Assembly (NCBI GenBank): GCA_964500785.1
Contig: CAZCQM010000001.1
Span: 1 to 38,234 of the forward strand
Source of the DNA: an uncultured bacterium
Lineage (GTDB): Bacteria > Krumholzibacteriota > Krumholzibacteriia > WVZY01 > JAKEHA01
Direction: 5' to 3'
Length of the DNA: 38,234 nucleotides
Shown here: piece after piece, positions 1 to 38,234 of the stretch
How positions within the stretch are numbered: the stretch's first letter is position 1
Layout of the letters: the number at the start of each line of letters is the position of its first letter
Made by a program: the position numbers and the translations under genes
The notes under the pieces: generated by a model
Seen by the model: the letters and a program-made list of their open reading frames with translations, nothing else
Database searches by the model: none
Told to the model about the DNA's origin: nothing

Positions 1-1
1 C

Positions 2-1591
2 GGCCTGGGGTATCCGGTCCACATCATGAGTTCGATGATCCCGATCTTCCTGATTCCGATCGCCGTGCTCAACAGCATCCACATCCTCTCCTCGGTGCAC
101 GCCAACTACCACAAGAAGTCGAGCATGGAGGAGACGCTGTACCACACGATGCGCGAGTTGTTCCTTCCCATGCTGTTCACGTCGCTCACCACGGTGGTCG
201 GGTTCGCGTCGCTCATCATGACTCCGATCCCGCCCGTCCAGGTGTTCGGGGCGTTCGTGGCCTTCGGCGTGTTCATCGCGTGGCTCCTGTCGCTCCTCTT
301 CATTCCGGCCTACGCGATGCTGATGCCCCACTCGGTGCTCGACAGGTTCGGCAGCACGCATGAGGGCGAGGCCGCGCCGGAGAGCCATCTCCACAAGATC
401 CGCGACTTCGCCATCAACAACCGAGTCGCCGTGCTGGTGGCGGTGAGCATCATCATGGTGATCGCCGGCTACGGCGTCACGCGCATCGTGGTCAACGACA
501 ACCCGGTGAACTGGTTCAAGCCGGGGACGCCGCTGCGCGTCGCCGACAAGGTGATGAACGAGCATCTGCCGGGGACCTATCTCGCCTACGTCGAGCTGGC
601 CGGCTCCGAAGACGGGGCCTTCCTCGACCCGGCGTGGATGAGCTGGGCGGAGCGCCTGCAGAATGAGATCAACAGTGAGCCCAACGTGGGCGCGGCCAGC
701 TCCGTGGTCGACGTGCTCAAGAAGGTCCAGTTCGAGCTGTTGAGCCGCGCGCCCGGCAGCAACACGCTGGCCGACACGCGCGAGAAAATTGCACAGTACC
801 TGTTCCTGTACGAGATGAGCGGCGGGTCGCCCGACGACCTGTTCAAGTTCATCACGCCGGGGCAGGACCGCATCAACATCTGGGTACAGATGCGGAACGG
901 AGACAATCAGCGCGTGCGCTCGGTCGTCGATGGGGTTCAGGCGTGGATCGCGGACAATCCGCCGCCCGCCGGCCTCGAAGTGCAGTGGGCCGGCCTGAGC
1001 TACATCAACGTGAAATGGCAGCAGCTCATGGTGCGCGGCATGGCACGCGCGCTGGCCGGCTCCTGGGTGGTCGTGCTCATCATGATGATCATCCTGTTCC
1101 GGAGCCTGCGCATGGGGTTGCTCGCCATGGTGCCGCTCACCGCGACGATCCTCATCACCTACGGGTGGGTGGGCCTCTCCGGTCGTAATTACGACATGCC
1201 CATCGCGGTGCTGAGCAGCCTGTCGCTGGGGCTGTCGGTCGACTTCGCGATCCACTTCCTGCAGCGTACACGCGACATCCACCGGCGCCACAGCGGGAAT
1301 TTCCAGCGCACGATGCACATCTTCTTCCACGAACCCGCGCAGGCGCTGGCGCGCAACATCGTGGTCATCGCGCTGGGCTTCGTGCCCATGTTCTTCGCGA
1401 GTCTGGTGCCGTACGTCACCGTGGGTGCGTTTTTCTTCGCCATCATGCTCATCAGCGGTGGGGCCACGTTCCTCATCATGCCCGCCGCGCTCTCGTACTT
1501 TCCCCCGCACGTGATCTCCGGGTACCGGCATCACGCGACGGGCGACGGTTCACTCAACGAGGCGACCGCGACCGCGGCCGCCAGGAGGTAA
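2..1591 (+). CDS. RND/MMPL-superfamily (COG1033/HpnN-like) exporter, C-terminal part; 5' end lies off the window
   Basis: The frame is open from base 2 (GLGYPVHIM...), so the listed Met at 26 is internal. Hydrophobic helix bundle, then a ~200-aa soluble loop, then a second 5-6 helix bundle, as in RND/MMPL pumps. A LolA-like partner gene starts 6 nt downstream. Confidence 0.8.
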   Translation, partial: GLGYPVHIMSSMIPIFLIPIAVLNSIHILSSVHANYHKKSSMEETLYHTMRELFLPMLFTSLTTVVGFASLIMTPIPPVQVFGAFVAFGVFIAWLLSLLFIPAYAMLMPHSVLDRFGSTHEGEAAPESHLHKIRDFAINNRVAVLVAVSIIMVIAGYGVTRIVVNDNPVNWFKPGTPLRVADKVMNEHLPGTYLAYVELAGSEDGAFLDPAWMSWAERLQNEINSEPNVGAASSVVDVLKKVQFELLSRAPGSNTLADTREKIAQYLFLYEMSGGSPDDLFKFITPGQDRINIWVQMRNGDNQRVRSVVDGVQAWIADNPPPAGLEVQWAGLSYINVKWQQLMVRGMARALAGSWVVVLIMMIILFRSLRMGLLAMVPLTATILITYGWVGLSGRNYDMPIAVLSSLSLGLSVDFAIHFLQRTRDIHRRHSGNFQRTMHIFFHEPAQALARNIVVIALGFVPMFFASLVPYVTVGAFFFAIMLISGGATFLIMPAALSYFPPHVISGYRHHATGDGSLNEATATAAARR

Positions 1592-1597
1592 TCCACA

Positions 1598-2410
1598 ATG
1601 AACACGACACGAGCCTTTTCCGCCTTCCTGGTCGCCGGGGCCCTGGCCCTGGTCGCCGCCCTGCCCGCGCGCGCGCAGGCGCCGGACGCCGAGACCCTCA
1701 TGAAAGAGGCGCACCTCAACATGTACTATGCCGGCGACGACGGGTCGGCGCGCGTCAAGATGACGATCACCGACAAGAACGGGAAGACGCGCGAGCGCGA
1801 TTTCACCATCCTGCGCAAGGATTTCGCCGAAGGCGGCGAGCAGCGCTACTTCGTGTACTTCTACGAGCCCAACGACGTGCGTCGCACGACGTTCATGGCG
1901 TGGAAGAACCCCGACGGCGACGACGCGCGCTGGATCTACGTGCCGGCGCTCGACCTGGTCAAGCAGCTCTCCGCCAACGACAAGAAGAGCAGCTTCGTCG
2001 GCAGCGACTTTGCGTACGAAGACGTCTCCGGACGCCACTGGAGCGACGACACCCACAAGTTCCTGCGCGAGGAGGAGAAGGACGGCTACCAGACATGGGT
2101 CATCGAAAGCACCCCGAAGCAGAGCGACTACTTCGCGCGCAAACTCACCTGGATCGACAAGGGCACGAAACTCATCGTCCGCGAAGAGTACTACGACTCC
2201 AGGGGCGAGCTGTTGAAGGTCCTCGAAGTGGGGAAGATCGAGACGGTCGACGGGCACCCCACCGCGGTGGAGCGCACGATGACGACGCCGCGCAAGGACA
2301 ACCGCACCGAGATCGTGTTCAGCGACGTCAAGTACGACCAGGGCATCAAGGCGGACATCTTCAGCGAGCGGTACCTCAAGAGTCCGCCGCGCGAATACAT
2401 CAGCCAGTAG
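1598..2410 (+). CDS. Outer-membrane lipoprotein-sorting (LolA-like) periplasmic protein
   Basis: Signal peptide (LVAALPARAQA). The motif run LMKEAHLNMYYAGDDGSARVKMTITDKNGKTRERDFTILRKD...WIYVPAL...SSFVGSDFAYEDV is typical of LolA_like proteins that accompany COG1033 RND exporters. GGAGG lies upstream. Confidence 0.75.
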   Translation: MNTTRAFSAFLVAGALALVAALPARAQAPDAETLMKEAHLNMYYAGDDGSARVKMTITDKNGKTRERDFTILRKDFAEGGEQRYFVYFYEPNDVRRTTFMAWKNPDGDDARWIYVPALDLVKQLSANDKKSSFVGSDFAYEDVSGRHWSDDTHKFLREEEKDGYQTWVIESTPKQSDYFARKLTWIDKGTKLIVREEYYDSRGELLKVLEVGKIETVDGHPTAVERTMTTPRKDNRTEIVFSDVKYDQGIKADIFSERYLKSPPREYISQ

Positions 2411-2455
2411 CAGAGCACATCCACTGAAGACCCGAGATAGAAAGGTCCCAGACCG

Positions 2456-3727
2456 ATGAAGAAACGATTCCTTCCGGCCGTCATGGTTCTTCTGCTCGCG
2501 CTGGCCGTCCCGGCCTCCGCCGAGGTCGAGTTTCACGGCTTCGTCGAGGGTGCGGGTGGGGCCCGGCTCGTCGACGTGGGGCCGCCGCCGGCCGCCTGGG
2601 GCGACGTGTCTCCGCTCCCTCCGGCGTGGAGCGGCGGTCGTGATTTCACGCTGCGCGAGGTGCGCCTGCAGCTGAAGAGCGATCTCTACGGGAGCGCAGC
2701 CGAGGCCCACTTCGTCGCCGACGTGCTGGCCGACCAGGTGGCGTCGGACGCGACCACCATCGTTCTGCGCGAGGCGTGGACGATGTTCAACGCCTTCGGC
2801 AACCACCTCGAGGTCCGCGCCGGCCGCCAGCCCACGACCTGGGGCACGGGCGACCTGCTCTTCATCAACGATCTCTTCCCGAAGGACTACGTGAGCTTCT
2901 TCATCGGCCGCGATGACCAGTATTTGAAGAGTCCGTCGGATGCGTTCCGGCTCGGCTTCTTCGGACTTCCGGTCACGGTGGACCTGGTCTACACACCCGT
3001 CTTTTCGCCCAACATTCTGCCCACCGGTGAGCGGCTCGTGTTCTGGACGCCGGTCTACGCGCCCGCCCGGCTTCCCGACCAGACGCTGGAGAACGGGGAA
3101 GTCGCGCTCCGGCTGAGCCGCGACATCGGCCGCTACAACGCGGCCCTGTACGGCTACAGCGGCTTCTGGAAGTCGCCGCAGGGATTCTCGTCGCCGGATA
3201 CCTCCCTCGCGGCGGGCTCGCCCTACTACTATCATCCACAGCTTCGCGTTTACGGGGCGAGCCTCCGCGGGGGGCTCTTCGGAGGTGTGACCTGGGTGGA
3301 GGGCGGCTGGTACGATTCGGCCGACGACCGCGACGGTGTCAATCCCTACATTCCCAACTCGGAAGCGCGCGCGATGGCGGGTTACGAGCGGCAATGGTGG
3401 AGCGACTTCACCGGTGGTGTTCAGTTCTACTGGGAAGGCGTCCAGGACTACCGCCCGGGCGAATACGTCAAGGATGAGAACTACACCCTGGCGACGCTGC
3501 GCCTGACACAGATGCTGCGCTACCAGACCGTGAAGCTGTCCGCGTTCACGTTCTATTCGCCCAGCGACGAGGACGCCTACGTGCGGCTCGCCGTGGGATA
3601 CAATTATACCGATGAGCTGAACCTCACGGTGGGCGCGAATCTCTTCCAGGGGAACGATCCGCGCACGCTGTTCGGGATGAACGAGGACAACAGCAACGCG
3701 TTCCTCCGCATCCGATACAGTTTCTGA
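2456..3727 (+). CDS. Outer-membrane beta-barrel protein (alginate-export/porin-like)
   Basis: Signal peptide ending ASA-EV, alternating beta-strand pattern, a GRQPTTWGTGDLLF motif resembling the alginate-export family, and a C-terminal ...RIRYSF (terminal Phe, an OMP signature). Confidence 0.65.
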   Translation: MKKRFLPAVMVLLLALAVPASAEVEFHGFVEGAGGARLVDVGPPPAAWGDVSPLPPAWSGGRDFTLREVRLQLKSDLYGSAAEAHFVADVLADQVASDATTIVLREAWTMFNAFGNHLEVRAGRQPTTWGTGDLLFINDLFPKDYVSFFIGRDDQYLKSPSDAFRLGFFGLPVTVDLVYTPVFSPNILPTGERLVFWTPVYAPARLPDQTLENGEVALRLSRDIGRYNAALYGYSGFWKSPQGFSSPDTSLAAGSPYYYHPQLRVYGASLRGGLFGGVTWVEGGWYDSADDRDGVNPYIPNSEARAMAGYERQWWSDFTGGVQFYWEGVQDYRPGEYVKDENYTLATLRLTQMLRYQTVKLSAFTFYSPSDEDAYVRLAVGYNYTDELNLTVGANLFQGNDPRTLFGMNEDNSNAFLRIRYSF

Positions 3728-3794
3728 CCAGGACCCCGGGGGGCGCGCGGACGGCCCGCTCCCGGCCCGCGCGCGTCCCGTTCGCGGTTCGTGA

Positions 3795-3822
3795 TTGACA
3801 CGCGGCGCGGGCGACGTAGAAT
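3795..3822 (+). promoter_or_regulatory. Sigma-70-like promoter: TTGACA, 16 nt, TAGAAT, placed 7 nt before the ATG at 3830 (predicts a leaderless mRNA)
   Basis: TTGACA at 3795-3800 and TAGAAT at 3817-3822. Only 7 nt (tcccgcc) separate the -10 from the ATG, and there is no Shine-Dalgarno. Confidence 0.5.
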
Positions 3823-3829
3823 TCCCGCC

Positions 3830-4084
3830 ATGAGTGACGAGGTCCTGCGCGCGATCGAAGAGCTGAAGGCCGAGCAGCGGAAGATCGCCTCTCGACAGGA
3901 AGAGGCGCTCGAGATGCTCAAGGCCGAGGCCGAGCATGCGCGCCGGATCCGCGAGGAATCGATCGCGCTCCAGCGCGCGGCCACGCAGCGGGTGAAACGG
4001 GTGGGCGTGTTCGCCTTCTTCGGCATCGTGGTGTGCGTGGTCCTGATTGTCTACCTCGTCACGAAGTACAGGATCCTCTTTTGA
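3830..4084 (+). CDS. Small (84 aa) coiled-coil protein with a single C-terminal TM helix (tail-anchored); unknown function
   Basis: MSDEVLRAIEELKAEQRKIASRQEEALEMLKAEAEHARRIREESIALQRAA is heptad-like and charged. It is followed by VGVFAFFGIVVCVVLIVYLV. The ATG at 3830 is preferred over the listed 3791 because of the promoter geometry. Confidence 0.5.
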   Translation: MSDEVLRAIEELKAEQRKIASRQEEALEMLKAEAEHARRIREESIALQRAATQRVKRVGVFAFFGIVVCVVLIVYLVTKYRILF

Positions 4085-4146
4085 CCCGCGTGGTTCTGGC
4101 GCTTCCTGTATACTCCACGGCCACTGGAACGGAGTTGTGACGTAAC

Positions 4147-5406
4147 TTGGAACGGGTCCCGGCCGGCCGCAGAGCCGTCCTCTTCATATTCATCGCGGTC
4201 CTCGTCGACGTGATCGGCCTGGGCATCATCGTCCCGGTGATCCCGCAGCTCATCATGGACCTCACGGGGGAGGGCCTCAGCCGCGCCTCGATCTACGGCG
4301 GCTGGCTGTGGTTCGCCTACGCCGTGATGCAGTTCTTCTGCGCTCCGATCCTCGGGAACCTCAGCGATCGCATCGGCCGCCGGCCCGTGATCCTCTTCTC
4401 GCTGTTCTCGCTCGGTGTCGATTACACGATCATGGGATTCGCGCCGACGTTGAGCTGGCTCTTCGTGGGACGCATCCTGGCCGGCATCGCGGGCGCGTCG
4501 TTCATCCCGGCGTACGCCTTCCTCGCCGACGTAACGCCCCCGGAAAAGCGGGCGCAGAACTTCGGGCTGGTGGGTGCCGCGTTCGGTCTCGGCTTTATCT
4601 TCGGCCCCGCGATCGGCGGCCTGCTGGGCGAGCTCGGCACGCGCGTTCCATTCTTCGCCGCGGCGTGCCTGGCGCTGGCGAACGTCACCTTCGGCTATTT
4701 CGTCCTGCCGGAGTCGCTGTCGAAAGAATCGCGGCGACCGTTCACGCTCAAGCGCGCCAACCCGGTGGGGGCGCTGGTCCACCTCCGCCGCTACCCGATC
4801 GTCCCCGGCATGGCGGCGGCCGTGTTTCTGTGGCAGCTCGCCCAGCAGTCGTTTACGGCGACGTGGGCGTTCTTCACCATGTATCGCTTCAACTGGTCCG
4901 AGGCAGCGGTGGGGGCGTCGCTCGCGTTCGTCGGAACCATCATGGCGACCAGCCAGGGCGTTCTGACGCGCATCATCGTTCCCAGGTACCGCGAGCGCCG
5001 CGTGGCCTTCATGGGTCTTCTGTGCGGGATCACGGGCTACATCGGCCTGGGACTGGCGACTCGCGGATGGATGATGTACGCGTGGATGGCCGCGTGGCTG
5101 CTTGCCGGGCTCGCGTATCCGTCGATGAACGCCATCATGTCGCAGCAGGTCCCGGCGGATGCGCAGGGCGAGTTGCAGGGCGGCGTCGCGAGTCTCTACA
5201 GCCTGGCGCTGGTCGTCGGACCGCCATTGATGACGCAGCTATTCGGCCGGTTCTCCGCGGAGACGGCTCCCATCCACTTGCCGGGGGCGGCGTTTATCTG
5301 CTCGGCGTTGCTTGCCGCGATGAGTGCGCTCCTGTTCCTCCACGCGCTCCGTGTGGCTCGGAAGGTCCGTCCCTCCGGGGCCGTCCCGCCCGGCGCCAAA
5401 GTCTGA
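4147..5406 (+). CDS. MFS transporter, DHA1/Tet(A)-like drug:H+ antiporter family
   Basis: LVDVIGLGIIVPVIPQL...FFCAPILGNLSDRIGRRPVILFSL (MFS motif A, GxLSDRxGRR) and about 12 TM segments. TTG start as listed. Confidence 0.85.
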   Translation: MERVPAGRRAVLFIFIAVLVDVIGLGIIVPVIPQLIMDLTGEGLSRASIYGGWLWFAYAVMQFFCAPILGNLSDRIGRRPVILFSLFSLGVDYTIMGFAPTLSWLFVGRILAGIAGASFIPAYAFLADVTPPEKRAQNFGLVGAAFGLGFIFGPAIGGLLGELGTRVPFFAAACLALANVTFGYFVLPESLSKESRRPFTLKRANPVGALVHLRRYPIVPGMAAAVFLWQLAQQSFTATWAFFTMYRFNWSEAAVGASLAFVGTIMATSQGVLTRIIVPRYRERRVAFMGLLCGITGYIGLGLATRGWMMYAWMAAWLLAGLAYPSMNAIMSQQVPADAQGELQGGVASLYSLALVVGPPLMTQLFGRFSAETAPIHLPGAAFICSALLAAMSALLFLHALRVARKVRPSGAVPPGAKV

Positions 5407-5532
5407 AACCGCCTCCGGACGGGCCCGATGCCCGTTCCGCAGCCGTCGGTTGCGCAAGTTCGCCGCTTCGCCTATTCTAGGGGGACAGGAAATTCCAACT
5501 TCTTTTTCATCTTCAAACAGGGAGGCATCATC

Positions 5533-5958
5533 ATGGCTGCGCTTCTACGCACAGGAAAGGGCGAATGGCACGGGGATCTCAAGGCCGGGAACGGGAAGCT
5601 GGGCTCCACCAGCGGACTGTTCAACGACATGCCCTTCACGTTCGCCACGCGTTTTGAAAACGCCAAAGGAACCAATCCGGAAGAGCTCATCGCCGCGGCG
5701 CACGCCGGCTGTTTCAGCATGGCCTTCTCCAACTACCTGAGCAAGCAGGGACACGTCCCCGACACGATTACCACCAAAGCGACGATCTCGCTCGAGGACG
5801 GCAAGATCAACAAGATGCACCTGGAGACGCGCGGCAAGGTGGCCGGAATCGACGACGCGACCTTCAAGAAGATGGCCGTCGAGGCGGAAAAGACCTGCCC
5901 CGTGTCCGTGTTGCTCCGTCCGGGTCTGTCCATCACGCTCGACGCGGCCCTGTTGTAG
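5533..5958 (+). CDS. osmC: OsmC-family peroxiredoxin
   Basis: GEWHGDLKAGNGKL...TNPEELIAAAHAGCFSMAF...AEKTCPVS carries the two conserved OsmC cysteines. GGAGG at 5521-5525 precedes the ATG at 5533; the listed 5428 start would add an implausible leader. Confidence 0.85.
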   Translation: MAALLRTGKGEWHGDLKAGNGKLGSTSGLFNDMPFTFATRFENAKGTNPEELIAAAHAGCFSMAFSNYLSKQGHVPDTITTKATISLEDGKINKMHLETRGKVAGIDDATFKKMAVEAEKTCPVSVLLRPGLSITLDAALL

Positions 5959-5972
5959 GCCGGGGAGGTGTC

Positions 5973-7121
5973 GTGAGCCGTCGTCGCATCGCAGCGGCCG
6001 CGATCGTGTACGTCTGCGCGTGGGCGGCGGCGGGCACCGCAATCGCACAGCAGCCGCGGTTTTCGGACGACTTCGAGCACGGGCTCGATGCGTGGGAGAT
6101 CCTCGGGGAGGACGGCGTGTTGCTGCGCGACTCGGGGGATCCCGCCCACGGACACGTCATGCTCCTGCGTCCACAGGGAAACGTGCTCGCGTTGATTCAC
6201 GGCTCTGACCGCTGGGGCGCGGTTCGGATCGAAGGCGACGTCATGTTCCCGACCGACGAGCACAGCTACCTCGGCGTGGCGTACGACTACCAGCGTACCG
6301 GCGATCGCCAGGACTTCGGGCTCATCTATGTAAAGGGCGACGGATCGTACCTGATGGTGAATCCGCGCCGGGACCTCAACGTCGGGCGTACCCTCTACGA
6401 AGAGTTCCACGTGGACCTCGAAGGCGACGCCGCCATCGAGATGGGCGAGTGGCGACACTTCCGGGTGGAAGTCGAAGGTAACATCTGTCATTTCTACGTT
6501 GGTGACGTCTCCACGCCCCAGCTGACGTTCCCGTTTCTCGAGCTCGATCACGGCGCGGTCGGTTTCGAACCGCGCTCGGTGGGCGGTGACGTGTGGGTCG
6601 ACAACATCACGGTGGTGTCGATCCGCCACCTCGCCTACAAGGGACCACGGCGGCCGGCCGGCATTCAGTACGACCCCGAGGCCCTGTTGACCAACTGGGA
6701 AGTCATCGGTCCGTTGCCCCGGACCGACGATTCCGTGGCCCGGGATCCCGAAGGGGCCGGTGAGCGCTGGCAACCCTTCGAGACCGACGATCGCGGCGCC
6801 GTGATCACGGGCCGGGTCGTCGACTATCTGGGACCGAACACGGTCGCGTATTTTCGCACGCAGGTCGGGCGCGACGAGGCGGGTCCGGCGATGCTCCGCC
6901 TGAGCACCGTGGACGACCTCGCCCTGTGGGTCAACGGGCGCTTCCAGGGATTCATCCCGCGGGGCGACCGCGCGTGGTACGACTTCTGGCGCAACGATCA
7001 GCACGAAGGCGCTCGCGTTCCCATCGAACTCGTTACGGGGAAGAACGACATCGTGCTGCGCGTCCGGGGCGGCGTGTACGCGAGCGGTGGGTTCTTCGCC
7101 CGCGTAGAAAGAGCACGGTAA
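5973..7121 (+). CDS. Secreted two-domain jelly-roll protein (N-terminal DUF1080/LamG-like); function unknown
   Basis: Signal peptide (AAAGTAIAQQ). FSDDFEHGLDAWEILGEDGVLL...HGHVMLL...YLGVAYDY resembles the DUF1080 concanavalin-like fold. GTG start with GGGGAGG upstream. Confidence 0.55.
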   Translation: MSRRRIAAAAIVYVCAWAAAGTAIAQQPRFSDDFEHGLDAWEILGEDGVLLRDSGDPAHGHVMLLRPQGNVLALIHGSDRWGAVRIEGDVMFPTDEHSYLGVAYDYQRTGDRQDFGLIYVKGDGSYLMVNPRRDLNVGRTLYEEFHVDLEGDAAIEMGEWRHFRVEVEGNICHFYVGDVSTPQLTFPFLELDHGAVGFEPRSVGGDVWVDNITVVSIRHLAYKGPRRPAGIQYDPEALLTNWEVIGPLPRTDDSVARDPEGAGERWQPFETDDRGAVITGRVVDYLGPNTVAYFRTQVGRDEAGPAMLRLSTVDDLALWVNGRFQGFIPRGDRAWYDFWRNDQHEGARVPIELVTGKNDIVLRVRGGVYASGGFFARVERAR

Positions 7122-7124
7122 CCC

Positions 7125-7601
7125 ATGCGCGCAATCCAGGACCTCTATCCCGACGATTTCTCGCACTGCTACGGATGCGGACGCCTCAACGCGCACGGCC
7201 ATCAGCTCAAGAGCTACGTGGACGGCGACGACGTCGTGGCGCGGTTCACACCGTCGGCACAGCATATGGCGCTTCCGGGATTCGTCTACGGCGGGCTGAT
7301 CGCGTCGCTCATCGACTGCCACGCCATGGCGACCGCGGCGGCCGCCGCGGAGAGAGCGGCGGGACGCGAGATCGGCGACGCGCCGGCGCCGCGATTCGTC
7401 ACCGCGTCGCTCGCGGTCAATTACGTGAAACCCACGCCGCTCGGACCGGAGCTCGAGATACGCGGACATGTGCGCGAGCGAACCGATCGCAAGGCGATCG
7501 TCGAGCTGACGGTCGCGGCGTCGGGTGTGGTTACGGCGCAAGGCGAGGCGGTCGCCGTACCGATGCCGCCCAACATGGGCCGCACCCCGCATTCGTCCTG
7601 A
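7125..7601 (+). CDS. PaaI-family hotdog-fold thioesterase
   Basis: CYGCG N-terminal motif followed by PGFVYGGLIASLIDCHAM, typical of PaaI/YbgC-like thioesterases. Starts 3 nt after the preceding stop. Confidence 0.8.
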   Translation: MRAIQDLYPDDFSHCYGCGRLNAHGHQLKSYVDGDDVVARFTPSAQHMALPGFVYGGLIASLIDCHAMATAAAAAERAAGREIGDAPAPRFVTASLAVNYVKPTPLGPELEIRGHVRERTDRKAIVELTVAASGVVTAQGEAVAVPMPPNMGRTPHSS

Positions 7602-7651
7602 GGACCGTTCGGACACCGGCCGCCGGCGCGCCGCACTGAAGGAGGACCATC

Positions 7652-8071
7652 GTGAGTACACCGACAGCACATTCACTCGGCTACGAAGTCGAACTGCCCA
7701 TGGCGTTCGATCCGGCCATCGAACACGTCACCGCCGAGCTCAAGAAGGAAGGGTTCGGGATCCTGTCCCGCATCGACGTCCATCTGGCGTTCAAGGAGAA
7801 GCTCGGCAAGGATTTTCGACGCTATGCGATTCTCGGCGCGTGCAATCCACCGCTTGCCTTCCAGGCGCTCACCTCACGACCGGAGACGGGACTCCTGCTG
7901 CCGTGCAACGTGACGGTGGAAGAGACCGGCCCGGATGCGTGCCAGGTGCGCATCATCAAAGCGGGGGAGATGATGAAGATGGCGCGTCTGGACCGTGACG
8001 CGACCATCGCAAAGGTGGGCGCCGAAGCGGATGCCCGCCTGACGCGCGTTGCACAGGCGCTCCGCGGTTGA
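7652..8071 (+). CDS. DUF302 domain protein
   Basis: AIEHVTAELKKEGFGILSRIDVHLAFKEKLGKDFRRYAILGACNPPLA...LLPCNV is the DUF302 signature. GGAGG lies 6 nt before the GTG. Confidence 0.8.
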   Translation: MSTPTAHSLGYEVELPMAFDPAIEHVTAELKKEGFGILSRIDVHLAFKEKLGKDFRRYAILGACNPPLAFQALTSRPETGLLLPCNVTVEETGPDACQVRIIKAGEMMKMARLDRDATIAKVGAEADARLTRVAQALRG

Positions 8072-8172
8072 CCGCGGCGTGCGACGGCACCGCCGTCGCG
8101 GTTGGCGGAGGCATCCGGAATTCGTATCATCGCGCAGGCGATCAGGTTTCCAAACCACCCGGGAGGTTCATC

Positions 8173-8943
8173 GTGAAGATACTGTCTCTTTCGATTCTCG
8201 CCGCTTTCCTCGTGACGACGGCGCACGCCGAAGTCCACTTCGATCCCGTCGTGTACAAACAGGGCGATACGACGCTGCGCGGGTATATCGCGTACGATGA
8301 CGCGACGACCGGAAAGCGACCCGGCGTCGTCGTGGTCCACGAATGGTGGGGTCTCAACGACTACACGAAGAAACGGACGCGGATGCTCGCGGAGGCGGGA
8401 TACGTCGCGTTCGCCGCGGATATGTACGGCGACGGCAAGACCACCGAACACCCCAGGGAGGCCGGTGAGTGGTCCGGCGCCATCGCCAAGAATCAGCAGA
8501 TGGCGATCGACCGTTTCAACGCCGCCGTCGCGCAGCTCAAGAAGAACCCGAACGTCGACCCCGACCACATCGCCGCCATCGGCTACTGCTTCGGCGGTTC
8601 GGTCGTCCTCGGCATGGCGATGGGCGGCGCGGATCTCGATGGCGTCGTGAGTTTCCACGGCGGTCTGCCCTCCGACCCGGCGTCGGGGAAGGTGACCGCG
8701 AGTATTCTCGTCTGCAACGGCGCCCTGGACCAGTTCGCGACGCCCGAGTTGATCCAGACGTTCCAGAAGAACCTGACCGATGCGGGTGCCGACTGGGAAT
8801 TCATCAACTACGGGAACGCGCGTCATTCGTTCACCAACCCGAGCGCCGACACGCACGGAATACCGAACCTCGCGTATAACGAGAAGGCGGACAAGCGCTC
8901 GTGGCAGACGGCGTTGAACTTCCTGGCCGAGGTCACACACTGA
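8173..8943 (+). CDS. Secreted dienelactone hydrolase family protein
   Basis: Signal peptide VKILSLSILAAFLVTTAHA. PGVVVVHEWWGLNDY...AFAADMYGDG...IGYCFGG (nucleophile elbow with Cys) ...NARHSF. GTG at 8173 with GGGAGG upstream is preferred over the listed 8068. Confidence 0.85.
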   Translation: MKILSLSILAAFLVTTAHAEVHFDPVVYKQGDTTLRGYIAYDDATTGKRPGVVVVHEWWGLNDYTKKRTRMLAEAGYVAFAADMYGDGKTTEHPREAGEWSGAIAKNQQMAIDRFNAAVAQLKKNPNVDPDHIAAIGYCFGGSVVLGMAMGGADLDGVVSFHGGLPSDPASGKVTASILVCNGALDQFATPELIQTFQKNLTDAGADWEFINYGNARHSFTNPSADTHGIPNLAYNEKADKRSWQTALNFLAEVTH

Positions 8944-9002
8944 GCGCTCCGGCTGGGAGCGTTGAAGCCGGCGTGCGCCGGGCGCTGCGGGCGGCCCCGC
9001 GG

Positions 9003-9521
9003 ATGCGCGTGTGGGCGTGCTCGATCGCGTTCGTCTTCGCCTGCGGTGCGCTGGTGATGGCGGCCGGGTGCGCCAAGCGGGCGGAGCGCGTGCCGGAAGC
9101 GGAAGAAATTCCGGGTGTGACGCCGGCGCCGGGCGGGCTGAGGTTCGCCGTTACCATCCAGCCGCGACAGTTCACGATCGGCCAGCGTGTCCATATGGAG
9201 GCGTCGCTGTTCAACGACAGCGACGACATCTTCAAGAAGAAGTACCCCAACGGGTGCACGTGGGGCTACGAGGTGCTGACGGAAGACGGCCGCCGGGCCG
9301 GGCCGCGACAGACGTGCGTCGATTCGGCCAGCACCGAGATCCGCCTCGCGCCCGGCGAGCTGCGGATGATCGTGCGGGACTGGAGGGGCGGCTACTTCGA
9401 CGCCGACACTCCCCTCGGTCCGGGGCGCTACGAGATCACGGTCGGTCTCGTCGACCGGGACGCGCGCGTCATCCCCATGGCCGAGCCCGTGCGCGTCGAG
9501 ATCATGGAGCGCCGGCCGTGA
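9003..9521 (+). CDS. Lipoprotein, possibly BsuPI-like beta-sandwich (tentative)
   Basis: Lipobox LVMAAGC. A single Ig-like segment (FAVTIQPRQFTIGQRVHMEASLFNDSDD...LAPGELR...GPGRYEITV) is reminiscent of proteinase-inhibitor BsuPI domains. Confidence 0.55.
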   Translation: MRVWACSIAFVFACGALVMAAGCAKRAERVPEAEEIPGVTPAPGGLRFAVTIQPRQFTIGQRVHMEASLFNDSDDIFKKKYPNGCTWGYEVLTEDGRRAGPRQTCVDSASTEIRLAPGELRMIVRDWRGGYFDADTPLGPGRYEITVGLVDRDARVIPMAEPVRVEIMERRP

Positions 9522-9551
9522 CGGAGAAGAACTGCTTTCCGGAGTGGAACG

Positions 9552-9572
9552 CGGCGCGGGCGTGCCGCGCCG
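9552..9572 (+). terminator. Weak candidate stem-loop after the lipoprotein gene
   Basis: CGGCGCGG (9552-9559), loop GCGTG, CCGCGCCG (9565-9572): an 8-bp GC stem with no U-tract. Confidence 0.25.
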
Positions 9573-9587
9573 GCCGCCGCTGACCGC

Positions 9588-10754
9588 ATGCGGATTCTCT
9601 TCATCAGCTCGATCCAGATGTGGGGCGGGGCCGAGGTATGGCTCATGGACGTCATGCACGGGCTGAAAGCGCGCGGGCACGACGTCGCCCTTGTGTGCCG
9701 GCCCGGGACGATCCTGGAGAAGAACGCGCTCGCCCGCCGCTTCGATGTCGTCCCGATGGCGATGCGCAGCGATTTCGATCCGGTCGTCGTGGGAAAGATG
9801 ATGCGCCTCCTGCTTCAGAGGAAGATCGACGTCATCTCCACCAACATGGACAAGGAGCTTCGTTTCGGCGGACTCGCCGCCCGCCTGGTCCGGCGCGTCG
9901 CCGTCGTTCCGTCCCGGGAGGTCGACTATCCGCTCAAGAACAAGCTGCGGTACCGGTTCACCTACAACGTACTCGCCGACCTCGTGATTGCGAACTCCGT
10001 CGCCACCAAGCGGTCGCTGCTGCGTGAGGCGCCGTGGCTGAAGCCCGATCGCGTCGCCGTCATCTACAAGGGGATCGACCCGGCGCCCTATCTCGATCGT
10101 CCCGAAGAGGGAGAGGCCCTGCGCCGGGAGCTCGGCATCCCGGGCGATGCCCCGCTGGTGGGTTTCGTCGGGCAGATCATCGAGCGCAAGGGGATCCACG
10201 ACATCGCCGCGGCCATGCCCATGGTTCACGCGCGGCAGCCCGACGCGCGGTTCCTCTTCGTCGGCGAGGGCAAGCTGGAGGAATTTCTCGAGAAGCGGGT
10301 GGCCGAGGACGGTATCGCCGATCGCGTCGTGCGCACAGGGTTTCGCGACGATATTCCCGCGGTGATGAAGGCCATCGACGTGCTCATTCTTCCGTCGAAG
10401 GTGGAGGGTTTCGGCTACGTGCTCGCGGAGGCGATGGCCGCGGGCAAGCCCGTGGTGGCGACCAACGTGAGCAGTATTCCGGAGATCGTCCAGCACGATG
10501 AAACCGGGATCCTCGTGGACCCCGCGGATCCGCCGCGTCTGGCGGAGGCCATCGTCCGTCTGCTGCAGGATCGCGAGCTCGCCACGGCCATGGGGGAGCG
10601 GGGGCGCGACGTGATGCTGGGGAAGTTCACGCTGGAACGCATGATTTCGCAGATCGAATCCGTGTTCACCGCGCAGGCCGAAGCGCACGGTGGCCGCTCC
10701 CTGACGCGGAAGGCCGTCCGCGACCAACGAACGCCGAGCGGGAACACCACGTGA
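9588..10754 (+). CDS. Glycosyltransferase family 4 (GT-B, RfaB-like)
   Basis: MRILFISS...GGAEVW...; C-terminal half has ILPSKVEGFGYVLAEAMAAGKPVVATNVSSIPEIV..ETGILV (EX7E-type GT4 motif). Confidence 0.85.
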   Translation: MRILFISSIQMWGGAEVWLMDVMHGLKARGHDVALVCRPGTILEKNALARRFDVVPMAMRSDFDPVVVGKMMRLLLQRKIDVISTNMDKELRFGGLAARLVRRVAVVPSREVDYPLKNKLRYRFTYNVLADLVIANSVATKRSLLREAPWLKPDRVAVIYKGIDPAPYLDRPEEGEALRRELGIPGDAPLVGFVGQIIERKGIHDIAAAMPMVHARQPDARFLFVGEGKLEEFLEKRVAEDGIADRVVRTGFRDDIPAVMKAIDVLILPSKVEGFGYVLAEAMAAGKPVVATNVSSIPEIVQHDETGILVDPADPPRLAEAIVRLLQDRELATAMGERGRDVMLGKFTLERMISQIESVFTAQAEAHGGRSLTRKAVRDQRTPSGNTT

Positions 10755-10791
10755 TCGTCGTTCGCCCGACACCGGCCGGAAGGAGTCCATC

Positions 10792-11328
10792 ATGACCGCT
10801 CGGAATTCGAACATCCGCCGTCGTCCGGAGCCATCGGAGTACTTCGAGTACTATCACCGCTACATCGAACAGGTGCCGGACGGTGACATCGTCGACGTCC
10901 TTCGCGCCCAGTTCGAAGAGGCCGCCGCCTTTCTCGCCCGGGTTCCCAGGGACCGCGTCGAGTTTCGCTACGCTCCCGGCAAGTGGACGCTCAAGGAAGT
11001 CGTGGGGCACGTCCTCGACATGGAATGGGTGTTCACCGCGCGCGCGGTTCATTTCGCCCGCGCCGTCCCCGGCGCGCTGCCGGGTGCCGAGCAGGAGGAC
11101 GTGATGGCGGTGGCGAACTTCGGAGAGCGGCCGCTCGACGAAGTCGTCGACGAATGGGGCCATTTGCGCGCCGCCGGGGTGCGGTTCTTCGAGGGAATCG
11201 ACGCCGCCGCGTGGGATCGAGCCGGTACCGCCTCGGGGCGGCGATTCACCGTGCGCGCCTTCCCCTACATCATCGCCGGGCACGCGCATCACCACATGAA
11301 CGTGATTCGCGAGAAGTACCTCGGTTAG
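10792..11328 (+). CDS. DinB-family (four-helix bundle, metal-binding) protein
   Basis: YFEYYHRYI...KWTLKEVVGHVLDME...AGHAHHHMNVIR gives the His triad spacing typical of DinB_2. AGGAG lies upstream. Confidence 0.8.
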   Translation: MTARNSNIRRRPEPSEYFEYYHRYIEQVPDGDIVDVLRAQFEEAAAFLARVPRDRVEFRYAPGKWTLKEVVGHVLDMEWVFTARAVHFARAVPGALPGAEQEDVMAVANFGERPLDEVVDEWGHLRAAGVRFFEGIDAAAWDRAGTASGRRFTVRAFPYIIAGHAHHHMNVIREKYLG

Positions 11329-12161
11329 CCGGCCGATTCGGGCCCGGCCCGGAGCAGCGACAGGACGAACCGGTTCCAGCCCGCGGGACCCACGTCGTCG
11401 ACGCGGACGACGTTCGGAACGTCGATGTCCTCCCACGTCCCCGGCGCCTTCTGAACCAGAACGGGAACGTCCATCGCGCGCAGCAACGCGGCGTCGTTGA
11501 AGCTGTCGCCGATTCCCACCAACCGCACGTCTCCGTCGCGCCGCCGGTAGAGCTCCGCGAGTATGAGCGCGGCCGCGCCCTTGTTGGAGCGGCCGGTGAC
11601 GCTGTAATAGCGCCCTCCGCGCGCGAGGGAGAGGCCGCGACGGGCCAGCGCGCGGCCCACCGTGCCGGCGTCGTCGGGCGCGAGCGGGGTCACGATCGAC
11701 TCCTGGAACTCTCTCTGCCGCGCGCGTCGCGCCGACTCGACATCCAGCCCCGTGCGCTCGGCGACGTCCTCGTCGGTGAGGTCACCGTAACCCGTCAATT
11801 CGATTCCCGTCTCCTCGCGGATCGCCCGGATCGCTTCCCGGACGACGTCGTAAACGGGCCCAAGGCGGATGACGAGCATCCCGTCGTCCGCTCGATCACA
11901 CACGAACTCGAAGGGGAAGTAGCCGGGGTCGATGTACACGGCGGAGCCGTCTTCGACGATGAACGGATGGCCGACGCCCAGACGTTCGCGGAGTTCCATC
12001 TGCTCCGCGCGTGTCTTCGACGAGCAGAACACCAGGGGGACGTTCTTCGTGCGAATAACGTCGAGGGCGGGTAGCGCCGCATGGCAGTCGTACGTCGCCC
12101 GGTCGAGGAGCGTGCCGTCGAGGTCGGTGAAGATGATGGGAAGGTCGGAACGCGATGACAT
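11325..12161 (-). CDS. mpgP: Mannosyl-3-phosphoglycerate phosphatase (HAD-IIB)
   Basis: IIFTDLDGTLL...VFCSSKTRAEQ...PFIVEDGSAVYIDPGYFPFEF...SNKGAA...GDSFND closely matches archaeal and Thermus MpgP as I remember them. The ATG is at 12161-12159; the listed 573-aa ORF is a run-through into the upstream gene. Confidence 0.9.
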   Translation of the reverse strand: MSSRSDLPIIFTDLDGTLLDRATYDCHAALPALDVIRTKNVPLVFCSSKTRAEQMELRERLGVGHPFIVEDGSAVYIDPGYFPFEFVCDRADDGMLVIRLGPVYDVVREAIRAIREETGIELTGYGDLTDEDVAERTGLDVESARRARQREFQESIVTPLAPDDAGTVGRALARRGLSLARGGRYYSVTGRSNKGAAALILAELYRRRDGDVRLVGIGDSFNDAALLRAMDVPVLVQKAPGTWEDIDVPNVVRVDDVGPAGWNRFVLSLLRAGPESAG

Positions 12162-12166
12162 GGCGC

Positions 12167-13795
12167 TCACCCCAGGAACTCGAGAGCCCGGGCCAGGATG
12201 ATGATCCCGACCGAGTACGCCAGCAGGGACAGAATGAGCCCCCGGTGGTTGTGGATGAATCGCGGGACGTCCCCGCGGACGAACGCCGTCGGCTCTCCCG
12301 ATGCCATCGTCTCCATGCGGTGCCACAGTGCGGCGAATCCCATCGCGGCGAAGAATCCGGTGACGTTCCACCACAGCCACGAGACGTCGGTCAACTGCCA
12401 GATCAGCACGTTCACCGCGATGCCGGCGACGACGCCGGCCCGGGTCTGGCGGGCCGTGGCGAGCGTGGTGATGCCGAGGAGGAACGCGGCCAGGATGGGG
12501 CCGTAGAGCAGGCTCCCGACGGAGTTGATGAGCACGATGGTGGTCTCCCGGACCGCCTGGCCCGACCCGGCGAACACCAGCGCGGCCAGGATGCAGAAGG
12601 TGCCCCAGAACGCGGTGAACAGCTTGGAGACGATGAGGTAGTGCCGGTCGCTGGCGGCGGGCCTGACGTAGGCGCGATAGACGTCCTGCATGGTGACGGC
12701 GCTCAGGGAGTTGATCGCGGAGTCGAGGCTCGACATGAGCGCGGACAGGATGGCGGCGATCACCAGGCCGACGACTCCCACGGGCAGGAACGCGAGCACG
12801 AACATCGGCACCATGCGGTCGGGATTCGCCTGCAACGTCGATGTCACCGACGCCGGGTTCATGCCCAGTGCGCCCGCCACGTCGGCCACGCGGTCCGGCG
12901 CCGCGAAGACGGCGCCGATCATCACGCCCATCAGGCAGTAGAGCAGGACGACGGGAAAGCGGCCGAACGCGTTGACGAGCAGAGAACGTCGCACGTCGCG
13001 CACCGAGCCCACGGAGAGCTCGCGCTGGACCTGGCTCTGATCGCACCCGTAATAGGATGCGTAGAGGAAGATGCCGCCGATAGTCATGGGCCAGAATCCG
13101 TACTCGCCCTTTCCCCCGATCCCGAGACCGCTGAAGTCGAGCACGCGGGCGCGTTCGGGCCCGAGCGCGGCCCAGCCGGCGCTCCAGCCCACCATGTGGA
13201 GCGCCACACCGCCGCAGATCAGAATCCCGATGACGATGATCGCCATCTGCAGGACGTCGCTCATGATGACGACGCGCATGCCGCCCATGACGTCGTAGAT
13301 CATGGTGACGACGCCGATGACCAGAATGGCCTCCGCGGTCGAAAGGGGAGTGGCGGTGGAGAGGATCAACCCGCCTGCCAGCACCGAGACGGCCGTGGCC
13401 AGCCCCCGGCCCAGCTGGAAGAGAATGCTGACGAGAGTCCGCGTTCCCCGGTCGAAGCGCTCTTCGAGGAACGCGTACGCGCTGACGTATCCGCCGTCGT
13501 GGAGCCGGGGCACGATCACGACCATCGCCACGAGCACCCCGATGGGAACGCCGAACTCATAGCAGAGCCACTTGAGACCGCCGTCCGGCTTGATGGCGAC
13601 GAACGCCGGCGCCGACACGAAGCTGATCGCGCCGAGCTGTGTGGCCATGGTCGACAGTCCCGATTGCCACCAGCGTATCTTGCGACCCGCCAGGTAGTAA
13701 TCGTGCACACTGTGCTGCGTGCGCCCGAACCAGTAGGCAAGGACGATGATGACCAGGAAGTAGGCGAGAACTACGATCCAGTCCAGAACCGCCAT
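12167..13795 (-). CDS. Sodium:solute symporter family (SSF/SLC5-like) transporter
   Basis: DYYLAGRKIRWWQSGLSTMATQLGAISFVSAPA plus about 13 TM segments. It sits 12 nt after mpgS and 5 nt before mpgP. Confidence 0.9.
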   Translation of the reverse strand: MAVLDWIVVLAYFLVIIVLAYWFGRTQHSVHDYYLAGRKIRWWQSGLSTMATQLGAISFVSAPAFVAIKPDGGLKWLCYEFGVPIGVLVAMVVIVPRLHDGGYVSAYAFLEERFDRGTRTLVSILFQLGRGLATAVSVLAGGLILSTATPLSTAEAILVIGVVTMIYDVMGGMRVVIMSDVLQMAIIVIGILICGGVALHMVGWSAGWAALGPERARVLDFSGLGIGGKGEYGFWPMTIGGIFLYASYYGCDQSQVQRELSVGSVRDVRRSLLVNAFGRFPVVLLYCLMGVMIGAVFAAPDRVADVAGALGMNPASVTSTLQANPDRMVPMFVLAFLPVGVVGLVIAAILSALMSSLDSAINSLSAVTMQDVYRAYVRPAASDRHYLIVSKLFTAFWGTFCILAALVFAGSGQAVRETTIVLINSVGSLLYGPILAAFLLGITTLATARQTRAGVVAGIAVNVLIWQLTDVSWLWWNVTGFFAAMGFAALWHRMETMASGEPTAFVRGDVPRFIHNHRGLILSLLAYSVGIIILARALEFLG

Positions 13796-13807
13796 AGCGC
13801 CGATCGT

Positions 13808-15034
13808 CTACCCGATGCGGATGGTCTTGTCGGAACTATTGCCGTAGGTGTTTGCCAGGTGCCGGCCGTAGTCGGTCTCGGCGATGCACTCCAGGAACTT
13901 CTCGAGGTCGATCGACGACAGCGCCGGGAAGTACCGTGGCTTCGGGAACGGCGACTTGCTGCTCGGGATCAACCCGCGCCGCGCCGCGTCGGCGGCGATT
14001 TCGCGCCGGATCGATTCCGGGCACAGGCGGGAGTGATACACCACCTGCATGGCCTGGAGTTGCATGCGGTCGATGTGGCTCTCGTCGCCCGCCTCGTGGA
14101 GGTGCGGATTGCGCGACTCGATCTGGAAGACCTCGACACGGGGCTGGGTCGACCCGGAGTTCTCCAGGATGCCGCCGTAGCGCTCCAGTATGTTGATGAT
14201 GTGGTACGGCTCGATCGAGTACCCGGCGGAATAGTCGAGGTTCATGGCGAGGTCCATCGTGAGCGCGTGCTCGCCCGCGTTCCCCGTCTTGACGATCTCG
14301 GTCTCGAAACCGGTGTAGTGGTCGATGATACGGTTGAGCAGTCGGTTGGTATTGACCGTGCTCCGCCCCCACTTGCGGAAGAACAGCTTGGACTCGACGA
14401 TCTTCGGCTTGCTGTGCCACGCGATGCGCACCATCGAATGCGAAGACCGGCTGATCGCGAAACCGGCCGCGTATTCGCGGACGTATTCCTCGACGGCGCC
14501 GGGGAAGTAGTTATCCGAGTCGACGAAACCGACGTACTTCTTTCCCGCCAGACGCGCCAGCAGCGTGCCGATCAGCATGCCTTCGGCCTTGCCGTCACGG
14601 ACCACGCCGTTCGGGCTCAGGATCTTGCGGTAGCCGGTTTCCGCGAACGCCTTGCTCAGCGCGGGATCCTGCTGGTGTGCGATCAGGACCTTCTTTCCCA
14701 CGAAGGTGCAGAAGTCGCTGACGGCGTCTTTCTCGATGCCGAAACGGTCCACCGACTTGCGGGGGCTGTTGGATACCACGATGGTCAGGCACGCGTGCGG
14801 GACGCCGCACAGGACGCCCTCGATGAGCTTGAGGCGCTCGCCCTTCACCGGGATGACGATCGCCATGTCCTTCTGAATCTTGTACAGCTCGCGGTAGGAG
14901 ACGGCGCGGATCACGCGTGACAGTTCGGCCGGCGACTCTTCGCCCAGGCCCGAGTCCAGCTCGAACACTTTTTGAAGATCGCCGAATCGCACCGCGCCGA
15001 TACGCTCGACGTTCTTGGGCAATTCGATTCGCAT
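13808..15034 (-). CDS. mpgS: Mannosyl-3-phosphoglycerate synthase (GT55)
   Basis: IVIPVKGERLKLIEGVL...IVVSNS...HQQDPALSKAF...DGKAEGM...GFVDSDNYFPGAVEEYVREYAAGF...TGNAGEHALT...GYSIEPY...FQIESRNPHLHE is collinear with Pyrococcus and Rhodothermus MPGS as I remember them. The ATG is at 15034-15032. Confidence 0.93.
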   Translation of the reverse strand: MRIELPKNVERIGAVRFGDLQKVFELDSGLGEESPAELSRVIRAVSYRELYKIQKDMAIVIPVKGERLKLIEGVLCGVPHACLTIVVSNSPRKSVDRFGIEKDAVSDFCTFVGKKVLIAHQQDPALSKAFAETGYRKILSPNGVVRDGKAEGMLIGTLLARLAGKKYVGFVDSDNYFPGAVEEYVREYAAGFAISRSSHSMVRIAWHSKPKIVESKLFFRKWGRSTVNTNRLLNRIIDHYTGFETEIVKTGNAGEHALTMDLAMNLDYSAGYSIEPYHIINILERYGGILENSGSTQPRVEVFQIESRNPHLHEAGDESHIDRMQLQAMQVVYHSRLCPESIRREIAADAARRGLIPSSKSPFPKPRYFPALSSIDLEKFLECIAETDYGRHLANTYGNSSDKTIRIG

Positions 15035-15036
15035 GT

Positions 15037-16752
15037 CTATCGACCTCCTCGGACGATCTCTCCGATCTGCTCGGAGGTCGCCTCCCAGTTCTTTCTGGCG
15101 TCTCCCTGGAGCAACCCGACGTCGGCGGCGAGGCTGTCCAGGTAGCACTGCACGTGCGCCAGGGGCTCCCACAGGGCTTCGTCTCCATACTTGAACCCGT
15201 ATCGCGACGAGCTGCCGAGCTTCTCGACGACCGAACGGGCGGGATCGTAGTCGGTGTTTCCGACGGTCTCCGGCGAGAAACCGTTGCGGCGCGCGATCTC
15301 GTCGAATGCGTCGTGGACGTTGGCGCCGTGCTGGGCGGCCTCCTTGGCGCGGAACGCGACGTCCTCGGGGACGCCGAGAGCGATGCTCGCCGCGCGATGA
15401 ACGCGCTTGCGCACCTCGTCGGCGCCCTTGTGAATCTTGAGTTGCGGCGAAATCGAGAACGCGGTTTCGATCACCATCGGGTCCAGGAACGGAACGCGCA
15501 GCTCCAGGCTGTGCGCCATGGCGATCTTGTCCTCGCGCTCCAGGCACTCCTTGTAGAGGAGGAACGTGTCCTCCCACGAGCGCTCCACGAATTCTTCGTA
15601 TCCTTCGCGATCGACGATCGCGGCGTACCACGGATACCCACCGAAGAGCTCGTCGGCGCCCTGGCCGTTCATGATGACCAGCTCGCCGGCCTCCTGGGCG
15701 GCGCGGATGGACGCGAAGACCGGCACCGCGACTTCCACCTGGTTGAGACTGTGGTCCTCGATGGTCGCCATCACTTCGGGGAGCATCGCTTCGATGTCGT
15801 CGGTGGTAAGCTCCACCAGCTCGAGCGGGAAATCGTGTTCCTCGGCCGTCCGCAACGCCCACTCGGCGTCGGGCGCGCTCCGGCTTCGTCCCGCGGTGTA
15901 GCACGTGAACGGCGCGCCGGTGCGGCGCACGAGCTCCGCGATCAGGAAACTGTCGACGCCCCCCGAGTAGATGACTCCGATGCGCGGCTGTCCGACCACG
16001 CGCTTGCGCACGGACTCCTCCAGGACGCGCGCGTACTGATTGACCGCCATGCGCGGATCGGTGATACGCGCCGTCTGTCGGGGCGCCTTCGGTTCCCAGA
16101 AGCGGCGTGTCTCCGAGTGACCCGGCTCCATGATGAGCATGTGCCCGGGGAGGAGGCGTTTGATCTCGGCGCCCTCGCCGGCCACGGCCCACAGGGCCTT
16201 CTTCTCGGACGCGAATGCCACGATGCCGTCGCCCGCCGCGGCGTAGTAGAGCTGTCGCACGCCGATGCGGTCGCGCGCGATGACCGTCATGCGCCCATCG
16301 GTGACGGCGGCCGCGTAGACGCCGTCGAGGTGGGGAAGCACGTGCTCCATCGCGAGCACCAGGTCCCCGCGGTAAACATCCTCGAGCAACCGGCAGAAGA
16401 CCTCGCTGTCGCTTCCCGTGGCCAGTGGCTCACCGCCCTTGAGGCCCCGCCACAACTCACGGTAGTTGTAGATCTCACCGTTATGCAGCAGGTGGAGCCG
16501 GCCGTCCGCAGACGCGAACGGCTGCACGCCCTCCGCACTGCCGGTGATGGCGAGGCGGACGTGGCCGAGCCCCGCCGTACCCATCTTGTTGCGGAAGTCG
16601 ATTTCGTCGAGCGACGACCGGCGCTGGCACTCGGTGCCGACGACGATACCCGCCCCGTCGGGTCCGCGATGATGCTGCGCGCGCAGCATCGATTCGAGCA
16701 GCGGTCCGAGATCCCGTTCCTCCCGGGTCACGATTCCGGCGATGCCACACAT
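15037..16752 (-). CDS. Asparagine-synthase-like glutamine amidotransferase (class II Ntn GATase plus PP-loop ATP pyrophosphatase)
   Basis: N-terminal MCGIAG (Cys nucleophile), HRGPDG, PP-loop YSGGVDS, ELRVPFLD. Its stop is 2 nt before the mpgS ATG, and its ATG is 2 nt after the marR stop. Confidence 0.88.
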   Translation of the reverse strand: MCGIAGIVTREERDLGPLLESMLRAQHHRGPDGAGIVVGTECQRRSSLDEIDFRNKMGTAGLGHVRLAITGSAEGVQPFASADGRLHLLHNGEIYNYRELWRGLKGGEPLATGSDSEVFCRLLEDVYRGDLVLAMEHVLPHLDGVYAAAVTDGRMTVIARDRIGVRQLYYAAAGDGIVAFASEKKALWAVAGEGAEIKRLLPGHMLIMEPGHSETRRFWEPKAPRQTARITDPRMAVNQYARVLEESVRKRVVGQPRIGVIYSGGVDSFLIAELVRRTGAPFTCYTAGRSRSAPDAEWALRTAEEHDFPLELVELTTDDIEAMLPEVMATIEDHSLNQVEVAVPVFASIRAAQEAGELVIMNGQGADELFGGYPWYAAIVDREGYEEFVERSWEDTFLLYKECLEREDKIAMAHSLELRVPFLDPMVIETAFSISPQLKIHKGADEVRKRVHRAASIALGVPEDVAFRAKEAAQHGANVHDAFDEIARRNGFSPETVGNTDYDPARSVVEKLGSSSRYGFKYGDEALWEPLAHVQCYLDSLAADVGLLQGDARKNWEATSEQIGEIVRGGR

Positions 16753-16754
16753 GG

Positions 16755-17357
16755 CTAGGCCTCCCCCGGTGCGCCCGGATCGCGGGGCGCGGCGCCGGAA
16801 TCCGCGCCTTCAGGCGGGGATGCGTTGGCTTCCGGCGGTTCCATCAGGTCGACGATGCGCTGGAGCGACAACGCGATGGTTGCCTGCTCGATATCGGGAA
16901 GCGCCTTGAGCGCGTTCGACAGTCCTTCGTGCAGCGGCGATGGTCCCTGGCCGACCAGGGCGATGCCGGTGGGCGTCGCGCTGACATTGACGACGCGGCG
17001 GTCGCGCGTATCGCGCAGGCGCATGATCAGCCCCTTGCTCTCGAGGCGGTCGAGCACGCCCACGACGGTGCTCGGGCTCAGGCTCACCATCTCGGCGAGC
17101 CGTTTGATGGGCAGCGGGGCCTCGCTCACGATCGTCGCGAGGCATACCAGCTGCGGGCCGGTGATCTCGTGGGTCAAGCGCAGGCGCTGCGAGTGGATGT
17201 CCATGCCGCGGATGATCCGCCGCAACGAGCGCAGGATGTGCAGGTCGTAGCGGGCGGGTGGAATCGTCGGCCGGATCTCGGTCGGGCCCGGACTGGCGCC
17301 GTGGGTGCGTCCCGCACCCCGCCGGCCCCCCGAACCCTCGTCGATATGGGAGTTCAT
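16755..17357 (-). CDS. MarR-family transcriptional regulator with low-complexity N- and C-terminal tails
   Basis: The winged-HTH core GPQLVCLATIVSEAPLPIKRLAEMVSLSPSTVVGVLDRLESKGLIMRLRDTRDRRVVNVSATPTG is a classic MarR pattern. It is the first gene of the minus-strand operon. Confidence 0.85.
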   Translation of the reverse strand: MNSHIDEGSGGRRGAGRTHGASPGPTEIRPTIPPARYDLHILRSLRRIIRGMDIHSQRLRLTHEITGPQLVCLATIVSEAPLPIKRLAEMVSLSPSTVVGVLDRLESKGLIMRLRDTRDRRVVNVSATPTGIALVGQGPSPLHEGLSNALKALPDIEQATIALSLQRIVDLMEPPEANASPPEGADSGAAPRDPGAPGEA

Positions 17358-17388
17358 GCGTGTCTCGCTCGAAAAATTAGTTTGCAGG

Positions 17389-17401
17389 AGAAATGATTTC
17401 T
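17389..17401. promoter_or_regulatory. Perfect 6-1-6 palindrome AGAAAT-G-ATTTCT in the marR / GH38 divergent intergenic region (candidate MarR operator)
   Basis: Read directly from the sequence. It lies 32 nt upstream of the marR ATG in the only AT-rich stretch of the region. Confidence 0.4.
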
Positions 17402-17498
17402 GTTGAAATTGATGGTCTCAACCTAACCCCATGGGCGGGGAATGTCAAGTCAGGAGCACCCCGGCACTTGATGATCTAACGGATTGATGGTATTCAAC
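17402..17498. promoter_or_regulatory. Three copies of a TTGATG(G/A)T..(T)CAAC-like motif, one embedded in GTTGA-N11-TCAAC
   Basis: ATTGATGGTCTCAAC at 17408-17422, CTTGATGATCTAAC at 17467-17480, ATTGATGGTATTCAAC at 17483-17498. The inverted repeat is GTTGA at 17402-17406 with TCAAC at 17418-17422. Confidence 0.35.
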
Positions 17499-17557
17499 TT
17501 GTCCGTACCCATGACGGTTCGAAGCCGATTCCGCGTCGTCACCCAAGGAGACGTTCC

Positions 17558-17615
17558 ATGACCGTGAAGGCCCCGCCCCGGACCATTTTTCTGGTCCCGC
17601 ATACCCACTATGACG
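17558..17615 (+). other. Out-of-frame N-terminal fragment of the GH38 mannosidase carrying the metal-binding H-x-H-x-D motif
   Basis: The frame starting at 17558 reads MTVKAPPRTIFLVPHTHYDEG..., the GH38 N-terminal signature, with AAGGAG upstream of its ATG. The rest of the enzyme is in the +1 frame from 17610. Confidence 0.6.
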
Positions 17616-20072
17616 AAGGAGGACTACCTCAACATCCACAAGATGCTCCTCCGGCAGGCGCTCGACATGATCCACGGCAACGGGTTCAAGTTCCTGATCG
17701 AGCAGACCTACCTGCTCGAGCAGATCGAGTCCGACGACCCCGTCCTGTTCGGAGAGATTCGCGAGGCCATCCTGGCGGGGCACATCGAGATCGCAGACGG
17801 CGAGTACCTGATGCCCGATCCCATGATCCCCGCCGAGGAAGTCCTCGTGCGCGAGATCCTCTTCGGCAAGCTCTACTGCAAGGAGACCTTCGGGGTCGAC
17901 GTGCCGGTCGCGTGGATGTCGGACGGTTTCGGTCTCAACGCGCAGCTCCCGCAGATCTACAAGAAGTCCGGCTACAAGTGGCTCGCCTTCCGCCGCGGCC
18001 TCCCGCGCTCGGTGGGATCCCGCACCAGCGAGTTCATGTGGGAAGGTCTCGACGGGACCCGGATCCTCGCGCACTGGATGCCCCTGGGGTATCGCGCCGG
18101 GCTCGACCTCACGAAGTGGAAGGAGTCGCTCGCGACGCTCGAGAATCTCGCGGCGACGCCCAACATCCTCATGCCGTGCGGGAGCGGGGGAATGCTCATC
18201 CAGGAGGAGATTCCCGACGCGGTGCGCGCGTGGAACCAGGGCAACGGCACTCCGAAGATGCAGATCTCCACGCCCAGCCAGTTCTTCGAGGCCGTCGATG
18301 CGGCCGGAGAGCCCCCGACGGTTTTTCGCGGCGAGCTTTACAGCGCCGATCTCGAGGACATCTTCCCGGACGTCGTATCGAGCCGCATATCGCTCAAGCT
18401 CGCCATCCGCGAGTGCGAGGATCTCATCAAGTCGGTGGAGAAGGCGGCGGCGCTCCGCTATCTGGGCGGGCGCGGCTATCCGTCCGACCGCCTCGAGGCG
18501 GCGTGGAAGAAGATGCTCTTTCTGTCGTTCCACGATGTCGTTCCCAGCTGCGGAATCGACGAGGTGTACGAAGAGGCGTGGGAGTACATCGCCGACATCA
18601 AGGCGTTCGCGAAGGCGTTCTACTCCACGATGGCCGACACCCTTCCCCGCAACCAGGCGCGCGGCGTGGCGATCATGGTGTTCAATCCGCACAGCTGGGA
18701 GATCAAGGACTGGGTGGAGGTCGACCTCAAGCTGGGGACGGGCTGGAGCAAGGAGCCCGGCGTCTACGTCGACGGCAAGGAAGTGGTGAGCGAGGCCCGG
18801 GACATCAAGCGCTGGGACGACGGCTCGATCCAGCGAACCAAGCTGGGATTCGTCGCCTCCGGGCCGCCGATGGGATACCGCGTCTACGAGGTGAAACCCA
18901 AGAGCCGCGAGTTCCGGAGCAAGAAGATCACCGTCAGCGGTACGTCCCTGTCCACGAAGTTCTTCGACGTGCGCGTGGACGAGCGCGGCATCCTGGAGGT
19001 TTTCGACCGCAACGGCAAGGAGATCGTGCGCGGCAACGAGGTCGTGATCGACGCCGAGGTCGGCGACCTCTACTTCCACAGGAGTTTCCTCGATCAGTGC
19101 CTCGGGTCGGAGAGCGGCGACGGGATCCGCTTCGGCGCCTTCAAGCCGGAAGGGTTGACCATCGAAAAAGGCGCGGTCCGCTCGATCATCACCTTCAAGA
19201 ACGCGTTCTACTGCCTGCGCTGGCCGTACTACCTGCTCGAGAAGTACAAACCGCTCCTGTACCGGCAGAAGACGCTGGAAGTCACCAAGCGCGTCATCGT
19301 CTACAACGACATCCCGCGCATCGACTTCTTCACCGAGATCGATCTGCAGCAGCCGCACGTCCGCGTCCGCCTGCGTTTCGACACGTGCATGGCCGCTCCG
19401 GCGTACACGCGCGAGACGCAGTTCGGCGCCATCGAGCTCCCCTACCAGCGCACCCTGGAGGAGGGCGTCAAGATGCCGTCGCTGACGTGGATCGTCGCCG
19501 AAGCGGGTGAACGCGGCCTTGCGTTCCTCACCAAGGGTGTGCCCATCAACGAGGTCAAGGGCGGCGAGATCTTCTGCACGCTGCTGCGCAGCGTTTCCGT
19601 GCTCTCGGCGGACGGCGTCAGCGGCCCGCTCATCCCGACCCCCGGCGCGATGGAGCTGGGCCGGCACACCTACCAGTACTCGATTTACCCGTACACCGGC
19701 GACTGGCGCGACGCCCAGGTGCCGCGGGAAGCGTACAGCTTCGGCGAGGGCCTGATCGGGTTCCAGGTCGACCGGCTGCCCGACGAGCGGGAGTCCGAGA
19801 CGTTCCATCTCGAGCCCGACAACCTGGTGACCTCGGCGCTGAAGAAGGCCGAGCGCGAGGAAGCCCTGATCCTGCGCTTTTTCGAGACCAGCGGCCGGGC
19901 CTGCCGGGCCCGTCTGTCGGTGCCTGCCACAATCGGCCGGGTGTCTCATGCGACGCTCCTGGAGGAGGATACGGGGGAAGGAGAGATCCCGATCCGAAAC
20001 GGGAAGGTCGAAATGGACGTCAAGCCCTTCGAGATCATCACCCTGAAGCTCAAAACAATGCTTGTGCCCTGA
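17610..20072 (+). CDS. Glycoside hydrolase family 38 alpha-mannosidase (MngB-like); the main ORF as written lacks the N-terminal HxHxD motif
   Basis: GHIEIADGEYLMPD...LFGKLY...PVAWMSDGFGLNAQLPQIYKKSGYKWLAFRRG (nucleophile Asp region), collinear with bacterial GH38 enzymes such as E. coli MngB. 820 aa. Confidence 0.85.
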   Translation: MTKEDYLNIHKMLLRQALDMIHGNGFKFLIEQTYLLEQIESDDPVLFGEIREAILAGHIEIADGEYLMPDPMIPAEEVLVREILFGKLYCKETFGVDVPVAWMSDGFGLNAQLPQIYKKSGYKWLAFRRGLPRSVGSRTSEFMWEGLDGTRILAHWMPLGYRAGLDLTKWKESLATLENLAATPNILMPCGSGGMLIQEEIPDAVRAWNQGNGTPKMQISTPSQFFEAVDAAGEPPTVFRGELYSADLEDIFPDVVSSRISLKLAIRECEDLIKSVEKAAALRYLGGRGYPSDRLEAAWKKMLFLSFHDVVPSCGIDEVYEEAWEYIADIKAFAKAFYSTMADTLPRNQARGVAIMVFNPHSWEIKDWVEVDLKLGTGWSKEPGVYVDGKEVVSEARDIKRWDDGSIQRTKLGFVASGPPMGYRVYEVKPKSREFRSKKITVSGTSLSTKFFDVRVDERGILEVFDRNGKEIVRGNEVVIDAEVGDLYFHRSFLDQCLGSESGDGIRFGAFKPEGLTIEKGAVRSIITFKNAFYCLRWPYYLLEKYKPLLYRQKTLEVTKRVIVYNDIPRIDFFTEIDLQQPHVRVRLRFDTCMAAPAYTRETQFGAIELPYQRTLEEGVKMPSLTWIVAEAGERGLAFLTKGVPINEVKGGEIFCTLLRSVSVLSADGVSGPLIPTPGAMELGRHTYQYSIYPYTGDWRDAQVPREAYSFGEGLIGFQVDRLPDERESETFHLEPDNLVTSALKKAEREEALILRFFETSGRACRARLSVPATIGRVSHATLLEEDTGEGEIPIRNGKVEMDVKPFEIITLKLKTMLVP

Positions 20073-20325
20073 CCGGGCGTTGACGCACTATTCCGCAGTC
20101 CATAGCCGCCCCGGATCAACGCTTTGAGAATGCGCATGTTGCATGGGGTCCTGCGTGGAAAAACTCGACAGTCGTTCCCGGCACCTCTGCGCCGGGGCGT
20201 ATTGTCCCTTCCGATGGCCGAACCCCGAAGCGGCACGCGAGTTGCGGTCTCCAACGCGCGGCGCCCGGCGCCGGTGAAAACCGGTCCATCACGGATTCTC
20301 CCCGTGAGGGCGCGTCGTTCCGGAT

Positions 20326-21234
20326 ATGGCCATGCCCGTACGTAAGACTTCGACGCCCGCGACGCCGCGGGCACCGGCGACCCGCAGCGGCGCCGGCCCC
20401 GGGCGTTGGGTGCTTCCTCCTCTCGTGCTGTTCGCGATCATCGCCGCCGTGGGGGCTCCCTACTTCCTGCTTCCGACCGCGGAGCGTCTCCGGTCCCCGC
20501 TGCACGTCTGGTTCCGCCCGTCCGGCTACATCGGGCAGACGACGGGCCTCATCACGTTCGTCGGATTCCTGTTCATGTGGCTCTTCCCGCTGCGGAAGAA
20601 GTTCCGCAAGGCCGAGTACCTGGGCCCGGTTCCACGCTGGCTGGACGTCCACATCGGCGTGGGTCTAGTGCTCCCGCTGACCGGGGCCATCCACGCCGGG
20701 TTCCACGTGGGCGGCGTCATCGGGCTGGGCTACATCGCCATGCTCATCGTGTGTGCGAGCGGCGTCATCGGCCGCTACCTCTACGTGCGCATTCCGCGCG
20801 GCCGCAGCGGCGTCGAGCTGGGTCTGGGCGACGTCGCCGCCCAGCAGCGCGCGCTCCTCGGCGAGATCGCCGACGCGACGGGGCTTCCCGTGCCCGAGGT
20901 CCAGGAGGCGCTCAAGGTCGACACGTCTCCGGTTCGCAAAGGCATCGTCGCCGCCTTCCTCCAGATGATCCGGGATGACATGGAGCGCGCACGCGTTGTG
21001 CGGCGTCTTCGCAAGCGCCTCAAGGCACGGGGGTCGAGCGCGGCGTCCCTGCGCAAGGTCTCGACGCTGGCGCGCCGCCAGATGTCGCTCAGCCAGCAGG
21101 CGCGGCTGCTCGACGTGACGCAGGGCATCTTCCGTTACTGGCACGCGGCGCACCGCCCCTTCGCCATCACCGCGTTTATCGCCGTCACGATCCACGTCGT
21201 GGTCGTGGTCGCCGTCGGCGCCACCTGGTTCTAG
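20326..21234 (+). CDS. Five-TM membrane protein with two H-x13-H pairs (ferric-reductase-domain-like di-heme b candidate)
   Basis: Predicted TM3 is LDVH-IGVGLVLPLTGAI-H and predicted TM5 is AAH-RPFAITAFIAVTI-H. Each His pair is exactly 13 residues apart, and the two helices have the same orientation. Arg-rich N-terminus and loops fit a cytoplasmic location. Confidence 0.55.
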   Translation: MAMPVRKTSTPATPRAPATRSGAGPGRWVLPPLVLFAIIAAVGAPYFLLPTAERLRSPLHVWFRPSGYIGQTTGLITFVGFLFMWLFPLRKKFRKAEYLGPVPRWLDVHIGVGLVLPLTGAIHAGFHVGGVIGLGYIAMLIVCASGVIGRYLYVRIPRGRSGVELGLGDVAAQQRALLGEIADATGLPVPEVQEALKVDTSPVRKGIVAAFLQMIRDDMERARVVRRLRKRLKARGSSAASLRKVSTLARRQMSLSQQARLLDVTQGIFRYWHAAHRPFAITAFIAVTIHVVVVVAVGATWF

Positions 21235-21252
21235 CGATCGTCCGAGGCCGCT

Positions 21253-22671
21253 ATGTGGATCACTACGGTAGCATTCGTCGTTCTGACCGCGTTGTTCGTG
21301 GCGCGTCACATGCGCCGGCGTGCGGGCGACACCAAAGGCACCCTGTGCCCGCGCTGTCGCGCCAACGTCCCACCCGGCGCGGCGCGGTGCCCGCGATGCC
21401 ACGTGCCGATGCAGCTCTACGAGGTCGTGAGCGCGAAGGCGGTCACCGATGACGCGGCGTCCGGGGGCGGTGGCGACGCGCACGCCGTGGTCCGCGCCGA
21501 CCTGTGCGTCGGGTGCGGCGCGTGCGTGCCCGTTTGTCCCGAACCCAACGCCATCAAACTGGTGGGCAAGCTCGCCACGGTGAATTCGACGCTGTGCAAG
21601 GGGCACGGCAACTGCGTCGAGGCGTGCCCGGTCGGGGGCATCGTGCTGACGACGGGCGAGGCGGTCCACCGGGTCGAGGTCCCCGAGATCGATACTGATT
21701 TCGAGAGCAACGTGCGCGGTGTCTACGTGGTGGGTGAGCTGGGCGGCCGCGGGCTGATCAAGAACGCCATCAACGAGGCCACCGTGGCCATCGAGCACAT
21801 CGCCGACGACCTCGCGCTGCGGCGCAAGACCGACGCCGAATCGGCCGGTATCCTGGATGTCATCATCGTGGGGAGCGGCCCGGCCGGGCTCGCCGCGGGG
21901 CTCGCGGCGAAGGCGCGCGATCTGCGCTACCTGGTCCTCGAGCGGGGCGCCCTGGCGGACACGATCCGCAAGTACCCGCGGGCAAAGTTCTTGCTTGCCG
22001 AGCCGGTACGCGTCCCCTTGTACGGAAACCTCTGGGTGTCCGACGCCTCCAAGGAGACCCTCCTCAAGGTATGGGAAGAGATCATCCAGCGCACGGGACT
22101 GGACGTGCGCACCAACCACCGCGTCACCGGCGTGGCGCCGGAGGGCGGGCATCTCGTTGTCCGGACCCCGGAGGAGGAGTTCCGCGCGCGGCGCGTGGTC
22201 CTGGCCATGGGGCGTCGCGGAAACCCGCGCCGGCTGGGGGTCACCGGCGAGGATGCGGGCAAGGTCATCTACGACGTCGTCGACATGGAGTCGTTCGCGG
22301 GGCAGCAGATGCTCGTCGTGGGCGGCGGCGACAGCGCGGTGGAGTCGGCGGTCGGCCTGGCTCGACAGCCGGGTACGAAGGTCACCCTGAGTTACCGGGG
22401 CGAGGAGTTCAAGCGAGTCAAGGAACGCAACCGGACCAAGCTCGAGGAAGCGGTGCGCGGCGGAACGCTGCGCGCTCTCCTGCAGAGTCAGGTCAAAGAG
22501 ATTCGTGAAAAAGAAGTCGTCATTGAAGTCGAGGGGCGGGAGGAAGTGTTTGCGAACGATACGGTGGTCGTCCGCATCGGTGGCGATCCGCCGTTTGCGT
22601 TCCTCGAGCAGATCGGAATCCGGATCGTCAAGAAGGACATCCCGCTTCCGCAGGAGGAGGTCTTTGCGTAA
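21253..22671 (+). CDS. Membrane-anchored NAD(P)/FAD-dependent oxidoreductase with zinc-ribbon and 2x[4Fe-4S] ferredoxin domain
   Basis: N-terminal TM helix followed by RRR; CPRC...CPRC; CVGCGACVPVCP and CKGHGNCVEACP; Rossmann motifs VIIVGSGPAGLAAG and LVVGGGDSAVE. Confidence 0.75.
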   Translation: MWITTVAFVVLTALFVARHMRRRAGDTKGTLCPRCRANVPPGAARCPRCHVPMQLYEVVSAKAVTDDAASGGGGDAHAVVRADLCVGCGACVPVCPEPNAIKLVGKLATVNSTLCKGHGNCVEACPVGGIVLTTGEAVHRVEVPEIDTDFESNVRGVYVVGELGGRGLIKNAINEATVAIEHIADDLALRRKTDAESAGILDVIIVGSGPAGLAAGLAAKARDLRYLVLERGALADTIRKYPRAKFLLAEPVRVPLYGNLWVSDASKETLLKVWEEIIQRTGLDVRTNHRVTGVAPEGGHLVVRTPEEEFRARRVVLAMGRRGNPRRLGVTGEDAGKVIYDVVDMESFAGQQMLVVGGGDSAVESAVGLARQPGTKVTLSYRGEEFKRVKERNRTKLEEAVRGGTLRALLQSQVKEIREKEVVIEVEGREEVFANDTVVVRIGGDPPFAFLEQIGIRIVKKDIPLPQEEVFA

Positions 22672-22693
22672 CACGGGGCTGGCCGCGCGGCGA

Positions 22694-24496
22694 ATGGCAG
22701 GATGCCGAACGCGCGTGGCTCTCCTGGCGATCGTGCTCGTACTCGGTTCGACTGCGGGGGCTCGCGCGCAGGTGTCGCCCGGCCCCCTGTCGAAGGCACA
22801 CGCAGATCTGGACGGCACGCTGGGATGCGCCCGGTGTCACGGAAAAGGCGAAGGTGAAATGGATCGCAGGTGCATGGCATGTCACGGGGAAATCGCTTCC
22901 CTCGTCTCGAACCGCCGGGGCTTCCACGGGCGCGAGGCGTCGAAGGACTGCGCCCACTGCCACCCCGATCACGGAGGGCGGGACTTCGCGCTCGTCGCGT
23001 GGCCGGACAAGAGCCCGGATAAGTTCGATCACAAGCGGACGGGATGGGCCCTTCGCGGCAAGCACGCCACGGTGGAGTGCAAGAAGTGCCACACGGCCGC
23101 GCATCTGAGCACCGAAATGGCGGGACTGGTGAAGAACAAGGATCGCGACCTCATCTGGGTCGGCATGGACTCGAACTGCAAGACGTGCCACGAGGACGTT
23201 CACCGCGGCGCCCTGGGCCCGAACTGCGCGTCGTGCCACTCCGAGGAGGGCTGGCGCCCGGTCCCCGGGTTCGACCATGCGAAGACGACGTTCCCGCTCA
23301 CCGGTCTGCACGGCAAGGTGCCGTGCGCGAAGTGCCACGAGGCGCCCGGCCTCAAGCTCGCCCACGACAGCGCGGGCAAGCCGATCCCCCTGTACAAGCC
23401 GCTTCCGCACGACGAGTGCGGCGCGTGCCACGCCGATCCGCACAAGGGCGCCTTCGGCGCGCGATGCAGCAGCTGTCACGTGACGGCGGGCTTCAAGGTT
23501 ATCGAGAAGGGACGCTTCGACCACGACAAGACGCGGTACCCGCTCCGTGGCAAGCACGCCGCGCTCGCGTGCGCGAAGTGTCACGACGAGAAGACGGCGT
23601 GGGGCAAGAAGCCGCCCTTCGCGACCTGCGGCGGGTGTCACAGGGACGCCCATGCCGGCCAGGCGACGCTGGCGGGGAAGCCGGCGGACTGCGCGTCGTG
23701 CCACACGGTCGAGGGGTTCACTCCCAGCACCTACACGGTCGACGATCATGCGAAGACGGGCTTCCCACTGGTCGGCGCCCACGCGCGCAACGCGTGCAAG
23801 TCCTGCCACGGACACACGCCCGCCGGGTCCGACGCGCAGGTGGCGGCGCTGCTGGGTCCCGCGAAGGTGTGGTTCCGCCCGACCCACGACCGCTGCGTCG
23901 ACTGCCACCGCGACCCGCACGAGGGGCGCTTCTCGCCGGGAGGCGATCGCGCGCGCTCGAAGGACTGCGTGGCCTGTCACACGATGGAGAGCTTCCGCCC
24001 GTCCACGTTCGACGCCGCCGCGCACAACGACGCCCGGCTCAAGCTGGAGGGCGCGCACCGCGCCGTGCCGTGCCTGGCGTGCCATGCGGAGCTAGATCCC
24101 GGTTCCGAGGCCGCGCGGGCCGCTCAGAAGAAGGCCCGCAAGGGAGGACACGGCAAGAACACCGAAGCCGCGGGCGTGACGCTGCTGTTCACGAGCGACA
24201 AACGCGTGTGCCGCGACTGTCACGAGAGCGCCCACAGCACGCAGTTCGATTCGAAGAAGAACCACGGCGCCTGCGACGCCTGTCACGACTCGGAGCGGTT
24301 CCGGCCCGCGAGTCGCTTCGATCACGACAAGGTCAAGTCCTTCCCTCTGGAAGGCGCACACCAGAAGGTCGCGTGTGACAAGTGTCACCCGACCGTAACG
24401 ACTTCAAAAGGAAAGAAAATGATACTGTACCGGCCGCTCTCGTCGCGCTGCGAGAGCTGTCATACGAACGAGGATCTTCTCCGGATGCGCAATTGA
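22694..24496 (+). CDS. Periplasmic multiheme c-type cytochrome, 20 CXXCH motifs
   Basis: Signal peptide (STAGARA-QV). I counted 20 CXXCH by eye. The module FDH..T.FPL.G.H....C..CH recurs. The ATG at 22694 follows the previous stop at 22671; the listed 22505 start overlaps the upstream gene. Confidence 0.9.
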   Translation: MAGCRTRVALLAIVLVLGSTAGARAQVSPGPLSKAHADLDGTLGCARCHGKGEGEMDRRCMACHGEIASLVSNRRGFHGREASKDCAHCHPDHGGRDFALVAWPDKSPDKFDHKRTGWALRGKHATVECKKCHTAAHLSTEMAGLVKNKDRDLIWVGMDSNCKTCHEDVHRGALGPNCASCHSEEGWRPVPGFDHAKTTFPLTGLHGKVPCAKCHEAPGLKLAHDSAGKPIPLYKPLPHDECGACHADPHKGAFGARCSSCHVTAGFKVIEKGRFDHDKTRYPLRGKHAALACAKCHDEKTAWGKKPPFATCGGCHRDAHAGQATLAGKPADCASCHTVEGFTPSTYTVDDHAKTGFPLVGAHARNACKSCHGHTPAGSDAQVAALLGPAKVWFRPTHDRCVDCHRDPHEGRFSPGGDRARSKDCVACHTMESFRPSTFDAAAHNDARLKLEGAHRAVPCLACHAELDPGSEAARAAQKKARKGGHGKNTEAAGVTLLFTSDKRVCRDCHESAHSTQFDSKKNHGACDACHDSERFRPASRFDHDKVKSFPLEGAHQKVACDKCHPTVTTSKGKKMILYRPLSSRCESCHTNEDLLRMRN

Positions 24497-24522
24497 ACCG
24501 CCTGACGGCGAGGTGATTGGTT

Positions 24523-26487
24523 ATGGTTGCACATTTCATATGCGTCTCTTCCAGAATGACCGTGGCACTCGCGGCGACGGTCGCGCTCGTCCTGGCGGCT
24601 TCGTTGCCGACGGCCGCACGGGCGTCGGCGCCGAAGGCGAAGGTCGACAACCCGCACGGTGCCTTCAAGGAGGACTGCTCGATGTGCCACAGCGCCAGGG
24701 CCTGGAAGCCGGCGCAGATCGGGAAGAAATTCGATCACGAGAAGTACGGGGGCATCCCGCTGACGGGCGCGCATTCGACGGTCAAGTGCACGAAGTGCCA
24801 TACCAGCCTCGATTTTTCGACGGCGTCCGGCGCGTGCGTCGATTGCCACTCTGACGTCCACAACGGCGAGCTGGGCACCGATTGCGCCCAGTGTCACGGG
24901 ACCAAGAGCTTCAACGACCGCAACGACCAGATAAACATGCACCGCCTGACGCGATTCCCGCTGGAGGGAGCGCACCAGACGCTCGACTGCGATCTGTGTC
25001 ACAAGGCGTCGGCCCCCGGGTCGATGGTGTTCGTCAACACGCCGACGGAGTGCGAGTCGTGCCATATGCAGGACTACGCAGCCACGACCGCGCCCAACCA
25101 CGAGTCGGCCGGATTCAGCCATCAGTGCGAGTCGTGCCACAACGAGCTGGCCTGGTCACGCGTGCGTTTCGACCACGCCGAGACCAGCTTCCCGCTGACG
25201 GGTGCCCACGCGGCGCTGCAGTGCGACCGCTGCCATGAGGGCAACGTGTTCACGGGTCTCTCGACGGCGTGCGTATCGTGTCACCAGACCGACTTCGACG
25301 GCACGACGGACCCCAACCACGCCACCGCCGGCTTCTCGACCGACTGCGAGGTGTGTCATTCGACGACGACGTGGCAGGGTGCCAATTTCAACCATTCGGC
25401 GACGAACTTCCCGCTGACGGGCGCCCACTCCGCGGTGCAGTGCGACCAGTGCCACACAGGCGGCGTCTACACCGGACTGTCCACGGCGTGCGTGTCGTGT
25501 CATCAGACCGATTACGACGGAACCAACGACCCCGCCCACGCGGCGGCCGGCTTCCCGACCGACTGCGAGGCGTGCCATTCGACGACGACCTGGCAGGGGG
25601 CGGTATTCAATCACTCGGAGACGAACTTCCCGCTGACGGGGGCGCACGTGGCCGTCACCTGCGACCAGTGCCACGCCGGCGGCGTTTACTCCGGCCTCTC
25701 GACCGCGTGCATCTCGTGCCACCAGACCGACTACGACGGCACGACCGATCCCGCCCACGCCGCGGCCGGGTTCCCGACCGACTGCGAGGCGTGCCACACG
25801 ACGACGCGCTGGCAGGGCGCGGTCTTCAACCACTCGGCGACGAATTTCCCGCTGACGGGAGCCCACCTGGCCGCGACGTGCGACCAGTGCCACGCCGGTG
25901 GCGTGTACTCCGGACTCTCGACCGCGTGCATCTCGTGCCACCAGACCGACTACGACGGCACGACCGATCCCGCCCATGCATCGGCGGGGTTCCCGACCGA
26001 CTGCGAGGCGTGCCACACGACGACGACGTGGCAGGGCGCGATCTTCAACCACTCGGCGACGAATTTCCCGCTGACGGGGGCGCACCTGACGGCGACGTGC
26101 GACCAGTGCCACGCCGGTGGCGTGTACTCGGGTCTCTCGACGGCGTGCGTGTCGTGCCATCAGAGCGAGTACAACGGCACGACCAATCCGGCGCACGCGG
26201 CGGCGGGGTTCCCGACCGACTGCGAGGCGTGCCATACGACGACGCGCTGGGACGGCGCCACGTTCAACCACGACCCGTGGTTCCCGATCTACTCGGGCCG
26301 CCACGCCGGCCGGTGGAACCGGTGCGAGGACTGTCACCCCAGCGCCACCAGCTATACGACGTTCGACTGTCTGGGGTGTCACCCGCACGACGACAAGGCG
26401 GGGACCGACAGCCACCACCGGGGCATGAACGGCTACTCGTACGAGTCGACCCGGTGTTATTCGTGCCACCCGAACGGGAGAGCCTAG
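24523..26487 (+). CDS. Periplasmic multiheme c-type cytochrome, 25 CXXCH motifs, built from tandem triheme modules
   Basis: Signal peptide (PTAARASA). I counted 25 CXXCH by eye. The start is ambiguous (TTG 24517, ATG 24523, ATG 24556); ATG 24523 sits 6 nt after AGGTGA. Confidence 0.9.
   Translation: MVAHFICVSSRMTVALAATVALVLAASLPTAARASAPKAKVDNPHGAFKEDCSMCHSARAWKPAQIGKKFDHEKYGGIPLTGAHSTVKCTKCHTSLDFSTASGACVDCHSDVHNGELGTDCAQCHGTKSFNDRNDQINMHRLTRFPLEGAHQTLDCDLCHKASAPGSMVFVNTPTECESCHMQDYAATTAPNHESAGFSHQCESCHNELAWSRVRFDHAETSFPLTGAHAALQCDRCHEGNVFTGLSTACVSCHQTDFDGTTDPNHATAGFSTDCEVCHSTTTWQGANFNHSATNFPLTGAHSAVQCDQCHTGGVYTGLSTACVSCHQTDYDGTNDPAHAAAGFPTDCEACHSTTTWQGAVFNHSETNFPLTGAHVAVTCDQCHAGGVYSGLSTACISCHQTDYDGTTDPAHAAAGFPTDCEACHTTTRWQGAVFNHSATNFPLTGAHLAATCDQCHAGGVYSGLSTACISCHQTDYDGTTDPAHASAGFPTDCEACHTTTTWQGAIFNHSATNFPLTGAHLTATCDQCHAGGVYSGLSTACVSCHQSEYNGTTNPAHAAAGFPTDCEACHTTTRWDGATFNHDPWFPIYSGRHAGRWNRCEDCHPSATSYTTFDCLGCHPHDDKAGTDSHHRGMNGYSYESTRCYSCHPNGRA
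25153..26247 (+). repeat. Five in-frame tandem copies of a 219-bp (73-aa) unit inside the 25-heme cytochrome gene
   Basis: Units begin with a TGG (Trp) codon at 25153, 25372, 25591, 25810 and 26029. Copies 3 and 4 share a 62-nt identical run (25696-25757 and 25915-25976). A more degenerate unit precedes at about 24930. Confidence 0.9.
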
Positions 26488-26493
26488 ACGCCG

Positions 26494-28116
26494 ATGCCGC
26501 GCTTCGCTCGTACGACTCTGGTGATGTTCGCGCTGCTTGTGGCGGCGTCGGTGCCGATTGCGACCGCGGCAGGCCACCGGATCACCTATCTGACGATCTC
26601 GACGGCATACATCGATGCCGGCCGCGACGACGGGGTGGCCGTGGGGGCGAGCGTCACGGTCGTGCGCGCGGGCAAGATCATCGCCACGCTGCTCGTGACC
26701 GACGTGTCGTCGAACCGGGCCGCGTGCACGATCCAGTCGTCCACCGAACCGGTCGCCATCGGGGATGCGATCCGGTACTCGCCCGTCAAGGCTCCCACGC
26801 CCGTCGACACGACGCGCACGGCGCCGCCGAGCCGCACGTTCTCGGGTAAGGTCGTGACGGGCACCGACGAGCCGGCGCCCACGCGAGCCGTGTCGTGGGC
26901 GCGCCGCAACGGTCTCCGCGGCCAGATCGGCGTGCGCTACCTCGGCATCATCGACCAGGGCGGCGTCGGCGGGAACCTGTCGCAGCCGTCCGCGGACATC
27001 CGGGTCGACGGTGCACGCGTGGGCCACTCGCCGTTCGACCTTCAGGTGGATGTTCGCGCGCGTCACTCGTACCAGTCCGTCCCGGGCGGCGACGGGTACG
27101 ACAACGGCCAGACCCGCGTGTACCGCATGAACAGCCGGTGGCACTCGCCCCATGACCGTCTCCGCGTGACCGTGGGGCGCCAGTTCTCGTCGTCGCTGAC
27201 GAGCATCAGCACGTTCGACGGCGCCCAGCTGGAATACGATTTCTCCCCCCGCTGGGGTATGGGGACGTTCGCGGGCACGCAACCCAGCATGGACGGCAAC
27301 TACGCGTTTTCCACCGATGTCAGAGAATACGGCGCCTTCGCGCGGCTGCGGTCAAAGCCGCGGTCCACGACACGCTGGGAAGCCGTCGTCGCCGGGATCG
27401 GCTCCTACCAGTTCGACAAGATCAACCGCGAGTACATGGCGCTGGTGGGACGCGTCAACGCGCCGAGGCTGTCCGTGATGGCGCAGCAGGAGATCGACGT
27501 CAACCGCGGCTGGAAGCACGACGCCGAAAACAGCCAGGTGTCGCTGACCAGCACGTTCGCGACGGCGCGCTACCGTCTGACACCCCACGTCGACCTCGAC
27601 GCCGGGTACGACAATCGGCGCAACGTCCGCTTGTATCGCGACTACATCAGTCCGGAGACGCTGTTCGACGATTCGTACCGGCGCGGCACCTGGGGCGGCG
27701 TCGGCGTGCGCCTGACCGCGCAGTACCGCCTGGGATTCTCCGCGCGGTCCAGCGGTGGCGGCAGCTCGGGCGACGCGACCTCGTATACGATGACCGGATC
27801 CGCCAACCGGCTCACCCCGCTTCACCTGAGCTTCCGGCTCCGGTCCACGCGCTACACCAACACGCGCCTGGACGGCTGGATGCACACGCTCTCCGGCAAC
27901 GTTCCCGTCGGGCCGCGCTGGCTCATGGAGCTCTACGGCGGCGTGCGCGACGAAAAGGGCCGGGGGGCGGTTATGGACACGAACACATCGTGGTTCGGCG
28001 GCAACCTGGACGTGGGTGTGGGTCAGAACTGGTACATCAACATGTCCGCGGAGCGCAACGGTGAGGGCCAGACCGCCTACGACCAGGTCTACACCAGCGT
28101 GAGCTGGCGCTTCTAG
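26494..28116 (+). CDS. Outer-membrane beta-barrel protein with a small N-terminal soluble domain (candidate porin partner of the cytochromes)
   Basis: Signal peptide (PIATAAG). About 100 aa of N-terminal beta-rich domain, then a Pro/Thr linker, then about 420 aa of alternating amphipathic strands ending ...YTSVSWRF (terminal Phe). Starts 6 nt after the cytochrome stop. Confidence 0.6.
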   Translation: MPRFARTTLVMFALLVAASVPIATAAGHRITYLTISTAYIDAGRDDGVAVGASVTVVRAGKIIATLLVTDVSSNRAACTIQSSTEPVAIGDAIRYSPVKAPTPVDTTRTAPPSRTFSGKVVTGTDEPAPTRAVSWARRNGLRGQIGVRYLGIIDQGGVGGNLSQPSADIRVDGARVGHSPFDLQVDVRARHSYQSVPGGDGYDNGQTRVYRMNSRWHSPHDRLRVTVGRQFSSSLTSISTFDGAQLEYDFSPRWGMGTFAGTQPSMDGNYAFSTDVREYGAFARLRSKPRSTTRWEAVVAGIGSYQFDKINREYMALVGRVNAPRLSVMAQQEIDVNRGWKHDAENSQVSLTSTFATARYRLTPHVDLDAGYDNRRNVRLYRDYISPETLFDDSYRRGTWGGVGVRLTAQYRLGFSARSSGGGSSGDATSYTMTGSANRLTPLHLSFRLRSTRYTNTRLDGWMHTLSGNVPVGPRWLMELYGGVRDEKGRGAVMDTNTSWFGGNLDVGVGQNWYINMSAERNGEGQTAYDQVYTSVSWRF

Positions 28117-29927
28117 CGGGCGGTCGAACCGGGGGACGGCTGGTACATCGCATCGATGTCGTCCCGGTAGGCTTCTTCCACGATCTTCCTTCGAACCTTC
28201 AGCGTCGGCGTGAGGTGACCCTCCGCGACGGTCAGCTCCCGGTCCAGGACCGTGAAGTTCTTGATCTTCTCGAACTGTGCCAGCTCTTCGTTGGCGCGGT
28301 CGACGATCCCCTGATAGAGCGCGCGCACCTCCGGCGATGCCGTGAGGCGCTTCCGGTCGGAAAGGTCGAGGCCGCCCGCCCGCGCCCACGCGTCGAGCCG
28401 GTCGAAGTTGGGCACGATCAGCATCGAGATGAAGGGCCGGCGATTGCCCACCAGGACGGCTTCGGTCACGAACTTGTTGCGCCGGATGCGTGCCTCGATG
28501 GGTTGCGGCGCCACCTTCTTGCCCCCCGCGGTGGCAATGAGATCCTTCTTCCGATCGGTGATGTAGAGGAACCCGTCTCCGTTGATGTGTCCGATGTCGC
28601 CGGTGTGGAACCATCCGCCGGCCAGCGCCTCGTCCGTCTGCTCGGGTTTGCGGAAATAGCCCTGCATGACGTTGTCGCCGCGCGCCAGGATCTCCCCGTC
28701 GTCCGCGATCTTGACCTCGACGCCGGGAAGGGGGCGGCCCACGCTGCCGATGCGCCAGTTCTCCTGCGTATTGACCGCGATGACGGGGGACGTCTCCGTG
28801 AGGCCGTATCCCTCGAGGATGGGGATACCGGCCGCCCGGAAGAACTCGGCGATCTCTTTCGACAACGGCGCACCCCCCGAGATGAAGAAGCGAAGCCGGC
28901 CGCCCACCCGCTCTCGGAGCGTGCGGAACGCGAGCGCGTCGGCCACGGTCCGTTGCAGGCGCGTCGCGGCGTTCGCGCCGCCCGCCGCCGTCTGTTCGAC
29001 GTAGGCGCGCCCCACCGCCATCGACCAGTGGAAGATGCTCTTGCGCAGAACGGACCCTTTCGCGACGGTGTCCAGGATGCGCGCATACATCTTCTCGTAC
29101 ACGCGGGGCACGCTGCAGACAACCGTCGGGCGCACCTCGCGAAGGTTGTCGGGCACGCGCTCGATGGACTCGGCGTACACGATCGAGGTTCCCGCCGTCA
29201 TCATGCAATAGAACCCCGCGGTGCGCTCGAAGACGTGGCTCAGGGGCAGGAACGACAGGCACGTATCCGAGGGGCGCAGGTCGAACACGGTCAGGCACTG
29301 CCGGATGTTGGCCATGAAGTTGCCGTGCGAGAGGATCGTGCCCTTGGGCTCGCCGGTGGTGCCCGACGTGTAGATGATGCTGGCCCACTCGCGGGGATGG
29401 ATTTCGGCGACGAGGGCGCGATAGGTTCGGTCATCCACGGGCTCGGCCGCACGCGCGAGGAACGCGTCGAACGTTTCGACGCCGTCCCCGCCGGCGTCTG
29501 CGTCGAAGGCGACTACGTGCTCGAGGAGTGGAAGCCGCGACCGCAGGCCCCGCACCGTGGCCGCGTGCTCCTTCGATGAGACGAAGATGACGCGGGCGTC
29601 CGCGTCGCGCAGCAGGTACTCGATGTTCGCGGGCGTGAGCGTGGGATAGATGGGAACGTCGACCACGCCCAGAGACAGCAGGGCCAGGTCGATGGCGGCC
29701 CACTCCGGCCGGTTCTCGGACAGGATCGCCACGCGGTCCGCACGCGCCAGACGCAACGCGCGCAGGGCGGCGACCGCCGCGCGCACGCGGCCGTACATGT
29801 CGGCGTGCGAGATGTCGAGCCAGTTCCCGTCGCTCTTGTGGCGAAACGCGTCCGGCTTGCCGAACGCATCCAGGGACGCGAGGAACTGGGCGGGAACCGA
29901 ACTCTGGAACTCCACGGGGGTCACCAT
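28113..29927 (-). CDS. Long-chain fatty-acid--CoA ligase (AMP-forming, ANL superfamily)
   Basis: IIYTSGTTGEPKGT (AMP-binding P-loop), GYGLTETSP, TGDIG...DGFLYITDRKKD, KVRRK. ATG at 29927-29925 with GGAGG upstream; the listed 683-aa ORF over-extends. Confidence 0.88.
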   Translation of the reverse strand: MVTPVEFQSSVPAQFLASLDAFGKPDAFRHKSDGNWLDISHADMYGRVRAAVAALRALRLARADRVAILSENRPEWAAIDLALLSLGVVDVPIYPTLTPANIEYLLRDADARVIFVSSKEHAATVRGLRSRLPLLEHVVAFDADAGGDGVETFDAFLARAAEPVDDRTYRALVAEIHPREWASIIYTSGTTGEPKGTILSHGNFMANIRQCLTVFDLRPSDTCLSFLPLSHVFERTAGFYCMMTAGTSIVYAESIERVPDNLREVRPTVVCSVPRVYEKMYARILDTVAKGSVLRKSIFHWSMAVGRAYVEQTAAGGANAATRLQRTVADALAFRTLRERVGGRLRFFISGGAPLSKEIAEFFRAAGIPILEGYGLTETSPVIAVNTQENWRIGSVGRPLPGVEVKIADDGEILARGDNVMQGYFRKPEQTDEALAGGWFHTGDIGHINGDGFLYITDRKKDLIATAGGKKVAPQPIEARIRRNKFVTEAVLVGNRRPFISMLIVPNFDRLDAWARAGGLDLSDRKRLTASPEVRALYQGIVDRANEELAQFEKIKNFTVLDRELTVAEGHLTPTLKVRRKIVEEAYRDDIDAMYQPSPGSTAR

Positions 29928-30142
29928 ACCTCCTGGTGGCGCGCGGCGCCATCTTTGCTTCATCGAGCAAGACACGGGCCAGAGCGGGCGGGCGGCCCGC
30001 CGGCGGCCCGGGACGCCGCGGATGCGGGCGGTGGTCAAATAGGGTTTGAAATGGCCCGCCCCCGCGGGTAGAGTAAAGCCCGATCCTGACCCGCCGCCCG
30101 GCGGAACGATATCCCGACCAACCAAGTTATTCGGAGGTTTCC

Positions 30143-30847
30143 ATGGCTCTCGATGCCACCGCATTCATCGGCAAGCTGGACGAGACGATCTCTTTGCACG
30201 CGATGCTGCAGCACCCGTTCTACCGGGCCTGGAACGAGGGCGGGCTCTCCAGGGAGACCCTGCGCGAGTACGCCAAGCAGTACTACGCCCACGTCCGCTT
30301 CTTTCCGCGCTACGTGAGCGCCGTGCACGCCTCGTGCGACGACATCCGCGTCCGCCAGCTGCTCCTCGAGAACCTGATCGACGAGGACCGCGGGGACGAC
30401 AACCACCCCGAGTTGTGGATGCGCTTCGCCGACGGCCTCGGCGTGGATCGCGGCGCGGTGCGCGACGCGGATCTCCTGCCGGCGACGCGCGAGTCGGTGG
30501 CCGAGATGGTGCGCCTGACGCGCAGCGACGACTTCCGCGACGGGCTGGCCGCTCTCTACGCCTATGAATCGCAGATCCCGCTGGTCGCGAAGACGAAGCG
30601 GGAGGGCCTGGCGTCGTTCTACGGCCTGAACGACGCGCGTTCGGTGGACTTCTTCACCGTCCACGAAGAGGCCGACATCGTCCACAGCCAGGTGGAGCGC
30701 GATCTGCTCGCCGAGCACTGCCGCACCGACGCCGCCCAGGCGCGCGCGCTGCAGTCGGCCGGCGACGGCGCGCGGGCGCTGTGGCTCTTTCTCGACGGCG
30801 TGCACGAGGCGTACTGCAAGGACGCGGTTCCGTCGCGCGAACGCTGA
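30143..30847 (+). CDS. CADD/CT610-like heme-oxygenase-fold di-iron protein (PqqC/TenA superfamily); candidate alternative p-aminobenzoate synthase
   Basis: Collinear with my recollection of Chlamydia CT610: HPFYRAWNEGGLSRETLREYAKQYYAHVRFFPRYVSAVHASCDD...LLENLIDEDRG.DNHPELW...AALYAYESQIP...FFTVHEEADIVH. Confidence 0.78.
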   Translation: MALDATAFIGKLDETISLHAMLQHPFYRAWNEGGLSRETLREYAKQYYAHVRFFPRYVSAVHASCDDIRVRQLLLENLIDEDRGDDNHPELWMRFADGLGVDRGAVRDADLLPATRESVAEMVRLTRSDDFRDGLAALYAYESQIPLVAKTKREGLASFYGLNDARSVDFFTVHEEADIVHSQVERDLLAEHCRTDAAQARALQSAGDGARALWLFLDGVHEAYCKDAVPSRER

Positions 30848-30871
30848 CACTCCATCGACAGGACGAGACAC

Positions 30872-31567
30872 GTGGCAAAACACATCGGCATCGTCGCCTG
30901 CAGTGCGGAGGGCGCCGCCCTCTGCTACACCACCGTCTGCACCGAGGCCCCCGACCTGATGGGAAAGAAGCACGCCCACCCCGAGGTGAGCATGCACACG
31001 CATCCCTTCAGCGATTACGTGCGCCTGATGGAGGCGGGGAACTGGGATGGAGTGGCTGCCCTGATGCTCTCCTCGGAGGCCAAGCTGGCCAAGTGCGGCG
31101 CCGAGCTGATCATCTGCCCGGACAACACGGTGCACCGCGTCTACGACCAGGTGGTCAAGCAGGGCAAGCTGCCCTGGCTCCATATCGCGGGCGAGGTCGC
31201 GACCGAGGCCAAACGCCGTGGTTACAAACGCGTCGGGCTCATCGGCACGGCATACACGATGGAGGCGTCCTTCTATAATGAGAAGCTGGGCGCGGAGGGC
31301 ATCGACGTCGTGCTCCCCGCCGAGAAGGACCTCAAGCTCGTCAACCGCATCATCTTCGACGAGCTGGTCGCGGCCCAGTTCACCGCCGAGTCGCGCGCGT
31401 ATTTCACGGGTCTGATCAACGAGATGCGCGCCGGCGGCTGCCAGGCGATCGTCCTGGGCTGCACCGAGGTGCCGCTGATCATCACCGAGGAGAATTCTCC
31501 ACTCCCGGTGCTCGACTCGACGCGCCTGCTCGCCCGCGCCGCGCTCAAGTCGTCGCTGGAATCGTAG
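30872..31567 (+). CDS. Aspartate/glutamate racemase-family amino-acid racemase
   Basis: IGIVACSAEGAALCY...LIICPDNTVH...VGLIGTAYTM...IVLGCTEVPLI carries the two catalytic Cys contexts of the Asp/Glu racemase fold. GTG start. Confidence 0.85.
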   Translation: MAKHIGIVACSAEGAALCYTTVCTEAPDLMGKKHAHPEVSMHTHPFSDYVRLMEAGNWDGVAALMLSSEAKLAKCGAELIICPDNTVHRVYDQVVKQGKLPWLHIAGEVATEAKRRGYKRVGLIGTAYTMEASFYNEKLGAEGIDVVLPAEKDLKLVNRIIFDELVAAQFTAESRAYFTGLINEMRAGGCQAIVLGCTEVPLIITEENSPLPVLDSTRLLARAALKSSLES

Positions 31568-31682
31568 CCGTCGAACGGGTCATGCGGGCTCGCGAGGATT
31601 GCTCGAACGCGAGTCCGCAGCGCGATTCCAGATGTCGTCCGCGCGAGGACCCGAGCGGGAGGGCAACCTCGCGAGCCCTCTG

Positions 31683-32489
31683 CTAGGTATCCCAGTCGTC
31701 CGGCTCCAGGAAATAGAAATGATGGCCCGGCGGTGAGCCGTGGCCGACGTTGGGGGCGTTCTCGATGGCGCGCGTCACGTAGCGCTTGGCGCGGCGGACG
31801 GCGTCGCCCAGGCCGTCTCCCAGCGCGAGGCGCGCGGTGATCGCGGCCGAGAACGTGCACCCCGTCCCGTGGACGCTTCGTTCGCGCGCCGGTCGGTCGG
31901 GGTGGAGCACGTCGATGCACTCTTCGGTTACCAGCACGTCGGTGGCCAGGGCGAACGCCGCGTGCCCGCCCTTCACCACGACCGCGCGCGGTCCCAGCGC
32001 GCGGATGCGCTCCCCGGCGCGCTTCATGTCCTCGACGGACTCGATGGGCATGGCCGCGAGCGCGGCCGCTTCGTGCAGGTTCGGCGTCGCCACCAGCGCC
32101 AGCGGGAGCAGCGAGTCACGCAGGGCGGCCACGGCCTCGTCGCGCAGGAGCCGGTAGCCGCTCTTGGAGATCATCACCGGGTCGACGACGAGCCGGTCGA
32201 CGCCGCGCGCGGACAGCGCCGCCGCCACGGTTTCGATGATCGCCACCGACGAGAGCATCCCCGTCTTGACGGCGGCGACGTCGAGGTCCTCGAAAACGGC
32301 GTCGAGCTGTGCGCGGATGAGGTCGGGGGGAAGATCGAGGGCCGCGCGGACCTCGCGCGTGTTCTGGGCCGTGACGGCCGTGACGACCGACGCGCCGAAC
32401 ACCCCGAGCGCCTGGAAGGTCTTGAGGTCGGCCTGGATGCCGGCGCCCCCGCTCGAATCGGACCCCGCTATGGTGAGTGCCTGTTTCAT
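31683..32489 (-). CDS. thiD: Hydroxymethylpyrimidine/phosphomethylpyrimidine kinase
   Basis: [30 protein letters not shown]...KTGML...[10 protein letters not shown]. The ATG is at 32489-32487; the listed ORF over-extends by 51 codons. Confidence 0.9.
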
Positions 32490-32564
32490 GCCGTTCCCGG
32501 TCTCCAGACCCGCGCGATCGCGACCCGATCCGCTGTGGCATCGCCTCCCGTGCCAGTGTACCAT

Positions 32565-32588
32565 AAGGCCGTTCGCGCGAACGGCCTT
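32565..32588. promoter_or_regulatory. 24-bp perfect palindrome AAGGCCGTTCGCGCGAACGGCCTT between divergent thiD and the S2P gene
   Basis: Read directly; it equals its own reverse complement. It ends 6 nt before a TATATT hexamer (32595-32600) that lies 16 nt upstream of the ATG at 32617. Confidence 0.4.
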
Positions 32589-32616
32589 CGCGCCGTATAT
32601 TACGTAGCGAGTCCCC

Positions 32617-33708
32617 ATGAAATGGTCCATCCGCATCGGCAAGCTGTTCGGAATCCCCGTCTACATCCATGTGACGTTCATTCTGTTCCTGGTCTGGATC
32701 GCCATCATCATCTGGCGGCAGGCGCAGGACATCAGCATGGTCGCGTGGGGGATCCTGTTCATCCTGTCGATCTTCCTGTGCGTCGTGCTGCACGAGTTCG
32801 GCCATGCCCTCACCGCCCGCCGGTACGGGATATCGACGCGCGACGTGACGCTCCTGCCCATCGGCGGGCTGGCGCGACTGGAGCGCATGCCGGAGGACCC
32901 GCGGCAGGAGCTGTGGGTGGCGCTGGCGGGGCCGGCGGTGAACGTCGTCATCGCGCTGGTTCTGTTCCTGGGGCTGCGCGCATCGGCCACCGCGCTCGTA
33001 CCCGACTCGGTGATCATCACGCGCCAGTCTTTCCTGGCGCGGGTGATGTTCATCAACGTCTTCCTGGTGCTGTTCAATCTGCTGCCCGCGTTCCCCATGG
33101 ACGGAGGGCGCGTGCTGCGTGCGCTGATGGCGACGCGCATGCCCTACCCGCGCGCCACGCACCTGGCCGCGGTCATCGGGCAGACCATGGCCTTCCTGTT
33201 CGGATTCGCCGGCCTGTTCTGGAACCCGATGCTCATCTTCATCGCCCTGTTCGTCTGGATCGGTGCGGCTCAGGAAGCGAACATGGTGCAGATGCGTTAT
33301 TCGCTGGCCGGGATCCCGGTGGGTCGCGCGATGGTGACGGATTTCCGCACCCTCGCGCCCACCGACACGCTCTCCGCCGCCGTCGATCTCACGCTGGCCG
33401 GAACGCAGCGCGACTTCCCGGTGATCGACGGCGACCGCATCGTGGGCGTGCTGATGCAGAAGGACATGCTGGCGGCGCTCGCCCGCGGCGGCCCCAACGT
33501 GCCGGTCGCGGACGCCATGCAGCGCGAGTTCGAGATGGTGGAAGCGTCCGAGAACCTGGAAGCCGCCTACCGGCGCCTGAGCGCGCGCCGGTGCAGCACC
33601 GCGCCGGTGTCGTTCCAGGGCCGTCTGGTGGGCCTGGTGACGATGGACAATATCGGGGAGCTGCTCGCGATCCAGGGCGCGCTGGACCGGGTGCCACGCG
33701 CCGGATGA
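32617..33708 (+). CDS. Site-2 protease family (M50) zinc metalloprotease with C-terminal CBS pair
   Basis: HEFGHALTARRYG (HExxH), NLLPAFPMDGGRVL (second metal-ligand motif) and a CBS-type tail (FPVIDGDRIVGVLMQKDML...PVSFQGRLVGLVTMDNI). Confidence 0.88.
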   Translation: MKWSIRIGKLFGIPVYIHVTFILFLVWIAIIIWRQAQDISMVAWGILFILSIFLCVVLHEFGHALTARRYGISTRDVTLLPIGGLARLERMPEDPRQELWVALAGPAVNVVIALVLFLGLRASATALVPDSVIITRQSFLARVMFINVFLVLFNLLPAFPMDGGRVLRALMATRMPYPRATHLAAVIGQTMAFLFGFAGLFWNPMLIFIALFVWIGAAQEANMVQMRYSLAGIPVGRAMVTDFRTLAPTDTLSAAVDLTLAGTQRDFPVIDGDRIVGVLMQKDMLAALARGGPNVPVADAMQREFEMVEASENLEAAYRRLSARRCSTAPVSFQGRLVGLVTMDNIGELLAIQGALDRVPRAG

Positions 33709-33767
33709 CGGTGGACGGGGAAACGAAGCCACACGTTACGATCAACCCGAGCCGCAAGAAAGGAACG

Positions 33768-34244
33768 ATGGATATGTCCGAGCATCACGCCCGGATCAAC
33801 TGGGTAAAAGAGACGGAGTCGTTCGACATCAAGGTATACAAACGCGAGCACACATGGACCTTCCCCAAGAGCGGGACGGTGGTCCGCGCGACCTCGGCGC
33901 CGAAATTCCTGGGCAGCCCGGAATGCATCGATCCCGAAGAGACGCTGGTCGCCGCGCTGTCGAGCTGCCACATGCTGACGTTTCTCGCGCTGTGTTCGCG
34001 CCGCGGCATCGTGGTGGAACGCTACGATGACGATGCGGTCGGCTTCCTGGAGCCCAACGAGGACAAGAAGCTGGCCATCACGCGGGTGATCCTCCGTCCG
34101 CGTGTCACCTTCGCTTCCGGGCAGCGGCCCGCGGCGGCGGCGCTCGCGGAGCTCCATGACAAGGCCCACCACGAATGCTTCATCGCCAACTCGGTGAAGA
34201 CGATGGTCACAGTAGAAGATTCCGTCACGGAAGGGGCGCGGTGA
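33768..34244 (+). CDS. OsmC/Ohr-family protein (second paralogue)
   Basis: PEETLVAALSSCHMLTFLAL...DKAHHECFIANS carries the paired Cys of the OsmC fold. ATG 33768 follows AAGGAA. The alternative ATG 33705 overlaps the S2P stop (ATGA). The listed 834-aa ORF is a shadow except for its last ~160 codons. Confidence 0.75.
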   Translation: MDMSEHHARINWVKETESFDIKVYKREHTWTFPKSGTVVRATSAPKFLGSPECIDPEETLVAALSSCHMLTFLALCSRRGIVVERYDDDAVGFLEPNEDKKLAITRVILRPRVTFASGQRPAAAALAELHDKAHHECFIANSVKTMVTVEDSVTEGAR

Positions 34245-35335
34245 CCGGGTTGCATCGGGCGCTCGCGCTCTGCCTGGCCCTCGTCGCGTCACTTCTGGCC
34301 GCCGCCGGGGCGTTGGCACAGGCCCCCGCCGACTCGACCGCCGCCAGGGCGCCCGAGCCCGCGGTCGTTCGCGCGGAACGCCTGCTGGAGGAGAACCACC
34401 CGAAGGAGGCCGTCGAAGCCGGGAAGGAGGCGGTCCGCGATCTCCCCGACGAGCCCAACGGATGGTTCGTGCTCGCGCGGGCGTATCACGCGATCGGCGA
34501 CCTCGACGACGCCATCGAGACGGGCCACCACGCCGTGGAGTTCGCGACGGTGCGTGCGAGCGCGTTCTACAACCTCGCGTGCGCGTACGCGCTCAAGGGT
34601 GACGCCGACGATGCCTTCCGCGCGCTCCTGGGGGCCAAGCGCGCCGGCTTCGCCGATCGCGACCAGATGGCGCACGACCCGGACCTGGCCTCACTCCGGG
34701 ACGACCCGCGCTTCGTGCTGCCGCAGGAGCCCAATTATTTCACGCTCCATCTGGCGGACACCACCGAGGTGCCTTTCTCCGTGGTTCTTCCCATCAACTA
34801 CGAGCCGGCGCGCGCGTATCCGGTGCTCGTCGCCCCCGGCAACGGCAAGAAGGTGAAGGGGAGTTGGGGCGGCCTCTTCTGGGGAGAGGACACCGCGCAG
34901 CGCGGTTGGATCACGGTGGAGACACCGGCGTTCGTGGTCAAGGATCCCGTGACCGCGGTGTCCCGCCTGCTCGACGAGATCGGGCGGCGCTACAAGGTCG
35001 AAGGCGGCAAGGTGCACCTCATCGGCTATGGCCCGGTGGCGGGTGCGGTGTTCGGCGTGGCCATGGCCGTGCCGGACCGGATCAAGAGTATCTCCGCGGT
35101 GCCGGGCTTCCCGGGCACCGTGGACGACGCCGAGTTGTCGAAGCTCAAGGGCGTGAAGGTGAGCTTCATCGTCGGGGCGGAGGATCCCCTGTTTCGGAAC
35201 GAGTGCGAAGCGGCGCACCACCACCTCCAGCAGCTCGGCGTCGAGACCTACATCGAGGTCGTTCCCGGCGGCGGTCCGCTTCTCACACAAATGTTCGGCG
35301 GCGAGTTCGCCGAGCGGCTCGATCTCCTGCGATAA
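34241..35335 (+). CDS. Secreted TPR-containing protein with C-terminal alpha/beta-hydrolase-like (esterase) domain
   Basis: The GTG overlaps the previous stop (GTGA). Signal peptide (AAAGALAQA). TPR-like WFVLARAYHAIGDLDDAIE / AFYNLACAYALKGDADDA...DPDLASLRDDPRF, then PFSVVLPINYEP..YPVLVAPGNG...KVHLIGYGPVAG. Confidence 0.5.
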   Translation: MTGLHRALALCLALVASLLAAAGALAQAPADSTAARAPEPAVVRAERLLEENHPKEAVEAGKEAVRDLPDEPNGWFVLARAYHAIGDLDDAIETGHHAVEFATVRASAFYNLACAYALKGDADDAFRALLGAKRAGFADRDQMAHDPDLASLRDDPRFVLPQEPNYFTLHLADTTEVPFSVVLPINYEPARAYPVLVAPGNGKKVKGSWGGLFWGEDTAQRGWITVETPAFVVKDPVTAVSRLLDEIGRRYKVEGGKVHLIGYGPVAGAVFGVAMAVPDRIKSISAVPGFPGTVDDAELSKLKGVKVSFIVGAEDPLFRNECEAAHHHLQQLGVETYIEVVPGGGPLLTQMFGGEFAERLDLLR

Positions 35336-35339
35336 CTCC

Positions 35340-35672
35340 GTGTCGATATCGAAGCGCAACGCGTTGTCGGCGATCCCGGCCGACCTGCCGGGACGCGAAG
35401 AGTTGATCGAGCGCCTCGCCGGCGCGGACCGCGTGCGCGTCGAGCGTATCGTGTCGCACGGCCATGCATCTCCCGTGGGGTTCTGGTACGACCAGGACGA
35501 AACGGAGTGGGTGATGGTCGTCTCCGGCCGCGCGCGCCTGCGCTTCGAGACCGACGACCACACGATCGACCTCGCACAGGGCGACCACCTCACCATCCCC
35601 CCGCACGCCCGGCACCGCGTCGACTGGACGGACCCGGACGAACCCACGGTCTGGATCGCCGTGTTCTTCTGA
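35340..35672 (+). CDS. Cupin-domain protein
   Basis: ERIVSHGHASP...WYDQDETEWVMVVSGRARLRF......GDHLTIPPHARHRV matches the two cupin motifs. GTG start as listed. Confidence 0.75.
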   Translation: MSISKRNALSAIPADLPGREELIERLAGADRVRVERIVSHGHASPVGFWYDQDETEWVMVVSGRARLRFETDDHTIDLAQGDHLTIPPHARHRVDWTDPDEPTVWIAVFF

Positions 35673-35687
35673 TGACAATCGAACGAT

Positions 35688-35704
35688 GTCCCCCCGGTGG
35701 GGAC
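35688..35704. terminator. Candidate bidirectional stem-loop between the convergent cupin and thiE genes
   Basis: GTCCCC, loop CCGGT, GGGGAC (6-bp stem) within the 42-nt convergent gap. No U-tract. Confidence 0.3.
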
Positions 35705-35714
35705 GCCGGCGGGC

Positions 35715-36344
35715 TCAGGGCATTGCCGCGACGAGCCCGCGCGTGGCGGCTTCCGGGTCGGGGGCCGCGCAGACCGCGGCGATGACGGCGACGCCGGAGG
35801 CGCCGGCGCGCATGACGTCCGGGACGCGTTCGGCGGTGATGCCGCCGATCGCGATCACGGGAATCGTGACCACGTCTCGCACGGCGCGGATCCCGTCGAG
35901 TCCGATCGGAGGCCCGGGTTTGTGCTTGGACGTCGTCGGATAGACGTGGCCGACGCCGACGTAGTCGGCGCCCGCGCGTTCGGCGGCGAGGGCGTCGGCG
36001 GGGGTTGCGGCGGAAGCGCCGATGATGACGCCGGCGCCGAGGATCGAGCGCGCCTCCGCGATGGAGGTGTCATCGCCTCCGACGTGGACTCCGTCCGCGC
36101 CCGCCGCGCGCGCCTCGCGCACACGGTCGTTGACGATGAAGAGCGCCCCGTGGCGCGTGCACACCTCGCGCACGCGTCGCGCGACGGCAAGAAACTCCCC
36201 GGCAGCAAGCGACTTGTCACGGAGCTGGATGGTGGCCGCGCCGCCGCGGCACGCAAGCGTGGCGAGCTGGACGTGGTCGTAGCGCGATTGCACCGTGACG
36301 TCGGTGATCACGTGGAGGCGGCCGACCTCGCGCCCCCCGCTCAC
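35715..36344 (-). CDS. thiE: Thiamine-phosphate synthase
   Basis: LHVITD...IQLRDK...FIVNDRVREARAAGADGVHVGGDD...GASAAT...GADYVGVGHVYPTTSKH...IPVIAIGGI are canonical ThiE motifs. The GTG start overlaps the upstream stop (GTGA at 36344-36341). Confidence 0.85.
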   Translation of the reverse strand: MSGGREVGRLHVITDVTVQSRYDHVQLATLACRGGAATIQLRDKSLAAGEFLAVARRVREVCTRHGALFIVNDRVREARAAGADGVHVGGDDTSIAEARSILGAGVIIGASAATPADALAAERAGADYVGVGHVYPTTSKHKPGPPIGLDGIRAVRDVVTIPVIAIGGITAERVPDVMRAGASGVAVIAAVCAAPDPEAATRGLVAAMP

Positions 36345-36984
36345 AGCGACCCCAGGGCGGCTTCGAACTCGCGCATGCGCGTGCGCACGCTCGTCGCCGT
36401 CATGACCGCACCCACCGCGGCCACGCCGTGCGCGCCCGCGTCGAGGCACGCACGCGCGTTCTCCGGCGTGACGCCACCGATCGCGAACACGGGAACCGCC
36501 GCGGCCCGGCACGCCTCTCCCAGCGCATCCATCCCCTGGGGCTTCCCGAAGCGCTTCTTGGACGCGGTCTCGAAGACCGGGCCGAAGCAGACGAAATCCG
36601 CCCCGGCGCCGGCGGCCGCGCGCACGCCGTCGGGCGCATGCGTGCTCGCGCCGATGAGCAGGTCGGGGAACATGGAGCGGAAGCGGGCAAGCAGGTCCGG
36701 CGTATCGGGGACGTGGAACCCGTCGACACCCGGGCTGGCGGCGAGGAGGGCGGCGGTGTCGTCTTCGACGAAGTCGCTGACATTGACGAGCAGCTTCCCG
36801 CCGTGCGGGCGCATGACGCCGACCAGGCGCGTGGCGGACGCGATCAGGTCGGGGGCGGACAGATCCTTCTCCCGAAGCTGCACGGCGCGCACGCCGGTGA
36901 CGCACGCGTCGTGGACGATCGACGCGATCGAGCGCGGGGCGCCCTGCTTCCGGTCGGTGACGAGATAGAAGCGGAAGTCGACCA

Positions 36985-36985
<1 letters not shown>
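36341..36985 (-). CDS. ThiE-fold paralogue, TenI-like (possible thiazole tautomerase) or second thiamine-phosphate synthase
   Basis: FYLVTD...VQLREK...GASTH...GADFVCFGPVFETASKKRFG...VPVFAIGGV. It lacks the NDR and GVH.G.DD motifs of ThiE, and its VFET..KK resembles my recollection of B. subtilis TenI. Its ATG overlaps the thiG stop by 1 nt. Confidence 0.55.
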
Positions 36986-37962
<977 letters not shown>

Positions 37963-37979
<17 letters not shown>

Positions 37980-38234
37980 GATGAACTCCCGGTCCGAATC
38001 GCGCCGGCGAAAAGGCCGACACGGAATCGGGGAAGCGGCCCGTGGTGACGCCCTCGCACACGGCGTCCGCGGTGCCGGGCGCGAGCAGGATGCCGTGGCG
38101 GAAGTGCCCGGTCGCCAGGACGAGGCCGCGCACGCGCGTGGCACCGATCACCGGCCGGTTGTCGCGCGAGCCCGGGCGCAGGCCCACCTCGACGGCTTCG
38201 AAGGGAAGGTCGTAGATCGCGGGGACGATCTCCC
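37963..38234 (-). CDS. thiO: Glycine oxidase ThiO, C-terminal part (5' end off the window)
   Basis: The frame is open to the window edge (...EIVPAIYDLPFEAVEVGLRPGSRDNRPVIG...LVLATGHFRHGILLAPGTA). The listed Met at 38187 is an internal GTG. Overlaps the thiS start by 17 nt. Confidence 0.8.

What the first reader, a model, noticed from the sequence alone, without database searches (positions are those of the whole stretch)
11325..17357. MarR-controlled mannosylglycerate operon with two non-canonical passengers
Seen: five minus-strand genes with gaps or overlaps of 12 nt or less, in the order marR, asnB-like, mpgS, SSF transporter, mpgP.

Established: MpgS (GT55) plus MpgP (HAD-IIB) form the two-step route to the compatible solute alpha-mannosylglycerate. 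It is best known from hyperthermophilic archaea, Thermus and Rhodothermus, where the two genes are normally adjacent.

Inference: here the pair is split by a Na+:solute symporter and preceded by an amidotransferase. This suggests an elaborated solute module (synthesis, modification and uptake/recycling) under a dedicated repressor.
Basis: partly seen in the sequence, partly recalled or inferred. Interest (0 to 1): 0.65.

Follow-up and report, generated by a model that had tools for sequence, protein, structure and literature searches.

The report
Mannosylglycerate operon with solute amidotransferase
A five-gene operon for the stress-protectant sugar mannosylglycerate carries a conserved enzyme annotated as asparagine synthetase that has lost a residue asparagine synthesis needs, so it probably converts the solute to its neutral amide, mannosylglyceramide, for which I found no published gene.

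Summary
marR, an asnB-like gene, mpgS, an SSF transporter gene and mpgP lie head-to-tail on the minus strand (17357..11325) with gaps of 2, 2, 12 and 5 nt. Every family call passes its curated threshold.

The two "passengers" are conserved parts of the cassette:
- The asnB-like gene sits next to mpgS in 49 retrieved loci.
- These show two gene orders: asnB>mpgS in FCB/PVC bacteria, and mpgS>HAD>asnB in soil ammonia-oxidising archaea, including Ca. Nitrososphaera gargensis Ga9.2.
- Most other mpgS loci are plain mpgS-mpgP pairs.

The AsnB-like family keeps the glutamine-hydrolysing site and the ATP PP-loop. It replaces the conserved Glu (E. coli Glu348, human Glu364) with Gln; human E364Q is inactive. 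It also neutralises Asp384. Three amidase superfamilies and GH38 or GH63 hydrolases recur beside it.

Best reading (about 0.55): a MarR-autoregulated operon makes mannosylglycerate and amidates it to mannosylglyceramide, with SSF uptake and GH38 turnover. A conserved promoter and a palindromic operator with a compensatory change support the MarR control. The closest analogue is the MarR/asnO-ngg NAGGN operon.

The product is inferred, not shown. The one Rhodothermus locus retrieved lacks the gene.

The parts
17443..17448 (-). -35 hexamer TTGACA of the predicted operon promoter
   Evidence: TTGAC[AC], a 17-nt spacer and TAnnnT occur at the same place upstream of marR in the window, L001, L003 and L090. 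The generic scan did not flag it because the -10 is weak. The support is positional conservation, not the score.
17420..17425 (-). -10 hexamer TAGGTT
   Evidence: It lies 17 nt after the -35. Orthologous loci have TACCTT, TACTAT and TAGCAT at the same spacing.
17389..17408 (-). Candidate MarR operator. The conserved box is TTTCAACAGAAATCATTTCT, with a perfect 5-3-5 palindrome AGAAA-TCA-TTTCT at 17389..17401.
   Evidence: The box is unique in the window, with 0 matches expected by chance. It lies 18 nt downstream of the -10 and 32 nt upstream of the marR ATG. L001 has the same palindrome. L003 and L090 have ACAAA-NNN-TTTGT, a compensatory G:C to C:G change that keeps the palindrome.
16755..17357 (-). 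marR: MarR-family winged-helix regulator, 200 aa, first gene of the operon
   Evidence: PF01047 at 4e-16, residues 65-123. No NCBIfam equivalog reaches its cut-off. A MarR gene is upstream of the asnB-like gene in L001-L007, L009-L011, L017, L018, L090 and L091.
15037..16752 (-). asnB-like glutamine-dependent amidotransferase, 571 aa; proposed mannosylglycerate (or mannosyl-3-phosphoglycerate) amidotransferase
   Evidence: Pfam and TIGR01536 hits. Cys2, Arg66, Asn91, Glu93, Asp115 and the PP-loop S263-GGVDS are conserved. The positions of E. coli Glu348, Lys376 and Asp384 hold Gln364, Asp395 and Cys403, invariant in 120 clade members and across 97 family members. The nearest solved structures are true Asn synthetases at only E about 1e-30. 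The gene is linked to mpgS in 49 loci.
13808..15034 (-). mpgS: mannosyl-3-phosphoglycerate synthase (GT55), 408 aa
   Evidence: TIGR02460 at 472 bits (cut-off 351), PF09488 at 486 bits. PDB 2WVK (Thermus) at E 3e-107 and 2ZU7 (Pyrococcus) at 1e-105.
12167..13795 (-). Sodium:solute symporter family transporter, 542 aa; substrate unknown, proposed uptake or recapture of mannosylglycerate or its amide
   Evidence: TIGR00813 at 221 bits (cut-off 184); no equivalog model passes. Orthologues at 59-69% identity sit between mpgS and mpgP in L003/L009, L010, L013, L015, L017, L018, L021 and L090. They follow mpgS in L005/L006, L011, L094 and L095.
11325..12161 (-). mpgP: mannosyl-3-phosphoglycerate phosphatase (HAD-IIB), 278 aa; alternative GTG start at 12170
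   Evidence: TIGR01486 at 230 bits (cut-off 165). TIGR02461 at 226 bits is just under its cut-off of 244. PDB 3ZTW at 8e-35 and 1WZC at 2e-33. The DLDGT motif is at residues 14-18.
17610..20072 (+). Divergently transcribed GH38 alpha-mannosidase-family gene, 820 aa; proposed hydrolase for turnover of the mannosyl solute
   Evidence: PF01074, PF09261, PF07748 and PF17677 hits. The only NCBIfam hit is the mannosylglycerate hydrolase model NF007331, at 212 bits, far below its cut-off of 1138. Orthologues at 55-80% identity lie next to the cassette in L001-L004, L009, L010, L014, L017, L020, L090, L091 and L095.

Best explanation
This is a MarR-autoregulated operon (marR, asnB-like, mpgS, SSF, mpgP) for making and modifying a mannosylglycerate-type compatible solute.

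1. MpgS condenses GDP-mannose with 3-phosphoglycerate, and MpgP removes the phosphate to give mannosylglycerate (MG). This follows from the established two-step pathway and strong family membership.
2. The asnB-like protein is not an asparagine synthetase. It is a glutamine-hydrolysing, ATP-dependent (acyl-adenylate) amidotransferase. It converts the glycerate carboxylate of MG, or of the phosphorylated intermediate, into a carboxamide. The product would be the neutral solute mannosylglyceramide (inferred).
3. The SSF transporter imports or recaptures the solute (inferred, weakest step).
4. The divergent GH38 hydrolase degrades the solute when it is no longer needed (inferred).
5. MarR binds the palindrome just downstream of the operon promoter and represses its own operon until an unknown signal releases it. 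This is inferred from the conserved operator and from the NAGGN precedent.
For: - Gene calls and tight spacing.
- Conserved linkage, closest relatives: the asnB-like gene directly precedes mpgS in 6 of the 7 nearest loci examined.
- Conserved linkage, species survey: it does so in 11 of 69 evaluable species-representative mpgS loci. These span Latescibacteria, Ignavibacteria, Verrucomicrobia, Fidelibacterota and Syntrophobacterales.
- Conserved linkage, starting from the asnB side: mpgS lies within two genes in 30 of 80 metagenome loci, many of them short contigs.
- Two independent orders: 26 loci are asnB>mpgS with a median gap of 34 nt, 21 are mpgS>HAD>asnB in archaeal contigs, and 2 are divergent. 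Ca. Nitrososphaera gargensis Ga9.2 (CP002408.1) has the archaeal order.
- Active site: the glutamine site and PP-loop are intact. The conserved Glu (E. coli 348, human 364) is Gln in all 120 clade and 97 family sequences. Asp384 is Cys/Thr/Ser and Lys376 is Asp.
- Published test of that residue: human ASNS E364Q is inactive with Asp, ATP and NH4+. Glu364, Asp367 and Asp400 form the pocket for the positively charged amino group (PMC6748925). MG has no such amino group.
- Amide-hydrolase families recur beside this AsnB-like family. A C69-like Ntn hydrolase occurs only in asnB-containing loci, beside GH38 or GH63. CN_hydrolase is found in 6 loci and isochorismatase-like hydrolase in 18.
- MpgS shows no residue signature tied to asnB linkage, so it probably uses its normal substrates.
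- Regulation: a conserved promoter plus a palindrome with a compensatory change.
- Precedents: mannosylglyceramide is a real solute that replaces MG at high salt in Rhodothermus marinus (PMC1224877). A MarR-repressed AsnB-family amidotransferase makes the osmolyte amide NAGGN (PMC8070244).
Against: - No chemistry was done. The product is inferred only from gene context and active-site changes.
- The one Rhodothermus locus retrieved (L022, a MAG) has plain mpgS-mpgP, with no asnB-like gene within about 8-10 kb. The family is therefore not yet tied to the only known producer of mannosylglyceramide.
- Some family members have no mpgS within 6-8 kb (L007, L093, L101, and L138-L150 with isochorismatase). 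The family may act on more than one carboxylate.
- The protein passes NCBI's asparagine synthase equivalog cut-off. AOA papers count it as their asparagine synthase (PMC7603488). I could not check whether these genomes hold another route to asparagine.
- The window itself has no amidase gene near the cluster.
- Loci were retrieved by motif patterns and truncated to the best 80, so the fractions are biased.
Confidence: 0.55

Rival explanations
1. The asnB-like enzyme amidates some other carboxylate. Candidates are 3-phosphoglycerate or glycerate before glycosylation, another osmolyte precursor, or a cell-envelope component. On this reading it is linked to mpgS only because both respond to the same stress.
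For: Family members occur without mpgS nearby: L007 (MarR-asnB-CN_hydrolase), L101, L138-L150 (isochorismatase neighbour), and L167 (oxidoreductases, SSF, glycerate kinase). AsnB paralogues with non-asparagine roles are known, for example AsnO in NAGGN synthesis (PMC8070244).
Against: Adjacency to mpgS is conserved across two domains of life and two gene orders, often with overlapping or near-zero gaps. That is hard to explain by co-regulation alone. MpgS shows no residue changes associated with the linkage, as might be expected if its acceptor were an amide. GH38/GH63 and HAD-IIB genes still accompany several mpgS-less members (L093, L097, L159).
Confidence: 0.27
2. The asnB-like gene is a genuine, lineage-specific asparagine synthetase that happens to be co-transcribed with the solute genes.
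For: It scores 306 bits against TIGR01536, above the cut-off of 267. All sources annotate homologues as asparagine synthase. AOA reconstructions use it as EC 6.3.5.4 (PMC7603488). The glutamine site, PP-loop, Lys429, Lys449, Asp351 and Glu352 are conserved.
Against: The Glu required for activity is Gln in every member, and human E364Q is inactive. Asp384 and Lys376 are also replaced. Identity to true AsnB structures is low, at E about 1e-30. A housekeeping gene would not track a rare gene such as mpgS across phyla and domains. Amidase genes recur next to it.
Confidence: 0.08
3. The five genes are not one regulated unit: the adjacency is incidental and MarR controls something else.
For: No transcript data exist. 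The generic promoter scan found only one weak site, and terminator-like hits are at chance level.
Against: Gaps are 2-12 nt on one strand. The same order occurs in L003/L009 and L090 at about 65% protein identity. A promoter and palindrome are conserved upstream of marR only.
Confidence: 0.03

Closest known systems
Two-step mannosylglycerate pathway, MpgS (GT55) plus MpgP (HAD-IIB), of Thermus thermophilus, Pyrococcus horikoshii and Rhodothermus marinus
   Same: The window's MpgS and MpgP are clear members: TIGR02460 and TIGR01486 are above cut-off, and PDB 2WVK, 2ZU7, 3ZTW and 1WZC match at E 1e-107 to 1e-33. Both genes share one strand and one operon.
   Different: An SSF transporter gene splits the pair, an AsnB-family amidotransferase gene precedes it, and a MarR gene heads the operon. 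The host is a mesophile-type uncultured lineage, probably Krumholzibacteriota (names), not a (hyper)thermophile.
NAGGN osmoprotectant operon: asnO-ngg(-pepA) repressed by the MarR-type regulator PA3458 in Pseudomonas aeruginosa; asnO-ngg in Sinorhizobium meliloti (PMC8070244)
   Same: A MarR-family repressor sits next to an operon whose AsnB-family glutamine amidotransferase converts the free carboxylate of an osmolyte precursor into a carboxamide. The operator lies just downstream of the -10: 11 bp there, 18 nt here. A hydrolase gene travels with the system.
   Different: The AsnB-like protein is not an AsnO orthologue (TIGR03104 at 161 bits, cut-off 570). There is no Ngg. The scaffold is a glycoside, not a dipeptide. 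[quoted passage not shown]
Mannosylglyceramide of Rhodothermus marinus (a solute with no published biosynthetic gene in the searched library)
   Same: It is the amide of MG, the product expected from AsnB-type chemistry on MG. In R. marinus it takes over from MG as NaCl rises (PMC1224877).
   Different: No link to Rhodothermus was shown. The retrieved Rhodothermus sp. locus L022 has no asnB-like neighbour. R. marinus DSM 4252 has two annotated AsnB paralogues, one of them absent from strain ISCaR-493 (PMC11730185). That is a lead only.
E. coli mngRAB: MngB, a GH38 hydrolase of 2-O-(6-phospho-mannosyl)-glycerate
   Same: A GH38 enzyme is genetically tied to mannosylglycerate metabolism and placed next to a transcription regulator. 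The only NCBIfam model hit is the MngB model.
   Different: The score is far below cut-off (212 against 1138). There is no PTS transporter, so the substrate is presumably not phosphorylated on mannose. Here the gene pairs with a biosynthetic operon.

Membership tests
Mannosyl-3-phosphoglycerate synthase (GT55, TIGR02460/PF09488) | Full-length match above the curated equivalog cut-off | tested here: met
   TIGR02460 at 472 bits against 351; PF09488 at 486 bits, covering positions 2-379 of 381.
Mannosyl-3-phosphoglycerate synthase (GT55, TIGR02460/PF09488) | Close sequence similarity to biochemically and structurally characterised MpgS | tested here: met
   2WVK at 3e-107 and 2ZU7 at 1e-105 over residues 1-384. 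37 columns are invariant across an 18-sequence family alignment.
Mannosyl-3-phosphoglycerate phosphatase (HAD-IIB) | Subfamily model TIGR01486 above cut-off; HAD motif I DxDGT | tested here: met
   230 bits against 165. DLDGT is at residues 14-18. PDB 3ZTW and 1WZC match.
Mannosyl-3-phosphoglycerate phosphatase (HAD-IIB) | Equivalog model TIGR02461 above cut-off | tested here: not met
   225.9 bits against a cut-off of 244.35, a narrow miss. The function is inferred from the subfamily hit and from the context next to mpgS.
Asparagine synthetase B (glutamine-hydrolysing, EC 6.3.5.4) | N-terminal Cys nucleophile and glutamine-binding residues (E. coli Cys1, Arg49, Asn74, Glu76, Asp98) | tested here: met
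   All are conserved in the window protein and in 119-120 of 120 clade members. Cys1 is present in 112 of 120 clade rows and is a gap in the other 8.
Asparagine synthetase B (glutamine-hydrolysing, EC 6.3.5.4) | PP-loop SGGxDS and Lys449 of the adenylation site | tested here: met
   S263-GGVDS268 and Lys470 are invariant in the clade.
Asparagine synthetase B (glutamine-hydrolysing, EC 6.3.5.4) | Conserved Glu required for activity (E. coli Glu348, human Glu364) | tested here: not met
   It is Gln364 in the window, in 120 of 120 clade members and in all 97 family members. The HMMER and MAFFT alignments agree. Human E364Q is inactive (PMC6748925).
Asparagine synthetase B (glutamine-hydrolysing, EC 6.3.5.4) | Acidic pocket residue Asp384 (human Asp400) that helps bind the substrate amino group | tested here: not met
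   It is Cys403 here and Cys, Thr or Ser across the family. Lys376 is replaced by Asp.
Asparagine synthetase B (glutamine-hydrolysing, EC 6.3.5.4) | Aspartate-dependent asparagine formation | not testable with these tools
   Needs an enzyme assay or complementation.
NAGGN amidotransferase AsnO (TIGR03104) / asnO-ngg system | Equivalog score above cut-off and an adjacent Ngg acetyltransferase/ligase | tested here: not met
   TIGR03104 at 161 bits against 570. No GNAT or Ngg gene was found among the window ORFs scanned.
MarR-family repressor with an operator at its own promoter | MarR winged-helix domain | tested here: met
   PF01047 at 59 bits against 24.6.
MarR-family repressor with an operator at its own promoter | Palindromic binding site overlapping or just downstream of the regulated promoter | tested here: met
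   A unique 5-3-5 palindrome lies 18 nt after the -10 and is conserved with a compensatory change in L003 and L090. Binding itself was not tested.
Sodium:solute symporter family (TC 2.A.21) | Superfamily model above cut-off | tested here: met
   TIGR00813 at 221 bits against 184; PF00474 at 136 bits. No substrate-specific equivalog passes.
MngB mannosylglycerate hydrolase (GH38, NF007331) | Equivalog score above cut-off | tested here: not met
   212 bits against 1138. The GH38 domain set is present.
Mannosylglyceramide biosynthesis (no defined gene family yet) | Formation of mannosylglyceramide in vivo or in vitro | not testable with these tools
   Only context and active-site inference are available. 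No paper in the library names a gene.

The most novel reading that the evidence does not exclude
A distinct AsnB-like family is a mannosylglycerate amidotransferase, that is, a mannosylglyceramide synthase. Its signature is Gln, Asp and Cys/Thr/Ser at the positions of E. coli Glu348, Lys376 and Asp384. If so:
- the neutral solute mannosylglyceramide, known only from Rhodothermus marinus, is made by many mesophilic FCB/PVC bacteria and by soil ammonia-oxidising archaea such as Nitrososphaera;
- the 'asparagine synthase' of those archaea is misannotated;
- the C69-like, CN_hydrolase and isochorismatase-like neighbours are the matching mannosylglyceramide amidases of a synthesis and degradation cycle.
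Probability: 0.45. Interest if true: 0.8.

Novelty: new variant of a known kind. Interest (0 to 1): 0.68.

Why it matters
- Mannosylglyceramide was described in Rhodothermus marinus in 1999, and no paper in the searched library names a biosynthetic gene for it. This locus gives a specific candidate enzyme that can be cloned.
- The candidate comes with a testable organism, Ca. Nitrososphaera gargensis, which carries mpgS-HAD-asnB-like.
- If the reading is right, it adds a second case, after NAGGN, of AsnB-type amidation being used to turn an anionic osmolyte into a neutral one.
- It would extend mannosylglycerate-type solutes well beyond thermophiles.
- It would correct a widespread 'asparagine synthase' annotation that feeds into metabolic reconstructions of soil nitrifiers.
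- It would offer an enzyme for making a neutral mannosyl solute of biotechnological interest.

Tried and rejected
- **Chance adjacency or passenger genes:** rejected after the neighbourhood surveys.
- **Genuine asparagine synthetase:** made unlikely by the Glu-to-Gln change at E. coli Glu348 and the Asp384 replacement, but not excluded.
- **Link to Rhodothermus:** the genome scan returned one Rhodothermus sp. MAG locus (L022) with plain mpgS-mpgP. R. marinus itself was not among the best 80 loci and could not be fetched. The Borges 2004 JBC paper is not held.
- **MpgS residues specific to asnB-linked loci:** none found. This argues weakly for amidation after glycosyl transfer.
- **Plasmid collection:** only generic AsnB at 35% identity or less; no cassette.
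- **Generic promoter and terminator scan:** at chance level. The promoter call rests on cross-locus conservation instead.
- **Second operator near the GH38 start:** none found. The box is unique in the window.
- **Structure prediction:** not run. The tool returns no coordinates, so it could not address the substrate pocket.
- **Literature searches for a gene for mannosylglyceramide, or for an asnB/mpgS link:** nothing relevant.

Full report
**1. Observation**

On the minus strand the window carries five consecutive ORFs:

| Gene | Coordinates | Length |
|---|---|---|
| marR | 17357..16755 | 200 aa |
| asnB-like | 16752..15037 | 571 aa |
| mpgS | 15034..13808 | 408 aa |
| SSF transporter | 13795..12167 | 542 aa |
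| mpgP | 12161..11325 | 278 aa (alternative GTG start at 12170) |

- The gaps are 2, 2, 12 and 5 nt.
- Shine-Dalgarno-like runs precede asnB, mpgS and mpgP.
- GC3 is 0.87-0.91, as in the window's other real genes.
- Each protein passes a curated family threshold.
- MpgS and MpgP also match the solved Thermus and Pyrococcus enzymes.
- A DinB-family gene converges on the 3' end and overlaps the mpgP stop codon by 4 nt.
- A GH38 gene (17610..20072, +) diverges from marR across a 252-bp spacer.
- The rest of the window is ordinary chromosome.
- Names attached to the closest homologues point to Candidatus Krumholzibacteria and Latescibacterota.

**2. The two 'passengers' are conserved cassette parts**

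I started from the AsnB-like protein.
- Relatives at 83, 77, 65, 59 and 57% identity all have mpgS immediately downstream.
- Upstream they have a MarR gene, and a GH38 or GH63-type (MGH1-like) hydrolase gene lies nearby.
- A 53% relative from Zixibacteria has MarR-asnB-CN_hydrolase instead.

I then started from MpgS, scanning one genome per species. That scan found 569 relatives, and the best 80 were kept.
- The asnB-like gene lies directly upstream of mpgS in 11 of 69 evaluable loci. All 11 are among the loci whose MpgS is at least about 60% identical to the window's.
- These come from Latescibacteria, Ignavibacteria, Verrucomicrobia, Fidelibacterota, Syntrophobacterales and others.
- The other 58 evaluable loci lack it, and most are plain mpgS-mpgP pairs. 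They include Roseivirga, Opitutaceae, Chloroflexota, Deinococcota, KSB1 and a Rhodothermus sp. MAG.
- An SSF gene splits mpgS from mpgP in 8 loci. One of them (Planctomycetia, L021) has no asnB.
- GH38 splits the pair in five Chloroflexota loci. Split pairs are therefore not unique to this window.
- The window's two closest relatives (L001, L002) lack the SSF gene.

**3. A second, independent architecture**

A metagenome scan with an AsnB-like alignment returned 80 loci at 38-77% identity.
- mpgS lies within two genes in 30 of them, and many contigs are too short to judge.
- In low-GC contigs the order is mpgS, then a 216-218-aa non-MpgP-type HAD phosphatase, then asnB-like. These contigs also carry archaeal EF-2 and PurP-type genes.
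- The same order is present in the complete genome of Ca. Nitrososphaera gargensis Ga9.2.
- Over all 49 loci with both genes, 26 are asnB>mpgS (median gap 34 nt), 21 are mpgS>HAD>asnB and 2 are divergent.
- Linkage that survives a change of order and of domain of life is strong evidence for a shared function.

**4. What the AsnB-like protein is**

- It keeps the Ntn cysteine, the glutamine-binding residues, the PP-loop and the adenylate-site lysines. It should therefore hydrolyse glutamine, adenylate a carboxylate and deliver ammonia to it.
- The glutamate conserved in asparagine synthetases (E. coli Glu348, human Glu364) is glutamine in all 120 clade members and all 97 family sequences examined.
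- Asp384 is Cys, Thr or Ser, and Lys376 is Asp. Two alignment methods agree.
- Zhu et al. 2019 report that human E364Q is inactive. They also place Glu364, Asp367 and Asp400 in the pocket for the positively charged amino group (PMC6748925).
- The defining asparagine-synthetase feature is therefore tested and not met, even though the protein passes NCBI's TIGR01536 cut-off and is annotated everywhere as asparagine synthase.
- A pocket that has lost two acidic residues fits an acceptor without an alpha-amino group, such as the glycerate moiety of MG.
- MpgS shows no residue signature correlated with asnB linkage. It probably uses its usual substrates, and amidation probably follows glycosyl transfer.
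- I cannot say whether amidation acts before or after dephosphorylation.

**5. Accessory genes**

Three different amide-hydrolase superfamilies recur next to this AsnB-like family:
- A ~450-aa C69-like Ntn hydrolase is seen only in asnB-containing loci. It sits beside GH38, or near the GH63-type hydrolase in L005/L006.
- CN_hydrolase appears in six loci.
- An isochorismatase-domain protein appears in 18 archaeal loci.

Glycerate kinase appears in L004 and L167. Together these suggest a cycle: make the amide, then hydrolyse amide, glycoside and glycerate when it is no longer needed. The window itself has GH38 but no nearby amidase.

**6. Regulation**

- Upstream of marR there is TTGACA (17448..17443), a 17-nt spacer and TAGGTT (17425..17420).
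- 18 nt further on lies the perfect palindrome AGAAA-TCA-TTTCT (17401..17389), 32 nt before the marR ATG.
- The box occurs once in the window, with 0 matches expected by chance.
- L001 has the same layout.
- L003 and L090 have ACAAA-NNN-TTTGT, a compensatory change that preserves the palindrome.
- This supports an autoregulated operon. It does not show that GH38 is under the same control, since no second site was found.
- More distant loci carry different upstream motifs.

**7. Comparison with known systems**

- The core is the classical two-step MG pathway.
- The closest functional analogue is the NAGGN system. There an AsnB-family amidotransferase (AsnO) amidates an osmolyte precursor, and the MarR-type PA3458 represses the operon from a site 11 bp downstream of the -10 (PMC8070244). 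The window protein is not an AsnO orthologue, and there is no Ngg.
- The predicted product, mannosylglyceramide, is a known solute of Rhodothermus marinus favoured at high salt (PMC1224877).
- In four literature searches I found no paper naming its biosynthetic gene or noting an asnB-mpgS link. The library covers open-access papers only.
- AOA papers treat MpgS as an MG marker and the AsnB-like gene as asparagine synthase.

**8. Caveats**

- Everything about the product is inference.
- The Rhodothermus connection is untested. L022 lacks the gene nearby, and R. marinus has two AsnB paralogues, one of them absent from strain ISCaR-493 (PMC11730185).
- Part of the family lies away from mpgS.
- Locus sets were retrieved by motif patterns and cut to the best 80, so the proportions are not unbiased frequencies.
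- Neighbour genes were called with a simple ORF and tblastn procedure.

**Verdict**

The finding is a new variant of a known kind of system. It offers a concrete, testable candidate for an enzyme activity that has not been assigned.

Noticed in passing
L169 (CP002408.1 2113334-2129007) 5016-8674; also L098, L110, L114: In Ca. Nitrososphaera gargensis and many soil archaeal contigs, mpgS is followed by a 216-218-aa generic HAD phosphatase (PF00702/PF12710), not an MpgP-type HAD-IIB, and then by the asnB-like gene. This may be a non-orthologous replacement of MpgP in ammonia-oxidising archaea.
   Followed up: partly
L023, L025-L028, L052, L074, L077, L081, L082; L040, L049, L053, L076, L080: Distant GH38 genes (24-27% identical to the window's) lie next to mpgS in many asnB-less loci. 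In five Chloroflexota loci GH38 sits between mpgS and mpgP. GH38 enzymes may be widespread hydrolases of unphosphorylated mannosylglycerate.
   Followed up: partly
L118, L126, L129, L133, L134, L138-L150, L168: In 18 archaeal-type contigs the AsnB-like gene is adjacent to an isochorismatase-domain hydrolase (PF00857, 150 bits), with no mpgS in view. The substrate of this pair is unknown.
   Followed up: partly
L007 7428-10572 (Zixibacteria, GCA_054680595.1): MarR, asnB-like (53% identical) and CN_hydrolase form a three-gene block with no mpgS within 8 kb. CN_hydrolase also lies near asnB-like in L014, L097, L158, L163 and L166.
   Followed up: no
L005 3061-5229 / L006 1576-3948: In one lineage a GH63-type protein with the MGH1-like mannosylglycerate hydrolase domain (PF22422) takes the place of GH38 beside the C69-like gene and the MarR-asnB-mpgS-SSF block. 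No mpgP is adjacent there.
   Followed up: no
L167 1764-11340: An asnB-like gene (41% identical) is followed by two 337-338-aa proteins that I guessed to be oxidoreductases from their sequence alone, without a family scan. An SSF transporter 48% identical to the window's follows them. Glycerate kinase and an ORF I took for pyruvate kinase (also not scanned) lie upstream. This may be a related glycerate-solute module without mpgS in view.
   Followed up: no
window 20326-21234 (+): A 302-aa ORF with no Pfam hit directly follows GH38. It is conserved in the same position in L001 and L002 (302 and 303 aa), ahead of a Fer4/pyridine-nucleotide-disulphide oxidoreductase gene.
   Followed up: no
window 21253-26487 (+): A ferredoxin-domain flavoprotein gene is followed by two large multihaem cytochrome c genes (Cytochrome_C7, MtrC/MtrF-like domains). 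This suggests an extracellular electron-transfer module, syntenic with L002.
   Followed up: no
window 11325-11328: The convergent DinB-family gene (10792..11328, +) overlaps the mpgP stop codon by 4 nt. This leaves no room for an intrinsic terminator between the two transcription units.
   Followed up: no
window 15037-15700 (C-terminal ~100 aa of the AsnB-like protein): The clade has a conserved C-terminal segment (GYDP...EKLGSSSRYGxxYG...W.P..HVQ.YLD) with no counterpart in E. coli AsnB. Its role is unknown; it may be a substrate lid.
   Followed up: no

What the first reader, a model, noticed from the sequence alone, without database searches (positions are those of the whole stretch)
15037..16752. 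AsnB-like amidotransferase coupled to mpgS: candidate mannosylglyceramide synthase
Seen: the ORF has an intact Cys nucleophile (MCGIAG) and PP-loop (SGGVDS). Chemically this means ATP-dependent adenylation of a carboxylate followed by glutamine-derived amidation. Its stop is 2 nt from the mpgS ATG.

Established: Rhodothermus marinus accumulates the neutral amide of mannosylglycerate (mannosylglyceramide) under salt stress. As far as I know, the amidating enzyme has not been genetically assigned.

Inference: this enzyme may amidate the glycerate carboxylate of mannosylglycerate (or its 3-phospho precursor) rather than aspartate. A housekeeping asparagine synthetase would not be expected inside a MarR-regulated solute operon.
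Basis: inference. Interest (0 to 1): 0.78.

Follow-up and report, generated by a model that had tools for sequence, protein, structure and literature searches.

The report
Candidate mannosylglyceramide synthase beside mpgS
An asparagine-synthetase-like gene is joined to the gene for the stress-protectant sugar mannosylglycerate across about ten bacterial lineages and in soil archaea, which makes it the best candidate yet for the unidentified enzyme that turns this solute into its neutral amide; no experiment has shown this.

Summary
A 571-aa AsnB-family protein (16752..15037, minus strand) starts MCGIAG and has the PP-loop SGGVDS. It lies 2 nt after a MarR gene and 2 nt before mpgS, in the operon marR–asnB-like–mpgS–Na+/solute symporter–mpgP.

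The link to mpgS is not local. It held in 19 of 20 bacterial genome loci and in 24 of 24 evaluable loci carrying this MpgS clade. It was absent from all 15 evaluable classical mpgS–mpgP loci. The linked proteins form one clade that also includes Dehalococcoidales and Nitrososphaerales, in three different gene orders.

Two sister lineages sit beside glucosyl-3-phosphoglycerate-synthase-type genes. What the two glycosides share is the glycerate carboxylate.

The glutaminase and adenylation residues are intact. Residues needed for aspartate chemistry in true AsnB are replaced (Glu348→Gln, Arg325→Glu, Asp384→Cys/Thr). The known osmolyte amidase AsnO also has Gln348.

Best reading (about 0.55): a glutamine-dependent amidotransferase that makes mannosylglyceramide. 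This is not proven. No assay exists, Rhodothermus marinus could not be checked, and some archaeal relatives are not linked to mpgS. No paper in the searchable library assigns this gene.

The parts
16755..17357 (-). MarR-family regulator, first gene of the operon; its stop codon is 2 nt before the AsnB-like ATG
   Evidence: PF01047 at 59 bits. A homologue sits at the same position in L001-L011, L045 and L052.
15037..16752 (-). AsnB-like amidotransferase (571 aa), the candidate mannosylglycerate or mannosyl-3-phosphoglycerate amidotransferase
   Evidence: The AlphaFold model has pLDDT 88, and its best PDB match is 1CT9 (TM 0.87 normalised to the target).
16108..16752 (-). N-terminal class-II (Ntn) glutaminase domain, residues 1-215; Cys2 is the nucleophile after Met removal
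   Evidence: GATase_6 and GATase_7 hits. The equivalents of E. coli Cys1, Arg49, Asn74, Gly75, Glu76 and Asp98 are kept in 27 of 27 clade members.
15319..16035 (-). ATP-pyrophosphatase (adenylating) domain, residues 240-478. It carries NGQGADE in place of SGEGSDE, NQVE in place of TTIR, and KEAAQHG after the essential Lys.
   Evidence: PF00733 hit; alignment to E. coli AsnB; clade invariants.
15949..15966 (-). PP-loop SGGVDS (residues 263-268)
   Evidence: Read directly from the sequence. S, G, G, D and S are invariant in the clade.
15040..15318 (-). Family-specific C-terminal module (residues 479-571) with the conserved motif EKLGSSSRYG...W...VQxYLD; absent from E. coli AsnB
   Evidence: Invariant columns Y502, E510, G513, S514, R517, Y518, G519, W528, Q535 and D539; comparison with relatives.
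13808..15034 (-). Mannosyl-3-phosphoglycerate synthase (MpgS, 408 aa)
   Evidence: PF09488 at 486 bits; TIGR02460 at 472 bits against a cutoff of 351.
12167..13795 (-). Sodium:solute symporter (SSS family) inside the operon; substrate unknown
   Evidence: TIGR00813 at 221 bits against a cutoff of 184. It lies between mpgS and mpgP in many related loci.
11325..12161 (-). Mannosyl-3-phosphoglycerate phosphatase (HAD-IIB), last gene of the operon
   Evidence: TIGR01486 at 227 bits against a cutoff of 165; start codon read.
17358..17557 (.). Divergent intergenic region. It holds an AT-rich stretch with an imperfect palindrome at 17382-17408 (candidate MarR operator) and a promoter-like site on the minus strand.
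   Evidence: These are pattern matches only.
17558..20072 (+). GH38 alpha-mannosidase, transcribed divergently (candidate hydrolase for the mannoside solute). It is frameshifted near 17612 in this window.
   Evidence: PF01074 and the other GH38 domains; N-terminus compared with L002. A homologue lies near the operon in 19 of the related loci.

Best explanation
The gene encodes a glutamine-dependent amidotransferase of the AsnB superfamily whose substrate is the glycerate carboxylate of mannosylglycerate or of its precursor mannosyl-3-phosphoglycerate.

Proposed mechanism, by analogy with AsnB:
- The C-terminal PP-loop domain adenylates the carboxylate with ATP.
- The N-terminal Cys-nucleophile domain hydrolyses glutamine.
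- The ammonia travels to the acyl-adenylate and gives the primary amide.

Together with MpgS and MPGP, the operon would make the uncharged solute mannosylglyceramide. MarR would control it, the in-operon symporter would recapture or import solute, and the divergent GH38 mannosidase would degrade it.

Shown: the domain architecture, the intact catalytic residues, the departure from the aspartate site, and the conserved linkage to mpgS. Inferred: the substrate, the product, and all regulatory and transport roles.
For: **Operon.** marR, asnB-like, mpgS, SSS and mpgP are packed with gaps of 2, 2, 12 and 5 nt.

**Linkage.** mpgS lies next to the orthologue in 19 of 20 bacterial genome loci at 50-83% identity. 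Their record titles name Latescibacteria/Krumholzibacteriia, Bacteroidota, Fidelibacterota, Anaerolineales, Ignavibacteria, Deltaproteobacteria, Eubacteriales, Thermodesulfobacteriota and Dehalococcoidales. In a combined set of 100 mpgS loci, the AsnB-like gene is present in 24 of 24 evaluable loci with MpgS at 60% identity or more to the window. It is present in 0 of 15 evaluable classical mpgS-mpgP loci. On the MpgS tree, the loci carrying it fall into coherent clades.

**Three gene orders keep the adjacency.** Bacteria have asnBL-mpgS. Dehalococcoidales have mpgS-asnBL-mpgP or mpgS-asnBL-SSS. Nitrososphaerales have EF2-mpgS-spacer-asnBL.

**Co-evolution.** Identities of the two proteins co-vary (Spearman 0.71, n=44). 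The linked AsnB-like proteins are monophyletic and lie apart from canonical AsnB.

**Sister lineages.** One lies 2.9 kb from a bona fide gpgS (374 bits against a cutoff of 262). Another overlaps the stop codon of a GpgS/MGS-like glycosyltransferase that follows a histidine phosphatase, inside a sucrose-synthesis cluster. What mannosylglycerate and glucosylglycerate have in common is the glycerate carboxylate.

**Active site.** The glutaminase residues, the PP-loop, Lys429 and Lys449 are kept. Glu348 becomes Gln in 27 of 27 members, TTIR becomes NQVE (so the Arg becomes Glu), and Asp384 becomes Cys or Thr. In human ASNS, Glu364 and Asp400 help form the pocket for the substrate's alpha-amino group, and the E364Q variant is inactive (PMC6748925).

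**Precedent.** AsnO of S. meliloti amidates the osmolyte NAGGN. It also has Gln at position 348, and it scores 432 bits on TIGR01536. Passing that model therefore does not identify an asparagine synthetase.

**Chemistry of the pathway.** The glycerate carboxylate is the only carboxylate in the MG pathway (GDP-mannose, 3-PG, MPG, MG); this rests on established chemistry.

**The product exists in nature.** Mannosylglyceramide replaces mannosylglycerate in R. marinus at high salt (PMC1224877).
Against: - There is no biochemical or metabolite evidence for any member of the clade.
- The Gln348 / Glu324 / Thr-or-Cys384 / KEAAQH signature and the C-terminal module also occur in relatives with no glycosylglycerate gene nearby: L028 and L029 in Nitrososphaerales, L125 beside an AsnC-type regulator, and L126. 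The signature therefore does not by itself identify the substrate.
- Some Nitrososphaerales have mpgS without the gene within 6 kb (L118-L120).
- R. marinus, the only organism shown to make the amide, could not be examined. Its MpgS was not among the 120 closest homologues, all at 60% identity or more. It therefore probably lies outside the linked MpgS clade.
- TIGR01536 formally passes its cutoff, so automated pipelines name the protein asparagine synthase.
Confidence: 0.55

Rival explanations
1. It is a genuine, though divergent (archaeal-type), asparagine synthetase that is simply co-transcribed with the solute genes, for example to adjust amino-acid pools during osmotic stress.
For: TIGR01536 scores 306 bits against a cutoff of 267. 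All general catalytic residues are intact, and Asp351, Glu352, Tyr357 and Arg387 are kept. Some relatives sit in housekeeping contexts, one of them beside an AsnC-type regulator.
Against: - Linkage to mpgS persists across about ten bacterial lineages and archaea in three different gene orders. That is not expected of a housekeeping gene.
- Glu348 is replaced by Gln, and the equivalent human variant E364Q is inactive.
- The Arg of TTIR is replaced by Glu.
- The AsnB equivalog NF006949 is failed, at 246 bits against a cutoff of 499.
- AsnO, which is not an asparagine synthetase, passes TIGR01536 with a higher score.
Confidence: 0.12
2. It amidates some other carboxylate that matters under osmotic stress, such as an amino-acid-derived solute or an envelope component. 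Its link to mpgS would then reflect co-regulation and not a shared pathway.
For: AsnB-family enzymes amidate many substrates. AsnO acts on NAGGN. From my own knowledge, and not tested here, AsnB1 and LtsA amidate peptidoglycan meso-diaminopimelate. Relatives of the clade also pair with other partners, such as CN_hydrolase in L127 and L132.
Against: - The operon contains no other biosynthetic gene that could supply a different substrate.
- The adjacency is specifically to mpgS, while the other neighbours (SSS, GH38, MarR, and the position of mpgP) vary.
- Sister lineages are linked to a second, non-homologous type of glycosyl-3-phosphoglycerate synthase.
Confidence: 0.15
3. It amidates the acceptor before glycosylation (3-phosphoglycerate or glycerate), and MpgS then mannosylates the amide.
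For: The AsnB-like gene precedes mpgS in the bacterial operon. The end product would be the same.
Against: MpgS proteins from linked and unlinked loci share 76 invariant columns. No column separates the two groups at 90% or more, so there is no sign that the acceptor site has changed. Gene order is reversed in Dehalococcoidales and in archaea.
Confidence: 0.08
4. It uses the adenylate for a reaction other than amide formation, such as cyclisation or transfer to another nucleophile, as beta-lactam synthetase and lasso-peptide cyclases do.
For: The model also matches beta-lactam synthetase and CarA, but less well (TM about 0.72-0.75).
Against: Those enzymes have lost the glutaminase nucleophile (my own knowledge, not tested here). 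In this clade Cys1, Arg49, Asn74, Gly75, Glu76 and Asp98 are all invariant, which points to ammonia delivery from glutamine.
Confidence: 0.04

Closest known systems
Asparagine synthetase B (E. coli AsnB, PDB 1CT9; human ASNS, PDB 6GQ3)
   Same: Both have the two-domain architecture of an Ntn glutaminase with a Cys1 nucleophile joined to a PP-loop adenylating domain. The fold matches (TM 0.87 to 1CT9, normalised to the target). Arg49, Asn74, Gly75, Glu76, Asp98, SGGxDS, Asp351, Glu352, Tyr357, Arg387, Lys429 and Lys449 are conserved.
   Different: - Identity is only 22-24%.
- Glu348 is Gln, TTIR is NQVE, Asp384 is Cys or Thr, and the alignment places Asp at Lys376.
- KEAAQHG replaces KEQFSDG.
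- There is a conserved extra C-terminal module.
- The gene is embedded in a solute operon.
- The AsnB equivalog NF006949 is failed.
AsnO, the N-acetylglutaminylglutamine amide (NAGGN) amidotransferase of Sinorhizobium and Pseudomonas (TIGR03104)
   Same: AsnO is an AsnB-family enzyme that neutralises an osmolyte by amidating its terminal carboxylate, and it is encoded with the solute's synthase. It has Gln at the Glu348 position. It passes TIGR01536 without being an asparagine synthetase.
   Different: Identity is about 25%. The window protein scores 161 bits on TIGR03104 against a cutoff of 570. There is no Ngg partner, and the predicted substrate is a glycoside, not a dipeptide.
Two-step mannosylglycerate pathway (MpgS and MPGP) of Pyrococcus, Thermus, Rhodothermus and others
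   Same: The window carries both genes, and they score well above their family cutoffs.
   Different: Classical loci are mpgS-mpgP pairs without the amidotransferase (0 of 15 evaluable). Here an amidotransferase, a MarR regulator, a symporter and a GH38 gene are added.
Mannosylglyceramide of Rhodothermus marinus (an orphan reaction)
   Same: It is the product predicted here. In R. marinus it replaces the anionic acid form at high salt (PMC1224877).
   Different: No gene has been assigned in any paper I could search. R. marinus could not be examined, and its MpgS is probably outside the linked clade.
Peptidoglycan meso-diaminopimelate amidotransferases AsnB1 and LtsA (recalled from memory, not tested here)
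   Same: They are AsnB paralogues that amidate a carboxylate other than that of aspartate.
   Different: The substrate and the genomic context differ. No sequence comparison was made here.

Membership tests
AsnB superfamily (class-II glutamine amidotransferase + PP-loop synthetase; PF00733) | N-terminal Cys nucleophile and glutaminase residues (E. coli Cys1, Arg49, Asn74, Gly75, Glu76, Asp98) | tested here: met
   All are conserved in the window protein and in 27 of 27 clade members. GATase_6 and GATase_7 are hit.
AsnB superfamily (class-II glutamine amidotransferase + PP-loop synthetase; PF00733) | PP-loop SGGxDS, the essential lysines (Lys429, Lys449) and the AsnB fold | tested here: met
   SGGVDS at residues 263-268; Lys449 and Lys470 of the window protein align to E. 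coli Lys429 and Lys449. PF00733 E=4e-45. The model matches 1CT9 with TM 0.87.
Bona fide asparagine synthetase B (EC 6.3.5.4) | Curated equivalog scores | tested here: inconclusive
   TIGR01536 scores 306 bits against a cutoff of 267 and passes. NF006949 (AsnB) scores 246 bits against 499 and fails. AsnO passes TIGR01536 with 432 bits, so that model does not discriminate.
Bona fide asparagine synthetase B (EC 6.3.5.4) | Catalytic Glu348 (human Glu364) in the SGEGSDE motif | tested here: not met
   It is Gln in 27 of 27 clade members, in the motif NGQGADE or TGQGADE. Human E364Q is inactive (PMC6748925).
Bona fide asparagine synthetase B (EC 6.3.5.4) | Thr-Thr-x-Arg motif (Thr322, Thr323 and Arg325 in the literature numbering), implicated in beta-aspartyl-AMP formation; the role of the motif is recalled from memory | tested here: not met
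   TTIR of E. coli aligns to NQVE, and the Arg position is Glu in the clade.
Bona fide asparagine synthetase B (EC 6.3.5.4) | Asp384 (human Asp400) of the pocket that binds the alpha-amino group | tested here: not met
   It is Cys or Thr in 27 of 27 members. This carries limited weight, because the canonical-type representatives have Asn at this position.
Bona fide asparagine synthetase B (EC 6.3.5.4) | Converts aspartate to asparagine | not testable with these tools
   This needs an enzyme assay or genetic complementation.
NAGGN amidotransferase AsnO (TIGR03104) | Equivalog score, and a neighbouring Ngg synthetase gene | tested here: not met
   The window protein scores 161 bits against a cutoff of 570. 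No Ngg-like gene is present in the operon.
Mannosylglycerate two-step pathway | MpgS (GT55; PF09488, TIGR02460) | tested here: met
   486 bits on PF09488; 472 bits on TIGR02460 against a cutoff of 351. It shares 76 invariant columns with classical MpgS.
Mannosylglycerate two-step pathway | MPGP (HAD-IIB; TIGR01486, TIGR02461) | tested here: met
   TIGR01486 scores 227 bits against a cutoff of 165. The narrower TIGR02461 scores 223 bits, just under its cutoff of 244.
Proposed glycosylglycerate amidotransferase clade (not a curated family) | Conserved adjacency to a glycosyl-3-phosphoglycerate synthase gene | tested here: met
   mpgS is adjacent in 19 of 20 bacterial genome loci and in 24 of 24 evaluable loci of this MpgS clade. 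Sister lineages lie beside gpgS-type genes. Exceptions in archaea: L028, L029 and L118-L120.
Proposed glycosylglycerate amidotransferase clade (not a curated family) | Forms mannosylglyceramide from MG or MPG with ATP and glutamine | not testable with these tools
   This needs an enzyme assay with NMR or MS detection.

The most novel reading that the evidence does not exclude
The whole clade would be a previously unrecognised family of glycosylglycerate amidotransferases. Mannosylglyceramide, known so far only from Rhodothermus marinus, would then be a common neutral osmolyte of uncultured mesophilic bacteria (Latescibacterota, Ignavibacteria, Thermodesulfobacteriota, Dehalococcoidales and others) and of soil ammonia-oxidising Nitrososphaerales. 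Sister lineages next to gpgS-type genes would make an undescribed solute, glucosylglyceramide.
Probability: 0.4. Interest if true: 0.8.

Novelty: new variant of a known kind. Interest (0 to 1): 0.72.

Why it matters
- **An orphan reaction.** The step that makes mannosylglyceramide has had no gene since the solute was described in R. marinus in 1999. This finding offers a concrete candidate that can be tested directly.
- **Which solute an organism makes.** If the candidate is right, the presence or absence of one gene next to mpgS would predict whether an organism makes the anionic solute or the uncharged one. That choice affects how much counter-ion the cell needs.
- **Distribution.** The amide would no longer be a peculiarity of one thermophile. 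It would occur across many uncultured phyla and in abundant soil nitrifiers.
- **Annotation.** The genes are currently named asparagine synthase by annotation pipelines.
- **Application.** It would provide a route to a neutral protein-stabilising solute for biotechnology.

Tried and rejected
**Rhodothermus marinus.** I could not retrieve its mpgS or asnB context.
- The single genome scan went to the AsnB-like query and did not return R. marinus.
- The 120 best MpgS homologues carry no Rhodothermus name.
- The Borges 2004 JBC paper is not held.
- The R. marinus metabolic-model paper has no supplements held. It says only that DSM 4252 has two asparagine synthase genes, RMAR_RS11910 (absent from strain ISCaR-493) and RMAR_RS10310.

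**Cultured carriers.** A search with the Nitrososphaeraceae orthologue returned only metagenomic proteins at 77% identity or more, with no named isolate. Cluster look-ups gave no cultured names either.

**Plasmids.** The collection holds no mpgS and no clade member.

**Active-site signature as proof of substrate: rejected.**
- Gln348 is shared by a very large superclade of uncharacterised AsnB-like proteins and by relatives not linked to mpgS.
- The canonical-type AsnB representatives listed have Asn at position 384.
- The Lys376→Asp call lies in a gapped part of the alignment.

**Change in MpgS acceptor specificity.** I looked for this in linked loci and found none.

**Structure.** It was redone with A3.

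**Score gap.** I expected a sharp score gap marking the edge of the clade in the representative search. The scores instead fall gradually. The clade is therefore defined by the tree and by gene context, not by a score threshold.
Full report
**1. What is in the window**

The ORF 16752..15037 on the minus strand encodes 571 aa. It begins MCGIAG and has SGGVDS at residues 263-268. It matches Asn_synthase (PF00733, E=4e-45) and the class-II glutamine amidotransferase domains. It scores 306 bits on TIGR01536 against a cutoff of 267, but only 246 bits on the AsnB equivalog NF006949 against a cutoff of 499.

It is the second gene of a tightly packed minus-strand operon:
- MarR, 17357..16755
- 2 nt gap, then the AsnB-like gene
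- 2 nt gap, then MpgS, 15034..13808 (PF09488 at 486 bits; TIGR02460 at 472 bits against 351)
- 12 nt gap, then a sodium:solute symporter, 13795..12167
- 5 nt gap, then mannosyl-3-phosphoglycerate phosphatase, 12161..11325 (TIGR01486 at 227 bits against 165)

Shine-Dalgarno-like GGAGG sequences precede the AsnB-like and mpgS start codons (read). A GH38 alpha-mannosidase gene is transcribed divergently from marR.

**2. The link to mpgS is general**

*Close homologues.* The closest homologues carry names of Krumholzibacteria and Latescibacterota MAGs. Three homologues at 83, 77 and 65% identity all show GH38 divergent from marR–asnB-like–mpgS–(SSS)–mpgP.

*Species-representative genomes.* A scan returned 40 loci. 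A tblastn of the flanks gave these results:
- mpgS lies next to the orthologue in 19 of 20 bacterial loci at 50-83% identity. The record titles name Latescibacteria/Krumholzibacteriia, Bacteroidota, Fidelibacterota, Anaerolineales, Ignavibacteria, Deltaproteobacteria, Eubacteriales, Thermodesulfobacteriota and Dehalococcoidales.
- The one exception, L020, ends at a contig edge just after an mpgP fragment.
- Three Nitrososphaeraceae loci at 43% identity also have mpgS adjacent.
- Ten generic AsnB-family hits at 29% identity or less have none.

*The reverse test.* An MpgS profile search of metagenome contigs gave 80 loci. In the combined set of 100 loci:
- MpgS at 60% identity or more to the window: the AsnB-like gene is present in 24 of 24 evaluable loci.
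- Classical mpgS-mpgP clade (51.5-57% identity): present in 0 of 15 evaluable loci, and in none of the 19 shorter ones.
- The 47.5-51.5% band: 16 loci with the gene and 10 without. Those with it are of the Nitrososphaerales type.

On an MpgS neighbour-joining tree, the loci carrying the gene fall into coherent clades. Identities of the two proteins co-vary (Spearman 0.71, n=44).

*Gene order.* The adjacency survives three different arrangements:
- asnBL-mpgS in the large bacterial clade
- mpgS-asnBL-mpgP or mpgS-asnBL-SSS in Dehalococcoidales
- EF2-mpgS-spacer-asnBL in Nitrososphaerales

Other neighbours vary (SSS, GH38, MarR, and the position of mpgP). This is the pattern expected of two genes that work in one pathway.

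**3. Where the protein sits in the AsnB superfamily**

A search of 1.84 billion representatives found 1432 with E of 1e-30 or better. Scores decline gradually from the clade outwards.

A signature table and a tree show the following:
- All mpgS-linked proteins (bacteria, Dehalococcoidales, Nitrososphaerales) form one clade.
- That clade lies within a larger group that has Gln at E. coli position 348 and K-x-A-A-Q-H/Y after the essential Lys449.
- Canonical AsnB-type sequences, with Glu348 and L-x-R, appear only at about 190 bits and below, and they branch apart.

Sister lineages give independent support:
- P0249 (42% identity) lies 2.9 kb from a bona fide glucosyl-3-phosphoglycerate synthase (NF010496 at 374 bits against a cutoff of 262).
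- P0391/P0244 (41%) overlaps the stop codon of a 260-aa GpgS/MGS-like glycosyltransferase. That gene follows a histidine phosphatase, inside a cluster with sucrose-phosphate synthase and sucrose synthase.

Mannosylglycerate and glucosylglycerate are made by unrelated synthases. What the two have in common is the glycerate carboxylate.

Not every relative fits:
- Two subgroups pair with a CN_hydrolase.
- One archaeal member sits beside an AsnC-type regulator.
- One member has no informative neighbour.
- Basal Nitrososphaerales members L028 and L029 have no mpgS nearby.
- L026 shares the AsnBL–BFN-domain gene adjacency of L095 and carries an IS240-family transposase about 1.3 kb upstream.

**4. 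The active site**

I aligned the clade to E. coli AsnB, fetched from MG1655. The results are:
- *Kept, glutaminase:* Cys1, Arg49, Asn74, Gly75, Glu76 and Asp98, in 27 of 27 members.
- *Kept, synthetase:* the PP-loop, Asp351, Glu352, Tyr357, Arg387, Lys429 and Lys449.
- *Changed:* Glu348 is Gln in all 27. TTIR is NQVE, so the Arg is Glu. Asp384 is Cys or Thr. Lys376 aligns to Asp, though that region of the alignment is gapped.

In human ASNS, Glu364 (E. coli Glu348), Asp367 and Asp400 (E. coli Asp384) form the pocket for the substrate's alpha-amino group, and the E364Q variant is inactive with aspartate (PMC6748925).

The NAGGN amidotransferase AsnO of S. meliloti is a proven osmolyte-amidating AsnB homologue (TIGR03104 at 1037 bits). 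It also has Gln at position 348, and it scores 432 bits on TIGR01536. Passing TIGR01536 therefore does not identify an asparagine synthetase.

The AlphaFold model is confident (pLDDT 88, pTM 0.89) and is closest to 1CT9 (TM 0.87). A conserved C-terminal module, EKLGSSSRYG...W...VQxYLD, has no counterpart in E. coli AsnB.

One caveat applies. The same signature and the same module occur in relatives that are not linked to mpgS. They argue against aspartate as the substrate. They do not specifically argue for mannosylglycerate.

**5. Mechanism proposed**

The intact glutaminase and adenylation machinery predict formation of a primary amide on a carboxylate. Within the MG pathway (GDP-mannose, 3-PG, MPG, MG), the glycerate C1 is the only carboxylate; this rests on established chemistry. 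The product would be mannosylglyceramide.

MpgS proteins from linked and unlinked loci share 76 invariant columns, and no column separates the two groups. Amidation therefore probably follows glycosylation, on MPG or on MG. Which of the two cannot be decided here.

The roles of MarR, the symporter and GH38 are inferred from position only. The marR–GH38 spacer holds a candidate operator palindrome and a promoter-like site.

**6. Literature**

R. marinus accumulates mannosylglyceramide at high salt (PMC1224877). Searches for mannosylglyceramide, for glyceramide, and for mannosylglycerate combined with asparagine synthase or with amidotransferase found no paper that assigns a gene. The library lacks most subscription journals, so this is absence in what I could search, not proof that no such paper exists.

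**7. Verdict**

This is a real and well-supported candidate for an orphan enzyme. I put about 0.55 on it being a mannosylglycerate or MPG amidotransferase. The main rivals are:
- another stress-related carboxylate as substrate (0.15)
- a divergent true asparagine synthetase (0.12)
- amidation of the acceptor before glycosylation (0.08)

It is a new functional variant within a known enzyme superfamily, not a new kind of system.

The main gaps are the absence of any biochemical data, the untested R. marinus genome, and the unlinked archaeal relatives.

Noticed in passing
window 17558-17700 (+): The GH38 alpha-mannosidase gene appears frameshifted. 'MTVKAPPRTIFLVPHTHYD' is in the frame of ATG 17558, and the rest ('MTKEDYLNIHK...') is in the frame of ATG 17610. 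The homologue in L002 reads '...LVPHTHYDVVWAMTKEDYL...'. About 17 nt are therefore missing, which points to a pseudogene or an assembly error.
   Followed up: partly
window 17370-17421: An AT-rich stretch lies between marR and GH38. It holds the imperfect palindrome TTGCAGGAGAAAT-G-ATTTCTGTTGAAA (17382-17408) and a sigma-70-like site on the minus strand. This is a candidate MarR operator and promoter.
   Followed up: partly
L130 114-3279 and L131 86-3251: A relative of the AsnB-like protein (41% identity) overlaps the stop codon of a 260-aa GpgS/MGS-like glycosyltransferase. That gene follows a histidine-phosphatase gene. A WecB-type epimerase, a fructokinase fusion, sucrose-phosphate synthase and sucrose synthase lie downstream. 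This could be a cluster for an undescribed amidated glycosylglycerate.
   Followed up: partly
L129 5107-12772: Another relative (42% identity) lies beside a HAD hydrolase and 2.9 kb from an operon of an M20-like hydrolase, a bona fide gpgS and a Na+/H+ exchanger.
   Followed up: partly
L127 6001-12665; L132 6105-8728: A separate subgroup of AsnB-like proteins (43% identity, with K-x-P-A-Q in place of K-E-A-A-Q-H) is paired with a CN_hydrolase (nitrilase-superfamily amidase). In L127 a sugar-type ABC transporter follows. The function is unknown.
   Followed up: no
window 12167-13795 (-): A sodium:solute symporter gene sits between mpgS and mpgP. It recurs at that position in many related loci. 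Its substrate is unknown; it may take up or recapture the solute.
   Followed up: no
window 9588-11328 (+): A GT4 glycosyltransferase and a DinB-family gene converge on the end of the operon. The same pair follows mpgP in the close relatives L001 and L002 but not in L003, which suggests lineage synteny and not membership of the module.
   Followed up: no
window 21253-26487 (+): An Fe-S/flavin oxidoreductase (21253-22671) is followed by two large multihaem cytochrome c genes (22505-24496 and 24517-26487; c7/c3 and MtrC-like domains). L002 has the oxidoreductase followed by one multihaem cytochrome gene; in L001 the oxidoreductase lies at the locus edge.
   Followed up: no
L095 7186-8428: In Nitrososphaerales-type loci, mpgS and the AsnB-like gene are separated by a long AT-rich stretch with no ORF of 100 aa or more (about 1.2 kb here). 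They are neighbours there but probably separate transcription units.
   Followed up: no
window 30143-32642 and 36985-37839: Thiamine-related genes are scattered at the right end of the window: a TenA/haem-oxygenase-like gene, ThiD (phosphomethylpyrimidine kinase) and ThiG.
   Followed up: no

What the first reader, a model, noticed from the sequence alone, without database searches (positions are those of the whole stretch)
20326..28116. Candidate non-canonical transmembrane and extracellular electron conduit
Seen: five co-directional genes separated by 6-26 nt. They encode:
- a 5-TM protein with two H-x13-H pairs;
- a TM-anchored zinc-ribbon / 2x[4Fe-4S] / FAD-NAD(P) oxidoreductase whose bulk should face the cytoplasm (RRR follows the anchor);
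- two signal-peptide cytochromes with 45 CXXCH motifs in total (20 and 25);
- a beta-barrel OMP.

Established: porin-cytochrome modules (MtrCAB, PioAB/MtoAB, Geobacter Pcc) move electrons across the outer membrane. They are normally fed from the quinol pool by NapC/NirT- or CbcL-type proteins.

Inference: here the inner-membrane entry looks instead like a split NOX/ferric-reductase arrangement (pyridine nucleotide to flavin to Fe-S to two b hemes). That would be an unusual way to wire cytoplasmic reductant directly to periplasmic multihemes and an OM barrel. The direction (export or uptake) is unknown. I saw no homologues of MtrA/B, CymA or OmcS-type genes by eye, and no cytochrome maturation genes in the window.
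Basis: partly seen in the sequence, partly recalled or inferred. Interest (0 to 1): 0.82.

Follow-up and report, generated by a model that had tools for sequence, protein, structure and literature searches.

The report
Porin-cytochrome conduit with NAD(P)H-linked entry
This is a real five-gene operon for a heme "wire" predicted to run from the inner membrane out through an outer-membrane barrel; it matches the already described but untested PCC3 type, and adds a conserved flavin/iron-sulfur enzyme suggesting the wire is fed from cytoplasmic NAD(P)H rather than from the quinone pool.

Summary
Five tightly spaced + strand genes encode:
- a 5-TM protein with two invariant WX3HX13H motifs;
- a membrane-anchored ferredoxin/FAD/NAD(P) enzyme;
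- a 20-heme and a 25-heme cytochrome c;
- a 22-strand outer-membrane barrel.

All five co-occur in Krumholzibacteriota, Gemmatimonadota, Eisenbacteria and Acidobacteriota MAGs. They also sit on a plasmid of the cultured Bacteroidota isolate Emticicia oligotrophica, and stay together even where gene order is permuted.

He et al. 2017 described PCC3 clusters with the same ~300-aa inner-membrane protein signature and already noted its resemblance to ferric reductases and NOX. A 2026 metagenome paper mentions in passing a ferredoxin-NADP reductase gene near such clusters.

What looks new is the near-obligate pairing of that membrane protein with the Fe-S flavoprotein: 72 of 75 loci, and also in distant subfamilies. 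This supports a two-component, NOX-like route from NAD(P)H to two b hemes, inferred from sequence and gene context only.

The membrane protein is not demonstrably a ferric-reductase-domain homologue: Pfam, Foldseek and hhalign were all negative or sub-threshold. Direction and acceptor are untested.

Verdict: new variant of a known kind.

The parts
20326..21234 (+). g1: 302-aa inner-membrane protein with 5 TM helices, predicted di-heme b cytochrome. It fits the PCC3/PCC4 'IMP' signature and matches no Pfam family.
   Evidence: Positive-inside count is 32 K/R on the N-terminus, loop 2 and loop 4, against 3 on the other side, so the N-terminus is cytoplasmic.
20638..20694 (+). g1 TM3 motif W105-x3-H109-x13-H123
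   Evidence: Translation WLDVHIGVGLVLPLTGAIH. W105, H109 and H123 are invariant in 67 homologues.
20758..20772 (+). g1 TM4 motif S145-G146-x-x-G149
   Evidence: Translation SGVIG; invariant. This is part of the He et al. 2017 IMP signature.
21139..21195 (+). g1 TM5 motif W272-x3-H276-x13-H290, with a further invariant H273
   Evidence: Translation WHAAHRPFAITAFIAVTIH; invariant.
21253..22671 (+). g2: 472-aa membrane-anchored ferredoxin-domain / FAD / NAD(P)-binding oxidoreductase
   Evidence: Pfam Pyr_redox_3 E 7e-48 and Fer4 families. The best solved relatives are YpdA/TrxR-like proteins and TrxR-type ferredoxin-NADP reductases. There is no Cys outside the zinc ribbon and the Fe-S motifs.
21253..21330 (+). 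g2 N-terminal TM anchor followed by RHMRRR, which places the bulk of the protein in the cytoplasm
   Evidence: The anchor is kept in both gene arrangements in other genomes.
21346..21399 (+). g2 zinc ribbon, CPRC-x10-CPRC
   Evidence: the Pfam DZR match is weak. It is present in about 78% of co-directional homologues and absent from divergent ones and from Emticicia.
21505..21630 (+). g2 Fe-S domain: CxxCxxCxxxCP plus CxxHxxCxxxCP
   Evidence: All 7 Cys are invariant among the 71 of 72 sequences that have a residue there, apart from one C88S; H118 is present in 70 of those 71.
21856..22659 (+). g2 flavoprotein part: GxGPAG (FAD), GGGDSAxE (NAD(P)), and SYR382...R388
22694..24496 (+). g3: 600-aa secreted cytochrome c with 20 hemes. 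It is the conserved partner, inferred to span the periplasm and reach into the barrel. The open frame extends upstream to 22505.
   Evidence: Homologues carry 20 or 23 hemes in nearly all loci.
24556..26487 (+). g4: 643-aa secreted cytochrome c with 25 hemes, acidic and rich in T/S/A/G, inferred to be extracellular. The alternative start is ATG 24523.
   Evidence: Pfam MtrC/MtrF domain II/IV scores 42.8 bits against a cut-off of 30. Homologues carry 12-58 hemes.
25188..26271 (+). Tandem repeat inside g4: 219 bp x 4.9 copies, which is 73 aa with 3 CXXCH per unit
26494..28116 (+). g5: 540-aa outer-membrane protein with a signal peptide, a small N-terminal beta domain (26575-26778), a 22-strand barrel (26914-28110) and a C-terminal Phe
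   Evidence: AF2 model. Foldseek finds only generic large barrels. No Pfam, NCBIfam or PDB sequence match.

Best explanation
The locus encodes a PCC3-like electron conduit that spans the cell envelope, with a two-component inner-membrane entry module.

**Proposed path** (every step is inferred from sequence and context; none is shown biochemically)
1. In the cytoplasm, the membrane-anchored protein g2 oxidises NAD(P)H at its FAD. The SYR...R motif suggests NADPH.
2. g2 passes single electrons through its fused ferredoxin domain: first an all-Cys cluster, then a 3Cys-1His cluster.
3. g1 carries two b hemes between TM3 and TM5. H109/H276 sit near the cytoplasmic face and H123/H290 near the periplasmic face. 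These hemes take the electrons across the membrane.
4. The 20-heme cytochrome g3 receives the electrons at the periplasmic face of g1. It bridges the periplasm and enters the 22-strand barrel g5.
5. The 25-heme, repeat-built cytochrome g4 takes over on the cell surface and reduces an external acceptor such as Fe(III)/Mn(IV) minerals, humics or O2.

**Energetics.** The route bypasses the quinone pool, and outward electron flow uses up membrane potential. It would therefore serve to dispose of reductant, or to dissolve or modify an extracellular substrate. It would not be an energy-conserving respiration.
For: **Components**
- Component identities.
- The heme-ligand histidines and the WX3HX13H/SGXXG motifs are invariant in 67 homologues. 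They are kept in 90 of 103 full-length family representatives.
- Matched membrane depth and an N-in topology follow from helix limits and charge counts.

**g2 features**
- The Fe-S, FAD and NAD(P) motifs are invariant or nearly so in 72 sequences, and there is no redox-active CxxC.
- The closest solved proteins include TrxR-type ferredoxin-NADP reductases.

**Gene linkage**
- g2 is adjacent to g1 in 72 of 75 loci: 45 co-directional, 26 divergent and 1 further upstream.
- The pairing holds in members only 27-31% identical to g1.
- All five genes are homologous in Emticicia pEMTOL02.
- The set is kept under a permuted order in L089.

**Cytochromes**
- The first cytochrome is constant at 20 or 23 hemes. 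The second varies from 12 to 58.
- This mirrors the published periplasmic/extracellular split in PCC3.

**Precedents**
- A 2026 study independently saw ferredoxin-NADP reductase genes next to such clusters.
Against: - There is no biochemical or genetic evidence for any step.
- g1 has no detectable homology to any characterised di-heme membrane protein. Heme binding therefore rests on motifs alone.
- I could not read model coordinates, so His-His distances were not measured.
- No complex model of g1 with g2, or of g3 with g5, could be run.
- Three loci lack g2, including the close syntenic relative L002.
- The Proteobacterial PCC3 clusters in the literature are described as four genes, with a quinone-active role proposed for the membrane protein.
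- The extracellular location of g4 is inferred only from composition, repeats and a Pfam MtrC-domain match.
- PCC3 clusters in Sideroxydans were not induced by Fe(II), so no physiological role of the type is established.
Confidence: 0.55

Rival explanations
1. Quinone-coupled model (He et al. 2017). g1 is a quinol oxidase or quinone reductase, like the b subunit of bc1 or of hydrogenase. It links the cytochromes to the quinone pool. g2 is an accessory enzyme, for example an NAD(P)H:quinone reductase feeding the local pool, or a regulator of the redox state.
For: This is the published hypothesis for the same protein signature. Proteobacterial PCC3 clusters are described without a g2-like gene. 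Three loci here also lack g2. MsrQ binds ubiquinone. Some family members give weak Ni_hydr_CYTB matches.
Against: The g1-g2 adjacency is near-obligate across phyla and subfamilies. g2 carries a ferredoxin domain with a His-ligated cluster, which suits protein-to-protein electron transfer. No quinone-site motif or homology was detected.
Confidence: 0.2
2. Inward electron uptake. The conduit oxidises extracellular Fe(II), Mn(II), reduced humics or a cathode, and g1-g2 deliver the electrons to NAD(P)+ for biosynthesis.
For: PCC3 was first proposed in Fe(II)- and Mn(II)-oxidiser genomes. Porin-cytochrome conduits can run in both directions (discussed). Ferredoxin-NADP reductases are reversible (established knowledge).
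Against: Moving electrons from outside to inside works against the membrane potential. It is also uphill from Fe(II)-type donors to NAD(P)+ at -320 mV, and no coupling device is encoded here (inference from bioenergetics). Most PCC-bearing MAGs in the 2026 survey lack carbon fixation. PCC3 was not Fe(II)-induced in Sideroxydans.
Confidence: 0.1
3. Assembly helper. g1-g2 supply reductant across the membrane to mature the two heme-rich cytochromes, by keeping heme iron or CXXCH thiols reduced. They are not part of the working electron path.
For: g2 has a thioredoxin-reductase-like fold. In Emticicia the cluster directly follows a large ccsA gene. Ninety cysteines have to be kept reduced.
Against: g1 has no conserved Cys, and g2 has none outside its metal sites, so a thiol relay is excluded. 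General maturation systems handle other multiheme proteins without such helpers (established knowledge).
Confidence: 0.07
4. Periplasmic redox system rather than an extracellular one. Both cytochromes stay in the periplasm as an electron store or as a reductase for a soluble substrate, and g5 is a substrate channel.
For: Neither cytochrome has a lipobox, and no secretion gene lies in the window. The location of g4 was not tested.
Against: There is no match to nitrite, sulfite, tetrathionate or Hmc-type families; NCBIfam scores are far below the cut-offs. g4 passes the Pfam threshold for the MtrC/MtrF outer-membrane cytochrome domain. The barrel is always linked to the cytochromes and matches no porin family.
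Confidence: 0.08

Closest known systems
PCC3 porin-cytochrome gene clusters (He et al. 2017, Front Microbiol 8:1584; Sideroxydans Slit_0867-0870, Leptothrix cholodnii SP-6)
   Same: - The gene set and order match: inner-membrane protein, ~21-heme cytochrome, variable repeat-rich cytochrome, porin.
- The membrane protein is ~300 aa with 5 TM helices, SGXXG on TM4 and WX3HX13H on TM3 and TM5.
- The amino-acid-to-heme ratio is low (26-30).
- The L. cholodnii porin is predicted to have 22 strands, as here.
   Different: - Here a membrane-anchored ferredoxin/FAD/NAD(P) gene is part of the set in almost all loci.
- The hosts are Krumholzibacteriota, Gemmatimonadota, Eisenbacteria, Acidobacteriota and Bacteroidota, not Proteobacteria.
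- Sequence homology to the type PCC3 proteins could not be tested.
- PCC3 itself has no experimentally verified function.
PCC4 clusters, subgroup II (He et al. 2017)
   Same: The inner-membrane protein carries the same motif signature, and an Fe-S protein gene sits next to it.
   Different: PCC4 has three small periplasmic cytochromes (4, 5 and 10 hemes) and no extracellular one. Its Fe-S partner is a pfam13247 protein, not a ferredoxin-flavoprotein fusion.
NADPH oxidase / ferric reductase (FRD superfamily) and the two-component MsrQ-Fre system of E. coli
   Same: The logic is the same: NAD(P)H to flavin, then transmembrane b heme(s) held by His pairs on TM3 and TM5 with 13-residue spacing, then an acceptor outside the cytoplasm. 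MsrQ-Fre shows that the dehydrogenase can be a separate protein.
   Different: - g1 has 5 TM helices, not 6, plus a ~110-aa cytoplasmic helical insert.
- No significant Pfam, fold or profile similarity to the FRD family was found.
- Two Fe-S clusters lie between the flavin and the heme.
- The acceptor is a multiheme chain, not O2, Fe(III) chelates or MsrP.
MtrCAB (Shewanella) and MtoAB/PioAB
   Same: A periplasmic multiheme protein sits inside an outer-membrane barrel and hands electrons to a surface multiheme protein. g4 residues 157-316 pass the Pfam threshold for MtrC/MtrF domain II/IV.
   Different: - The MtrA/DmsE model scores 28 bits against a cut-off of 192.
- The barrel has 22 strands, not 26, and does not match the MtrB family.
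- The cytochromes carry 20 and 25 hemes, not 10.
- Mtr is fed by the quinol dehydrogenase CymA.
Thioredoxin-reductase-type ferredoxin-NADP+ reductases and YpdA/Bdr flavoproteins
   Same: g2 residues 202-469 align over the full length (7a76 E 2e-27; 3ab1 E 2e-14). They have the two-Rossmann FAD/NAD(P) architecture and lack the TrxR CxxC.
   Different: g2 is fused to a 7Cys-1His ferredoxin domain, a zinc ribbon and a TM anchor. It scores 175.8 against the 339.9 cut-off of the YpdA model, so it is not an equivalog.
Geobacter porin-cytochrome (OmaB-OmbB-OmcB) fed by ImcH/CbcL/CbcBA
   Same: The outer-membrane module has the same three parts, and a b-heme membrane protein (CbcL) lies at the inner membrane (recalled knowledge).
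   Different: The Geobacter entry proteins oxidise menaquinol. The periplasmic partner has 8 hemes. I found no sequence similarity here, and the NCBIfam hits to Geobacter c7 and nanowire models are below their cut-offs.

Membership tests
PCC3-type porin-cytochrome cluster (He et al. 2017) | ~300-aa inner-membrane protein with 5 TM helices, SGXXG on TM4 and WX3HX13H on TM3 and TM5 | tested here: met
   g1 is 302 aa with 5 TM helices. It has W105x3H109x13H123, S145-G-x-x-G149 and W272x3H276x13H290, all invariant.
PCC3-type porin-cytochrome cluster (He et al. 2017) | [quoted passage not shown] | tested here: met
   g3 has 20 CXXCH and 30 aa per heme. Homologues have 20 or 23 hemes. The count is one below the published range. 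Location was not tested.
PCC3-type porin-cytochrome cluster (He et al. 2017) | Second, extracellular cytochrome with a variable heme number, internal repeats and T/S/A/G-rich composition | tested here: inconclusive
   Sequence features are met: 25 hemes, a 73-aa x ~5 repeat, 40.6% T+S+A+G, and 12-58 hemes in homologues. Extracellular location cannot be tested with these tools.
PCC3-type porin-cytochrome cluster (He et al. 2017) | Adjacent outer-membrane beta-barrel porin | tested here: met
   AF2 gives a 22-strand barrel with a C-terminal Phe. The L. cholodnii PCC3 porin is predicted to have 22 strands.
PCC3-type porin-cytochrome cluster (He et al. 2017) | Sequence homology to the type proteins (e.g. 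Slit_0867-0870) | not tested
   No reference sequences could be obtained. The supplement holds only repeat tables, and the single genome scan returned only the 80 best loci, none proteobacterial.
Ferric reductase domain superfamily (NOX, FRE, STEAP, MsrQ; Pfam PF01794) | Significant match to the family profile | tested here: not met
   PF01794 gives E 0.1 and 13.1 bits against a cut-off of 28, covering only residues 271-296. 26 of 67 relatives give weak hits, the best at E 0.0048. hhalign of the family profile against E. coli MsrQ gives probability 0.2%.
Ferric reductase domain superfamily (NOX, FRE, STEAP, MsrQ; Pfam PF01794) | Six transmembrane helices with a four-helix heme-binding core | tested here: not met
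   g1 has five TM helices. Foldseek of the confident model against the PDB found no NOX, DUOX or STEAP match; the best E was 0.32.
Ferric reductase domain superfamily (NOX, FRE, STEAP, MsrQ; Pfam PF01794) | Two bis-His motifs on TM3 and TM5, spaced by 13 (12-13) residues, binding two b hemes | tested here: inconclusive
   The motif positions and spacing are met. Heme binding itself cannot be tested here.
MtrCAB / MtoAB | Decaheme MtrA/DmsE-family periplasmic cytochrome | tested here: not met
   TIGR03508 scores 27.7 bits (g3) and 28.2 bits (g4) against a cut-off of 192.2.
MtrCAB / MtoAB | MtrB/PioB-family 26-strand porin | tested here: not met
   g5 has no Pfam or NCBIfam hit. It has 22 strands, and no MtrB chain appears among the top 50 Foldseek matches.
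MtrCAB / MtoAB | MtrC/OmcA-type surface cytochrome domains | tested here: inconclusive
   One stretch of g4 (157-316) matches PF22113 at 42.8 bits against a cut-off of 30. There is no full MtrC architecture and no PDB sequence relative.
YpdA / bacillithiol disulfide reductase (TIGR04018) | Score above the equivalog cut-off | tested here: not met
   g2 scores 175.8 bits against a cut-off of 339.9. It is related in fold only.
TrxR-type ferredoxin-NADP+ reductase | FAD and NAD(P) Rossmann domains without the redox-active CxxC, and working with a ferredoxin | tested here: met
   Motifs are invariant or nearly so. There is no Cys in residues 127-472. Solved relatives include 3ab1, 3lzw and 2zbw. 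The ferredoxin is fused. Activity was not tested.

The most novel reading that the evidence does not exclude
g1 and g2 together are a new, widespread class of two-component transmembrane NAD(P)H oxidoreductase. It would be NOX-like in logic but evolutionarily separate from the ferric-reductase-domain superfamily. It would wire the cytoplasmic pyridine-nucleotide pool directly to a ~45-heme chain reaching the cell surface, bypassing quinones. That would give soil and freshwater heterotrophs (Gemmatimonadota, Acidobacteriota, Krumholzibacteriota, some Bacteroidota) a non-respiratory way to reduce minerals, humics or O2 outside the cell. It would also reassign the function of the unexplained inner-membrane protein of PCC3 and PCC4 clusters.
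Probability: 0.4. Interest if true: 0.8.

Novelty: new variant of a known kind. Interest (0 to 1): 0.6.

Why it matters
- **Gap in known systems.** Characterised extracellular electron transfer systems of Gram-negative bacteria (Mtr, Geobacter Pcc) take electrons from quinols. PCC3-type clusters are widespread and heme-rich, but their inner-membrane step has been a guess since 2017.
- **What the pairing suggests.** Here the membrane protein is almost always paired with a ferredoxin/FAD/NAD(P) enzyme, across at least five phyla and under gene-order changes. This gives a concrete and testable alternative: direct coupling to NAD(P)H.
- **Ecological meaning if true.** The system would be an electron outlet rather than an energy-conserving respiration. 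It could bear on extracellular metal reduction, humic reduction or superoxide production by common soil and freshwater heterotrophs.
- **Scale.** At least 559 species-level genomes encode a g1 relative, and the g1 family has about 3,000 clusters at 50% identity.
- **Experimental handle.** A cultured isolate, Emticicia oligotrophica DSM 17448, carries the whole set on a 100-kb plasmid, which makes genetics feasible.

Tried and rejected
1. **FRD/NOX membership of g1.** Pfam was sub-threshold. Foldseek against the PDB gave nothing. hhalign against E. coli MsrQ and the cytochrome b561 YodB gave nothing. I rejected membership but kept the functional analogy.
2. **'g2 is a facultative neighbour'.** This was my first impression from L002. 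I withdrew it after 80 loci showed adjacency in 72 of 75.
3. **Rosetta-stone fusions.** Representatives P0263, P0256 and P0260 combine g1 with Fer4/Pyr_redox. Their g1 part stops before or within TM5, and P0350 lies in a locus of fragmented genes. I treated them as probable frameshift or gene-call artefacts and did not use them.
4. **Thiol-relay or DsbD-like role.** Rejected, because neither g1 nor the flavoprotein part of g2 has conserved Cys.
5. **Known periplasmic reductase families for g3 and g4.** NCBIfam HmcA, DmsE and QrcA hits are far below their cut-offs, and there are no PDB sequence relatives.
6. **Nutrient porin for g5.** There is no family hit. Foldseek gives only generic barrels at TM 0.3-0.46.
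7. **Taxon names for distant g1 relatives.** Cluster look-up was uninformative.
8. **Type PCC3 sequences from the He et al. supplement.** None are held as text.
9. **Promoter and terminator scan.** Uninformative: no sigma-70 sites, and terminator-like hits were about 2 sd above the shuffled mean and mostly inside coding sequence.
10. **Literature search.** I looked for a prior description of the NAD(P)H-linked module. I found only PCC3/PCC4 and a one-sentence mention of nearby ferredoxin-NADP reductase genes in 2026. Other candidate papers had nothing.

Full report
**1. The observation**

The region 20326-28116 holds five + strand genes. The gaps between them are 18, 22, 26 (or 59) and 6 nt. 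A 253-nt gap separates g1 from the upstream GH38 mannosidase gene. The last gene ends in a 4-nt overlap with a convergent acyl-CoA ligase gene.

- **g1** (302 aa) has five hydrophobic helices. A confident AF2 model agrees (pLDDT 87.7). H109-x13-H123 and H276-x13-H290 are present.
- **g2** (472 aa) has an N-terminal TM helix followed by RHMRRR, a CPRC...CPRC ribbon, a Fer4 dicluster domain and a Pyr_redox_3 flavoprotein domain at E 7e-48.
- **g3 and g4** carry 20 and 25 CXXCH motifs. Their own Cys and His content predicts about 0.5 by chance (my arithmetic).
- **g5** (540 aa) matches no family. It folds in AF2 (pLDDT 86.6) into a small N-terminal beta domain plus 22 strands, and it ends in Phe.

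The second Fe-S motif of g2 is C-x2-H-x2-C-x3-CP, which is invariant in 72 homologues. One cluster therefore has three Cys and one His, or is a 3Fe-4S cluster.

**2. Conservation**

*g1 and g5 homologues*
- g1 has hundreds of homologues, all labelled hypothetical and without a Pfam domain. The named ones come from Krumholzibacteria and Gemmatimonadetes.
- g5 has a similar spread, including Acidobacteria.
- A scan of one genome per species found at least 559 genomes with a g1 relative. The 80 best are MAGs of Krumholzibacteriota (some labelled Latescibacteria), Gemmatimonadota, Eisenbacteria and Acidobacteriota.

*g2 adjacency in those 80 loci* (raw table)

| g2 position relative to g1 | Loci |
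|---|---|
| Immediately downstream, co-directional | 45 |
| Immediately upstream, divergent | 26 |
| 5 kb upstream | 1 |
| Absent, with adequate flanks | 3 |
| Undeterminable | 4 |

- Divergent copies lack the zinc ribbon but keep the TM anchor.

*The cytochromes and the barrel*
- Of 52 loci that reach the barrel gene, 46 have exactly two multiheme ORFs.
- The first cytochrome has 20 or 23 hemes almost everywhere. The second ranges from 12 to 58.

*A cultured host and more distant relatives*
- A tblastn search of plasmids found the whole set in a cultured organism, Emticicia oligotrophica DSM 17448 (Bacteroidota), on plasmid pEMTOL02. The order there is ccsA, g1-like (27% identity), g2-like (37%), a 23-heme cytochrome, a 40-heme cytochrome, and a 538-aa protein related to g5 (E 2e-13).
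- A profile of the g1 family finds 3,067 clusters at 50% identity with E ≤ 0.001. 90 of 103 full-length representatives keep the motif set.
- Four distant representatives (27-31% identical to g1) were looked up, and each again has a g2 homologue next to it. In one (L089) the order is permuted: cytochrome, cytochrome, barrel with an AMIN domain, a 273-aa protein, g1, g2.

The five components therefore travel together, and g1-g2 is the tightest pair.

**3. What is already known**

- He et al. 2017 defined PCC3 clusters as a porin, an extracellular multiheme cytochrome, a periplasmic multiheme cytochrome (median 34 and 21 hemes) and a conserved ~300-aa inner-membrane protein.
- They defined that protein, together with its PCC4 counterpart, by five TM helices, SGXXG on TM4 and WX3HX13H on TM3 and TM5. 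They pointed out the likeness to the ferric reductase domain of FRE and NOX. They proposed two b hemes and a quinone-active role.
- g1 has W105x3H109x13H123, S145GxxG149 and W272x3H276x13H290, all invariant.
- Other features also match: gene order, the constant/variable split of the two cytochromes, their internal repeats and composition, and a 22-strand porin in Leptothrix.
- PCC3 is still functionally unverified. It was not induced by Fe(II) in Sideroxydans.
- PCC4 subgroup II has a different Fe-S gene next to its membrane protein.
- A 2026 karst metagenome paper notes, in one sentence, a ferredoxin-NADP+ reductase gene near 7 of 11 porin-cytochrome clusters with ~20-strand porins. One of its MAGs (SAR286) is my locus L025.
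- In the library available to me I found no paper that links that reductase to the inner-membrane protein or proposes a mechanism.

**4. Is g1 a ferric-reductase-domain protein?**

It is not demonstrably one.
- The Pfam PF01794 match is E 0.1 over one helix. Weak hits to PF01794, DUF4405 and Ni_hydr_CYTB are scattered over 26, 17 and 9 of 67 relatives.
- Foldseek of the model against the PDB gives nothing better than E 0.32.
- hhalign of the family against E. coli MsrQ and YodB gives probability 0.2%.
- g1 has five helices, not six, and a ~110-residue helical cytoplasmic insert between TM4 and TM5.

The resemblance is one of design. Charge counts put the N-terminus, loop 2 and the insert in the cytoplasm (32 K/R against 3). 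That places H109 and H276 about seven to eight residues in from the cytoplasmic face, and H123 and H290 at the periplasmic end. This geometry suits two stacked bis-His hemes. I could not read the model coordinates to measure distances.

**5. What g2 is**

- Its flavoprotein part aligns end to end with YpdA/TrxR-like proteins and with TrxR-type ferredoxin-NADP reductases. It scores far below the YpdA equivalog cut-off.
- GxGPAG, GGGDSAxE and SYR...R are invariant or nearly so. The Arg residues suggest NADPH, by analogy with the HRR motif of thioredoxin reductase (recalled knowledge).
- There is no Cys outside the ribbon and the Fe-S motifs, so it is not a disulfide reductase.
- It is in effect a ferredoxin fused to a ferredoxin-NADP reductase and tethered to the inner face of the membrane.

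**6. Mechanism**

The best reading is outward flow:

NAD(P)H → FAD → two Fe-S clusters → heme b (cytoplasmic side) → heme b (periplasmic side) → g3 → through g5 → g4 → external acceptor

- The identity of each cofactor site is shown only at motif level. The order of transfer, the g1-g2 contact, the insertion of g3 in the barrel and the surface location of g4 are all inferred.
- A 22-strand barrel has a backbone diameter of about 39-44 Å. That is smaller than a 26-strand MtrB (46-52 Å by the same formula). I judge it still wide enough for a heme chain with little polypeptide.
- Outward electron flow is helped by the membrane potential and consumes it. No proton-translocating step is encoded. 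The system therefore looks like an electron outlet or a means of reducing something outside, not a coupling site (inference).
- Inward flow to NAD(P)+ would be uphill both electrically and in redox potential for Fe(II)-type donors.
- The quinone-coupled model of He et al. remains the main rival. Three loci lack g2, and proteobacterial PCC3 clusters are described without it.

**7. Verdict**

The finding is real and well conserved. Its claim of a non-canonical arrangement must be toned down. The cluster is a PCC3-like system, and the NOX-like motif was noted in 2017.

What appears new is twofold: the conserved ferredoxin-flavoprotein partner of the membrane protein, and the spread of the five-gene set through FCB-group phyla, Gemmatimonadota and Acidobacteriota, with a cultured host.

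I rate it a new variant of a known kind, with interest 0.6. The most novel reading is a distinct, widespread two-component transmembrane NAD(P)H oxidoreductase feeding a cell-surface heme wire. I give that about 0.4.

Noticed in passing
window 21595-21630 (g2 residues 115-126): The second ferredoxin motif is CxxHxxCxxxCP, with the His invariant in 70 of 72 homologues. This points to a His-ligated 4Fe-4S cluster or a 3Fe-4S cluster. His-ligated clusters often sit at protein-protein electron exits.
   Followed up: partly
window 20503-20505 (H60) and 21142-21144 (H273) in g1: Two further histidines are invariant besides the four presumed heme ligands. H60 lies in the most conserved periplasmic loop (RSPLHxWxRPSGYxGQ). 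H273 lies at the cytoplasmic start of TM5. Their role is unexplained; they might form a docking site or ligate a third cofactor.
   Followed up: no
window 25188-26271: A 219-bp tandem repeat with 4.9 copies (85% matches) builds the middle of g4 from 73-aa, three-heme units. Homologues range from 12 to 58 hemes, so this cytochrome seems to grow and shrink by repeat gain and loss.
   Followed up: partly
window 26575-26778 (g5 residues 28-95): A small beta domain precedes the barrel and is joined to it by a low-confidence linker. Some homologues carry AMIN (PF11741) or FlgT_C (PF16538) domains here, and one barrel protein is 994 aa (L089 6202-9183). It may dock on peptidoglycan or plug the barrel.
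   Followed up: no
L002 10001-16017, compared with window 16755-31567: A relative with 64% identity in g1 has matching genes on the downstream side (AMP-binding ligase, TENA/heme-oxygenase-like, racemase) and a MarR gene further upstream, but carries no g2 and no GH38 mannosidase. Both genes have therefore been gained or lost at this site.
   Followed up: partly
L086 (Emticicia pEMTOL02) 860-8940: A 1,028-aa ccsA cytochrome c biogenesis gene lies directly upstream of the cluster. Beyond it, on the other strand, are genes for a c-type cytochrome domain protein, YceI, a DUF5777 beta-barrel, a Rieske protein, another OM barrel and a sigma-70 family factor. This may be a second redox module on the same plasmid.
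   Followed up: no
L089 9183-10004 and L090 2683-3504: In the permuted form of the cluster, a conserved 273-aa secreted protein with no Pfam match sits between the barrel gene and g1. It may be an extra component of that subfamily.
   Followed up: no
window 28113-28116: The stop codon of g5 overlaps by 4 nt the stop of the convergent 683-aa AMP-binding (acyl-CoA ligase-like) gene. No intergenic terminator can exist between them.
   Followed up: no
window 26-2407: An MMPL/sterol-sensing-domain transporter gene is followed by a LolA-like lipoprotein-sorting gene at the left end of the window. Several large ORFs without Pfam matches lie at 2456-7118 and 10983-16755. None is related to the finding.
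   Followed up: no
P0263, P0256, P0260 (family representatives): These single ORFs join a g1-like N-terminal part to Fer4/Pyr_redox domains. The g1 part stops before or within TM5, so they are probably frameshifted or mis-called adjacent genes. A genuine fusion would be strong evidence for the g1-g2 partnership.
   Followed up: partly

What the first reader, a model, noticed from the sequence alone, without database searches (positions are those of the whole stretch)
25153..26247. Five near-identical 219-bp tandem repeats encode triheme modules with an exactly balanced His ligand count
Seen: the units start at 25153, 25372, 25591, 25810 and 26029, all in frame. Copies 3-5 are nearly identical at DNA level, including a 62-nt perfect match between copies 3 and 4. 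Each 73-aa unit (W-Q-G-A-x-F-N-H-S-x-T-N-F-P-L-T-G-A-H ... CDQCH ... C(I/V)SCH ... D-P-A-H ... CEACH) contains 3 CXXCH motifs plus exactly 3 additional His and no Met. That is enough for three bis-His hemes per unit.

Established: Geobacter makes polymers of triheme c7-type domains (12- and 27-heme proteins) proposed to act as nanowire or capacitor proteins.

Inference: this is a recently expanded, modular heme wire. The repeat identity makes copy number prone to recombinational change and to collapse or expansion in short-read assemblies.
Basis: partly seen in the sequence, partly recalled or inferred. Interest (0 to 1): 0.62.

Follow-up and report, generated by a model that had tools for sequence, protein, structure and literature searches.

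The report
Modular 25-heme cytochrome wire gene
The repeats are real and encode three-heme building blocks of a 25-heme electron-carrying protein, but it is a small, ordinary member of a very large, partly noticed and untested family of variable-length "heme wire" cytochromes, encoded beside a probable outer-membrane pore.

Summary
Five in-frame 219-bp units sit at the stated coordinates. Each encodes 3 CXXCH, 3 further His and no Met. They are 73-90% identical in DNA, not near-identical. The array is really about 8 units: two degenerate units upstream and a 3-heme cap downstream, plus one N-terminal heme (25 = 3x8+1).

The gene (24517/24556-26487) is the variable-length cytochrome of a conserved five-gene cluster found in 40 or more of 53 related loci from about ten phyla:
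- a di-heme-b-like membrane protein;
- a membrane-anchored Fe-S flavoprotein;
- a 20-heme cytochrome;
- this 25-heme cytochrome;
- a probable beta-barrel.

By parts and membrane-protein motifs the cluster matches the published but untested PCC3 porin-cytochrome type.

Orthologues carry 13 to 121 hemes, mostly 3n+1, and 13 to 25 within the window's own genus. End units are orthologous across species. Interior units cluster by species, which indicates unequal recombination or gene conversion.

The window's copies are not recent (dS 0.31-0.47). The closest relative, a 10-contig assembly, has the same 25 hemes, so an assembly artefact is unlikely. The copy 3-to-4 junction has no independent read support.

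It is not a member of the Geobacter c7-polymer family. Verdict: a new member of a known kind.

The parts
24517..26487 (+). Gene for the 25-heme c-type cytochrome ('cytB'). The ORF starts at TTG 24517. ATG 24556 (MTVALAAT...) is the more likely start. The stop is at 26485-26487.
   Evidence: ORF list. 25 CXXCH in 656 aa. Pfam Cytochrome_C7 97 bits, Cytochrom_CIII 60 bits, MtrC/MtrF II-IV domain 43 bits.
24556..24624 (+). Sec-type signal peptide (MTVALAATVALVLAASLPTAARA|SA). It has no lipobox Cys.
   Evidence: Hydrophobic N-terminal stretch and the sequence read directly. The cleavage site is inferred.
24676..24690 (+). Single N-terminal heme site (CSMCH) ahead of the first unit. This is the '+1' of the 3n+1 heme count.
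   Evidence: Motif positions. The 3n+1 count holds in 94 of 120 homologues and in all same-genus orthologues.
24715..25149 (+). Two degenerate triheme units (aa 67-131 and 136-211). They are orthologous one-to-one across species.
   Evidence: Unit profile scores of 31 and 62 bits. Each forms a cross-species clade with support 0.97-1.0.
25153..25371 (+). Core unit 1, the outlier: 73-77% DNA identity to the others. It groups with the first core unit of related species.
25372..26247 (+). Core units 2-5 (starts 25372, 25591, 25810, 26029). They are 81-90% identical in DNA and form one clade to the exclusion of all units of other species.
   Evidence: Identity matrix. Clade support 0.95. Conversion-tract test: pairwise p about 0.015 for 3/4 and 4/5, global p = 0.02.
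26248..26484 (+). C-terminal 3-heme cap (CEDCH, CLGCH, CYSCH). It is orthologous across species.
   Evidence: Unit profile 13 bits. 76% identical to the cap of L005. Cross-species clade support 1.0.
20326..21234 (+). Neighbour: a roughly 300-aa inner-membrane protein with about 5 TM segments. It carries W-x3-H-x13-H in TM3 and TM5 and SGxxG in TM4. It is probably a di-heme-b protein.
   Evidence: Hydropathy and His positions. The motifs are conserved in 15 orthologues. They match the PCC3/PCC4 membrane-protein signature of He et al. 2017. There is no Pfam or NCBIfam family.
21253..22671 (+). Neighbour: a flavoprotein with an N-terminal TM anchor, a zinc ribbon, a 2x[4Fe-4S] ferredoxin domain and a pyridine-nucleotide-disulfide-oxidoreductase-type domain.
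   Evidence: Pfam Pyr_redox_3 164 bits, Fer4_21, DZR. It is syntenic in most related loci.
22694..24496 (+). Neighbour: a 20-heme cytochrome ('cytA'), 600 aa with a signal peptide, built of degenerate versions of the same module. Its size is nearly constant across species (17-26 hemes).
26494..28116 (+). Neighbour: a probable outer-membrane beta-barrel. It has a signal peptide, an N-terminal domain of about 100 aa and a C-terminal ...VSWRF.
   Evidence: It starts 6 nt after the cytB stop. It has 25 amphipathic beta-type segments against 15.9 +/- 3.4 in shuffles. It is syntenic in many loci. It has no Pfam family and no PDB relative. The barrel is inferred, not shown.

Best explanation
**What it is**
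- The repeats encode the body of a Sec-exported 25-heme c-type cytochrome.
- The body is a chain of eight class-III (c3/c7-superfamily) triheme modules of about 73 residues, plus one N-terminal heme.
- Each module supplies three CXXCH sites and three invariant distal His. All hemes are therefore most likely low-spin bis-His and form one continuous electron-hopping chain.

**Where it works (inferred)**
- The protein is the variable-length member of a conserved five-gene, PCC3-like cluster.
- The proposed path is: cytoplasmic Fe-S flavoprotein, di-heme-b membrane protein, constant-length 20-heme cytochrome, this cytochrome, outer-membrane barrel.
- It would carry electrons across and probably beyond the cell envelope.
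- I favour this cytochrome as the outward-reaching element, because its length is free to vary while the partner's is fixed.

**How the array evolves**
- The two terminal regions are fixed and orthologous across species. They are probable docking ends.
- The interior modules are gained, lost and homogenised by unequal recombination and gene conversion. This gives 3n+1 hemes everywhere.
- In this organism the array is old enough (10-27% DNA divergence between copies) to be stable and assemblable.

**Shown versus inferred**
- Shown: the anatomy, the conservation, the synteny and the copy-number variation.
- Inferred: heme ligation, location and direction of electron flow.
For: **Array and motifs**
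- The unit profile finds 8 units.

**Conservation of ligands**
- The distal His are invariant in 130 three-unit segments from 28 loci.
- They are 96-99.9% conserved in 1,796 units, with no conserved Met.

**Family signals**
- Pfam Cytochrome_C7, Cytochrom_CIII and the MtrC/MtrF II-IV domain all score above their cut-offs.
- A unit profile hits the solved 16-heme HmcA (E = 4.8e-7), the nine-heme cytochrome (E = 7e-4) and MtrC (E = 0.005).

**Cluster**
- Five-gene synteny holds in most of 53 loci from about ten phyla.
- The membrane protein carries the published PCC3/PCC4 motif set.

**Copy number**
- cytB orthologues carry 13-121 hemes, whereas cytA carries 17-26.
- Same-genus orthologues carry 13, 13, 13, 16, 16, 16, 19, 22, 25 and 25 hemes, all 3n+1.
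- End units are orthologous across species and interior units cluster by species.
- There is a gene-conversion signal, global p = 0.02.
- The nearest relative (72% aa identity, a 10-contig assembly) has the same 25 hemes.

**Structure and family size**
- A three-unit AlphaFold2 model is confident (pLDDT 84.9).
- Family size: 5,364 representatives of 50%-identity clusters at E <= 0.001, with proteins up to 2,321 aa and 32 units.
Against: - No experiment exists for any member of the family.
- Neither cytochrome has a lipobox or any export signal beyond a Sec signal peptide, so an extracellular location is not shown.
- The barrel is inferred only from sequence features. It has no family and no solved relative.
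- The whole-protein model was poor (pLDDT 51). The good three-unit model found no fold match in the PDB. No coordinates were available to measure His-to-heme geometry.
- Homology to the proteobacterial type PCC3 proteins was not tested directly.
- The copy 3-to-4 junction (about 25726-25880) is not covered by any independent contig. One 148-nt unitig from run X1 is a mosaic that differs at 4 bases from the window's 4-to-5 junction.
- No RNA run holds the gene.
Confidence: 0.68

Rival explanations
1. The copy number of five core units is an assembly artefact. Collapse, expansion or a chimeric path through the repeats in a low-coverage short-read metagenome would then have produced it.
For: - The genome is a 394-contig MAG.
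- The source runs are salt-marsh metagenomes at about 5x depth.
- Independent k=31 contigs break inside the array and none covers 25726-25880.
- One unitig is a mosaic of the 3-to-4 and 4-to-5 junctions.
Against: - Copies differ at 10-27% of positions and the longest exact shared run is 62 nt, so 100-150-nt reads place uniquely.
- An independent contig of run X1 reproduces 24400-25725, through copies 1, 2 and most of 3, without a single difference. Other pieces tile 25881-26230.
- The nearest relative, in a 10-contig assembly, has exactly the same 25-heme architecture.
- The frame is intact and the count obeys the family's 3n+1 rule.
Confidence: 0.1
2. The protein is a soluble periplasmic electron store (capacitor) or a periplasmic relay. 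It does not pass through or beyond the outer membrane. The constant-length neighbour cytA would then be the barrel-inserted partner.
For: - The protein has only a Sec signal peptide. It has no lipobox, and the Bacteroidota orthologues end in the same cap with no T9SS C-terminal domain.
- The proteobacterial PCC3 periplasmic cytochromes are also built of 7-8 repeats of 59-67 residues carrying 21-24 hemes.
- The Geobacter c7 polymers are periplasmic (own knowledge).
Against: - Orthologue length runs from 13 to 121 hemes. The long forms could not lie extended in a periplasm. cytA, by contrast, keeps 17-26 hemes, as expected for a fixed gap.
- The gene is immediately followed by the barrel gene, 6 nt downstream.
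- Its two ends are conserved as if they were docking sites.
Confidence: 0.2
3. It is a true member of the Geobacter c7-type triheme polymer family (GSU1996/GSU0592, 'nanowire_3heme').
For: - Pfam Cytochrome_C7 (PF14522, 'c7 and related') matches with 97 bits in 6 stretches.
- Unit size (73 aa) and heme count (3) equal those of c7.
Against: - TIGR04257 nanowire_3heme scores 25.0 bits against a cut-off of 40. CytC7_Geobact scores 19.9 against 120.
- Profile search of solved structures gives GSU1996-type fragments E = 3 and 7.5, PpcA E = 8.9 and c7 (3h4n) E = 0.27. HmcA gives 4.8e-7.
- The ligand order here is H..H..CXXCH..CXXCH..H..CXXCH. In c7 it is HxxH..CXXCH..H..CXXCH..CXXCH (own knowledge of PpcA).
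- There is no conserved Met for a His-Met heme.
Confidence: 0.05

Closest known systems
PCC3 porin-cytochrome c gene cluster (He et al. 2017, PMC5566968; Hoover et al. 2023, PMC10734462; Sideroxydans sp. CL21 preprint 10.1101/2025.02.27.639646)
   Same: - Same parts list: a beta-barrel, two large repeat-built multiheme cytochromes and a roughly 300-aa membrane protein.
- The membrane protein has five TM segments, SGxxG in TM4 and two W-x3-H-x13-H motifs.
[quoted passage not shown]
- One cytochrome is of nearly constant size and the other of very variable size.
- Heme numbers step by three (21, 24, 27 in PCC3).
- The function is untested in both.
   Different: - PCC3 was described in Proteobacteria with a different gene order.
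- The PCC3 papers I read do not mention a flavoprotein. Here a membrane-anchored Fe-S flavoprotein is a conserved member of the cluster.
- Direct sequence homology to the type PCC3 proteins was not tested here.
- In PCC3 the regular repeats of 59-67 residues are reported for the constant 'periplasmic' cytochrome. Here the regular 73-aa units are in the variable one.
[quoted passage not shown]
   Same: - Related loci of this family come from the same taxa.
- Saprospiraceae loci here carry 57-67 hemes, and a Bryobacteraceae locus carries 121 hemes.
- These are probably the same protein family at its long end.
   Different: - That paper reports only motif counts and a predicted secreted location. 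It reports no module structure, no gene cluster and no evolution.
- Identity of the families is inferred from taxon and size, not tested.
GSU1996 / GSU0592 c7-type polymers of Geobacter sulfurreducens (TIGR04257)
   Same: Tandem triheme modules of about 70-75 residues form one long heme chain. They were proposed to act as a wire or capacitor.
   Different: - The match is below the family cut-off.
- There is no significant match to the solved fragments.
- The order of ligand His relative to the heme sites differs.
- All hemes here are bis-His.
- Copy number here is far more variable (4 to 40 or more modules, against 4 and 9).
- This protein is embedded in a barrel-containing cluster.
Class III multiheme cytochromes: 16-heme HmcA (PDB 1z1n), nine-heme cytochrome c (19hc, 1duw) and the MtrC/MtrF pentaheme domains II/IV (PF22113)
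   Same: - These are the best sequence-profile matches among solved structures (E = 4.8e-7, 7e-4 and 0.005).
- The Pfam MtrC/MtrF II-IV model scores above its cut-off.
- They share closely packed bis-His hemes.
   Different: - The similarity is confined to the heme-site scaffolds.
- Those proteins are not regular tandem arrays and do not vary in module number.

Membership tests
PCC3 porin-cytochrome cluster | [quoted passage not shown] | tested here: met
   - The genes lie at 20326-28116 on one strand, with gaps of 6-59 nt.
- The same set is found in most of 53 related loci.
- The barrel is inferred from sequence features only.
PCC3 porin-cytochrome cluster | Membrane protein with five TM helices, SGxxG on TM4 and W-x3-H-x13-H on TM3 and TM5 (He et al. 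2017) | tested here: met
   - TM3: W-LDV-H-x13-H.
- TM4: SGVIG.
- TM5: W-HAA-H-x13-H.
- The motifs are conserved in 15 orthologues.
- The definition was read.
PCC3 porin-cytochrome cluster | Cytochromes of low complexity, built of repeats each holding heme sites, with about 26-30 residues per heme | tested here: met
   - 656 aa / 25 hemes = 26.
- The protein has 8 triheme units.
- The published repeat tables were read.
PCC3 porin-cytochrome cluster | Sequence homology to the type proteins of Sideroxydans lithotrophicus ES-1 or Leptothrix cholodnii SP-6 | not tested
   - No reference sequence was on hand.
- An attempt to reach proteobacterial genomes through locus L030 landed in a small non-proteobacterial phylum.
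Geobacter c7-type triheme polymer (TIGR04257 nanowire_3heme) | Score at or above the curated cut-off of the family model | tested here: not met
   25.0 bits against a cut-off of 40.
Geobacter c7-type triheme polymer (TIGR04257 nanowire_3heme) | c7 ligand pattern, including one His-Met heme per domain in GSU1996 | tested here: not met
   - There is no Met in the five units.
- No Met position is conserved in 1,796 units.
- The order of His and CXXCH differs.
- The c7 and GSU1996 pattern itself is from my own knowledge, not from a tool.
Geobacter c7-type triheme polymer (TIGR04257 nanowire_3heme) | Significant similarity to the solved domains | tested here: not met
   Profile search of PDB sequences gave 1rwj E = 3, 3oue E = 7.5 and PpcA 4hc3 E = 8.9.
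Class III cytochrome c superfamily (Pfam PF14522 / PF02085) | Score above the Pfam gathering cut-off | tested here: met
   PF14522 scores 97.4 bits (cut-off 24.8). PF02085 scores 59.6 bits (cut-off 22.9).
Class III cytochrome c superfamily (Pfam PF14522 / PF02085) | Bis-His axial ligation of every heme | not testable with these tools
   - The ligand count is sufficient and the His are 96-99.9% conserved.
- No model coordinates with hemes were available.

The most novel reading that the evidence does not exclude
The tandem triheme array is a length-adjustable wire. Recombination between modules would tune how far the heme chain reaches beyond the outer membrane, from 13 to more than 120 hemes (very roughly 10 to 100 nm if extended).

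The whole five-gene cluster would be a quinone-independent export line. In it a split, NOX-like module (Fe-S flavoprotein plus di-heme-b protein) feeds cytoplasmic NAD(P)H electrons directly into the cytochromes.

The cluster is spread through Latescibacteria/Krumholzibacteria-type bacteria, Gemmatimonadota, Acidobacteriota, Bacteroidota, Planctomycetota and others.
Probability: 0.2. Interest if true: 0.8.

Novelty: new member of a known kind. Interest (0 to 1): 0.4.

Why it matters
- The family is large: more than 5,000 clusters at 50% identity.
- It occurs in abundant soil, sediment and wastewater phyla that are not known as metal respirers. No member has been studied at the bench.
- If these clusters move electrons across the envelope, extracellular electron transfer is much more widespread than the Geobacter and Shewanella models suggest.
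- The simple rule found here gives a clear design logic that could be tested and borrowed for engineered protein wires. The rule is fixed end domains plus an interior of interchangeable triheme modules, always 3n+1 hemes.
- The window's own gene adds a short, well-behaved example. At 25 hemes in about 620 mature residues, it would be easier to express than the giants.

Tried and rejected
- **Whole-protein AlphaFold2.** With a 15-row alignment it gave pLDDT 51 and pTM 0.22, which is unusable.
- **Three-unit model.** With 130 rows it gave pLDDT 84.9. Foldseek against the PDB returned no match at E <= 10, and no coordinates were available, so the His-to-iron geometry could not be measured.
- **phmmer of the whole protein against PDB sequences.** It found nothing.
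- **Barrel profile against PDB sequences.** It found nothing meaningful.
- **Read support.** Only k=31 contigs of low-depth salt-marsh runs are served. They fragment inside the array and leave 25726-25880 uncovered, even at 88% likeness. Copy number could not be verified from reads.
- **Expression.** No RNA run holds the genes.
- **Direct test of PCC3 homology.** The one locus labelled as a proteobacterium (L030, 'Hyphomicrobiales') sits in a phylum of only 206 genomes, 76 of which carry the membrane protein. It did not lead to Proteobacteria.
- **2026 peat preprint on conserved EET clusters.** It concerns 8-13-heme systems, not this family.
- **Rejected reading: 'recent expansion' in the strict sense.** dS among the closest copies is 0.31-0.47.
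Full report
**1. The observation**

Tandem Repeats Finder reports a single array at 25188-26271 with period 219, 4.9 copies, 85% matches and score 1350.

| Comparison | DNA identity (of 219) |
|---|---|
| copy 1 vs the others | 159-168 (73-77%) |
| copy 2 vs copies 3-5 | 178-179 (81-82%) |
| copies 3 vs 4 | 198 (90%) |
| copies 3 vs 5 | 190 (87%) |
| copies 4 vs 5 | 195 (89%) |

The 62-nt perfect in-register match between copies 3 and 4 is real. Every unit has 3 CXXCH, 3 other His, 6 Cys and no Met. The facts are right, but 'near-identical' is too strong.

**2. Anatomy of the protein**

- The ORF encodes 656 aa from TTG 24517. ATG 24556 gives a typical Sec signal peptide, MTVALAATVALVLAASLPTAARA|SA, with no lipobox.
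- The protein has 25 CXXCH motifs and 54 His.
- A profile of the five units also detects two degenerate units upstream (aa 67-131, 31 bits; aa 136-211, 62 bits) and a degenerate three-heme unit at the C-terminus (aa 578-655, 13 bits).
- One single heme site (CSMCH) precedes them. The count is therefore 1 + 3x8 = 25.

**3. The ligand count**

- In 130 three-unit segments from 28 related loci, the three non-motif His of each unit are invariant or at least 90% conserved.
- In 1,796 near-full-length units from about 170 proteins they are kept at 95.8%, 99.9% and 96.3%. This is the same range as the CXXCH His (98.7-99.9%).
- No position holds Met in more than 3.5% of units.
- All-bis-His ligation is therefore well supported by conservation. 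It remains an inference, because no model with hemes or coordinates was available.

**4. Family relations**

- Pfam gives Cytochrome_C7 'and related' (97 bits, six stretches), Cytochrom_CIII (60 bits) and the MtrC/MtrF domain II/IV model (43 bits, cut-off 30).
- The curated model for the Geobacter polymers, TIGR04257 nanowire_3heme, scores 25 bits against a cut-off of 40.
- The whole protein finds no solved relative by phmmer.
- A 30-unit profile searched against PDB sequences gave:

| Solved protein | E-value |
|---|---|
| 16-heme HmcA (1z1n) | 4.8e-7 |
| nine-heme cytochrome (19hc) | 7e-4 |
| MtrC | 0.005 |
| c7 (3h4n) | 0.27 |
| GSU1996-type fragments | 3 and 7.5 |
| PpcA | 8.9 |

- The order of ligands also differs. 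Here it is H..H..CXXCH..CXXCH..H..CXXCH. In c7 it is HxxH..CXXCH..H..CXXCH..CXXCH (the latter from my own knowledge of PpcA).
- The module belongs to the class III superfamily. It is not a member of the Geobacter c7-polymer family.

**5. Genomic context**

The gene is the fourth of five co-directional genes.

| Position | Product |
|---|---|
| 20326-21234 | ~300-aa membrane protein with W-x3-H-x13-H in two TM segments and SGxxG in another |
| 21253-22671 | flavoprotein: TM anchor, zinc ribbon, 2x[4Fe-4S], pyridine-nucleotide oxidoreductase domain |
| 22694-24496 | 20-heme cytochrome, 'cytA' |
| 24517-26487 | this cytochrome, 'cytB' |
| 26494-28116 | 540-aa protein: signal peptide, C-terminal ...SWRF, 25 amphipathic beta-type segments vs 15.9 +/- 3.4 in shuffles |

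- The last protein has no family and no solved relative. I read it as an outer-membrane barrel, by inference.
- tblastn of the five proteins against 53 related loci shows the same set, mostly in the same order. The loci come from MAGs labelled Latescibacteria, Eisenbacteria, Gemmatimonadales, Acidobacteriota, Binatia, Flavobacteriaceae, Saprospiraceae, Ignavibacteriales, Zixibacteria, Rhodothermia and Planctomycetota.
- The membrane protein's motif set is exactly the one published for the PCC3/PCC4 inner-membrane proteins (He et al. 2017).
- The parts list and the repeat-built, heme-dense cytochromes also match PCC3.
- The flavoprotein is not part of the published PCC3 description that I read.
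- Direct homology to the proteobacterial type proteins could not be tested.

**6. Copy number among relatives**

- In the 53 loci, cytB-type ORFs carry 13, 16, 19, 22, 25, 28, 34, 37, 40, 51, 57-58 and 63-67 hemes. A Bryobacteraceae MAG carries 121 hemes in a 2,970-aa ORF. cytA stays at 17-26.
- Of the 120 best database homologues, 94 have 3n+1 hemes.
- In the window's own GTDB genus, ten species have orthologues with 13, 13, 13, 16, 16, 16, 19, 22, 25 and 25 hemes, all 3n+1. The 16-heme forms include a one-contig and a five-contig genome.
- The closest relative is G220 = L005, 72% aa identity, a 10-contig assembly labelled Candidatus Latescibacteria. It has the same 25 hemes and five core units.
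- An exhaustive profile search finds 5,364 representatives of 50%-identity clusters at E <= 0.001 and 1,117 at E <= 1e-30. Proteins reach 2,321 aa with 32 units.
- The window's protein is at the short end of a very large family.

**7. How the array evolves**

- In unit trees, the N-terminal degenerate units and the C-terminal cap form cross-species clades with support 0.97-1.0.
- The first core unit groups with the first core units of other species.
- The window's copies 2-5 form their own clade (support 0.95), sister to the last core unit of G220. Three of G220's units form another clade.
- Other species show the same by-species clustering. One Eisenbacteria MAG has 12 interior units with a median of 91% DNA identity, and some pairs are identical.
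- Divergence values:

| Comparison | dS | dN |
|---|---|---|
| among window copies 3-5 | 0.31-0.47 | 0.04-0.07 |
| window vs G220, flanking parts and neighbouring genes | 0.60-0.97 | 0.16-0.23 |

- A permutation test of runs of concordant polymorphic sites gives p about 0.015 for pairs 3/4 and 4/5, and a global p of 0.02.
- The ends are fixed. The interior is shaped by unequal recombination and gene conversion. In this lineage homogenisation came after the split from G220, but it is not recent.

**8. Is the array an assembly artefact?**

- The genome is a 394-contig MAG.
- The only public holders are salt-marsh metagenomes at about 5x depth, served as k=31 contigs.
- One independent contig of run X1 reproduces 24400-25725 with no difference. 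Short unitigs tile 25881-26230. Nothing covers 25726-25880, which includes the copy 3-to-4 junction.
- One 148-nt unitig differs at four bases from the window's 4-to-5 junction. These changes make the junction read like the 3-to-4 junction (TTTR|WQGAV) while the right side stays copy-5-like. It could be a strain variant with a conversion tract, an extra junction, or a chimeric unitig.
- Three things argue against an artefact: the 10-27% divergence between copies, the intact frame, and the identical architecture in the nearest relative. I rate an artefact at about 10%.

**9. Mechanism**

Shown: a Sec signal, 25 heme sites, sufficient and conserved His ligands, conserved synteny, and a fixed-length partner beside a variable-length one.

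Inferred: the hemes form one chain. The cluster is a trans-envelope conduit running flavoprotein, di-heme-b protein, cytA, cytB, barrel.

- cytA's constant 17-26 hemes fit a fixed gap such as the periplasm.
- cytB's 13-121 hemes fit an element whose far end is free. For this reason I favour it as the outward-reaching part.
- The main rival is a periplasmic capacitor or relay. It is supported by the lack of any export signal beyond Sec.
- The direction of electron flow, and whether NAD(P)H or quinol is the inner partner, are open.

**10. Novelty**

- PCC3 clusters with repeat-built cytochromes of variable heme number are published but untested.
[quoted passage not shown] These are probably this family.
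- Earlier notes of this scan describe the same family in other genomes. I treated them as leads only.
- I did not find the following in the papers read: the 3n+1 rule, the fixed ends with a recombining interior, and the within-genus series of 13 to 25 hemes. These refine a known kind rather than define a new one.
- The window's gene is a new, short member.

Noticed in passing
L011:4-8916 (Bryobacteraceae MAG, contig JAXLQL010000018.1): A cytB-type ORF of 2,970 aa has 121 CXXCH motifs and 39 triheme units. More unit matches lie just upstream in other frames (a 727-aa frame and one more). The true protein may therefore be longer if a frameshift splits it.
   Followed up: partly
window 25982-26129 (run X1 unitig): A 148-nt contig from a salt-marsh run differs from the window at 26026-26028 and 26041. 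These changes turn the copy 4-to-5 junction into the copy 3-to-4 type (TTTR|WQGAV), while the right side stays copy-5-like. It may be a conversion variant in the population, an extra junction or a chimeric unitig.
   Followed up: partly
L006:5752-9993 (Eisenbacteria MAG): A 51-heme orthologue has twelve interior 74-aa units with a median of 91% DNA identity, and some pairs are identical. This array is much younger than the window's.
   Followed up: partly
L008:5326-8832: The interior units fall into two alternating types (units 4, 7, 9 against 3, 5, 6, 8, 10). This suggests that a two-unit (146-aa) higher-order repeat was the unit of duplication there.
   Followed up: no
L019 (Flavobacteriaceae bacterium SZ-1-7): This record is not labelled as a MAG, and its contig has 338x coverage. 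It carries the full cluster with a 40-heme cytB. A cultured carrier may therefore exist for experiments.
   Followed up: no
L030 (record labelled Hyphomicrobiales bacterium): Its genome sits in a phylum of only 206 genomes, 76 of which carry the membrane protein at E about 1e-90 to 1e-111. The proteobacterial label of the record looks doubtful.
   Followed up: no
window 24517 / 24523 / 24556: There are three possible starts for cytB: TTG 24517, the 654-aa form in the protein database, and ATG 24556. Only ATG 24556 puts a standard signal peptide at the N-terminus.
   Followed up: no
window 28113-33708: Downstream genes are unrelated to the cluster: an AMP-binding acyl-CoA-synthetase-like gene on the minus strand, a heme-oxygenase-like/TENA-family gene, an Asp/Glu racemase, a phosphomethylpyrimidine kinase and an M50 peptidase with CBS domains.
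   Followed up: no
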